DNA of 53,558 bases, the filler included, from Sphacelaria rigidula (taxonomy: Eukaryota): the NCBI GenBank assembly GCA_964200075.2. It is 3 parts of 3 records of this genome, joined end to end, with 100 filler letters (N's around TTAATTAATTAA, not from the genome) between each part and the next. Parts side by side here need not be neighbours in the genome. Positions count along the whole stretch, not along the records: positions 1 to 17,790 come from CAXNAA020000994.1; 2 more parts are not named here. The stretch is one strand, 5' to 3'. The notes under the pieces are model-generated. The model was given only the letters and a program-made list of their open reading frames with translations, had not been told where the DNA came from and made no database searches. Below, piece by piece: positions 1 to 53,558 of this stretch. Made by a program: the position numbers and the translations under genes. Numbering within the stretch: position 1 is the stretch's first letter; every line of letters starts with the position of its first letter.

Positions 1-501
1 TGCAATAGAGAAATGGGACTTCAACCTCATTTTTTGTTTCAACCCCAAAAATTAGGATCGGCTGTTAAAAGGTGAAATGGTGGGGAGTCAAAGTGGGAAG
101 GAGTTTCGAACCGCGACTTTATCTGAAAGTGCAGGGGGTATTGATAAACGGGATGGTCGAAATTTCATCGAAAACAGTAAGGTATTGTAATTTCAAAACG
201 TACTTGTTTTCAGATGAAATAGGCAACATATCACGTCAGCTAAGCATGTGGGTGCCGCTGCCGAGCGAAAATATCGTATGACTGCCTAGGTGTGGGATGA
301 CGATATTCCTCAGCATATTTCTCTTCTGAGATTCGCGACAACGTGTGTGCTGACGTCACGTTGTGTAAATACACGTCAAATACGAGAACTAGAGAGTGCT
401 TGATATGGTTTCAACCTGCCAAGATTGCTCCATCTATCGCTTGCGCTAACGCCTACCGAACGACCTCCGTGTCCATGTACGTTGCGAGAACCAGCACCTA
501 T

Positions 502-1728
502 TCAACGATGACCTCTCCACGCCATCATTTGAGAACTTGCCTGATGTCTTCTTTGGGGGTTGCTATCGGTGCGTCGATCTTCGCTTGTTGGAAGATACGT
601 TGGCGACCCTTTCGACTTCATTCGCAGTGCTGCTCTGAACAGCGCGGCTAAAGCATACAACAAGCCACTCATCCCAACGCTGCTCGTCACAGCAGCCGCT
701 GTTGTCGCTCGTTGGTCATCCTCGCCGGCTGCTGTCATCGCGGTAGAAGTTTGTGAATCAGTCTTGAGCCCGCTTACCGCGTCAGCCCGTGCAGCTCCTT
801 CTGTCCACATGGCACACCTGTTTCAGTGAGCAGCCACGTCTGCTGGGTTAGAGCTCTTCGAAACGATAGAAATAATCTATTATGTATCTTGATACTTAGA
901 CCGTATCAGGCTGCGTCGTGGCGGAAAATCAAAAGCGTATGGGAACTAGAGTTGACGATTGTTGAAAAGAGGAAAAATTCCCATCTCCATCCTTGTGGGT
1001 GGGAAAACAACGGGAAAGATTGCACGGACTCAAAAATGATGAGTCGTTTACACCGACCAGAAGCATCCCGCCCGCCGTGAGCAATCATTGTTCTCGTAGC
1101 TCGGCAGACAAAAATCCATCTGCGAGTTTTCCCAACAGCTTTAGCATAATAATAGTGGCAGCTGTGGTGGCCCTCCGATCGGTAGCAATATTTGCGCATT
1201 GGGCGAGGTTTGTTGGTCATCACTGTTGCTTCTCAAGACAAATGTGAAGGGAGAGGTGCTCCGGTCATCGCCGTGCCGATGGCCCACAAACCTTGTGTCC
1301 CAAGAACCTCAAAGGGTAAGTAAGATCGGCATAGCCACGGCGGACATTGGCTTTGAAGAAGAGGGAGATGGGGGAGTTTTTGACTCAGGGGTTGCCTTTC
1401 CCCGGCATCACCAAAGCACATCATGGTGAGGGAAAAATAACACACACACACACACATCACCACATTCTCGCTGCACAGGATAACGCACCTCATGACCTCG
1501 TCGAAAGCTACGAAATTCGCGGGCATCAGTTCATGTCTCAGCACGCTTCTGAAGCACAGGCGCTGTGCTCGAGACTGGCACCGCAAAATCACGAGAAAAA
1601 CTCCATGAACACTTCACACCGCACCCTCGCAGCACATATGATGGTAAAGTCAACCGCTTCCAAGCGATGTAGTAGCCTCCTCGGTAGTGTCCTGTACTGC
1701 TGTGGTGTATCGCACAGTCGTCGGGCGC
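502..1728 (-). CDS. Probable 3' exons of an uncharacterised spliced gene (candidate exons 1655-1728, 1489-1548, 502-817)
   Basis: GT-AG, phase-consistent join gives APDDCAIHHSSTGHYRGGYYIAWKR/SVLRHELMPANFVAFDEVMR/CAMWTEGAARADAV...VGMSGLLYALAALFRAAL...GHR*, with a hydrophobic stretch in the last exon. No family recognised and upstream exons not resolved. Confidence 0.4.
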
Positions 1729-4700
1729 CTGCGATATTCACATGTAGCTGCTGGATTAATTCTTACACTCAGCTATTTGGTAAGAGAGGTGTTTGGCTCA
1801 GGCGAAACAGACGTCACCCCTCCCTGTGCTTCTTGTGCCGGGGCGTCACACCGCACAGTACTACACCAAACATATACATGTGGAAGTACATGCTGGGTAG
1901 CTGTGCCCTGCGATTCACTAGACTGTATCGTACTCTACTGTATGAACTCGCTCTTCCCCTCCCCCCCATTGCCTCCCGCGATTAGGTTTCGGTAGAAGTA
2001 CCGCCAGTTCTTATACCGAATGATGTTGGCGCTTGGCAAAGGACTCTGTTCGCGTGTTTTTGTAGTCTTAGACCACATCCACGTATGTGTAAACCGTAAA
2101 CTACGGTATAGCACGGTACAGGGCATCAACCGACGGCTGAGTTTATCGGCGCTACTGCTGTCCTCGTCGAGAGCAGAATCCTAGTACAAAAGATTTCCGA
2201 AACAACATTATGGATCGAAATTGTGAAAGAGCAAGTGGAAACGATTGGATGCAGCGCCAAGGAAGAACGCAAGCAGGAAAGATAAGAAAAGAAGCAGGAG
2301 CGAGGAATAGCAGCAGAAACCAGTAATGAGCCACTGTAATCTGAGTCCCACGAAGTTATGCAACGGTTTGAGATCGACCTTCACCCCATCGTAGTGAGCA
2401 AAATGGTCGAAATAGTATCGGGATACTTGGAACACAAAACACACACCATGACGAAAGATCATATGGAGAACACAACAGCCAAAGACCACAGGTCATATCT
2501 GTCAATCGGACGGGAAGCTGAACCGCGAGGAACGAATATGTAAACAATCGGGTGCCAACCGGTTGAGTGTACGAGTAGAGGAATTTTTCAGTAGCCGATC
2601 CGGGGATACCCAAAAAAGTACTGTTCCGGACCCACACACCTGTTTTTTCATTTTCGGCCCTCGAGGGTGGGGGGGGGACACCGACTCTTATGTAAACTAC
2701 GAGCTGGCCCAGCTTAAAAGCGGCCAAACGCTGTCCAAACTACGGATCTCCAAGTTTCCCGAATGAACCCGATGTAAGCATATCACTGGGAAGTGCAGAC
2801 CAACCTGGTAACACGCGGCACCGCCGCTGAATGAAAAAAACGGAAAAAAATGTACCGCATAATGTATGACCTTCACGACGGGCGAAAAAGAAGAGAATCT
2901 GTCGGGATTCGAACTCATGACCTCCATGACTGCAGTCTTCCATCACTCGAATTATAGGGGCACAGCTGTGTCACACGAAAAGTGTCATGCCCCGCCCAAT
3001 TCGACGACTCTTGAGCTGAAAGTTCACGAAGACCTTCTGCACCCAAGGAAATGATACATCGGGGGAGCAGCTGCAGATTATCGTTTTTTTCCTGGACTTA
3101 TGAATTTATCTTGTTTTTGCTGATATTTCAAATCCCCATAACTTTTTTTCTCCTTTTTTTCTATACTGCTCTCGTGATGTTCTGCATGTCGATTTTAATA
3201 AGCTGCTGTCAAAATTTCAGAGTGCAACTCCTAATTTTACGCAGTGCGTCGCCTGAGCGAGAAAACTACCCATTGTTGGCTGACCCACCTCGTATTTCTA
3301 CACTAATCCATATATGACGGAGTTATTTTATTCAAGAGTGGGGGGGCAAGTTACTTGAACTGATTATTTGTAAACCAAGTCACATGATCCAAGATTGGCT
3401 GGGCAAGATACGTGAACTAAGTTTTGTGAACTCAGATATTTTTGTTTCGCGGTTGAGTTACAGCAATTTCTTGGAAACAGTGTACATCCTTGATCCTAGT
3501 CCAGTGTCAAAACCGCAAAACGTGGACCAACATGAGTATTCCCGTCTGTCTACATGTGGCAACGTGACTATCGGATTTCGGGTACCCCACGCCACGAGTT
3601 TTGGGCCCAAGGTGTCTGGTGCACTCCTTTACGTATGTGCCATCCGTTGTTCAAATGTCACTTTGCGTCTTCTCCACCTGGGGCTGCACGGCCCTTGGCT
3701 CAAACGCGATATCCGGGGCTGTCGGGAACGTAAGTGCTATGGAGCAGGGGGGATAGGCTCCATACTAAAGGGTATACTCTGCTGTTTTTGCTTCAATGAT
3801 ACTGTCTCTGTACATGATAGCGCAATTGGTAGAAAACGCCAAAACCGAAGCTTTTGCTCTAAATTCTCCAAGTCCATCAACTGCGGATACACGTTGCATT
3901 CATGCCTCAAAACCCGAGGGGGAAAACAGTATTAATAACGTCGAACAGCCCAAAAGCGGGCTCCTCGATAGATCTACATCGTACCCAAGTTGGGCCAGAC
4001 ATGAACAGAGATATTCGATGCTGTGGACTATTAACTGAAATTTCTTCTCTAGACTGCCCTTTCAATCATTGCGAGGCGGATGGGACTACCGTCGTACCTT
4101 ACGTTGTCAGCGTGGGCAGCTACCCTAACACCAAATGAATGGCACCCGCAAGATCGAGGATATACCGGCGTATCCGTTGTTTACAACAATATATAACAAC
4201 AACCAAACCTGACGCGCTATTTCGGAAAGCATTTTGGAGTCTGTTCGCTTTTGGCATCAACCAACTTGCCAGCCGCTTCGGTAAAAATATGTGACTACTG
4301 TAGTTGATGCTCTCTTTGTGCGGCTGCTTCCCCAACAAAATCGTCGGGAAAATGAACGGTTCTTCGCGTTGAACACCTCGTACTATTGTCCACCGTCTTT
4401 CTCGAAATAGGGAGCGCACGTGTAGTTCAGAGCATGTTTCAGCGGTGTTATGCTCGTGTTCCCCCATGTAACAAGTCGTAAAATTATTTGATTGTCGTAT
4501 GATAACAGGGCACGTCGTGGTCAGGTGGGGAAATGTATTACTCGCCATCCGCGGAAAGGGAGGACGTGATTTGCAGGGTTTCGGCTGAGGAGCGCGGTAT
4601 TTTGAGAATACATCTACAAACACGTCCAGTACCTTGGGTCTGACTCATGTGACAACCATTGCGGATCACCGACCAACACCTGTCTGTAGGCATTGGGCTA

Positions 4701-6445
4701 TGTTTCGCAGTTATCAATGTTGCTGCTGCTTGGCAAATGAAGTCCTCGACGGAACAGATGATTTGATAAGATATCATAGCGACAAACGGAACTTCCGTCT
4801 AGCTAACCTGACAGGGTTATTTTCATGTTGCCTCACAGCACATTCATCTACCTGTAGATAGTAGAGTACAGCACAGTACAGTACGGTGCATGTCCCGATG
4901 GCTGGACTCATCCGCGCTGCTGCTATCCTGATGGGGACCAGATCTTAGTAGATTCCGGAGAATATTTTTATGGGTCGATGTTGCGAAATAAATACGACTG
5001 AAGCAACTCCGTTACAGTGGGTACAATTTGACAAAACAAATGCAACCGATGTATCCAGTCCAACCGATATATCCAGTCCCGCGGTCGAGAAGGTTGAACC
5101 CGCGCGCACATACGCACCCATTTGGCACTCCACGAGGGATGATGACGACACATACAAAAGGAAGCACGAAAAAAACACGCCTCGGCAGAAAGCCTTTCTC
5201 CAAAAAGCCTTTCTCCCCGAGGAAATCGCCAAGGATTATATTTAGGGGCAGGCCCAAAGACCCGCATGGGCACTTTTGACAATATCTACCGCTGTAGAGA
5301 TAACCATAACGATAGGAGCATGTCAACGGATGAAAAAATCATTCAGAGAGTCTGAGGAAGTGTCACAGCGCTTGTAGCCGTCGAAAAGACGAGTATTTTG
5401 TGGGGAACATCCGACCGACAAAAACGTTTTCGGGGCTGAACAACGACACCCTTCTTGAATAATTGATGAAGGAGAAGACTTCCATCGCGACTCTTCAAGC
5501 GGTTGCTATTTGTTCGGTCATATCGCGCCCTGACGTAGCTTAGGATCACCTCTGATTTTGTTGTACGGAAGGTGATAATAAAGTTCAGGCATGCAACCGA
5601 AAATATATACCCCGGGGTGTTATTTTACATAATGGATTGTTTCCCTGAGCTCGTGTAGGGGAAAAAAAGTCCAGCTGGACAGAAAACGTCACGCAGTCAG
5701 CAACCAACACCGATATCTGTGGCAATCATATGTCACTTGAGATCGCAGATCCAATCCTCCGTCTTATTAATAGTACGGACTAATGCGCCATGGTGTGGTG
5801 GCGGAGGTCGATATTTGAGGGACGCTTCACAGCTCATTCGGCCTGACGTCGGAGAAGATGAGCACCCATCAATCCATTTTCGGTTCCAGCGGAGGCTTGG
5901 TGTGAAAAGAACTATTCTATCGAGTAATCCATGTGATGACAGATTGCACTGTGCGGTCTGTACTGTACTCATTTCGGTGGGGGATGACGTACACTGCTGT
6001 TGTTACCGACAGAGCTACATCCGCATTGCTATGACACTCGGGGCCCACCAACACACCCTCGGCACTAACCACAGCACGTAGCTGATGGAGCAATGGCAGG
6101 GGTGTAGGCACGGAGGAGCTTTGGAGGCTCCAGTAACGACAAAAATGGCTTATGAGGCGCAATTTTTACGCGGATTTGTTTTCCAGTCGCTGCCCGAGGT
6201 CGGTCTCCGCTTTCTTCCACTTACGCCGCAGACACTACAGTACACGGGCAGCTTGAGGTGTACCATAGTATTCTACTTACGACTCGCTGCTGCTGCCGCA
6301 CTGCAGAGGGCTGTTGGTATGGCCAGTTAGACGTGGGCGTGCGCATGTGGTGCTTTGTTGATGGGCATTGATACAACACACCCATGCCAGCATGCTTTGA
6401 AAGTGGGCTATTAAGTTTTCTTACACCCACCTCGTTGCATTGTCT

Positions 6446-8080
6446 CACACTCTGGACAATGCAATATGTAATATTTATATTACCCGCTCAATATGTCGAC
6501 GCGTCGGGTGGTCAACATGTATTGGGCGAGCAATATGATTACACGAGAGAGGGTCAATATATAGTGTGCCGTCATTATGCCCAGTCTCGCAAAATGCAAT
6601 ACATATCGACCGAACAATATATCACGACACGCGCCACCTCAATATATATCGGCCGAGTAATATGTTGGTGCCTCACCGCACCAGCACATAAATTGGTCAA
6701 GTAGTATATTGGCTGCCACACGAGGTCAATATATATTAATGATTCAATATACTCAACACTTGAAGCACCAATATATATTGCTGCCCGAATGTGTCGTGCG
6801 TCAATGCGTCCAACATATATTGGGCGGACAATACACGAGGGAACGGACGGTCAAAATACATATTGGCGCAGCAATATATATATATATATATATATATGTA
6901 TTGATTTTCAACACGTAGACTGGAAAGTGTATTGGAATCAGTATGGTGGGCACTTCTATGTTCGCGGGCGCCATTGAAAGATGTATCACCACATCCCGAA
7001 AACGCTCAATATATTGCTTCGCGAGCGTGTTCAATATATATTGGTGTGGCAATAGCTATGCGATGAGCGTGCGTGCGCAATATATATTGGAAAAATATTA
7101 CTTTTGCATGGTTCGCGCTCAATATATATGATGGCAACAACGTGTTCTGCATCGCTTCGACTCAATATATATTGAAAGTTCAATACATACACGGCCGGTA
7201 TGCGCAACAAATATTGAATGTTTTGTTCCCGGAGCAAATGCATATCCAATATATATTGTCATGCATCACTTCACGATCAAGACACGAGCAATATATGTTG
7301 TCGCTTCAATACCTCCGAGGACATCTCAACACACAATATCTTGAAAGGACAACATATTTGCGCTGTTTCCAATACAAAGGATTGGTATCATATTGGAACA
7401 TTATTGTATTGTCCAGGGCATAAGCAACACAGAAACGGTGACCACCGGGGCACCAAAAGACGCATATCGACCCGCTTTTTCTGTCGTCCTCATGTTTACT
7501 GAAGATATATAACGTGCTATGAAGGGGATGGGCGGCCCCGTACCGGTGGCCAGATAGGTATCAGAAGGCATAAATACCGGGCCGTCTCTGCCACCATATG
7601 TTTTTACCCATATATATATATACATATATATATATACACGTCAAACGGATTCGACATCTCTTCGTAGCAATGCACGCGAACTTCTGCCGCTCCTTCGATC
7701 CTCAATCTTCACGGGCTCCGGCATCCACCTCGTCTGGATCTTTCTATAAGTGTACACCATACTCATAATATCCGATATATATTGACCGGCCAATATATTG
7801 GCACCCACGTAGACCCAGTATATACTGACCGGTCAAAATGTTTGTACCAATGCGACCCTACCATGTATTGTTCGTGCAATATGCCGTCACCCACACTGCC
7901 CCAATATATATTGATGGGACAGTATGTATTCACACCCACAATACCAATATATATTGGGAGGGCAATATGTATGCAGTCCAACGATATCAATATATATATA
8001 TATATATATATTGGGCGCGCAATACGTGTGCGATCCAAGGGTACTAACATATATTACGCCGGCAATATATCGCAAAACTT
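6446..8080 (+). repeat. Interspersed element, copy 1, carrying directional 42-43-bp periodic arrays of CAATATATATTG-N6-CAATAT with unique spacers
   Basis: Motif starts at 6513, 6555, 6597, 6640, ~6684, 6727, 6769, 6811, ~6852, then 7032, 7078, 7120, 7163, 7205, 7247, 7289, and 7902, 7945, 7988. Colinear with 13430-15520. Short inverted repeat CTCTGGACAAT (6448) / ATTGTCCAGGG (7408). Confidence 0.85.
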
Positions 8081-10850
8081 CAAGGATCAGAATCTGGGGC
8101 TGGGTATATGCGGTACCCCCGAAAACCGGTCAGCCCGTAAGTCGTTCAATATTGAGTGCAGGCGTGATCTTATTTCGGAATGAGGAGGAGATGCTAAAAA
8201 CATTTCGATCCCCGAAATTTGAAAAAAAACATTTACTGGGATGAACAGGGGCACGCGAAAGCACTTTTGAACATCCCCGACTACGAAAAAATATGAAAAC
8301 CCCCCATTTTCAGCTCAAAACTACTGTACCAGCGGCACAATGCTTGTGAGCAGCAACAGCATAAACATGAACCCTGATCGTTCCCCACTCACCTACTGCA
8401 CTCGCCATGATAGTAAAAGCCATCGCACGACACCATCGCATTGCAAGCCCACTGGGCAACAATCTGTGACGAACTGCCTGCGACGGAACGATTGAAGGTT
8501 AATGGAAGCAAAGGAGGGCGTACGGATGGCATCACCCGTTCGTAAAGGCGGCCGAAGCGAGTACAACATGTGAGTTCAGGCCAATCATTAGACGTGAAAA
8601 GGGGATAGTGGGCCCTACCGATGATTTATGAGTCCCGACCACAATCCCATCGTGCATAACGCATGCACAACACGATACAGAAACGTGGCATGATATTCAG
8701 AAAGCCTGCCTGTCCATCTGCAGAAGTCAGTACTCGATTGCACAAAATATAACACACATGGTCTCATCCTCGCTCCTCCGCCTTTCGAGAATTATTGAAG
8801 CAGAGGATTGAAGTCAGCAGATACTTCTTCGATTGACATATCTCAAACGGAGCTCTTCAACAGGGCAAGCTTTGGAAACCGTCGGCATGACAGTTCAGCA
8901 TACACAGGTGAAAACACCGCTGGAGGCCAGAGCATTCTGGCTTTCTGGTGAAGGTTTTTGACAGATTTTTGAACGGCTTACCTCGCCAAGACGGATCCTC
9001 GGGAATGTCGGGCGCAACATCCGTAGTCCAGCGCGATGCAAACTGGACCAGCTGTTGGTCAACAAAACCGAAGACGCCACGTCTGAAAGCCTTCGTTGTA
9101 GCACCTTGAGTTGTGTCCACCGAGTCCACGCGCAAGAGAAGATAATTGGCATCACAAGCAACAAGGGGAAAAATGACCTCACATGAATACACGAATTCGA
9201 CATACAACACACACTCAGGCGTGCTCAGCACTATCACGTGGAGACACACAATGTATACACCAACGGGTCTGTATGATTTTATCGCGGTATCGTAGCGTTC
9301 GCCCTCTCAAATATTTTTACAGGCATGCTGTACAGTGTCGACACAAAGGGAGTATGGGACCAAAATGACATACGAGCCCGAAGCAGGCAGTGACCCAAAT
9401 AGGGAGAAATCTTGACCGAAGTTGTTGCCACGTGTGGTAAGTCGGTGCTGTATGGATATTTCTAAATTATTTCCGCAGGTACATTCATGTGCGCAGGGTT
9501 TCATCGCAAATGCGCGCTCTACGGGATATACGCAGCCTAGCACTGTTGAGCTCGCGGTCAAACCCCAAGACCCCTCGCAGCAAGCGGGGATTGATGTAGA
9601 AACACGCCACGACTTGCAGCATGAAAGGCACACATTTGACGACCGAAATAGACGTGTACGACTGAAAAAGAAGCCGTCGGTGATTGCAGTTTATGGTGCT
9701 GGACGTGTGGAAAGGTGCTGCGCGTGTGGAAGCACAGCACAGAACCTCGACTAGAAATTTACATGTGACAAGAGGCCGCAGTTTGTATGACTGAGCTTGC
9801 TCGGGGCTCGGGGCATGGTACAAAGCCGAAGAGTGGGGTGCTTGCTTCGTACGGTCGCTGTTACCATGCGACGTCCTTAGTATAGCACAGTACAGTGCAG
9901 CAGTTATTTCTTCCATTTTTTCATGCCATGGACATGACCGTGCTGAGAGTCATGAAACAAACGGGACGTGCTGTACTCGGGAACTGACACAATCCAAATT
10001 GACCATCTGTATAGTCAAGGTGTTAAGCTTCCCCTGACAATTTGTATACATCAACGCAATCGGACACGCTTACTCCGAGTTTGCCATCATCGGACGGAGC
10101 TGATCATTTGAAAGTCTAGGCGCTTTCGACCGCGAGATATACGCCGCTGGAAAGGCCCTGTGGAGCGTACCCAGCAATATATCGCAGCTGTAGAGACAAC
10201 TGCTGGAGAAGCATATTTGTACCTTGATGTTTTCCCCGCGCCTTTCCGGAACGATGCACGCCTTGATCGTTTCCGAAATGATTCGGTATCATGATCAAGA
10301 ATTGTTCTCACATGTGATCTCACATTCTCTTCTCAGTCACGTACCGGGGTTCTGTGAAGCGATTGCTCAACTAAATCAGTGTACCTATTCTACTTGATGC
10401 GCGCATCTTAAATGGTTGTAGACGCGTTTCTTCATTCCGCTGCAACCATAGTCGTTCGTAAATCATCAGGCGCCTGATACAGGGATGAAAGGGACAAGGT
10501 TGAGGTCGGGCAGTCTTCCTGCTGCCAAACGGAAATCTTTGAGCAAGTACTGCTGCGGCCGAAGGGGCACTCGCTCGATATAACCCCAGTAGATGACTCG
10601 GAGAAGAGAATGTGGGATCAAATGTGAAAATGATCATCGAAAACAAGTACTGAGTCATTGTGAAAGCGATCACGCCGGGCATCGTTCTGGCGTGGTGCGG
10701 GAAGAGTTTTAGGATACAAACATGCTTCTACGGCAATACTCGTAGTACAGCTACGACATATCACTCGGTACTTTCCGCGAGGTCTTTCCAGCAGCACAAG
10801 TCTCGCGGTCACAAACACCTGGACCTTTACGCCAACCGCGGGACGGAAAG

Positions 10851-12608
10851 CTAGCAAATGTGACAACGCAAACCCCCTCGAACAAGCTTCTCACCTACAA
10901 GGATCTCGTGTCGCGATTCGATCTCTACACCACCATCATCGTTGGCACCTTGCCTTATACCATCCGCCATTTCCGATGTCTCGCACAGTTCGCGCCGACA
11001 GCCACTACCCGACGGCATCCTCACCCTTTGGAACACCTCGTGGAGCGCACCCTCTTTCCTTCCCTCTTGTAGATCAACATCACCAGGGAATGATGGGGCT
11101 TGCAGCGCTGGCATGACTTGGTCTACAGATAGTACAGCAGTTGTCGGACACAAAATTGCCGGTGGCATCCACGCGTGGCATTGGTCATCCTGGTCCTGCT
11201 CTTGCAAGAAATATCCGGTCGCTTGCTGCTGGTGTTCACAATTGTCCCTTTGCCGCGAAAATACACTCAAGGCGACATGGGCCCGATTATTTGAGCTATA
11301 GGTGTTTTTAACCAACCTTGTACCCCGTTTACCCCGACCGCGATGGCATCTGGAAAGGGGAGAGCTCTTGGGCTTCTTGTTCATGACCTCGGCTGCCGGA
11401 AGGGTGATGTACTCAGATGAATCCTGACTCTTCTTATACCATGCAGGCATCAGTGCAGTTGCCCCTGGTAGTGAGCGCCGCCACCTGAAACTGTGTTCGC
11501 GACTGATATGCGTGTTTGGTGCACGGTTGTTGAGTACATAGTTGTCATCGCTTTTGGTGTACGTCCGTGGGGTTGCAATCGGCAGTGCTTGTTGCTCCCC
11601 CAGAGGCGGACCACAAACAGTTCCGGCGGCGAAGGCGGTAATCGCGATCACAAAAAGCGCAACACAACCAGCCGCTGACATCTCCCCTTTGGCACAGTTG
11701 CTGTTGTTGCGACTGATACTGCCGTCGGTGCCACCGCTGATAAGTCTGCTGAATATTCTCGCTTCCGCCATGCGATTGCGTGTGGCACTGTGGCACCTGT
11801 TCGATGCATGGTGATGATGCGTCTGTTCATCCACCGCGAGCGGCAGCTGAGGGGTCCCCGGTCGCCGATATATCATCGCTCTCGCCTGACGCTTGAGATC
11901 TATCTGCCTGTTACGCGTATGGCCTGGAATTGAACCAGCTTTTACGGTTGTGGTGAAGTGAAACTTGTTCGTCGTTGAGGACTGTTTGTTCAACTCCAAC
12001 GTCGAGCCCTTACACCTCACTCTTTCGTCGGTGTCGCATGATGCGTGGTCACGCGAACATGCTCTCGGTTTCTCTCGGCAGTGTGCCTCATCAGAAGACA
12101 CGCTTTCTTGTAGGCTGTGCCGCTCAGATGCAGCTGCTCTCGTGGCCGCTTTGGATTTGTTGATGGCACTGGCGTCGCCGGGCAATTGTGTCTTGCGTGT
12201 GGCACTAACCGTTACCGTTTTACACAGCGGCACAGCACTGGTATCAGTGGCGGTGTAGGCAGGTGCCAAGTTACGAACCGGTTGGTATTCCATTACGCGA
12301 CAGTCCTCCTCCGTAAGCCTGTCCCCCAGCCATCGACTACGGCGACCTTCCAGCAACGAGCCACAGCTTTCACGTTCGATAGTCAAACCATTGTCACAAC
12401 AACGTCGCCGGGATGTTGTCGACCAGGCCTCCCCAGTTGAAGCCGTAGGAGTAACGTCAAACATGATATTTTCACGCCCTATGGATATTCCTTCCGCGTC
12501 ACTTCGTTCTGCATCCAGGGGCATAACGAACCTGGAAACCCCCGCACAATAGAAGCAAAACACCAGAAAGCAACGGCAGTGATATCCGACGTAACCAGCG
12601 GCTATCAT
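10851..12608 (-). CDS. 585-codon orphan ORF (probably a large first exon); Ser/Arg/Thr-rich with one predicted TM segment
   Basis: 1758-nt stop-free frame, by far the longest in the window. Hydrophobic segment MSAAGCVALFVIAITAFAAGTVCG. Possible GTGAG donor shortly before the stop. No family recognised. Confidence 0.55.
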   Translation of the reverse strand: MIAAGYVGYHCRCFLVFCFYCAGVSRFVMPLDAERSDAEGISIGRENIMFDVTPTASTGEAWSTTSRRRCCDNGLTIERESCGSLLEGRRSRWLGDRLTEEDCRVMEYQPVRNLAPAYTATDTSAVPLCKTVTVSATRKTQLPGDASAINKSKAATRAAASERHSLQESVSSDEAHCREKPRACSRDHASCDTDERVRCKGSTLELNKQSSTTNKFHFTTTVKAGSIPGHTRNRQIDLKRQARAMIYRRPGTPQLPLAVDEQTHHHHASNRCHSATRNRMAEARIFSRLISGGTDGSISRNNSNCAKGEMSAAGCVALFVIAITAFAAGTVCGPPLGEQQALPIATPRTYTKSDDNYVLNNRAPNTHISREHSFRWRRSLPGATALMPAWYKKSQDSSEYITLPAAEVMNKKPKSSPLSRCHRGRGKRGTRLVKNTYSSNNRAHVALSVFSRQRDNCEHQQQATGYFLQEQDQDDQCHAWMPPAILCPTTAVLSVDQVMPALQAPSFPGDVDLQEGRKEGALHEVFQRVRMPSGSGCRRELCETSEMADGIRQGANDDGGVEIESRHEILVGEKLVRGGLRCHIC

Positions 12609-13429
12609 GAGCTATGCGACGAGGCTTCGGGTTCGCGGGGTCGAAGTCTTCCCATAAAACGTCCAGCGCTCAGCAGAATAGACCGAAAAATGACAATTGA
12701 TTGCACGTTGTCAGGGTACACTTTTAAACACACTTCAATAAAAGACTCAGCTGCCCACGCTGTGACAACGGTGTGCAGGCGCACGTAGCATCTGAACAGG
12801 GAGGGTATCGCCTGAACGCACGACTTCTACACCCAAAGGGGGCTAGTGAAAACTCAACGGAATGCTGGTGCAGCATCCCGGAAAAGAAGCATACGAAGAC
12901 CACCATCGAACAGCCCGGACACGTTTTGTGGCCCAAAATCAGCCTCGTTCGCACCTCTAGCAGTGTCTTGAAAACAGTGCATATCCTTGCTCCGAGTACA
13001 AAAACGTGATTTTAACACTTGGGCCAATTTCATACCTGGAGGTCTGATTGCAAACTGACCCTCTCCTTACATAGATTTAGATAACCCGAACACTCTGCCA
13101 ATTTTCGCCTCGTAGTTTTGACTCGTCTGCTGTGTCTGAACTGAGAGATACGTCATTCCTTGATCGAAGGCGGAGTTTGTTCGGTCCTGGCGTTATTTAG
13201 TAACCACATGTGTTCGACGCTCCTGACTCGCGGTCAACTTGTAACACAACTTCGAAAACGGCGGAAAACCTCGCTCCGGTGTCGGGAACACACTTTCAAG
13301 ACGTGAACTAACTTCATTCCAAAAGTCTGAAAGCGCCTGGCAGCCTCATGACTTTGTCCTAGCGTACCCCCTCCCCGCCAAGGTTGACCTTGAAGGACAA
13401 AAATGGGTGTGGTGTCGCAATTGGAAGAT

Positions 13430-15520
13430 GTGCCCTGAACAATGCGACATTTTGTGTATATTGCCAGGCCAAGATGTCGACGCGTCGCGTATTTCATATA
13501 TATTGGCCGAGCAATATGATGGCAAGAGACACAGGCCAATATATGTTGTGCCATCAATATGACAAGGCTCGCGACATGCAATATACACCAACCGAACAAT
13601 ATATCACGACACGTGCCACCTCAATATATATTGACCGAGTATTATGTCGGTGCGGTAAGGCATCAATATGCACTTGTCGACTTGTATATTGCCTGCCACA
13701 CGAGGTACTCAACAGCCGAAGCGGAAATATATGTTGCCGCCCCGATATGTCGTGCATCAATACGTCCGAAATATATTGGGCGAACAATACGCGAGAGAAT
13801 CGACCATCACAATATATTTGGTGGAGCAACATAAAATACTGGTTTAATTTGTATATTGGGAAGTGCATATAGAGGAACTACTATAGAGTGCACTTTTGTG
13901 CTCGCGGGCGCCATTGAGAGGCGATCATATGCCGAAAACGCTCAATATATCCCTTCGCGAGCGTGTCCGATATATATTGTATATATATATATATATCTAC
14001 ACTATGCAGTGAGCGTACGCAATACGTATTGGGCAATACTTGTGGTTTTCTTGTGTTCAATATATATTTCCGCAACAGTGTGTTATGTATCGCTTAGACT
14101 CATTATGTATTGACATTTTAATTTGTACACGACCGGCATGAGGCCAATTCTTACAGGTTTGGGAAAATAATCCTCTTGAAAACTGCCTTTTGGGCCCTTC
14201 TCCGTCATTTTACGCCAGCAGAGGACTGCGCCGATGTTGACACCTTGGGATAACTAGCTCTACTCCTTGAGAACGTTCCATTGCAAATTTGCGTCCCCCG
14301 CCGGCAGCAGTATGATTTTTGGCGAAAGTTGCATTTTTAAAAAAAAAACCCGGTCAAGTGATGAAAAAACTGGCTGTTTTTACATCACTTGACCGCTTGT
14401 TATTGAAGCTCAAGGTTGGCCAAAAATACAACTACGGCCAGGGGGAAACGTAAAACTGTCCTGGAACGCTCTTAACGAGTAGAGCAAGTCATTCCGAGGT
14501 GTCGACATCCGCCTAGCCCTCTTTTCGGGCTTAAAAAGACCGAGAAGGACCCGAAAGGCAGTTTTCAACAGGACGTTTTTCTCAAACCCATAATAATCGG
14601 TCTAAACAAGATATATTGAACGGTTTGATCCCAGAGCAAGTGCATGTCCAATGCATATCAGCATGTATTACTTCACGATCATGACGCGAGAAATATGTAT
14701 TGTCGCCTAAAAATATCCGAGGATATCTCAACACAACATACATTGTAAGGGCAATATTTCCACCTTTTTTACAGTATAAGGTATTGACGCCAGTATCGGA
14801 ATATAGTGGATTGTCCAGGGCACGAGCAAGTGTTGTCTACGGTATAAGCAACGTAGCAATGGTGATCAGAAGGGTATCAAAAAGGCGTATATCGACCAGC
14901 TTTTTCTTCCGCCCTTTCCTACAGAACAAACTAGGAAACAGGGATGTTCGGAAGAGACGACTCGACGGCCCTCACCTCCATTTTTGTCTATCGAACTGGG
15001 TGGAAATGACGCTCGAATAACTTCCTGAACGCCAAGAAAACAGTGTATCTCTTCAATTACATTGAATGATAGATTCGTGGAACGGGATGACTTCCAGGAT
15101 GCGGCAAAGCACAGTGCTTGAATAATATGGTTCGGTAGAACATATAGTCGGCATCGATGCGTCCGCCAAATGCATAGTGGGTGGGTGATGTACTGTCGCA
15201 CACGCTACCCTGATATATGTGCTGAACTAGCAATATGTCGCGACCCATACGACCCCAATATATATGTTGACCGGGTGATATGTTCTCACCTATGCGACCG
15301 CAATATATATTGGTCGTGCAACATGTCGTCGCCCACACGGCCCCAATATATTTTGACGGGACAATGTGTGGGCAATCCCACGATCTCAATATACAGTGGG
15401 CGAGAAATATATTTGCAGTCCCTCGACACGAATATATATTGGGTGGGCAATACGTGCGCAGTCCCAGGGTACCAATATATATTTATATATATTACGCCGG
15501 ATATATCTCGCAATAATCCA
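13430..15520 (+). repeat. Interspersed element, copy 2, of the CAATATATATTG array family, interrupted by a MITE
   Basis: Unit-by-unit homology to 6446-8080, for example ACCGAACAATATATCACGACACGYGCCACCTCAATATATAT is shared. GTGCCCTGAACAAT / ATTGTCCAGGGCAC inverted repeat at ~13430 and ~14810. Confidence 0.85.
14142..14602. mobile_element. Tourist/PIF-Harbinger-like foldback MITE (~460 bp)
   Basis: Termini GGCCAATTCTTACAGGTTTGGG / CTCAAACCCATAATAATCGGTC. Inverted along its whole length (centre CGGTCAAGTGATG...CATCACTTGACCG). Flanked by TGA/TAA. Absent from the homologous site in copy 1 (~7200). Confidence 0.8.
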
Positions 15521-15759
15521 ACATGATCAACTAATACATTTTGGAAACATTTTGCACTGTGCAGGGTGTGAAGATGCGTCACCTCTCGCATGTACGGGAA
15601 CATGTGTGTAGCGAATATCTGAAAGCATGCCCTACACGATGATTGACTCAATCCGACCTCCAACAGCTCACAAAGTCGAAGACGGATGTCTCTTCGAAAG
15701 CAAACACCAGACGTTAATATTCGTACAAGCCCCAAAGTCATTCTCCATTCTACTTCTCA

Positions 15760-16890
15760 TGTCCCCGACCGCCGCCCGACTGGGGATGATTGTGTCAGGG
15801 TAGCTAATCAACCCCAGCCAGCGAACACACGACCCACGCGTGGGAGAGGGTAAAATCGCCCGCAGGTTAGTCTGCGTTTTTCTGTGGGCGGTGGTGCAAC
15901 ACACAGTATCACCGGTCGATGCCCACCGTGTTAAACTCAATGCTCAACCTCCCAGCTGCGGAGTTTTACCTTGTACTGATATCTCAACTCAATCCCGCAG
16001 GAGCAGAGTTTCGCCCGAGGTTCGGGCACTGTCACTGAAAGCACGTCGACGGAGATGAGACACGTGAAAGTAAGTACCAGATTCGGCGGAATGATGATAG
16101 CGGTCGACGCGGGCTGGGAGAGCTGCACCCTCCTCGTGAGACGAAGGGAGAGGCAAGTACCGTGCCCGACGTGCCAGGGGAAAATTGGAACATGAAACAA
16201 AAACTCACACGTTAAGAAAGAAGTAGAAGGAGACCGCAAAGGAGGGCAGAACGAAGAGAAATATGTAAATGTACATGAGGCTAGAGCTAGGCGGCGTCAG
16301 GGGAGCTCAAAGTGGCGACCTACAATGTCCGTAAACTGTCTCCCCCGGGGAAAAACGGGGTTGGACATGCTTTTGTGATTCTACAAAAATGTCCAGCGGT
16401 GGGATGTGACGTCATCGGGCTGCAGGGGGGTAAGGAGGCCGGGCCGAACCGAGTTTGTTGCCGCAGATATCGTGTCTTCTGCTGCGGGACGGAAGGGTGC
16501 AGCGGAAGCGCTGGGGAAGATGGGGTTTGGTTGGCAGTTATAGAGTCAATAATCAATGAGGCGGCGGGGACTCGGGCGCTCATCAGAGACTGGCTCATGT
16601 CGATGACTGTCAACCTCGCGGGCAAGTCAAACGCTGCCACGCGTGTAGTTGCCTACGCCCCGACAGACACATCGACGTCAAGACAAGTGAGATCCATGTT
16701 CTGGACTGAGTTGGACAGCATTGTGAACCGAGTCCCCAACAAACGCCACCTGTTTATGACAGTGGACGCTAACGCTTGGACTGGTGTACGAACAGGCGAG
16801 TAGAAAGGCAAAAGGGTGTGGTCATACGGCCGGGATTCCGGAACCGGAGACAGTAACGGCATATTTTCCCTGCAATGTGCACGTGACAAC
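15760..16890 (+). mobile_element. RTE-clade LINE, 5' part: degenerate AP-endonuclease domain (ORF remnant 16312-16803) plus putative 5' UTR
   Basis: APE motifs VATYNVR, DVIGLQ, VVAYAPTD, FWTELD, VDANAWTG, followed by YGRD..SNG. In-frame stop and a MITE insertion at 16891. The 5' boundary is approximate. Confidence 0.85.
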
Positions 16891-17030
16891 TAGGGATGGG
16901 CACCGGATAGGAAAATCGAAAAACCGGTTACCGGATAAGGAGGCTTTATTTAAAAAAACAAGAACCGTAAACCGTTTTTTTTCAGCCCGTTTAACCGGTT
17001 CACCGGAAAACCGGTTTCACCGGATAAGCA
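16891..17030 (+). mobile_element. hAT-like MITE end inserted into the LINE, with ACCGGT/AACCG subterminal repeats
   Basis: Begins TAGGGATGGGCACCGG exactly where LINE coding similarity stops. Many AAACCGGTT-like motifs follow. The partner terminus was not found and may lie in the gap. Confidence 0.55.
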
Positions 17031-17790
17031 AGGGAAAACGCCTCCAAATCATTGAAACGCAGGTGAATTCGGCGTTGTTGTCGATTGTTTCGTGTGTGGT
17101 GGGTGATGGATACTTTCGAACACACCCATTGCCGGTAACGGCTACGTTCAATCTTACACCTCCGCACTCCGCACTCCGCACCCGTGCAGCACCTGTCGAA
17201 CTTTACAGCACAGTGGCTGACGACTGGTGACAAAGAATTTTTATGCGTGATAGGAAATGGTGTTCGTGATTACGTGAACAGCTGCTGTTCAAATCTTGCA
17301 CCTATTCGTACCAAACACAGGGCGTCAAAAATTGAAAATAAAAACTATGCTCCGGAGTAGTAGATAGTAGTGGGAACCTGAACCCTTCTTTTTCTAATTT
17401 ATTCGTCATCGGCGATTTTCTCACGCTCTTCCGCTCGTCACCGCCCATCACATTGAAGATTTGAAGATACTTGTATCCGCTCCACATTTAATGAAAACAA
17501 AAATCATTTGTAATCAACATTGGGTGACTTACGTGCTGACCGATCATCGGGGGTCCTGCAATTTTCCAGCACAGATTTTGATTCTTTGGGATTTTAGGCC
17601 GATCGAGCCTGTCCCGCTAGTTGTTGTAGAGAAGTGTGCAATTTCATTTTTTTGGCATTCTACCTATTCACTGCACCTCCGCAGTGTTAACACTATATTC
17701 GTGAGATTCAGAACGTGGTTTCAGATTCAGAGTCAGACCCGAAACAGATGACTTTCCCGTCGATTTTGACATCGCCACAGTTCGAGGAGT

Positions 17791-17890
17791 NNNNNNNNNN
17801 NNNNNNNNNNNNNNNNNNNNNNNNNNNNNNNNNNTTAATTAATTAANNNNNNNNNNNNNNNNNNNNNNNNNNNNNNNNNNNNNNNNNNNN
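17791..17890. other. Assembly gap with six-frame-stop linker TTAATTAATTAA
   Basis: N-run flanking TTAATTAATTAA; the same construct occurs at 35679-35778. Confidence 0.97.
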
Positions 17891-18315
17891 CCCTCAAGAA
17901 GACCGGATGCCAAAGTGCCGAAGCCATTGTCCGGCAAAGACGACTGCTGTTTGCGGGAGCCCTGGCTAGGCAACCAGACGGACGACTACCGAAGCGATTA
18001 GCATTCGGAACACCAGTCGAGGGGGAGGATCCAGGACCAGTGTGCCCGGAATAAAACTGGCTGGAGTAACCGAGGGACGATCTCCACGCTTCCGGAGCCA
18101 CAGACGGCTCTACGGACGACAACCGCCAGACATTCGGAACTGACCATGTCCTATGGACCTCAGCAGCGAATAGGGAGGGGGGGTTGCCGTGCTACTCAGG
18201 AGTGCTGCAGGAAGCGAAGAGGTTCATGACCTCATGGCACAGAGACGAAGAGGAGGCCAGCCGACGGCGTGCGATTGAACAGGAGACTAAACAAGTCCAC
18301 ATAACACGGCAATGA
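17891..18315 (+). mobile_element. RTE-clade LINE ORF C-terminal remnant (pseudogenised)
   Basis: Translates as LKKTGCQSAEAIVRQRRLLFAGALARQPDGRLPKRLAFG...W...DDL, the typical RTE post-RT tail, with in-frame stops. Confidence 0.85.
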
Positions 18316-18674
18316 CGACGGTCCCGAGAAGGGGGGGGGGGGGTTGAACCCCCCTGATGAGGGGTGTTGTTATTTCATGCGGTGCTTGTCTTGATACACC
18401 TGGTATTCTCGTCCGTATGGCTGTCACTCGAGAGGTCGAAAGATGAAACCTTGCGATTCTCGATGAGATGAAACCTCGCGATTTTTAGTTCTTTGGTTGA
18501 TGGTATTTGGGGCTTCGAGTCTCGCCCGTAGTCGGACCCTATGTCCATTTCTACTTGGCCTCACACGTCGAGTTGAGAAGCCGGATGCCACCCCCTGAGA
18601 TCCGAATGGCCACCTGCGGCACCGGATCTTTTGAGGTTAGCCGTATGTATTCTCCTTCTTTATTATTCATCACC

Positions 18675-19217
18675 GGCAAAAAGTATATCCACGTATATAG
18701 ACGGATCCTTATTTCCACCGTCACCTTTCATCATGACCGATGCCGCGTTGTTCTTTTCAATTCGGGAGCGCACATTTTTTTATCTGGTGCCTGTTACCGA
18801 TGTTTGCGAACAAAGTGACGCCTTCACGTCCACCGGAGTGCAGGCAGTAGTCAGTGGTCGTATCCTCTGCATCTGCATCCACTGTCATGTACGTGCATCT
18901 GCATGTAGCCTCGAGACGGAAACGTGCTGTACTGTATTGGCAAAGCACAGCTACCTACTGTGCTCGCGAGTACGGCCCGTGCTTGTAACCTGGCACTATC
19001 GTATTATTACTGTATTGTCTGTGCAGGATATGACCACTGACTACTGCCTGCACTCCGGTGCACGTGAAGGCGTCACTTTGTTTGCAAACATCGGTAACAG
19101 GCACCAGATTAAAAAAAATTGGGCTCCCGAATCGAAAAGAACAACGCGGGATTGGTCATGACAAAAGGTGACGGTGGAAATGAGGATCCACCTATATAGG
19201 TGGATATACTTCTTGCC
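18675..19217. mobile_element. Foldback MITE with ~195-bp inverted arms
   Basis: Arm 18675-18871 (GGCAAAAAGTATATCCACG...) is a high-identity reverse complement of 19022-19217 (...GGTGGATATACTTCTTGCC). Confidence 0.9.
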
Positions 19218-19324
19218 TCTATCCCCCATTAGTTATCCCTGTTTCGCTTAAATCGCGTTTTGTGAGTTTTAATTTAGGTCTCTTTTGTTTTTTACTGGCG
19301 TTGTTTGATTCCTCACACCTTGTT

Positions 19325-19417
19325 TTAGGTATCTAGCCTGTGAGCACGGAAGGCGTCCGCGTCAGATGCCCAAGACGAATGTACCGCGCAGATATCGGAA
19401 GGGGTTTTAAGGTGGAG

Positions 19418-19453
<36 letters not shown>
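19325..19453 (+). mobile_element. Non-LTR retrotransposon 3' end with (CAA)n tail, probably the end of the RTE
   Basis: GC-rich 3'-UTR-like segment ending in a (CAA)n tract at 19419-19453. Short-tandem tails are typical of RTE elements. Confidence 0.6.
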
Positions 19454-19526
19454 TCGCGTTTGTTCTTGTAATTAGGCTGGAGTCTAAAAAATGATGGAAA
19501 ATTCCATGTTTTGTACGGAATGGTAA

Positions 19527-19766
19527 GGCCGCTTCTTATAGACTGAAAAAAAACTGTCTGAAAACTGCTTTTTTGAACGTTTCATCACGGATTCTTGGAG
19601 GGATACGAAGTATTGGACAAACGTGCTGGAATCGTCGTGAAAAATAGAGCAAATCTTTCCGAAGGGGCCAAATCCGCCAAGGCCCGTATCCCTCCAAGAA
19701 TCCGTGATGAAAGGTTCAAAAAAGCAGTTTTCAGACAGTTTTTTCTTCAGTCTATAAGAAGCGCCC
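19527..19766. mobile_element. Tourist/PIF-like MITE; internal-deletion derivative of the 43721-44457 family
   Basis: TAA|GGCCGCTTCTTATAGACTG ... CAGTCTATAAGAAGCGCCC|TGA, with arms 19530-19607 and 19685-19763. The interior matches 44310-44375. Confidence 0.85.
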
Positions 19767-19859
19767 TGAGGACAGTATTGGAAAGACAAGCCTACGTTTG
19801 TGTACGTTTGTGACCATGGGTTGAGAGATCGGACAAATGTGCGGAAATAAAAATAACAA

Positions 19860-20030
19860 TATTAAAAAACCGCAGAAGGGAGGTGGAGTACTAAGAATAA
19901 ATAAAAAAGGAAGAACTCCTGTGACGACCTTCCTCTTGTGTGACCCTGGCTGGTGCTCCCACGTATCCCGCAAGGTGTAGACGTGTAGACAGGCGTCCAG
20001 GATAAAGGGGCTGACAACACAACGCACAGA
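19860..20030 (+). mobile_element. SINE 3' fragment (same family as 31480-31847 and 35330-35646)
   Basis: Shared core ...CCTTCCTCTTGTGTGACCCTGGCTG...GGCGTCCAGGATAAAGGGG-CA-rich tail. Confidence 0.7.
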
Positions 20031-22698
20031 CATTGCGGTCATGTGTTGACGGCACCGTCGGTGCGACGGGGAAATAGTGCCCCGAACCCATAGTCGGATA
20101 ACTTTGCGTTTGTCAAACTCTCAGCTTGGGCTACCCCGAACCAGTCTTCAAATCAATGTTGGACCCAAGGAAGACGCTCGACTGTGAGGCAAGCCCCCGC
20201 TCCAGAGTTAGGGCGAACTGATCGACAGTAACAATGTTGAACAAACACCTGGTCTTCTAGTGCGGAGTGTCGAATTCAGACTTTCGGAGGCTCATACGAG
20301 CTGGGCCAGCCTAAAAACGGATTTATGCTCTAAAAGCAACATCTCATCGACACAGACGAGTTGGGCCGTGATGCGTATATCGTATTCATCGTCTAACTAA
20401 CGGGAAGGTGCCCATCTGCTCAAACGTTTGGGCCCGTATTTTCTCGTTGATTAAACATCATGTCTGGTAATTCCTTCACCTAACGGAGATGGCGTCCACA
20501 CAAGAATCTCCATGAAACCCCCGATCGATACTTTCGGCGGATGACGACGAATTTTGGTGTGGACATTCTCTGGAGCAACGGGAGACGATAGATACCCTCA
20601 CCTTCACCTAGTTCGTGATCTATCTCGAGATATGGCGCACATAAGTTTCCATCCTGACATCAAATTATATTACGGGCAGAGGTACTAGATTCACTACATC
20701 TGGATATCGCGTCTACGTTTTAGAGAGTTGTTCCATGTAAAATTTCGTGTGGTGAACTGCTAGTGTATAATGAAATAAAAGAAACAGCTTGTTACCTTTT
20801 TTCGCTTTTTTTTCGTGTTTTGAGTGGAGTTTTGAGAAGAAATGAACGTTGCTCTTCGGCCTTATCTCATTGTTCTAGCTCAAGTTTTAGAATTATGGAG
20901 AACCACAGAAGTGTTCCGAATAAAAAAGATGAGCCTTCATTTTTTTTTTCATAGAGGTGAGGGCGTTCTCGTCAAGAAATGGTCTTCACAATACTAGAAC
21001 GCCCTGAACAAGTGAAGATAAAATAAGAAAACAGACCCGCTTTGTCCCGTTGACTATACCTTGGAGAGCGCCTACACAACAATTCAGTGTACGAAAACCG
21101 AACCTGGGCCGGTGAGTGGCCTTCGAAATACTGTTCTGAATTTCCGCTGATCCGCTTCTTGAAAGGCGTTTGCTCCTCTTCATGTTCATAATTTTACGCT
21201 CTATTACCCTCAACTCATAAAAAAAAACCTTTTTGGTACCGAGGTGATTTCTTCTAATGCCCCATGCATTGTCCATACCAAATTTCGCGCTCCAACTCCA
21301 AATATTGGGGGGAGCAAACACACATAAACTTCAAATCCGCCTCTACGCTGGCCCAGCTCGTGGCACTCAGGTGCTCACAAACCACACAGCGTGCAAGAAA
21401 ATATGCGCAGTGTCTTGGGCAGAGTGTACAGTGGCGTGGCAGACCTCATCACAGTCGCCGATTCGAGCCTAGACGCTGGCCGAGCACGGGCGAGCCCTTG
21501 GGACCAGCCCTGTAAGGTTCCGAATGCGACATGATTTTTCAGAGTGAGATATGATATAACGAAGTCGTTCAAAACAGTAAATTTGGGGGGAGTCGTTTTT
21601 TTGTACCGGTCAGGAGTGCGGAGAGCACACCCAGGGGAGGGCGATCACCCATATCTACCAAATGCATACCACGAGTCACTGTGGGTTGCATGCAAGGATA
21701 GTTTACAGTTGGTTGCGCTTAACGAGAAGAGCGAACGAGGCCGGAGGCAGGGGGGAAGGTTATGGCTGGTAGGTACAGACAACGGTGCCTGTCTTCAACA
21801 GTAGCCGAGCCTTGGCGGAGCTGAGAAAAAACGAAAAAACTGTTGTGTCGAACGGGTGCAAAATGACCTGATGTGGATGCAACTGAAATTGAACGAAGGA
21901 CCACGGGACATCTATTGGTGACAACATTCTCAAATTCCAGATTCCAGCACAACCCTCAACCTTGTCACGCGTCATCAAGAGTAGATTCACGGCATGTACA
22001 ACTCCATGCTCCGCTTCGGAAACATTTCAGAATATAGCCGGTCATCCCTGCTGCTTTGGTATGAAGCAGAAAAAAACTGGTGAACAGACAGAACATTAGA
22101 CGTAGCGAACAGTACACACCTTGGACAACGTATGGTCGATATTTGCATTAGGCCTATCCTTTATGCAGTACTCTTCTCGTCTTTTGCATCTACTGAACAT
22201 ATATTGTCCAAGGTGTGGGACAATCAGAGTGTGCAGTGGGGGGTAGTTTACCAGCCGCCAGAGCGTCACCAATTGTTCTTGTATACTGCAACTTACGGCT
22301 ATTCAACATTATGAACGAACTTCGAAGCACAAGGTCTTCCACTCCGTTTGCACATGCCCGCATGAAGAATTATTTGGCTCCAGGAGCACGGAATCGAATA
22401 TGTCTGTGATCACACGCCATGAAACCACACGCTGTCGTAGTCACCAATTCCATAGCACCCAACGCAGTTAATGTTTGTGCCCTTCGTTAGCCTCTTTCAA
22501 GGCCCTCTGTAGAACATCATGTGTATGTACCACAGCCGGTAGCGAACACCTCATGTTACGAAAGTTCTATTCGCATCCTACAGACAGGTCAATCAAGGTC
22601 CGTCCAGCTCAACAACCACGGCCAATACCAAAAGTAGCGAAGACAAAGTGGTGGCGCAACGAGGCATGGTGAAGAGCACGTATAAAGCACACCGTCAC

Positions 22699-23101
22699 CT
22701 GCACGTACCCGCAACAAGGAGCCAATGCACCCTCTATGACCGCATCTCGAACCAATTTGCGGACATGATTTTCATGCATGTCCCTCTTGGGGCATTCCAA
22801 GATGTTGACCGACAGAAATCATCAGGGTCACAAGTGCCAACCAACGACTCTCGAGCAAACGACTACAGGTCCGGCAGCGTAGCAGCAGAAGCCTTGCTCA
22901 GAAGGTGTAAAATGAGAAACATACGCACCGTACATCGGCAGAGATTGCCTCAGCGACTTTAGCAGCATAAGCCTCCGGGTCATCTGGCGCCCTGGAGTCG
23001 GAGCCCCCGGCTTTGCCCCCACCACTACCGCCCATCACGTCCCGCATCACCTTTTCACCCTGCTTCTTGGCTGCTGACTTGAGAGAATCCATGAGACCCA
23101 T
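22699..23101 (-). CDS. 5' exons of an uncharacterised gene (22929-23101, 22699-22783), head-to-head with M1AP
   Basis: ATG-initiated, GC3-rich MGLMDSLKSAAKKQGEKVMRDVMGG...AEAISADVR with a GTGCGT donor. Phase-consistent next exon DMHENHVRKLVRDAVIEGALAPCCGYVQ has a GTGACG donor but a weak GAG acceptor. Downstream exons unresolved. Confidence 0.55.
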
Positions 23102-24240
23102 GATGATCTAGAGGGGGCTGCTGCTTGGTGCCGCCGTTGAAGACCGTAGACCAGGGTGTGGCTGTTGTTGATGGTGGTGATGTCGGGGGTGTGCTTGTTA
23201 ATCCCGCGTCTGTAGTTTAACAGCCGCTGTACTGTAATGTAACTGAGTTAGTTGTGTTTGTTCCTTCACAATGGCTGCCACGTTGTTTACTATAGGGCGC
23301 AAATGACGGAACATACCTTTTTAAACGCGATACTTTTTGGCAAATGGCAGAAGGAATCGCGTGTGTTTTCCTCCACGCCCGAGTGTCATGGAGTTGTACG
23401 TGAGTGGGGCACGTTCGGAGTGACTCGCGACGTGGAGACGAATCATCATGATTGTAGTTATTGACACCCGTCGTTCTGCATCATTCGGGGTGGATGTTAA
23501 CCTTCAGCTTGAAGCCTTTCTTGGTGCGTGGAGTACAGTGCTTCCATTTTGAAGTTTCCACATGATCTTGGAATTTTTCGGCGCACGCCCGCCATTCACT
23601 ACTCGTACGCTCCCGCCGTTCATGCGTATAGCGTAGTAAGCGTCAGCAATCCCTACAGCTGCCGTGCCCTTCAAGTTACGCGTCGGCAGCTATATATACC
23701 TCAAGTGAATCGATGCATATGTGGGGAGGAAATGACAATAGCAGCTGATGCGATGCATCTCTCTCTTTCTCTCATTCCTTCCCTCTCTCTCTCTTTCTCT
23801 CTCGCCTACTCTTGCGCTCTGTGGTGAAGCCCTCCGTCCTTTCGTGGCGCCAAACCCCACCATGCCATTGACCTTCGATTTGAGGGCTGCCGACACCGCG
23901 CACTGGCTCTCTCATTCCTTTCGCCGGTGTATATCGTCCATACACCATTGCTTGTCTTCAGCACGCTACCAAAAGTCATGACACTCCATAGCCAAAGCAG
24001 CTCGTATACTGTTGCGTCCCAATAAATTCAGTGCCACCCTTCCTTCGCCATCCTCCACGTTGGTTGACGGGCGTCCACCATTCCTACCAGTATCATACGT
24101 TGTACTTTGGAGAAGTACAACAGGAGCTGCATTTGCCGCCTCACTGTCTTCAGATACCATAATTTCGAACAAACTATATTCTGCAGCATCGAACACATGC
24201 GCTCTGCTCTTTCTCGCCACCCGTCAAAGAGCATTCGCAG

Positions 24241-27200
24241 GCTCTGATATCACAGTGCTGTGCCTTGGCTCGCGCGGGCGCGGTGGAGACACCTGTTGGC
24301 TTGATCGTTCCCACGAGCTCCATTCAGGGCAAGACGGTGCAAGTGGTGTGCAAAGGGCGGCCTGTCGCTGCCGCGGACATCTCATCCATGCGATTGGTAG
24401 GCAGTTTCGAAATGAAGGGGCTCGATGGCATGCAACTGCAAGGGATGTTTTCCCTCTATGGGCGAGCGCAGTCTGTCTACATATCAAGCAACTGTGAGCA
24501 TGCGGGTTGAATGGATCACCTGTCCAACGCTCACACATGATTGAACGAGTTACAAATGGTGCGGTGAGGGTGAACGGCTTGGTGGTGATCCGTCCAATCC
24601 TATCGGTACTCGGTGGTGCATGTGTAATGTAAATAGTAAATTTGTAGTATGCTTGCGTCCTTCCTGTTCGATAATAAACAGGTGAACATCGAGGAAAACG
24701 TCTACAGCGACGGATTCGGGTGGAAGTTTCTCGTCGATGCCACCCTGACAGCTACAAGGATTGGGGAGGACCAGTCCAAGAAGGTGCAGTTTGCATGTTT
24801 CTCCACGTGCAACACATCGATAAAGAACACCACCGGGGCTACGGTTCAAAGAGACAGCACGCGCACGGGGATGGCGACAATATTAGGGGAGTCACTTCTC
24901 CTCATTTCCCGTTTTTAATGGCTTCACCACAAAGACCCCATGCGTGAGAACGGCGTTACCAGTGTATCTTACTGTGTCACCATGAATGAGTGATAAAACC
25001 CCCCTGCTGCACCCTCTTGGTGGAACAACGAACTTGACTTCCACATGATCCAATTTCCATAATAACTACATTATGGAGCATTCACCTGGCGCATGGCATT
25101 TCACAGGGAATAGCATCCTCCTGGGATGCCGGTCTAGAACGTCACACTCTGCGCACACAACATGACGCTTTTTCAGCGCGCCCTGGCCAAATGTATGCGC
25201 AACAAGCGCAGATTGCACTACCTTCATGTACGTACGCTAAGCCAGACCCATTCTCCACCGCCCTGCAGGTTATTCGTGGGTTCGATCCGAGGTTGAGATT
25301 TTAGCTGAGCGTCAGTTGGGTTAGCTCATTAGCATGTGCCCGATCCCAACCAGTCGAACCAACTGATCTACCAAGTTGAACGTGTTAGTAAGACGTCCAA
25401 TGTTCACATACACGGTCCAGGCAGACATGGCCTATCCGGGGCATCTCGGGTCGAGATAGACATCCCATATCCACCTGAGATTCCAAATGAACGTCTTGGA
25501 TAATTGTTTTCCAGTTATATTCTCTACAGGTCCCCCGTATGGACATCCCAGATGGGTGTGATATTGCAGATGGATATCCCAGCGCATACTCATGTTCTAG
25601 ATGCATGGCCATGTCCAGGGTGGACATTCCAGAGATATTTGGGATCTCAGGTGAGCATATTAGATGGAAACCCATTCCCAAGGTGGTGGTTGCATGAAAG
25701 GGTAGGACCTCCAAATAATCCCTCCCTTTCGCCTTCATGCATTTCCATTCCGCTGGAAGATTGTGCTTCTCACAACAGACCTGATGCTAGCAGGAGAGGA
25801 TTTCGATCTGGGGGTTCAGCGCTTCTTCTCAGAGGTCACCCGAGCCTTGGGCGTAGAGGTGCTGTTCGTCACTCGCGACATCACGTGTGCCCGCTTGTAT
25901 GGAGGATTCACCTGTTCAGCGCGAGCCGCCGAATTCATTTCTCATTGTTGATGTCGTAGCGAGACGCTTGTATGGTGCTGAATTTGATAAGCGCTAAGCG
26001 CACGGTGACTTTGGCGACGTTCTCCGGTGGCACCGTTCCGTACGCAAAGCGTTCGCCAAGTATGACGTAGACGACGCGTGGCAAGTACGTTAGAAAATTT
26101 GAATGCGTAGGTGTACGATCAGACGTTCGTCGTACGTCCACCATCCCAGCCTACTCGAAAACTCATGACCAGACTGCCCGATCCCCTTTTGTATGCTCGT
26201 AAAGCAGAAGTCTGGGATGAGCATTTCGCTGGTGGTCGTGGAGGTCAACGGCTCTTGCTCAGGCAGTTCTGGTGCTCTCAACGCCCCAGGCTCGTTTTTA
26301 GCGTGGGACAGGCTACAACGTCTTCGAGATGAAAGCCTTAACGATGGATCATTCGTGCTCGTGAGTGACGGCATTGGAGCGGGCAATGGAATGCTGACGT
26401 GGAGGAATATTCCCGTGTGTGTATCATCCTGGAGGTGTAGCTGCCGTGGACACCGCACCTTGTATGTACCGACGGGCTTAACGGTGAAGCACGCGCACAC
26501 CCGCGAGTATTGACCTCTAGTGAGACCGCAAAAGGCCATTTCGTGGTACTTGAAGAATGGTGAAACACTGCCAAGTATTCAAAGCCAACCGCGACGAGCG
26601 AAGTGCGGACTCCAGAGATAGTATCTGCGTAAACGGATGATTTCCTGTGTCTTATACGCCTCCCTGGCTTGCTCCTTTGCCAGAACCATTGCTGAACGCT
26701 GTATGGGCACTCCTATGACAACGGCCAACTGTTTGCCCTGCGAAACAACGACAGGATCTTATCGGTAATACTCCCGCGATGTTCGACTCACAGCTTCGCT
26801 GCTGGCTTCGGGCTTCCTCCCCTCGCCAGTCTGGCTCGCTCCGATTGCCCGCCACCGAGACTTTCTCCGGCGTGATCGTTGAGGTGGGGAGTGGGCTATC
26901 GTCGACATGTATCGCTATCACTTTTTCCTACACAATCCGCGCTTGACGCTTCTATTAGAGACAAGTGACTGTACGATATTATCGATGACCATCAAATACA
27001 TCATTCCTGGGACTGTCATAAATGCAATGTACGCATTGTTTCTAAGCATGCCGATCTCAACCGTCGGCCACTGGCATGCCACCCCACAAAAACTGAATCG
27101 CATGCGTATTGTCGCTGGCGAAAGAAAAACGGATGATGCATTTTTGTCGTTCTCCCCCGCTTGTTGGGACATACTCGAGTATAGCCGAAGTAGCAGTGGA

Positions 27201-30200
27201 GAATGATGGATGCTAGGCCATACTCACGAGAGCGTCCTAGATTTCCATCTTGATGTCCTCAGTGCCTTCTCCGCCCTGTCCAAATTACTCAATGTGAGTG
27301 GGTAGGTGGAAATACTGCCTTACCTTCTCGATCTGCGTGGGCTCGCGAATCACAATTCATTACCTGCACTTCACCGCGGGTAAGTGCCGGCGCGCCGTGT
27401 GAGCGCAGGGTTGTAGAAGCTCTTGTTCTTGTGCAGCACTTGTGAACGCGTGTTAGCCTACTGTAGCTTTGCAACTCGAAGCTATGATTCCAAAACATGG
27501 TCGCCCATTCTCGACGTCATCACTGGGTGAGCTAATATGACAGGCGTCATTGGCATCGCTGTTCTCGTGCACAGAAGAAACTGTGTGTATAGAGCGCTTG
27601 TCGAACATAAATACGGAGAAAAAGAGTACTTGATCAGCGACGTCATGTTGTGGTTGTTGTTGTTGTTGTTCGTCGTCGCTCCATGTTCCATTTTTTTGCG
27701 CATTCCTCGCAAAATACTCACATCTCGTGCCACTATTCAACACGTTGTTTGCTTGGATCAGTTAGGTGGCTATGGTGACAGCATTGCAGCTTAGCTGCTT
27801 CACTGGGAATCAATTGATTCAGCTCACGATTCTTCTTCGCTTCTTTCGTTGCTGCCGTCGACAGTTTTGCCAGTATTGAGGTACTGCAGGTGAGACTTTT
27901 ACTTGGGGCCAATAGGAGGCCGCAGTGAATAGCTTGGCATAGCACGTCAAGCTGCAGTGTGTTCGTACGCAAAAACATACCTGTTGGCTGGAGGGAGTCC
28001 GTGTCCTCTACTCGGATGTCGCGCTCGTTTCGTCAAGGGTACTCTTGGTTTTCGAAGCTTCTCGTCCACACGACGTTACGACCCGCACCTCTTTTTACCG
28101 ACTACATTACTTTATTTCCCACCAGCTAACGACAGATGCGTGTTTGTGATACGCCTGCCCCTTCTCCAGGGTATAGAGTTGGGTGGACTGGATCAAGGTC
28201 TCTGCCGCGGGGACCCTCTTCTTTGCGTCCCCTCCTCTCGGCTGCGCGACTCGCCCCAACACTCGCAAGCAAACAGGTATACCCAGCGATCCACTCAGGA
28301 TTACACGTGATCGTGTTTGCACGTACTCTGCAGCAGGCTGTAGCATCAAAACATCCAGGTATAGTGTGTTATACCCTTATTACGTATTGAAGACAAGTTT
28401 GACCATGGTATCTACCATAGTGTACACATATACCACGCTCACGACACTCAGTTGGTTATATCCGCCGCACGTACTCCCTGCAAGACATGAACTGACGGTG
28501 GAGTGCTGTCATGTTCTTATACGTGCTTTCGCCGCCCCTAGTTCCTCGCTCTCGCAGTTATGTCACACCCCACCAACAAGACGTGTTGATAGTCATGAAT
28601 ACAGCAAGCAAGCGAGACACAACGTACGCTACGTTAGCTTCCCTCCCCCTTCTTTATTCTCCACATCTGTGAGTGGCAGAAGACTGTTTACGGCCGTTTG
28701 CACGGAGCTGAATGATCGAGACATGGGCCTCCTCCTTGCCGTTCGTCACCCCACCACCTCCCTGCAGGTGTGTTGGAGTAAACTTTTGAAACAGTCTTCT
28801 ACCCGCTACAAACTTTGTACCACCTTGGAGATAACGTTCGGCGGCCATCGTGACAGAATTGTACGTTATTGCTTCCAAACATGTTTCATTTCAGCCGCTT
28901 GGTCTGTACGACAAGCCGTGTTGCTCGATATATCTGCATATCAAAATGTCAACAATGATTTTACCCGCGTAACACTCGACGTCCCGCCATTTGAAACGAT
29001 CTATGGGTCATGGCAGGAATGTTGGGTTCTGATGCCGCAGGCTCCAGCAGCCTCTCCGAGTCAGGATATGCCGGCTTTGAGTGGATGCGACGCGGAATCA
29101 TCGCAGTTAGTGGATAGGGCGCTACTATGCCGCCTGGCGACCAAAGAAGATGTGTTGGACGAGGGGAATGCACCTAGTGTCGGTGGTATTGCAAAAGAAG
29201 ACTGCTCCGTAGAAAGGGCGGCAGCTTGCGCGAGGTAATTATTCGGTACACGAGTGATACTCGGAACGGTCTGCATTGTGAAAGGGCTTCAGAAGAGATT
29301 GATTGGGGACCTTTATATCTCGGTATGAGTGGTGGAGGACCATGCGCATAGAGCTAGAGCTTGAAGATAAGTACGCGCCTCTACCACCCAGCCAAAACGA
29401 AGTCAAGAAGAGTAGCATTTCACTACCCCCACTAACCCCACATTTAGCTTGCTAGGAGTCACTGTGCCGAGCGAGTTGCCATTGTCACACGGAAACAATC
29501 ATCGAATGGAGGACAGCAAGTAGAAATCACTACTTCACCAAAGAGGAGCAACAAGGGACATCGCCCAATGCCAACACTTCAACAATCTTCACCATAACAA
29601 GAGATGTCCCGCATACGTGTAACCACTATTCCTGCAGCATTGGTGTCCTCAACAAAGGAGTGTATAACCCCTTGCGGCATTCGAGCGGGCTCTTCGAACT
29701 TGTTACCACCTCCCAAGACAAGCAGAGTTGCGGAAGCAGCAGCATTTCGACCAAGAGTGCACGTGGAGGTACAGACAAGGTGGGCCGCGGCAGCTGGCAA
29801 GCCCAAACATCCAGTGGGTGCTCGATCAAAAGAATCGGTGGTGGAAGCTATGTGGTGAGATTCCTCAACGGCTTTGCATTCGCGCATCACGGCAGACAGG
29901 ACTGCAGATACGGGAGATGAGTCAATTCTCCATTCTCTCTACGCTGAAGAAAAGAGAGTAGCTTTTCACCATATGTTGTACTTCGTACGTCGTACGTTGG
30001 TGTCTAGGGCTCCCAATGCTGTGAACTCCGGCGTGGTCGTAGCGGAGGCACGAATTTTGCGTCGGTCGTGGGTTCGGGCCGTAGATAGTTGAAGTGCCAC
30101 ATCAGTATAGTTTATCGCCATTCCTCTTTTCGTTCGTACGGTATTACTAGTTTCTCAAAATTATTTTGTGCATGTTCCGTGATGAACATCGAGCAGATGA

Positions 30201-30628
30201 ATCCAGAAGTGTCGATGCGGCAACACAGGCGGCACCACGGCTCCGATCGGCGCTCTCTACCTGCTCCGTCAAGCACAGCAATGCTCAAAACAACGCACGC
30301 TACGAACATGACAACAACGAGAGCCCCGGCGAAATCAAAAGATAGCGATAAGCTTCAGCTGAAGGCGCACCAGAAACAGGACAAGAGAAGAGAGGGGAGC
30401 CTGCACTACGCCAACGTGACGCCCGGTACCGATTCGACTCCGTCGACCAACAGCGTCCTTCGGCAGCACGGAAAGGGTGGTAGTCGTGGCTCGAGCAACA
30501 GTAGCAACAACAGAAAATCCAGCGATAGTAGGAGGCGTAGTGCTCCGGGTGGCTTATTGAAGGGAGCCGGAGGACAAAGCAAAGGACCAGGGGGGCGTAG
30601 GAAGGCTAGTGATGACATGATGCTCTAG
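24241..30628 (+). CDS. M1AP: Meiosis 1-associated protein (M1AP)-like protein, multi-exon, 5' exon(s) unresolved
   Basis: Phase-consistent GT-AG exons: 24241-24396, 24682-24783, 25107-25192, 25269-25291, 25779-25858, 26208-26360, 26755-26883, 27306-27379, 27823-27889, 28170-28276, 28680-28767, 29017-29234, 29638-29854, 30197-30628. Motifs IEVLQGIELGGLDQGLCRGDPLLCVPS, QANRRLFTAVCTELNDRDMGLLLA, CWVLMPQ, ALLCRLATKEDVL and YNPLRHSSGLF occur in the same order as recalled human M1AP motifs (GLCESLTYGLPFILRPTS, NQQHFHALCHSL..REWLLLA, FYVIMPS, LLVKAVATRELML, YNPLHVQSHLY). Confidence 0.75.
25390..25685. repeat. Degenerate intronic MITE-like element with GACATCC/GATATCC motifs
   Basis: Repeated GACATCCCAGAT-like words; internal inverted repeat CACCTGAGATTCCAAAT / ATTTGGGATCTCAGGTG. 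Confidence 0.5.
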
Positions 30629-31255
30629 TACAAAAGGCAACACTTCATGGGGATCCTTCGTGTTGGCCTAGTATAAATGCGTGCGCCCCTTCACTGGTAC
30701 ATCCATCACACCGACTGTGCCCCTTTGTACGGGAGGAAAACGGGTGGTCAGAGAGGTATGTTGTAGAGCATACACTTTTATCACGTCCCACGCTTTGATG
30801 GGGTTACCAAATAATGCACAGCACACCAGGACGTTGCGTAGCGAGGTTATCCAATGTGCGCGTAACTTTTCAAGACCTGGCCTCGTGTACTCGTTGACAA
30901 TCCCATCGAGTCTGGGGGCATGACAATATATATATACATACATGTGTGTGTTTCGTACTCGACTACATAGTACTATGGTACCCGTAGCAATGTCAAGGGA
31001 GTGCATGTCGGATGTCTCGCCGCGCGATAGAACAGACGCCTGCTCAGGCCTGCTTGTTATTGTGTGTAAGGATGACACTCGGTGTATGCATCATGTATGA
31101 AACACCCCCGAAAAGCGGCAGAATTCATTTGACGAAGTTGTTCAACCTGTTGATACTAGCTTCTTGGGTTTCCCAAACCTGGGCGACGTTATTCACTGTA
31201 TTTTTGTAATGCTTACATTTTCTACATGTTTGATGTTCGAATTGTAGATCGAGGG

Positions 31256-32033
31256 TGTTAAGAGGTCACAGATGCCACTGAGCTGAACAGTCAGCGCTGA
31301 CTGATTCGCTCAGAGGTATCTGTGACACTTAGCGCTGGCTACCAAGCTCAGTGGTATCTGTGACACTTGGCGCTGGCTACTAAGCTCAATGGTATCTGTG
31401 ACATCTTCTAGGCGAATGCCGAAATTTCAGACCTCCTCCCATTTTGTTTATTTTTCGATAATAATGGCCCTTAATAAAAAAAGCTCATCTCTGGGGTTCG
31501 ATTTTCCCCACGATGATTTCTTCTTGACCAGTCCTTTCTGAGAAAAACAATACAAAGGTTCACGATGAAAGCGACGGTAAGTGAGTATGCAGCACGCTCG
31601 GTCAGAAGAAGCAAGTATATCCTGCTTGTAAAACGTTCGCCTTCACGGTCGACGAGGGAAAGGGAACGCTGAACCCCTCTCGCGATAAAAAACGAGACAA
31701 GCACCGCAGGAGGTTGGTGGATTACTAAAAAAATAAAACTCTGTGTTGGCCTTCCTCCTGTATGATCCCAGCTGATGCGCCCACATATATCGAAAGGTAT
31801 GAACTGGCTTCCAGAATAGATGGATAAGAACACACGACACACACACTTGGGTGAGAACGGTGCTGATTACCGGGACGGCAACTCTGGAGTGAATACTCGC
31901 CGGATCCAATGGCTCAACAGTATGAAGGACTCCAGGATTAGCTTGTGTTAGCATGTCAGATATACTCGTACCACTCAGAGCTCAACAGCCAGCGCTGGCT
32001 GATCAGCTCAGTGATATCTGTGACATCTCAACA
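31256..32033. mobile_element. Non-autonomous Ginger-like DNA transposon (TGT...ACA, 4-bp TSD) with a nested SINE
   Basis: AGGG|TGTTAAGAGGTCACAGATGCCACTGAGC ... GCTCAGTGATATCTGTGACATCTCAACA|AGGG. Subterminal AGCGCT-centred palindromes and ~38-bp tandem units at 31290-31404. Confidence 0.75.
31480..31847 (+). mobile_element. tRNA-derived SINE copy with CA-rich tail
   Basis: B-box-like GGTTCGATT at ~31495. The body GGTCGACGAGGGAAAGGG...TCGCGATAAAAAA...AAGCACCGCA is shared with 35398-35590. Confidence 0.7.
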
Positions 32034-32512
32034 AGGGGGAGAGAAATGTCCCAATAGTGCAAGATATGCCTCACAAGGAATACCAACCACTAGAAACAGT
32101 CTGTTCTGAACCCCAAATCTGGCCTGGTCCATCGGGGTTCATCTGAAGGGGGTCCGCGGTCAAAGCCGCCGCCCGTGTTGTCCAAAAATATATTGTACAC
32201 ATACAAAAAGTACAGCATAGCGACCTCCACACTTCGAAATATATATTATTGTACAACCCATATCCTGCAGAGGGAAACGATTGACGGCGGCAGAGTATAT
32301 CCTTGTAGTGCAAGGATACCATATCGTTTACCGTATTTGAAGACAACCTAAAACGAGGGGCCTCATATCGGAAAATGGCCGCCCCCCCCCCCCCCAAGCG
32401 GTCGAGAATGAGCAAATGACCACATCACCCTGGCAAAAACCTTATTCTTCCTGTTTTTTCACCAGTATACGGAATTGAACGATCACTTCGATCACCCAGG
32501 GTTTGCCTCGAC

Positions 32513-35162
32513 GTGAGCAGCCCAAAACCGAGGAGTTTATTTGGTGTGCCAGTTGTTCTTGTGGCCATCGGAGACAAGTGGCGGGCGGCCCGCCGGTCGC
32601 CACATCCTGTTGAAACCTCTCTACGGCGACCCATACGGCTTGTTACATCAGGTGTACATTACCTAATCCGTACCCCACCCGAATCACAGCTTGTACCTGC
32701 ACCTGAAAGTAGATTGGATAAAACTTTCGGTCTTTCCGCAAAAACCATAGCGACAACCCCCCAAGGCAGACAATCCCACGCAAGGAAGACGGACGCGAAC
32801 TATGCGACACAATTCAGGTTAGATGTCGATCGATTTGTAGCCGAAGTGAGTGCGGGCAACGACGCTCCGGAACAGCACTCTCTCGCAAACTTCAGAAGCA
32901 TCTTGGCAGACATAGACCATAAAGACCTCCTCTTTGGGGCTTTGGCGAAGAACCCCGACGCTCTTTCGATTGACGGACGGCCGTTCTTCGATGCCGACCG
33001 GCACAAGATCGTGGAGGAAGCAGCAGGATCAGGCAAAACACGACCAGCGGACACACTCCCAACGGCTGATGGGGATTCTTCAATCGGGGAAGGGCCAATG
33101 CAGGAAGACGGCCCAGATGTCAATACGCAGTCAGGTATGCGCGCCCTTGACCCAATTTTCACATCACCTTATTTTTACGCAGTGTTTGGCAGCTTCCTTC
33201 TGGGAAACGAGTAACGATGGTGCGAAATAACGGACCACGCGACAAGGATATCCGGATGAAGGATCTAAATTTCACAGTAGGAAAGTCCGTGTGCTGTATA
33301 CGGTAGACACTTCATTGGCATCCAGTATGTTCCCACCGACGCATTCGGCAAAAAATAATGCCTCAGTCGAGTACCGATCGAAAGGACGAAGAGACCGGTA
33401 ACGTCGAACCAGAGCGACGTGGGGACACGTTGCGCATCTTCACCACCTCAAGTGCGATACACGACGGATGTAGTTCGACAGTGGTCGCACCACACAAGAA
33501 ATGTACCCTGTGGAGATGGAGCCGCTTCATCTTTGGCCAGAAGGCATCGCAGCATAATCCCGATAATGTGGGCATCTGGCTTGAGGGGGCAGGCGTACAT
33601 GAGAGTCGAGTATGCATTACCCTTAAATGGGGGTACCTTTTGTTGCATTTCTTTCACGGTCTCCTTCTCTCCTGCGTAACTACATCTCCGTCCGGCGGAA
33701 ACACCCATGCTTTCCGTCCATCTCCCCAGCACTTCATCCACGTGTGGCGTGGGACTGTCGTCGTCATTGGTGACGGTACACGTCTCGGACGAACGCTGCT
33801 TCTCCTTGGATCACTGCAAAACAAATCCTGGCTTCTGCGCAATCCGCGAGCCGTTCGAATCATGGCGACGGCGTGTCGATTTTCGATGTATATTATTCAT
33901 ACTGAGTGAAGCCTTCGTCTGACCTACGTTTTTTTCGTAGTTCGAAATGCTTGCTCTCCCCGCACTGCGTTGCTACCGGTGTCATGTACCCGCTAAGGCC
34001 TTGTCCCAATCCTACTCTACAACTGACCGGGGCCGCCCGTATTTTCGCGAAGGGCAGGAAAATATGGAGGGTCAGACGAAAGCTTCAAGCCAAAGTCACC
34101 TCGGTCCAAAGAGGCCAGAAGTCGCGTCGTGACTGCTACAAAGTGCTGTGAGAAGGAGACGAGGAAGCGATTTGGGCTGCGGGAGTCGACTGGATAGTAG
34201 ACGAAGAATGCGTACAAGAGTACATATTCAAAACCTGGTAGTCGAGGGCGCTGAGTCTTCGTAGTGCTGATGAAGGGACGATCTAAGGTACAGGAGTGGG
34301 TCGTGGATGGAGTAGGATCGTTGACTTAGACATGAATATTCATAGAATCGGATATCCTGACGTTCAACTCGGGTGAGGTTCCCCGAGAATGACTACGAAA
34401 CCCAAGTCGCGCCTACCGGGAGGCAATCGCCTAGCAGGCAGACATCCCAAAATGACCTCACCCTCCTAGATTTCACGTTTTTACACCACGTGGATTTCGA
34501 GTCTTAGACACATTTTGGCCGAAAAAGTGCACTCCCACCGTGGTATTACTCAGTTGCCGATGCGGTGTTGTGCTGAACAGTACAGAGCGTCTCGCCGTAT
34601 TTTTTTCGTCGTAGGAGTTTAGACCGTACGAAATCACATGGTTCATGCAGCAGTTATGGTTTCGCTGCTCCTGTCAGTTGAATGTGTCCGACGGCCCGTG
34701 CCACGGTACAATATACTTGTCCGTGAATGGCAAAGATTCACCGTTCCTTGTTGTCCGCAGGCACAGCCCTAGACTCGAGTGTGACCCCGAAAATTCGCGT
34801 TCCTTGCCCAAATAGATTGCGAGACTTTTCCAGTTCGGCTCCGACATCCGATGGTTGAATATACGCTCAGGCCCATCATTATCGACAATGCTTTTCGGAG
34901 ACCTCCGAAGTTTTTGGAACGGAAAAGGTACCACCTGATGACTCTCGGATGCTTGCGAGCGCCACAGTGCACACGCAGGGCAGCTCTCGGAAGGCCGGGT
35001 AGGTCGCAGTCCGAACTTTTCAGGCTCCTCCACAAATGAAGCCTCGGGAAAGAAATCAAGTCGCTTCGTTTTCGGACACGTCGGAACGCAGAGTTCGACA
35101 AGTCCGGAAATATCGGAGGCCTCCGAACAAACGGTGCCGATAGTAATGGGCGGGCAATACAC
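32513..35162. pseudogene. Degenerate coding-like region, probably a transposon remnant (Cys-rich fragments)
   Basis: Intronless ORF fragments 32513-33214 (+), and 33363-33863 and 34674-35162 (-), broken by stops and frame changes. Cys words CPAC and WCDHC. No confident family assignment. Confidence 0.3.
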
Positions 35163-35329
35163 GAAAAAGGGTATACCCTAGTGCTTTTGGAACAAAAAAG
35201 GGTGAAGTGCTTTTTGGTTCGGGGCGCGGCGCTGCAAGTGGGCTAAACACCTCACAAATACATTCCAGCGCCTCAGTCCCATGCACCAGGTGTCTGGGCA
35301 GCACGTCAGACCATTTTTCTTCATTTTTA

Positions 35330-35594
35330 CCGATCTGGGATTTTTTGTCACACAGTGGAGAGCGATGGTGTCGTGGGTACGAAAAAATCGAATTCATGGT
35401 CGACGAGGAAAGGGGACTGCTGAACTTCACTCGCGATAAAAAAATGAAGACAAGCACCGCACAATGAAGGTGGAGTACTGGAACAAGAGAAATAAGAAAA
35501 AACTCCTATGTTGGCCCTCCTCTTCTGTGACCCTGGCTGATGCGCTCACATATACCGAAAGGCGTAGACTGGCGTCCAGAATAGATGGGATGAC

Positions 35595-35646
<52 letters not shown>
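35330..35646 (+). mobile_element. SINE body with long (CA)n tail
   Basis: Homologous to 31640-31847 and 19860-20030; ends in a (CA)n tract at ~35596-35646. Confidence 0.75.
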
Positions 35647-35652
<6 letters not shown>

Positions 35653-35678
35653 GTACAGCGCTTGACAACGGCGCGAAA

Positions 35679-35778
35679 NNNNNNNNNNNNNNNNNNNNNN
35701 NNNNNNNNNNNNNNNNNNNNNNTTAATTAATTAANNNNNNNNNNNNNNNNNNNNNNNNNNNNNNNNNNNNNNNNNNNN
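35679..35778. other. Assembly gap with linker
   Basis: N-run with TTAATTAATTAA. Confidence 0.97.
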
Positions 35779-35841
35779 AATCGAACCCCCCAACTCAACC
35801 ATCAGAAGGTTACGAGGTTACCAACTGAGCCACCGGGGCGA
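35779..35841 (-). mobile_element. tRNA-like Pol III head of a SINE, truncated by the gap
   Basis: Minus strand reads TCGCCCCGGTGGCTCAGTTGGTAACC...GGTTCGATT, giving an A box (TGGCTCAGTTGG) and a B box (GGTTCGATT). The cloverleaf is not canonical. Confidence 0.75.
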
Positions 35842-37698
35842 CATATGGAGTCATTTTTCCCCAAATGCGTTCATTCACTGTTTCCTTTGTTTCGCCCTTT
35901 TCCTCACTCAGGATATATTGTATATATACGAGTGCGTGATGAATGGGTCATGCCAAGAGTAGATCATAACACATACACATTGCTGACAGTCACGGGTGTG
36001 AACGTGACATGTCTCATACTTTTTCAAATATATTTTGACAACCACGACGCGATTAATCAATACTAGGATTCTGAAGGGTGACAGCGTTCACCATTTTCGA
36101 TGCCGTAGGCTGGGGGGGGCGCCTGCTGTTGATTGATTCTGACTTGTCCCGTGTGCACCCAAATGACGCACATCTTGATGCTACCTACACATGTATGTGT
36201 CCGTACGTCGGTTCTCCGTACCAGTGGGTGATGTGCAGCACAGATTGCGGGAAAAACTGCGATCTGGCGCAAATACTTACACAAGTATCAGATATCAAGT
36301 GTCCCGATATAGTCAGGTGGTCCGATGTCAGGTGAGCAGGCCATGGAGATCGCTTTTTCGGCCGATTCCCCCCCTCTCACAAAAACTCGCCTACCAGTGA
36401 CGCAGGTAGCCCATTTCCGCTTGAAAATGCTGGTACATGAGCAGATCGCAGCATGCGGAGCCTGACGCAGCAAAGCAGCGTATTCATGCTTTAGACATCC
36501 CTACCTCGGTCCTCTATCGAAGTTGTACTGCCTGCCTCGCGTGGATAGCAGAAATACTGTACGATCACTCTGACGTTGCTGGTGATATTACCGAAAGATC
36601 CCTCCTCACGAGATCGAGCTTCGTCGCCAGCAGTCATACTCGTAGTGCAAGGATACGAATAGAGAACTCGTCACCATCAGTTTCAGCTACAGCAGAAGCA
36701 AGTGTTTCTGGAGGTGGCGTGGTAATGTATCGCAGATACGGAAATAATCATGAACGCACAGGGCACCAATCTTGAAAATGACGGAAAATGATGCCGATTC
36801 ACGAAAACAAAAATTGTCGATGGGTTTCAAAAGCGTTCAATAATAGTGCAACCTGATTTGGATGAAACGATTTGTTCCCTGTCTCGACAAGGCGTGTCAC
36901 CATCCGTTACCGAAAACCGGAATCATAGATAGGCATGTGAAAAACTGCGCACGGAATGCATGTATGTACAAGTACTGCTGTCTGTCTGCATCACAACTCT
37001 CAGGAGAAGCATCGCCAACAAGCAGTTGTTTCTTCACGGTCAAAAACTCTGAAGTAATAAACTCTCCCACTCTTCTATTCTTCATTCTATACCACCAGGT
37101 GCGATGGTCGTTAGGACTTACAAACGTTTGCTTGGTCTGGTCGTGTGGTGACGAATAGCCCCAGTCGTCTTTCGAAAGCCGGACCAAGTTCAACTGAAAC
37201 AACTATTCCTAATAAATCCCACTGTTCATACTTGTGCACAAAACTTGACTACAGACAGACAGTAAAGGGTTCCGTTTGCATCCATGGGTCAACATACTTT
37301 TCCCCTCGATCAAGAGTTTCGTCGGAACTCCAACGGATTCAAATACCACAACAGACAGTACAACAGTAGCAGCAACCTGGCGAACCCAAGACCTGCTACC
37401 CAGCCCCTCGGCACCACAGCAGCTGCACACAACTTTACATCTCCTTTTCATGACACAGTGAAATCATCACCATCGCCACCGACACCTCGACTCATCCTCC
37501 CATCCCACACCGACACGGATGCTTCTCTAGCTCGTGCCAGCGTCACCGCTCCTCGCTTCCAATTTGCCTCCTGACTTAGCCCTCCGTGTCTTCTGGACAA
37601 ACTGCACACGCACAAAGCTCGAATAAACGGAATATCGGGTAGGCGGTGCTCATTGGTTTCTGCAGCAACGAGGGATTTGATTTTTTCCACACAGTAAA

Positions 37699-39092
37699 AT
37701 GTCTTCACAAAACAGCGCCGTACACGAACGACGATCATCCTGGACCTGCGATAGCGTCACCATCTCCTACGCATCAGCAAGGGGCACCGCCAGGTGCAGG
37801 CGTTGTAAGCAGTATCTGGCAGAAGGAGAGCTTCGATTCGGGGTGAGTGCATCATATTTATTGTTTCCCGTCTCAGCAGATACCAAGATATAGCATCGCA
37901 TCCGACTGCGCATGTGTTCCTGGCTGTAGGTACAAGGTGCGCATTTAGTATGTCAACTTTTTCACTGGCTCTCCTCCGGCTTTCTACCCATCATCTCTCA
38001 AATTATCCCGTAGCATAGCTCTACACCACGATTTGGGGGAGATGCCTGGGGCATTCATGATACCGCGCTTTCGATGCGCGTTCATCTTGCTGATGAACAC
38101 AGGTTCAAACCTGGTCGCAGGAAACACCCCGATAGCTCCCTTCCCTTCTGCGTTTGTTTTTCTCGGAACCAACTCTCTTGGTCCATTTCTCTCCGCGCAC
38201 ACGCCACGCCACGCACGCTCCGATCACCCCTATTTTCCCATGCATACGGTGCAAAGGAGACCAACCAACGCCAGCTGACCCACTGAGCCTTCAGCTGTCG
38301 GATGACCTTGCTCCTGCTTCAACCCGTTTGCATATACTCCCTTTTCTGTTGTGTTGATGCTCACGCCTGGTGCCACTGGTGTACGGCTAGAGTTTTGGTA
38401 TAACTGGGCTGTAACATTGCGCGTCGCCCCGTGTATATGTACTGCCGACACCACCAGATGATTTTCAAGTCCCAGAACCCAACGACTCACATGCTCTATC
38501 AAGGCTTCCATCTATGCTGTGTTGCGGCGCCCGACAACGTAACATGCCCTGAAGACCTGGAGGGCATTCAAGACTTGATGCCACAAGATGTGGAAATGGT
38601 GCGACGATGGATCCAGACAGGAATTGCGCCTCCACCTGTGCTTTCCCTTCCAGGGGCCAAGGTAAATGTACCAACTGACGAAATAGTCACTACAAAGCCT
38701 TACCCGTTGTACCTGTTTCCCCCCACATGTGTGCTTTCAATTTCAAAGTGCTTTGTTTTTTTTTATTCCACGTACTACCTGTGGTATGCTGTCTCCCTCA
38801 CCCCCAGCGAGATGATCGGTCTTACGCCTCATGTACTGTACTAGTGGAGAAAATCGACCAGATTCATGTCGTTAGTATTACATCACTAACCCTTCTGTAC
38901 CGTGGTTCATTTGGGTCCATCATCTCTCACTTTTCAAGTGAAGATGATACGATTCAACAAATCTGGCCCCTCTTCATATTTCTCCAGATCCGGTTGAAAC
39001 GGGGGGCGGACATACGCTCGACTACAGTGAACGTGTTCGGGAATCTATGCTGCAGTAATCTACAGTCGGAGAGGACATGGCCAAGCTGTTAA
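37699..39092 (+). CDS. Small PARP-type zinc-finger (zf-PARP) protein, ~150 aa, 3 exons (37699-37842, 38458-38661, 38988-39092)
   Basis: ISYASARGTARCRRCKQYLAEGELRFG|MIF...FHLCC...EDLEGIQDLMPQDVEMVRRWI matches the zf-PARP consensus (YAKS.RA.CK.C...I.KGELR.G...WYH..C...L.G...L...DQ..I). Phase-0 GT-AG junctions. Confidence 0.8.
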
Positions 39093-42000
39093 GGACTAAA
39101 ATGAAGAAATACATCAAAGACTGCCAACATTCAACTGCTCTGGCCGTTAGCACTTTCCCTGACTGAACCTTGACTGCCAAAGTAGGTCTCAGCTGGTTTT
39201 TCATCAGGACTCTCAAGTTGAACGGATGCCACACAAAAAAAAAAGATAACCCACCCTGGTGATGGGCAGAAGGGCCAACCCTCCCCATGGCGACGTACAG
39301 TCTGCAGTATGAGAGATTAGCACAGTCAGTACATGTACGAATAGGGCAGAAATCGTATCTGCACCTTCCAGATTTCCTGTTGTGTTTACTCCAGCACTTG
39401 GTACGCCTAAAACAGCAGTCGAAATATGTTGGACAGACTACTTCATCACTACTGTGGTCGTGAGTCTCGCACCAGAACAGCAGGTGGCCCTGTGGGGCTC
39501 TGCGCGAAAGGCTTGATCTGGTGGTTCTCGCATCTTGGTCTTGCTGAAACAGCGCATTAAACTATGGCCTCAGGGATCAGTGAATGTGTATCCATATCTG
39601 AGATTCAGAGTGGCGCTCTACAATAGTGGCGTGCAATATGCGTGTCGGGCACAGATTCCATGATTATTGCAGAGGGCTACAGTACAATACTGTCTGAGCT
39701 CCACCTACGAGCGACGGTGGGGTGCGTGTTGTACAGCAGCAGTAGATCACGGAGCAGGCTACGGCATCGCGTGACCGTTGGCCCGTCCAAGTTTCCACGC
39801 GATGACGTCAACAACTAACAACACCCGTGATTTCTCTGCCCGTTTTTTTCACCATGTAAATTATTCCAGGGTTCCAACCCTGGGATGGCTGGCCACATGG
39901 CGCACGGCGTTACAGCACCGTAAGGACGGACACGACGAACATGGTGGTGCGTTGAAGTACGAACACGACATGCGCGTTGTCTTTTCTCAATACGTACAGC
40001 CATACCGGTGGGGTATCTGACGGACCAGCAGGGTAGAGTTTTGTCTCTGTTCGGCTCGTACTGCACGAGGTCTGGCCCCCCTCCCCATGCCCGAGAGTTC
40101 GCGGTCTGCGTTGGGTTGCGGTTTGCGTTTTCGGTTTGTGAAAACGAAGTGGGTTTCAACCTCGAGATGCCGAAGCCGAAGTGAGGCAAAACCACCTCTG
40201 GCAGTCGGTAGCACCATGCTATATGATGAAATTTGTGGCGCGATGTCTCGTGCGTTTTGGGAATTAAAGTCGAAATTAGGCTTAATTTTGGCGAAATCCA
40301 GGAGCTGGGGGCTCGTGAGGGGTTGTGGCCGCATCGTGGTCCACAAGATGCGCTGCGTGCAGATCACGTTGTAACGTTCTGTTTGCACTTGGATATCTTT
40401 CATGTGGAGTTGGGCATGGTGTGCTGTTCATGTAAACCGAAAATGGGGGAGTCAGGGTTTAGATCGTTTTCAATGGGTGGTGATTGTTTTCTTGTTGTGT
40501 GGAGTAACCGTTGACCTTAACCTTGGACCGCGAGGCAGGCAGTTTGAGTTCATGGGTGTGTTCCTGTGCGATTGTACTATTTCGTGTATCCATACTCGGT
40601 GTACGGTTGATCCTTCGAGAGCAAAGACATGGACGGCTCTCCAAGTTTCAACAGATTACGTGCGCTCGTTTTTCATGTACCAGTTCTCAAGCGGTAGCCC
40701 GACGGAAATAAGTCGAATTGGAGCAGGCATTAACAATTCGACGCAACGTAACAGGTGGGGGTGTCTCTTGTAGTGATCTTCATGTATACTCTTTGATATA
40801 GCGTGACGAGTTGTTGTCCAGCGGAAGTCGCTGGCTCTGGCTTCGAAGTCACGCTTTTAACTCGGCGCGGTCCTGTTTTTCAACAGGTGTGTCGATCGTG
40901 ACCCTGTCGTGATGATTGTAAGTTCATGTAAGGCTGCCGGTTGACATTCGGTGAAATTCGTGGTGCGTTGTTGCCATTTTGTGAAAACCGCGATGTTCAC
41001 TCGCCTGATTTTTGAGCCTATGGGTTGATCTGGTAAAAGAATAAACATGATGTGTTGAATGTTTCGATGTCATCGATTTAAAACGGGGCGAAAGGAAGGG
41101 TGTTGGTCTCGCCAGGAATCATGCGCGTGTTTGATCCCCCTTTCCCTTTTGCCCTTCCTGTGAGAAATTCTCTCTCGGGTAGCTAGTGATTTGTGCCCCG
41201 TCAGTTTTTTTTGAGGCGCCGCTACGGCCATCGTAAGGGTGGCATATTTGACAAGATCAGGTTTTTCCAGCTGTGGGTAGTGTCGATTGAGCGGAGCCCA
41301 GGCATGCCCGAACAAATGTGAATTTTTTGTCGTGAATCACGACCACTTGCGGTCCGGATACGTAGCGGACGGTGTTTTTTTTTCTTTAATTTTGGTCCAG
41401 TAGAGTTGAAGTAGCATTTTGTTTTTGGTGCGATGAAGTCATGTAAGTGAATGAGTAGTGCATGCATGCCTGCCTGCCTGCCTGTGTTTTCTTCCGTCGA
41501 AACCCTTGTCTCGACTTCATGCGGTTGAGAAACTTCGTTTCAACGTGTGGAAGACAAGTGATGGAGTATGCCCTTTTGGTTCCAAAAGTATCTGGTGTTC
41601 CCTGGGTATGTTGGATGCTTGTTTTGTGTCCCGCGTCTGCGCTTCATCGACAACTTTTTACCTACAGGTGTTTCGTTTCTGAATGTCTCAAGTACACGAA
41701 AGTGGGAAATGAGTAAGTAGATTGAGGGCGAAACTTGTCCACTGTCTGCATCATCCCTCGAGTCATCGTCTTGAAGAATAGGGTGTCTGTTTCATAGCTA
41801 GCGTTAACTGGAATGAATAGAGCACATCATATAGCAGTGATAGTTGGGTAGTGAAATAGGGTACAAAAAATCATGTGTTGGAAAAAAAGTACGTTGTAAT
41901 TGGGCCCCAATGCCGAGTCAAATTGAGGTTTCCGCCTTGAGCATACACGTTGCGTATCCACGTGTCTTTCTTTTTTCAGGTCATGTCTTGTCATGGCCCT

Positions 42001-43720
42001 TATCCTTATTATGATGACGTGCTAAGTCACCGTTGCCGTAGTTCTTGTATGTTGCTGTTACACTCTAGTGTATTGCGTCGAATAGCAAGTACTACAGATA
42101 TTTAAGTGCTTTCTTTTTGCTTGATTTAGTGTCTGTACCTTTACAATGCGAGTAAGTGGTGACTGGCAAGCGAAAATACGCGACCGGCACTTACCGAGGT
42201 TGATTGATTGTGAAGCTTGATTATTATCTTTTATTTTTTTCGATTGTTTTATTTTTGTGGTGTTTCCTGGCTTTGTGTGTTGGTAGATATGTCCATTGTT
42301 CTGGTGAAGTCCAAGATTCGACATGCCACCTTCTCTGCGAGTTATTTCTTAACTGACGTGTTGTTGACATGTCAGTCTATAGTGGTAGCATAAGCACAAA
42401 GGAGATGTGGGGTTTGGTTGGGGCTTGGATTATTGTTTTTTTTTCAAAGGGAAAACAAGAATATATAAAAATATGGGTAGAAAAATAATTCAACAACTGC
42501 AATTTCGCAGAATGAGACAATCGGCCGGCGCAAATATATGCAGAGGAGGCGCAAATTGATGTGATTGGACGAATGAAATACGTGCTTCAGACACCCCCCC
42601 CCCCCATAGAGGCGGTCGAGAACAAGGTAATTCGAAGTTTGGTCTCCAGAAACCTTTTTTCTTCTGTTTCTTCGCCAGAATACGTGATTGAACCATACCT
42701 TCACCACCACGATGCTGGCCTGTACCCGAGGAGTTTGGGCATATCAGCTGCTGCTCTAGCGAGCCCCAGGGGAGAGAACTTGGCGGTTGGATGATGACTT
42801 TTCAGTCAAGGTGACAGCTGGATTATGATAATCCTTGAATCATCTACATTTGTTTGATACAATAAAAGTATCGCCAGAGCATTTTCATGCCGGTTAGAAT
42901 TATAAAGTGAAATCACAGTAGTACGAGTAGTATATACATTTGGGTGTCACTCAGCAATACGTACAGCACTTTCCTCTGTGGACAAACAGAAGGCCAACGG
43001 ATTCACGTCTTGAGTACGCGGCCCTCTCCAGCATTGCGCCCTCACTACTATCACGTCTCTGATTTCCCCGAGTTGGATCTCGACGTGTAACACACGCAGC
43101 ACACGAGAAACTGATCAATAAGAGCGAATCATGTAACTCTCTCAATCTGGCGGACATGCACACCATGGAACTCATCTGCAACGACAGACGAAGATATATC
43201 CCAGTCCACGTCGGAAACATGAGGAGACATGGATGTCAAGTGATGGTGGAAGAAATTCACCTGGCATCTGGCAAATTACTCGTTGTCAGACGGCTTCATT
43301 TTCACCGACATCCATTCGAGGAATGACGCATGTAAGTGAGCCCGTTGTCAACATCCAATACCTGTAAGTGTAAGGCGTATACATCTTTCGGATGTCCTGA
43401 AAACCACCGATAAGCCTTCCGAAATTTGATGTATGAAGTCATCCTTCCATGATAGGTCCTTGTCGCGCGTGTGGATGTCGCTACGTGATTCAAGATGTAT
43501 CCACTTTCCTATTCAAGCCCCAGGCAAATGGGTCGTTTGAGGTGGGATGTGGCGTTTGTTTGTCTTTCTAATATAATACTTGTTAAAGCCTCGTGATTGA
43601 CGGGTCTTTTTTTCAATCTATCAACTTTTTCGGGAAACACAACTTCCTCAGCGGGAAATCTGACAGCAGATTTCTCCACCATGCAGGTGAAGCAAGAAGA
43701 AATCAAATATTCATGACTGG

Positions 43721-44457
43721 GGCCGCTTCGTACAGTCTGAAAACGGACTCTGTGAGAACTGCTTTTTTTAGCCTTTTATCGCGATTTTTTGGCGGAATAC
43801 AGGCCTTGGCGGATTTGGTCTCCTCGGAAAGATTTACGGTGTTCTTCATGGGGATTCTAGCGCACTTTTCCGATTTGTCGTACGCCCAGTTTTACTCTTT
43901 GCCGAATTCTGTATTTTTTCAGTCGCCCCATAAACCTTCGAGTTGTCGGGAAAAAGACGTCCCCAAACATTCGTTCTACCCTAGTTTTGTACTTTTTGGT
44001 TCTGATCCGAACGTTTGCTGAAGTTTGACCTTGAATCAACACGCATCATGTGTGGGCAACACTAGGAATACCTCAGTATTTTCTCTACCCGAGTTTGAGT
44101 ATTTTGCGTGCGAACTTGAATATTGAAGTTGAAGTTGACGGTTTTCGGTACATCGGATCCGGCCTCAGCAACTCTACTCAAATTTTGTGTCGGTCGAGTA
44201 CGGCCTCAAATAAGACCCGACGACTCTTGGACAACTGGACGATTTTCACGGCGACTGAAACAATGCAGAATCCGGCCAAGAGTAAAACTGCGTACGACAA
44301 ATCGGAAAGTGCGTAAGAATCCTCGTGAAAAACATAGCAAATGTTTCCGAGGAGGTCAAATCCGCCAAGAAGACCTGTATTTTGCCAAAAACTCGCGACA
44401 AAAGGCTCAAAAAGGGCAGTTCTCACAGAGTCCGTTTTTAGACTACGAGAAACAATC
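43721..44457. mobile_element. Tourist/PIF-like MITE with ~190-bp inverted arms
   Basis: GGCCGCTTCGTACAGTCTGAAAACGGACTCTGTGAGAACTGC... is mirrored by ...GCAGTTCTCACAGAGTCCGTTTTTAGACT. TTTCCGATTTGTCGTACGC pairs with GCGTACGACAAATCGGAAA. Same terminus as the 19527 element. Confidence 0.8.
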
Positions 44458-44475
44458 TGACTTGTCAGTCTTGCG

Positions 44476-44514
<39 letters not shown>

Positions 44515-46223
44515 ATGCCCGCCCGCTTTTGTCATATGTTTCTGAATGCTCGCGCACACTTGATACCATATTTAAGTGCTCGCCACTGAGGCCCTTCATG
44601 TCCCTGAGTAGGATATCGACGCGTAGCTAGGTAAGCGCACGCCAGTGATGCAAAGAAAAGCAAACGCGGAATGAAAATTGGCTGTGTTGACGCGAATGAT
44701 CAAGGCCACCCTCAATCAGCGCTCTACTCTGAATATCACGAAAGCGTTGTTGTCTCTGTTTCAAGAGTTGTGCTGTTTAAAACGTGTCATCCACTAAGTA
44801 TGAGTATCGCATGGTGGGCAAAATTAAAAAATGGCGCTAGACACGTGTGATACTTTTTTCATGAGTTAGGGACGTTCTTGTGAAATCACCCAGTATGATT
44901 TATCGTTGTTCATCGGTAATAAGTGCGTTTCAACAACCGTTACTAATTTCAACGACGACTTGAAGCGGGATTTCGTGGGGGAAATGGTACGGTGACTCGT
45001 CCATGCGCAGGCAACAGAGGGACCAACAGCCCATCCGTGTTTTGTCATCAATCTTGACCGACTCCGTTGGCGTCACCATTCTTATTCGACGAATATGATC
45101 GATCATAAAAACCGCGAAAACATATACACGACGTACCGTACACCACGTCTTGTAAAACTCTTGCTCTCCCAAAAATTTAGGGAATATCGTACACCTGCTC
45201 AACCCTTCGAGTGCGAGCGACGGTCCACACGTGAATCGGTAACATTTCATTATTGTTCAAGTCAAAGTGACCACGATTCCGAAATGAACCAGCAGCTTGC
45301 TCTCAAGGGATCAGAAGGGTGGATATGGCTTTGATGTTGAATAAACTCGAATGTCACTTGCATTCCAAGTGTCGAGGTCTCAGTCATGTTGTCGTTCTTG
45401 TTGATATGCTACCTTCCTCTCCAAGCGAGCAAATCGACTGGACGGGAAAAAACGGTGTTTGCAAGACGTGTGTGAAAAAAGACGGACTGAAAAGGCACAA
45501 TGCCGTAGGAATTCAGGTTGTATTTCTCCACGTTACTCGAAAACGACAAACTATCACTGTCACAGCGTACAGTTGAGGGTTAGGTTTTTATTAATCGCCA
45601 CTGTACCCAAAATACAAGAAATACACGGGACGGCAGCAAACACGAAAATAAAAAGAGGTGCACGAGTACGTCCGTAGGTACTCAAGCTTCCCCAAGATAC
45701 TCCTCTCCGTCAGAGCCTTGGTCATGGCCAACGACGACGCGCATAGCATGACGAGAGCGTATGCGGTACTGCAACACGTTGCCACTTCTCTTGCCGCACA
45801 CGGGCGAATCCAACAGCAAGCATGCTCACTTCTCAACCGAAACAACCAAAAAACGGTACTACGCACCGGGGAGTTGCGAGCTTCATCGCGTAACGCAGCA
45901 CTCCGTGCAACTTGAGACGCTGAGTCCAAGCCAACTCCCATCAAACATGCGTCGATGGGCTACTTCAAGGCACACACGAGAGTCCGCCAAACCGGAAAAG
46001 TAGGCGTCATTTTTTACAAGACTCCCCCCGAAACATGCACCAGATACATACCATTAACCATTCTTGCCCCTCAAAGTGACTGTCATCAACCGATATCATC
46101 TCGACAATCTCGACAACAACGAACGGTGATCCACCCGCGATCAAGGTCCTCGTCCCGTATGCACATGCATTTTCAGACCAACTATATCTCGTATATGACA
46201 CACCCAACAATTTGGCCGAGTCT

Positions 46224-49200
46224 TCACGTATCCTTGGACTTCTTCTTGGGTGGGCGGTAGAGCGCAATTACAACCGCGTGGTCACGCTCGTAAGGTTCGA
46301 GGGTAACTTGCTCCTTGGGCTTGAAGTTCTCCGTCTTCAGCTTCGAGACCTGTCACGCAAGTGAACAAAAAAAGCAGCGGCACAGGCGAGCGCAAAAAAG
46401 GAGAGAACGCTTCTTCAATTGATTGAATTCGCTAGAGACAAAGTTACACAACCCGCAGAGGTTCCTGCGTAAAATCAGTTTCGAAGGCTGACCAACGAGT
46501 TGGGATTCCGTAACCATTGCCTGATGATAGAAAGGCGGTCAAGACGTACACTCTGTCACCTCTCGGGGCCTGGGAGTAACTAAGGCATGTTGACGTCACA
46601 CTATCAGCCCTTGGAACCCCGTGTAACGAATTGTGAGACCGCTCGTGAGAAGAGGGTGTCATGTTTTCACAGGACTTTCGTGAGAACTGTTTCCTCTTTT
46701 AGATACGATTATTTCTCTCGAACTACGATTGGCTTGCAGCGATAATATTCGACACCCTGGATTATGGCAAAGGATTACATCGTCAAAAAATGTGCCACGT
46801 ACAGTTATGGGCGCGCCTGACCCCCCAAAATGAGCCAAAAAAGTGTCACCGACCAAAAGCACGAACAGACCGGAGATCTCGTTCATCCCCTGATTATGCA
46901 CGCCGTAGAATCCCCCAAGTACTTGTGATTTGAGTGGGGTTTCCACTTGACGATTTCCAATTTTTGTTGTCCCGGGCTACGAACCACGGCGTACCTAGGC
47001 TACTCACCGGCGTGTATTTGCCCAAGCTACAATCTGGAAAGATTGTGGAACTAGAGGAGTTGTGGTGATTGAGAAAATCGCAAAAAAAACATGTTTTTTC
47101 CACTCAATTCGTTATAAAACTCGAATCCCAATGAGATTAAAAAATTCGATTACCGAGTTTGTAGTTGCCGTCTTGGCGCAGATGATACAAAAAATCGCAT
47201 CCCAATCGATGGCCTTGACGATGAATAATTGGGGTAACCGTTTGGGCTACGGGCGCAAACCAGCACCTCCAACCCTCGCCGGTTTTCACGACATGCGAAA
47301 ACGTCACCCCTGTCAACGGCCTCAGAATAGATTACACCCATGGATAACTCTTGCTACTGCAGATGGTTGATACATCGCATGTGTGGAATGTTCGGCAGGT
47401 GTAGAATTTGAACCTTTGACCCAACCCCTGGAGGCTTCCGTGCCCTGCGGATATTTACCCCCATCTGTGCATCGCTTGTGATAGTGGCAAGAGTAGCGCT
47501 CGTTCTCCTGCACCCGGTGCCATCACCACGCCACCTGGCGGCAAGTTTGGACAAACTCTGAACTGAAGGAAAAAAGAAAGCCACAGAGCATGCTAGAAGC
47601 ACAGTTCCCATGAAAAGATCCGGATTCCGGTGTTCATAATAACAAGATGCATCAACTTACTCTCCCCAATGGTCAACTATACTGCGTCAAGGCGACACAG
47701 AAGACAGCATAAAGTCGTCAGCCCACTTTTGCTAAAGCCACATGGCACCGGAGACCCAGTCATGTCCTTCAGTGCACCAACCCGTCGTAAGACACGCGTC
47801 CGTTGTATCGGTATAGTGGTGGGAGTCCGATGAAAATCATGCATATTCATGAAATGCAAAGGCATACCCACGGAACAACAAATACCCTTGCACAGAGCGA
47901 GTCATTTATCCGCTAAAATTGTAGAACGATGAACATGACGAGGAAGTCGACCAACATCCGCCCAACCTACATGACACACCCGGCGACTGTACTCCACTGG
48001 TCTGTGTAAGGGCCCTCCTCGTCGTAGTTCCTCAGTACATATGGTTCTGTCGGATATTGACCATATGATTTTGTAAAAATAAATCGTTCAGCGTTCCCGT
48101 TTCAAGCGTTGGGCTACAAATCATCATGATTTATATTACTTGGTTTGAATGTGTACAACAAGGATCGGATTTCAAATAGCATTGACAGTCCCGTGGGCTC
48201 CTCGTACGAGCAGAGCGTGTTTTCGTTTAAATCGGCGCCACAGGCACGGATTTGGGGTCTACCAAGGCCTCACTTTGTTCAAAGAATATATGTACCACCC
48301 TTACCCGAGAGTCCTCGGTATGCGTTGGGTTGGATCAACCCAACTAGCCTCCTGGCATTTCATCGTATCGCAAGCATGGACGAAAAGCTACGCAGTGGCA
48401 TGCAGCATATGTGAAACAACAACAGAAGTAACGGTAGGGCTCTCTGTCGTTCTCTTCCGATGACGTTCGGCATATTTTACCCGACGAGCCTGAATAAGCC
48501 CCAAAAGTAGATCTGTTCGTGTGTCTTTTCGTGATTTTGGTCGGTGACACTTTTTTTGCCCAGTGTGGGGGGTCAGGCGCGCCCATAACAGTATCGTCTA
48601 ATGCAATAGACGCAATAGTGGATATTGCGGTACGCGAAAGATTTCACACGTCGGACAGATCAGCTCCCTATAGATCGAGCTAGCTCTTTTTCAGCGCGAC
48701 TCCCTTGTGAGCAGTTATGAGAGCTACATGAGCTACGCATGTTTTTACTGGGGTGAGCTATGAGAGCTGTACGGGTTACGCACGTTTGCGATAGGTGAGC
48801 TACCAACCCTTAGCTCATCAGCTCATATTCGTCCTGGGTGAGCTATGAGAGCTGTCTGAGCTACGCATGTTTGCCCTGGATGAGCTACCAACTCGTAGCT
48901 CATCAGCGCATGTTCACCTTGTGTTGAGCTATCGGACGTAGCTCACATCTACATGTTTGACTACAAGGGAGCTACCGCCCGCAGATGAGGTGGCTCATAA
49001 CCTGTCCCACGTATGGAACATTTTTTGGCGATGTAATGCGCTGTCCAGAGTGTGTAACATTCACCATCGGGTAGTGGCTGAGAACTGCTGTCCTCCTATT
49101 GTTCACGATCTTCAAACTCATCCAAAGGTGCTTGGCATAGGGTACAGTACATCAGGTACGCCGGGTTTTCAGCGGATTCCAAGTATCTCTTGCTCCAGGG

Positions 49201-52200
49201 TACGTGAGGCATCGAATGCTGAAATTAGTCATGATTCCGTCGTACCTCGAGTATCGATAGGTAAAATACGCACGGGTATCCTGTACCCTACCCTATTTTG
49301 GGCACCGTTATCTTCCGGGCGTGAGCTGCCACCTCTCATTGTACTCTCGGAAGAAACTCCGTACAGGCACTACACTCGTGCGGTACTATTCTAGTGTGTG
49401 CCCCCTGCCTGTCCCGTTGTATGCGGCCCGCTTGGCTACGGCGAACGCATATTCTTGGGTGAACGGAGCCAGATTCGATATCACATCCTCTCAAGTACGT
49501 GATGAAAGATATCATCTATATTTCTTTCATGAAAGGTCAATATTTTATTAATTACTCTCTAAACGAGGGAGCGAAATCTGTTGAAAGTTCAAGAAAGAGA
49601 AGAAGGGAAAAAAACGCCGTGAAATATCTTGTTTGCATGAACTTGACGCAATAACAGCACAGTTGTCCAGCTCACGATTCTTGTTCAGACTGCCGAAAAC
49701 TCGTGATTCAAGTTATTTAATAGCACAGGAACAAGAACCGTCCAGAAAGAGAAGAGGTATTCGTCTCTCTTGAATAGCCATGCTTTAGCTTCACATACAA
49801 ACACGAAAACACACACACATGCACAAGTGCAGAAGCAATTTGTGTCCGGCACGAACAACGCATCGTATACAACAGCACTGAAGTAGGCACAATACGGCGA
49901 GCTCACGACATTTGTATGGTTACTCTCAGCAAGATACTTGAGGTGCACTTAAGGATAACCGGCGGATAACTACTGGGGACAGGACTCCAACCTCCTGCCT
50001 GAGTAGATGTAAGCTCTTCTGGCGGCCTCATCTCCAACCGTCGTCAATGGGACCTCAGAACCACGAGGTAGCTGTTATGGGATCCCGCTTCTTGAGGGGC
50101 ATTGGTATGCCCTGCCCCTCCATGTTGGTTTCTACGATGGCACGCTCGATTCTCTTTGGGTCCGGGTTTCGAATGAGAGGACCTCCAACGATACAGGGAG
50201 TGCACCCTCCACGTGACCTTTAGATCCATATGCAGGTGATTTCTGAATACTCGGATTCAATAGACTTGTATCCATCTCTCATCTGTTTGCCCCCCCTCTG
50301 TCCGAAGACTGCACCTACCATATCGAACCCCGGAACGGGTCGCCCCGCCCCACCCCTCGAGTGTAGCGTCAAGGGTCACAACACATGAGCACGTACCCAA
50401 AAGTTTTTCACGAAGGGCTGCAGCAAGCGACACACGAGAGGTCGGTTCATCATAATCATTCTTGTTGTACGTCTAGCCGCATCTTACCTCTTGCGCAAAC
50501 ACCGCCTCTGGCGTCGCCGTCGAGTCAACACATGACGCTTTAATGGAGATCACGCAATGCCCGCCGTTCTTGAGGTAGTAATGAGAATTCAGCGCCACAA
50601 TACGCGCCTGTGTCCGAAATGAAAACAAGCGAGCGATTAGCGCAACGCAAGATGCAGGTTTAGGGAACTACAGGTACGCACTCAACAGCGTAAAACGAGA
50701 AGTCGTGAACACCGTGTTGCTTCTCGGTGCGTCGACTGCCGTACTCTGTCCAGGGGGTTACATGACTGAACCATCAAGCGCAGCCTTCCCTTCACCTACC
50801 TTTTTCAGCAACCATAGTGTAATCCTACCGTTGACTCGAATAGGCCTTGCTACTTTCTACACGGTTCAACTTCGAGCACCAATATACCCCTCGACACAAG
50901 ACTTCTTCAACAGGAAGAGTAACCCCTCCCCCCATGCTCCGTCTCGAAAGGGATGCGTAGTCGATGGTTAAACAAGCAAGATAAGCAACAAATGAGAGCA
51001 CTCCCCCCCCCTCCCCGAGCCCCAGTGCAGAATCTCTTGTTACCGTACCACACACCAAGTGCGTGAGAAGCCACAACAGGCACTCTCCACGAGGTAAAAT
51101 CGCACAGTAGGTCAACCATCATATGCCCAGGAAGCCCCTCACAACACAACAGCCATGCCGAAACATGCCGCAAACGTCAAACGTCCTCGGAATATTAACA
51201 GACAATGCCGAACGTACCACAACATACGAATATATTTATCTCACCCACCAGACCCAGTCCAGGAGACTAGAAATTGATGTGAAGGTTCATGCATGTCTCC
51301 TTTTTGTCAACAAGCCCCCCAGAAACGAAAGAAACATGAAGAACAAGGAACAAACCTGGTCAGGCTGAGCAACATCGGCGAAAACGGTGTCCACCATTCC
51401 CACCAGCATACGGTACTTCAGCGGGTGTCGCGCATCTTCTATGATCGGTATGACATTGGTGCGCGACTTGGCCATGTTGATCAGGTCTCGACCCGGTCGG
51501 TGGGCGAACTCCACGGCATACACGCAACCGGAGGGCCCTACGATGTCCGCTACGTGTGAAACTGTCGTGCCCGCCGCGGCACCAAGGTACAGCACCTGCC
51601 GATGCACACACACACACAAACACACGCATGCACGAGAAAGAGATAGTCGGAGATGAATTTCGCTCGTGTTTACAAGATGACTGTGCAAACACGTGCTTGC
51701 AAAAAGTAGCACGGACATCGTCTGCAGCCTCATGTACGGGGAAGTAACAACAACTTGTCAAGGTGAGGAAAAAAAGGGAAGACGGGAAACCCCAAGCCAG
51801 GGTATGGCTGCTTTTACCATGTGCGAGGCGGCAGGATACAGGCACTCTTACTCCGTGGCCGGGGGGGGGGGGGGGGTCGAGCACAGATCAACCCGTCATC
51901 GCAGCAGGGCTGTCGATCATATCTTGATTCCATTGAGATCGATGCATGCCACAGATACACATACCTTAGCGCCGGGTACGATGTGGATGGCATCAACACC
52001 GCCGAGGACAGCAGCCGCCAATTTCGAACGGAAGGGATTCCAGACGCGGTATTCGATCTTGGACGTGGTGCCGTCTGCACCAGGTGGGCCTTCTACGGAG
52101 ATTAGCTTCTCGCCGTAGACTGCCTGAAACAAGGAAATTACCACGGAAAAATTCACCAGTTGAGAGATTGATGTAATCCATGATACACACAAGACGCAAA

Positions 52201-53525
52201 TACTCAAATGTATACGGACCCGCACTGCTTTGCTTCACGTGCCACTGCGGAACAAGACGGGGCACCTCAGTTCGAGGGCTCGCAAGCAAGGGAAGGACAG
52301 TAATCCAAGTCATGGTGTGAAAAAAGTCGTGCTGGCCGGGCAACGAAACAAGGCCAAGATATAGTACTTTTGATAGGCATGCACGCTTGTTGCCGCGATG
52401 CGATGCGATAGGTGAATGATTCAATGCTAACACGGTGGCCACACCACATATTCGAAGTTCGCATGGGCAGGGATTCACGTCGCAGGCCCGTGCTGTGGGC
52501 CAGGCCCTTTCACAACTTCATCATCGGCACGCCTTTTGCCTCGTCGAAACACTAATCCCCAACAACCACTTTGAATAACGGTGAGTGGGGCTGCCTCTGT
52601 CTCGTGCGAGGCTTTCACAAAGACAGACGACGACTGGCTAGGACGAGCCACGTGCGGGTTGATGGCATCGAGAGTTGCCCTGAAAAAGTAGCTTTTATAT
52701 CTTTTTTTCTTCTATTATGCCGCTCTTCGTGACGCCGCTTCCCGAAAATCAGTCCAGTGTGGTGTGCAAAAAAACGCGAGGCGAGACCAACTACACTTCA
52801 CTATACCAAGAATAAAACAACGATAAAACTTGACACGCTAAAAAATATCCAAGTCCGGATTCCACACCACCGATCTGCTCCAGAACACAAGCGAAGATAT
52901 CATCCTTGTCTCCTGTTCGCCCGCTCTGTATCAAGAACACGGAGATCTCTGGGCTAGCGAAAAGCAAGGAATACCTTTCGACCACTCAATTGTCTGTGAG
53001 CAACCTCATGCCAATGGTGAGGAGGGAAAAGCTCCATAATCCTATTTCACCGATGCTCCTCGGTGAAGTGCATCTCTCGAGCATTGGATCATGACTCATC
53101 AGCACTACGTAGCTCGTAAACCTTGGTAAATTCTAGCTTACTCACGTCCTGATGATTTCGGGGGACCGAAACCGACGAACAAAATGTACGTTGAACGTCG
53201 GTATTCAAATCTACGAATCTGTTTGCCTTGGCCGATTACTCATCACTTCGCTCGACCCGAAGGGCGGTGCACGGCGAGCAGATAGCGAGCGAGCTACCTT
53301 GAAAATATTATGAAATTGAAACAACTAGAAAATAAGTCTTCGACGTTGTCTTACTTTTCCCGGGGCGCTGTTTAGTGTGCACAGCGCATCTTCTTTTCCT
53401 CGCGCCACAAACACCCCCTCGTGTCGGTGTGGTTCAACCACAACCTTGGCGCCCCCCTTCATTCCACCTTTGGCCCCCGCCAACCCCCCCAGGCCCCCCC
53501 CCCGGCGCCCGCCCCCCCCGCCCCG

Positions 53526-53558
<33 letters not shown>
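46224..53558 (-). CDS. FBL: rRNA 2'-O-methyltransferase fibrillarin (Nop1), 5'-truncated at the window end
   Basis: All phase-0 GT-AG exons: 53355->53558 ([32 protein letters not shown]), 51965-52123 ([21 protein letters not shown]), 51356-51595 ([46 protein letters not shown]), 50488-50607 ([30 protein letters not shown]), 46224-46349 (..[18 protein letters not shown]). Confidence 0.98.
46802..48591. mobile_element. Non-autonomous Tc1/mariner-like element (TA TSD) in the last fibrillarin intron
   Basis: TA|CAGTTATGGGCGCGCCTGACCCCCC..AAAAAAGTGTCACCGACCAAAA ... TTTTGGTCGGTGACACTTTTTT..GGGGGGTCAGGCGCGCCCATAACAG|TA, TIR about 65-70 bp. No intact transposase seen. Confidence 0.85.
48642..49018. 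mobile_element. MITE-like element with GAGCTA motif arrays and an 85-bp tandem duplication
   Basis: Ends CACACGTCGGACAG / CTGTCCCACGTATG. Units at ~48751-48835 and ~48836-48920 both begin GGGTGAGCTATGAGAGCTGT. Confidence 0.7.
49138..49290. mobile_element. Small MITE-like element with GTAC-rich interior
   Basis: Perfect 10-bp TIR TAGGGTACAG / CTGTACCCTA. Confidence 0.5.

What the first reader, a model, noticed from the sequence alone, without database searches (positions are those of the whole stretch)
6513..8070. Directional 42-43-bp array: palindrome CAATATATATTG, N6, CAATAT, then a unique 17-18-nt spacer (~24 units)
Seen: three blocks (6513-6880, 7032-7345, ~7772-8070) of same-orientation units. 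The 12-nt palindrome and a 6-nt half-site are conserved at fixed spacing, while the 6-nt and 17-18-nt intervals share little similarity between units. This is unlike an ordinary minisatellite, where the whole unit is similar. The period equals 4 helical turns (4 x 10.5 bp), so all sites face one side of the helix. Inference: either a phased protein-binding lattice (transposase subterminal sites or another DNA-binding protein) or a processed small-RNA array. The repeat-spacerA-repeat-spacerB layout is formally reminiscent of CRISPR/TIGR-type arrays, but no effector gene is visible here.
Basis: partly seen in the sequence, partly recalled or inferred. Interest (0 to 1): 0.85.

Follow-up and report, generated by a model that had tools for sequence, protein, structure and literature searches.

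The report
Phased palindrome array in dispersed repeat
The strictly spaced array of a short palindromic motif is real, but it belongs to a non-coding repeated element present twice in this window, and it looks like decaying docking sites for a DNA-binding protein rather than a CRISPR-like RNA array.

Summary
The array is real. CAATATATATTG with at most 1 mismatch occurs 22 times against 0.09 expected. About 25 units of 42-43 bp lie in three same-orientation blocks, and only the 12-mer and a CAATAT(GT) half-site 6 bp downstream carry information.

It is 77% identical and has the same "spacers" in the same order. The spacers are therefore inherited, not acquired. Between the two copies, motif and spacer positions have diverged equally (79.6% against 75.6%, p=0.17). 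The inferred common ancestor had 93-95% consensus motifs. Block 3 spacers still resemble each other (z=6.7).

Six unnamed ORFs from other short contigs are translations of related arrays with the same period.

Best reading: a multi-copy, non-coding element of about 1.64 kb, built from old tandem repeats. A composite dimer-plus-half binding site was kept by selection while the element propagated, and the two copies here are decaying relics.

I found no TIRs, transposase, RT, Cas or Tas gene, or RNA signal. The element class and the binding protein remain unknown.

The parts
6453..8089 (+). Copy A of the repeated element (1637 bp), defined as the stretch homologous to copy B
   Evidence: blastn finds three colinear pieces at 70-75% identity. 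Global alignment gives 1130/1463 aligned columns identical. The flanks are not homologous.
6471..6871 (+). Array block A1: 10 units of 42-43 bp. The unit at 6684 is decayed.
   Evidence: Unit list and intervals; information profile.
6872..6901 (.). (TA)n run grown out of the half-site of the last A1 unit; private to copy A
   Evidence: TRF; absent from B in the alignment.
6902..7031 (+). Linker 1, not repeated, shared with B at about 80% identity
   Evidence: 6904-7031: 0.80 over 117 aligned positions.
7032..7374 (+). Array block A2: 8 units (intervals 46, 42, 43, 42+42, 42, 43)
7375..7772 (+). Linker 2 (about 400 bp, includes a (TA)n run at 7609-7638). Its right part is poorly alignable with B but matches unnamed relatives P0124 and P0127.
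   Evidence: tblastn: P0124 head to 7641-7763 (E 9e-4) and P0127 to 7506-7568 (E 6e-4).
7773..8087 (+). Array block A3: 7 units with a strict 43-bp period, apart from a 14-bp (TA)n expansion at 7988-8001. The spacers still resemble each other.
13436..15570 (+). Copy B. Homology with A runs 13436-15529. Homology with other family members continues to about 15570. About 20 units are recognisable, in blocks 13452-13809, 14058-14140 plus 14607-14776, and 15213-15525.
   Evidence: P0123 and P0124 tails match 15511-15570 (E 0.009 and 0.003).
14141..14603 (.). 463-bp foldback (MITE-like) insertion that interrupts block B2. It is not part of the family.
   Evidence: 83-nt arms, 78% complementary (I1). 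The whole insert is 74% self-complementary. It is absent from A.

Best explanation
The array is the body of a multi-copy, non-coding repeat element of about 1.64 kb, in what looks like a eukaryotic, possibly stramenopile, genome. The element consists of three blocks of an old 42-43-bp tandem repeat separated by two unique linkers.

Each unit carries a composite site. It has a 12-bp palindrome, CAATATATATTG, which is the shape of site read by a protein dimer. A third half-site, CAATAT(GT), lies 6 bp downstream in one fixed orientation.

While the element was propagating, the site and its spacing of four helical turns were kept by selection and the rest of each unit drifted to near-randomness. 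Inferred mechanism: the sites lie on one face of the helix and act in cis as a platform. On it, many copies of one sequence-specific DNA-binding protein, encoded elsewhere, assemble cooperatively. That protein could be the element's own mobilising, replicating or tethering protein, or a host protein it exploits.

The two copies in this window are relics. Since they separated, motif and spacers have decayed at the same neutral rate.

Shown here: the anatomy, the second copy, inheritance of the spacers, neutral decay, and the existence of further copies elsewhere. Inferred: protein binding, cooperativity and the cis role in propagation.
For: Motif significance: 22 hits against 0.09 expected.

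Conservation among units: only positions 1-12 and 19-24/26 of the unit are conserved, and the unit is directional.

Period: 42 or 43 bp in 17 of 18 single steps in A and 11 of 13 in B.

Second copy: colinear, with 1130/1463 aligned columns identical.

Decay since the A/B split:
- Motif positions are 331/416 identical and spacer positions 431/570 (Fisher p=0.17).
- In 20 orthologous unit pairs there are 360 motif positions. 260 are consensus in both copies, 28 are off only in A, 46 are off only in B, and 26 are off in both, 17 of them with the same base. The common ancestor was therefore about 93-95% consensus, although its spacers were already unrelated.

Mutation bias excluded: outside the motif, A/T and G/C sites are equally diverged (76.7% against 75.8%), and CpG observed/expected is 1.2-1.3.

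Multi-copy family:
- 6 unnamed ORFs (E 4e-13 to 5e-6) come from six different short contigs.
- All 42 tblastn HSPs from them fall in A or B.
- 10 of 19 distances between motif-type tetrapeptides are 14-15 aa, and 2 are 29 aa.
- Against these relatives, motif codons are 157/269 identical and spacer codons 155/368 (p=6e-5).

Known systems with the same architecture are protein platforms. F sopC has 12 x 43 bp units, each with a 16-bp inverted repeat, spaced at four helical turns so the sites share one face (PMC3177203, abstract and passages). The EBV family of repeats has 29 x 30 bp units with a 12-bp palindromic core (PMC3218044, passages).
Against: - No binding protein is identified. The window encodes no recognisable DNA-binding, transposase or recombinase domain.
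- The element's true ends are unknown. No TIR and no target-site duplication were seen. The right end shared by A and B (GATCA) is not the family's end.
- A against B shows no excess conservation of the motif, so there is no evidence of function at this locus.
- The family-wide excess comes from 12 non-independent alignments. Alignments slipped by one unit would match motifs but not spacers and would inflate it.
- Only block 3 was used as the query for other copies. An ORF across block B1 found nothing.
- The source genome could not be scanned, so copy number, young copies and any autonomous partner are unknown.
Confidence: 0.5

Rival explanations
1. A and B are the two long terminal repeats of one very old, non-autonomous LTR-type element (LARD-like) spanning 6453-15529. 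The arrays would then be U3 enhancer or binding repeats.
For: Two copies lie in the same orientation 7 kb apart and flank 5.35 kb of other DNA. The shared stretch begins TG(G/A)AC and ends GATCA in both copies. The flanks outside are unrelated.
Against: - The copies are only 77% identical.
- The 5 bp outside the ends differ (CACTC against ACTAA; read).
- No gag, RT, RNase H or integrase was found. None of 114 frames in 8090-19644 passed a Pfam cut-off, and none of the frames of 110 aa or more did.
- I recognised no primer-binding site or polypurine tract by eye.
- Two unnamed relatives continue in homology with B for about 41 bp beyond GATCA, whereas A does not. GATCA is therefore not a conserved terminus, unless those relatives are orthologues of the B locus.
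Confidence: 0.15
2. The array is a functionless decayed minisatellite. The conserved 12-mer persists only because it is a (TA)n-like, slippage-prone, mutation-resistant core.
For: - Block 3 spacers still resemble each other (z=6.7), and there is a weak signal in block 2.
- TRF detects a 43-bp period.
- (TA)n runs have grown out of three motif cores.
- A against B shows no constraint on the motif.
Against: - The flanking C/A and T/G of the palindrome, and a separate half-site at a fixed +18 offset, are conserved as well (0.8-1.5 bits). Slippage cannot maintain those.
- Outside the motif, A/T and G/C sites diverge equally and CpG is not depleted. The motif decays as fast as the spacers once copies are fixed.
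- Neutral evolution would therefore not leave 93-95% consensus motifs beside spacers at 26-39% identity in the ancestor.
Confidence: 0.15
3. The element derives from an integrated episome or large DNA virus. The array would be its maintenance, partition or origin region, like plasmid sopC or the herpesvirus oriP family of repeats, read by a protein of that replicon.
For: The architecture is the same as sopC (43-bp period, palindromic site, four helical turns) and the EBV FR (12-bp palindromic core in a 30-bp unit).
Against: - No viral or plasmid gene appears anywhere in the 53.6-kb window.
- blastn of copy A against 72,556 plasmid and 50,697 phage records gives no match.
- In 185,579 prokaryotic genomes the 24-nt pattern occurs only singly. 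82 loci were found, and all 80 listed have one match.
- The element is multi-copy and short.
- Collections of eukaryotic viruses were closed, so phaeovirus-type genomes were not compared.
Confidence: 0.1
4. The array is transcribed and processed into about 42-nt guide-like or phased small RNAs, as a CRISPR/TIGR-like or piRNA/phasiRNA-like locus.
For: The layout is formally repeat-spacer-repeat-spacer. The 317-nt block 3 folds better than shuffles (z=-2.5 on the plus strand, -3.4 on the minus strand).
Against: - The fold signal is pairing among copies of a self-complementary motif. Eight single units give z from -0.1 to -1.6.
- Spacers are inherited in order in both copies and in unnamed relatives (spacer codons 42% identical).
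- Spacers have no 12-mer match elsewhere in the window.
- There are no Rfam matches at gathering level.
- No Cas or Nop-domain (Tas) gene is present.
- The unit and repeat dimensions differ from TIGR arrays, which have 36-nt units and repeats that start UG and end CCA (PMC12045711 passages).
Confidence: 0.02

Closest known systems
F-plasmid centromere sopC (ParB/SopB-type partition site)
   Same: Direct tandem units of 43 bp, each with one palindromic dimer site. The spacing of four helical turns puts all sites on one face (PMC3177203, abstract and passages).
   Different: sopC is bacterial and lies beside sopAB. Its whole 43-bp unit is well conserved, and it has a 16-bp inverted repeat with no extra half-site. 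Here the genome looks eukaryotic, there is no partner gene, the spacers are random, there are three blocks with linkers, and the element is multi-copy. There is no sequence similarity to plasmids.
EBV oriP family of repeats (EBNA1 sites)
   Same: About 29 tandem units, each with a 12-bp palindromic core (TAGCATATGCTA) and a variable remainder. It is a protein-tethering platform (PMC3218044 passages).
   Different: The FR has a 30-bp unit and two sub-regions of opposite orientation, and it is part of a viral origin. No viral context is present here.
Subterminal transposase-binding repeats of foldback/MULE, hAT and CACTA transposons
   Same: Many short binding motifs are separated by unconserved linkers, and more copies give stronger transposase binding. 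Muta1 has 9 x 12-bp repeats with 3-4-bp linkers (PMC5499845 passages). hAT elements have many subterminal repeats (PMC6188088 passage).
   Different: Those arrays sit inside terminal inverted repeats and are mirror-imaged at the two ends. Here no TIR exists, all 25 units point one way, the arrays fill most of the element, and the period is a strict 42-43 bp.
IS607-family ends (serine transposase filament on subterminal repeats)
   Same: The transposon lacks TIRs and TSDs. Its dimeric transposase binds multiple subterminal repeats cooperatively and forms a nucleoprotein filament. The authors state that related sequences have been reported in eukaryotes and their viruses (PMC6188088 abstract and passages).
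   Different: No serine recombinase gene is present here. IS607 ends carry few repeats over tens of bp, not 25 over 1.6 kb. This is a resemblance of logic only.
Non-autonomous Helentron/Helitron elements with central tandem repeats (Cg_HINE)
   Same: These are dispersed, non-coding, asymmetric elements whose body is a short satellite-like array between unique flanks (PMC7492417 abstract).
   Different: In those elements the whole monomer is similar between units. Helitron-type termini could not be tested here because the ends are undefined.
CRISPR and TIGR arrays
   Same: Only the formal alternation of conserved and variable segments.
   Different: See the membership test: every defining feature that could be tested fails.

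Membership tests
CRISPR array | Near-identical repeats of about 23-55 nt separated by spacers of similar length (feature recalled, textbook) | tested here: not met
   The conserved parts are 12 nt and 6-8 nt. Only 9 of the 22 hits with at most 1 mismatch are exact 12-mers.
CRISPR array | Spacers acquired independently, so related arrays differ in spacer content | tested here: not met
   Copies A and B share the spacers in the same order, with 431/570 positions identical.
CRISPR array | Adjacent cas genes in a prokaryotic or viral host | tested here: not met
   Pfam found fibrillarin only among 86 frames of 110 aa or more. None of 114 shorter frames next to the arrays passed a cut-off. The fibrillarin exon is closest to eukaryotic proteins.
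TIGR-Tas | 36-nt units with edge and loop repeats that begin UG and end CCA (PMC12045711 passages) | tested here: not met
   The units are 42-43 nt. The repeats are CAATATATATTG and CAATAT(GT).
TIGR-Tas | Neighbouring gene for a Nop-domain Tas protein | tested here: not met
   No Nop-domain hit. The only Pfam hit is a fibrillarin exon 43 kb away.
Cut-and-paste DNA transposon with subterminal repeats (hAT, CACTA, Mutator, foldback) | Terminal inverted repeats | tested here: not met
   No inverted pair joins the ends of A or of B. The reported pairs are TA runs or motif-to-motif matches.
Cut-and-paste DNA transposon with subterminal repeats (hAT, CACTA, Mutator, foldback) | Binding-site clusters in opposite orientation at the two ends | tested here: not met
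   The half-site is always downstream on the plus strand, and the mirror positions carry at most 0.2 bits.
Cut-and-paste DNA transposon with subterminal repeats (hAT, CACTA, Mutator, foldback) | Target-site duplication of superfamily-specific length | tested here: inconclusive
   No duplication is seen next to the A/B homology limits, but the true ends are uncertain.
Cut-and-paste DNA transposon with subterminal repeats (hAT, CACTA, Mutator, foldback) | Autonomous copies encoding the transposase | not testable with these tools
   The source genome is not available. None is present in the window.
LTR retrotransposon / LARD | Two direct terminal repeats bounding an internal region | tested here: met
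   A (6453-8089) and B (13436-15529) lie in the same orientation.
LTR retrotransposon / LARD | Identical LTR limits (TG...CA) with a flanking target-site duplication | tested here: not met
   The shared stretch runs TG...CA, but the flanking 5-mers are CACTC and ACTAA. Relatives also extend past B's CA.
LTR retrotransposon / LARD | PBS and PPT; gag/pol remnants (absent in LARDs) | tested here: inconclusive
   No RT, IN, RNase H or gag. The PBS and PPT were judged by eye only, and no tRNA set for this organism was available (one search found no tRNA in the window).
Helitron/Helentron non-autonomous element | Defined 5' and 3' termini with a 3' hairpin and insertion at A/T or TT sites (features recalled) | tested here: inconclusive
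   The ends are not defined. A/B homology stops at different points relative to the family.
Minisatellite | Head-to-tail units similar over their whole length | tested here: inconclusive
   This is met weakly in block 3 (TRF 79% over 2.3 copies; spacer identity 0.39). It is not met in block 1 (0.278 against 0.258).
ParB/sopC-type centromere | Array adjacent to parA/parB-type genes on a replicon | tested here: not met
   No such genes in the window. No plasmid similarity. No arrays of the pattern in prokaryotic genomes.

The most novel reading that the evidence does not exclude
The element could represent an undescribed kind of eukaryotic mobile or episome-derived DNA that lacks terminal inverted repeats. 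It would be recognised through a unidirectional, sopC/oriP-FR-style lattice of palindrome-plus-half-site units spaced at four helical turns. On that lattice a still unknown dimeric protein would polymerise into a filament to mobilise, replicate or tether the element. The protein might, for instance, be a serine-recombinase-like or virus-derived factor.
Probability: 0.1. Interest if true: 0.7.

Novelty: new variant of a known kind. Interest (0 to 1): 0.35.

Why it matters
If the reading is right, the site CAATATATATTG-N6-CAATAT is a ready-made bait for finding a sequence-specific DNA-binding protein in a poorly studied eukaryotic lineage. That protein is probably the mobilising factor of an unclassified repeat family.

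The pair of copies also shows how selection during propagation and neutral decay after insertion leave different signatures on the same array.

The result also removes a false lead, because nothing here supports a eukaryotic CRISPR/TIGR-like guide array.

As it stands this is an unclassified, decayed repeat, so its immediate importance is modest.

Tried and rejected
1. TG...CA as true element termini. This was rejected because two unnamed relatives continue with B to about 15570 while A stops at 8089. The flanks of A and B are unrelated: local alignment scores were 25 against null maxima of 26 and 30.

2. Higher-order repeat (the linker after block 2 resembling the sequence after block 3). The best score was 26, equal to the null maximum of 26, so it is not significant.

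3. Terminal inverted repeats: none found.

4. Coding capacity. Pfam on 86 frames of 110 aa or more across the window gave one hit, fibrillarin. On 114 frames (45-170 aa) in 8090-19644 it gave five weak hits (E 0.022-0.083), all below curated cut-offs.

5. The 586-codon frame between the copies as the element's protein. It matched only its own record and has no Pfam domain. The Atlas model has pLDDT 0.27 and no usable neighbour. It was rejected as uninformative.

6. An ORF across block B1 as a query for other copies: no hit.

7. RNA families: 0 at gathering level in the whole window. Six hits at E 0.36-0.72, far below gathering scores, lie on TA-rich stretches. No tRNA was found.

8. Literature. 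The 12-mer occurs in 0 of about 8.4 million full texts. A search for Tetrahymena Tlr1 42-bp repeats, a resemblance I recalled, found no paper containing '42-bp', so I do not use it.

9. Prokaryotic counterparts: 82 single-match loci and no arrays. Plasmid and phage blastn gave no match.

10. Organism. The fibrillarin exon is 93-95% identical to unnamed marine-eukaryote transcripts, 89% to Aureoumbra and 86% to Blastocystis. That points to a eukaryote, perhaps a stramenopile. I did not pursue it further.

Not checked:
- Eukaryotic viral and metagenome DNA collections, which were closed.
- The source genome, which was not available.
- The DNA of the contigs behind P0123-P0128, for which there was no fetching tool.
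Full report
**1. Is it there?**

Yes. CAATATATATTG with at most one mismatch occurs 22 times in the 53.6-kb window, against 0.09 expected from dinucleotide-preserving shuffles. None of 100 shuffles reached 22.

I scored every position against the template 12-mer-N6-CAATAT, which has 18 specified positions. The units form three blocks: 6471-6871 (10 units), 7032-7374 (8) and 7773-8087 (7).

Of 18 single-step intervals in this copy, 7 are 42 bp, 10 are 43 bp and 1 is 46 bp. Block 3 is strictly 43 bp.

A column-wise information profile over the 25 units shows 0.8-1.7 bits at positions 1-12 and 19-24, with a T at position 26, and about 0 bits elsewhere. The mirror-image positions upstream of the palindrome carry at most 0.2 bits. 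The half-site therefore gives every unit the same polarity.

**2.

All 22 motif hits fall into two places. The second is 13436-15529. blastn and a global alignment show it is a colinear second copy (B) of the same element (A, 6453-8089). The three blastn pieces are 70-75% identical, and 1130 of 1463 aligned columns are identical.

B carries a 463-bp foldback insertion at 14141-14603. The flanks of A and B are unrelated.

The 'unique spacers' are thus present twice, in the same order. They are inherited sequence, not acquired sequence.

**3. Are the spacers really unrelated?**

Mostly, but not entirely. The table gives the mean pairwise identity of the 18-nt spacers against composition-matched shuffles.

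| Units | Observed | Null | z | Shuffles reaching observed |
|---|---|---|---|---|
| Block 1 | 0.278 | 0.258 | 1.2 | 64/500 |
| Block 2 | 0.304 | 0.247 | 2.9 | 2/500 |
| Block 3 | 0.394 | 0.255 | 6.7 | 0/500 |
| All 24 units | 0.294 | 0.252 | 7.2 | 0/500 |

I left out unit 6854 because its spacer is replaced by a (TA)n run. TRF also reports a 43-bp period at 7901-7997 with 79% matches.

The array therefore began as an ordinary tandem repeat. Block 3 is the youngest part.

**4. Selection or mutation bias?**

Between A and B, motif positions are 331/416 identical (79.6%). Spacer positions are 431/570 (75.6%), and non-array sequence is 346/448 (77.2%). Motif against spacer gives Fisher p=0.17.

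In 20 orthologous unit pairs there are 360 motif positions. Of these, 260 are consensus in both copies, 28 are off only in A, 46 are off only in B, and 26 are off in both, 17 of them with the same base. The common ancestor therefore had about 93-95% consensus motifs next to spacers that were already near random. Since then the motifs have decayed like everything else.

Outside the motif, A/T and G/C sites are equally diverged (76.7% against 75.8%), and CpG is not depleted (observed/expected 1.2-1.3). A mutation-resistant AT core therefore cannot explain why the motif was retained. Slippage could keep a TA core. It could not keep the outer C/A...T/G of the palindrome or a half-site at a fixed +18 offset.

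The simplest account is purifying selection on the composite site in the lineage that was still making copies, followed by release from that selection in the fixed copies seen here.

**5. Is it a family?**

A stop-free frame across linker 2 and block 3 (7668-8180) was searched against 1.84 billion representative proteins. It found 6 unnamed ORFs with E from 4e-13 to 5e-6. Each is a singleton from a different short contig of 0.9-2.4 kb.

These ORFs are translations of related arrays. The palindrome reads QYIL, NIYW or IYIG depending on frame. Of 19 distances between such tetrapeptides, 10 are 14-15 aa and 2 are 29 aa, which is the same period of about 43 nt.

All 42 tblastn HSPs of these ORFs on the window lie in A or B. 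Spacer codons are 155/368 identical (42%), so the spacers are homologous across the family. Motif codons are 157/269 identical (58%; p=6e-5). That excess fits constraint during propagation. It rests, however, on 12 non-independent alignments and could be inflated by alignments slipped by one unit.

The relatives also show that the element is modular. P0124 and P0127 share A's version of linker 2, and P0128 shares B's version. P0123 and P0124 continue with B's right flank to about 15570, where A has already diverged at 8089. The right end of the family is therefore not the GATCA that A and B share.

**6. What class of element?**

Unresolved.
- No terminal inverted repeats were found.
- No target-site duplication was seen at the homology limits.
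- No Pfam domain was found in or around the element. Of 86 long frames, one matched, and that was fibrillarin 43 kb away. None of 114 shorter frames passed a cut-off.
- No Rfam family or tRNA was found.
- There is no similarity to plasmid or phage records.
- In prokaryotic genomes the pattern occurs only singly.

Two same-orientation copies 7 kb apart suggest an LTR-like pair. Several points argue against that: the unequal ends, the differing flanking 5-mers, the 23% divergence and the absence of any retroelement remnant. I give it 0.15.

The 586-codon frame between the copies has only its own record, no domain and a disordered predicted model. Nothing links it to the arrays.

**7. How it most likely works**

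The shape of the site is two abutting inverted half-sites plus a third direct half-site 6 bp away. It repeats every four helical turns. That is the shape of known protein platforms.

F sopC has 12 units of 43 bp, each with a 16-bp inverted repeat bound by a SopB dimer. The authors point out that 43 bp is four turns, which puts all dimers on one face (PMC3177203, abstract and passages). The EBV oriP family of repeats has 29 units of 30 bp with a 12-bp palindromic core for EBNA1 (PMC3218044, passages).

In transposons, more subterminal repeats give stronger transposase binding and more excision (Muta1; PMC5499845 passages). TIR-less IS607-family ends are read by dimers that polymerise over several subterminal repeats (PMC6188088, abstract and passages). 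Dispersed non-coding elements whose body is a tandem array are also known, such as the Helentron-type Cg_HINE elements (PMC7492417 abstract).

I therefore commit, at about 0.5, to a cis-acting, same-face, cooperative binding platform for a dimeric DNA-binding protein encoded elsewhere. The element would have needed it for its own propagation, and it is no longer maintained in these two copies. Binding, cooperativity and the identity of the protein are inference.

**8. The RNA, CRISPR and TIGR idea**

Block 3 folds somewhat better than shuffles (z=-2.5 and -3.4). This is pairing among copies of a self-complementary motif. Eight single units give z between -0.1 and -1.6.

The spacers have no 12-mer match elsewhere in the window. 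TIGR arrays have 36-nt units, repeats that start UG and end CCA, and a neighbouring Nop-domain gene in prokaryotes or phages (PMC12045711 passages). None of that holds here.

Only RNA-seq could exclude transcription. Nothing in the sequence asks for it.

**9. Verdict**

The binding-lattice reading holds, and the guide-RNA reading does not.

This is an unclassified, decayed, multi-copy non-coding element with an unusually regular, unidirectional palindrome-plus-half-site lattice. I rate it a new variant of a known kind, of moderate interest (0.35).

The bold reading, a eukaryotic TIR-less element that uses a sopC/FR-like lattice, is not excluded. I give it about 0.1.

Noticed in passing
window 14141-14603: A 463-bp foldback (MITE-like) insertion inside copy B. 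Its arms are 83 nt and 78% complementary, and the whole insert is 74% self-complementary. It is absent from copy A at the corresponding point (about 7202). No other copy occurs in the window.
   Followed up: partly
window 10111-10827: A second inverted-repeat structure lies between the two copies. Its arms are about 260 nt and 70% complementary, with a tighter 30-nt pair at 10305-10334 and 10601-10630.
   Followed up: no
window 10854-12611 (-): A 586-codon stop-free frame that by my own estimate is far longer than chance allows. Its only database match is its own 507-aa record. It has no relatives and no Pfam domain, and the Atlas model has pLDDT 0.27. It is either an orphan gene or a non-coding frame.
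   Followed up: partly
window 51290-51757 (-): A fibrillarin exon, the only Pfam hit in the window (E 1.8e-43). It is 93-95% identical to unnamed marine-eukaryote transcripts, 89% to Aureoumbra lagunensis and 86% to Blastocystis. This suggests a eukaryotic, perhaps stramenopile, source.
   Followed up: partly
window 6872-6901, 7988-8011, 13970-13996: (TA)n microsatellite runs sit exactly on motif cores. Each is private to one copy, so the palindrome core seeds slippage expansions after insertion.
   Followed up: partly
window 48751-48915; 31308-31403; 35596-35647; 53472-53558: Other repeats: an 85-bp unit x1.9 (83% matches), a 38-bp unit x2.5 (93% matches), (AC)26, and a C-rich tract running off the end of the window.
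   Followed up: no
window 7375-7772 versus 14777-15212: The linker before block 3 exists in two versions. A's version is shared with the unnamed ORFs P0124 and P0127, and B's version with P0128. The family is therefore modular or has sub-families.
   Followed up: partly
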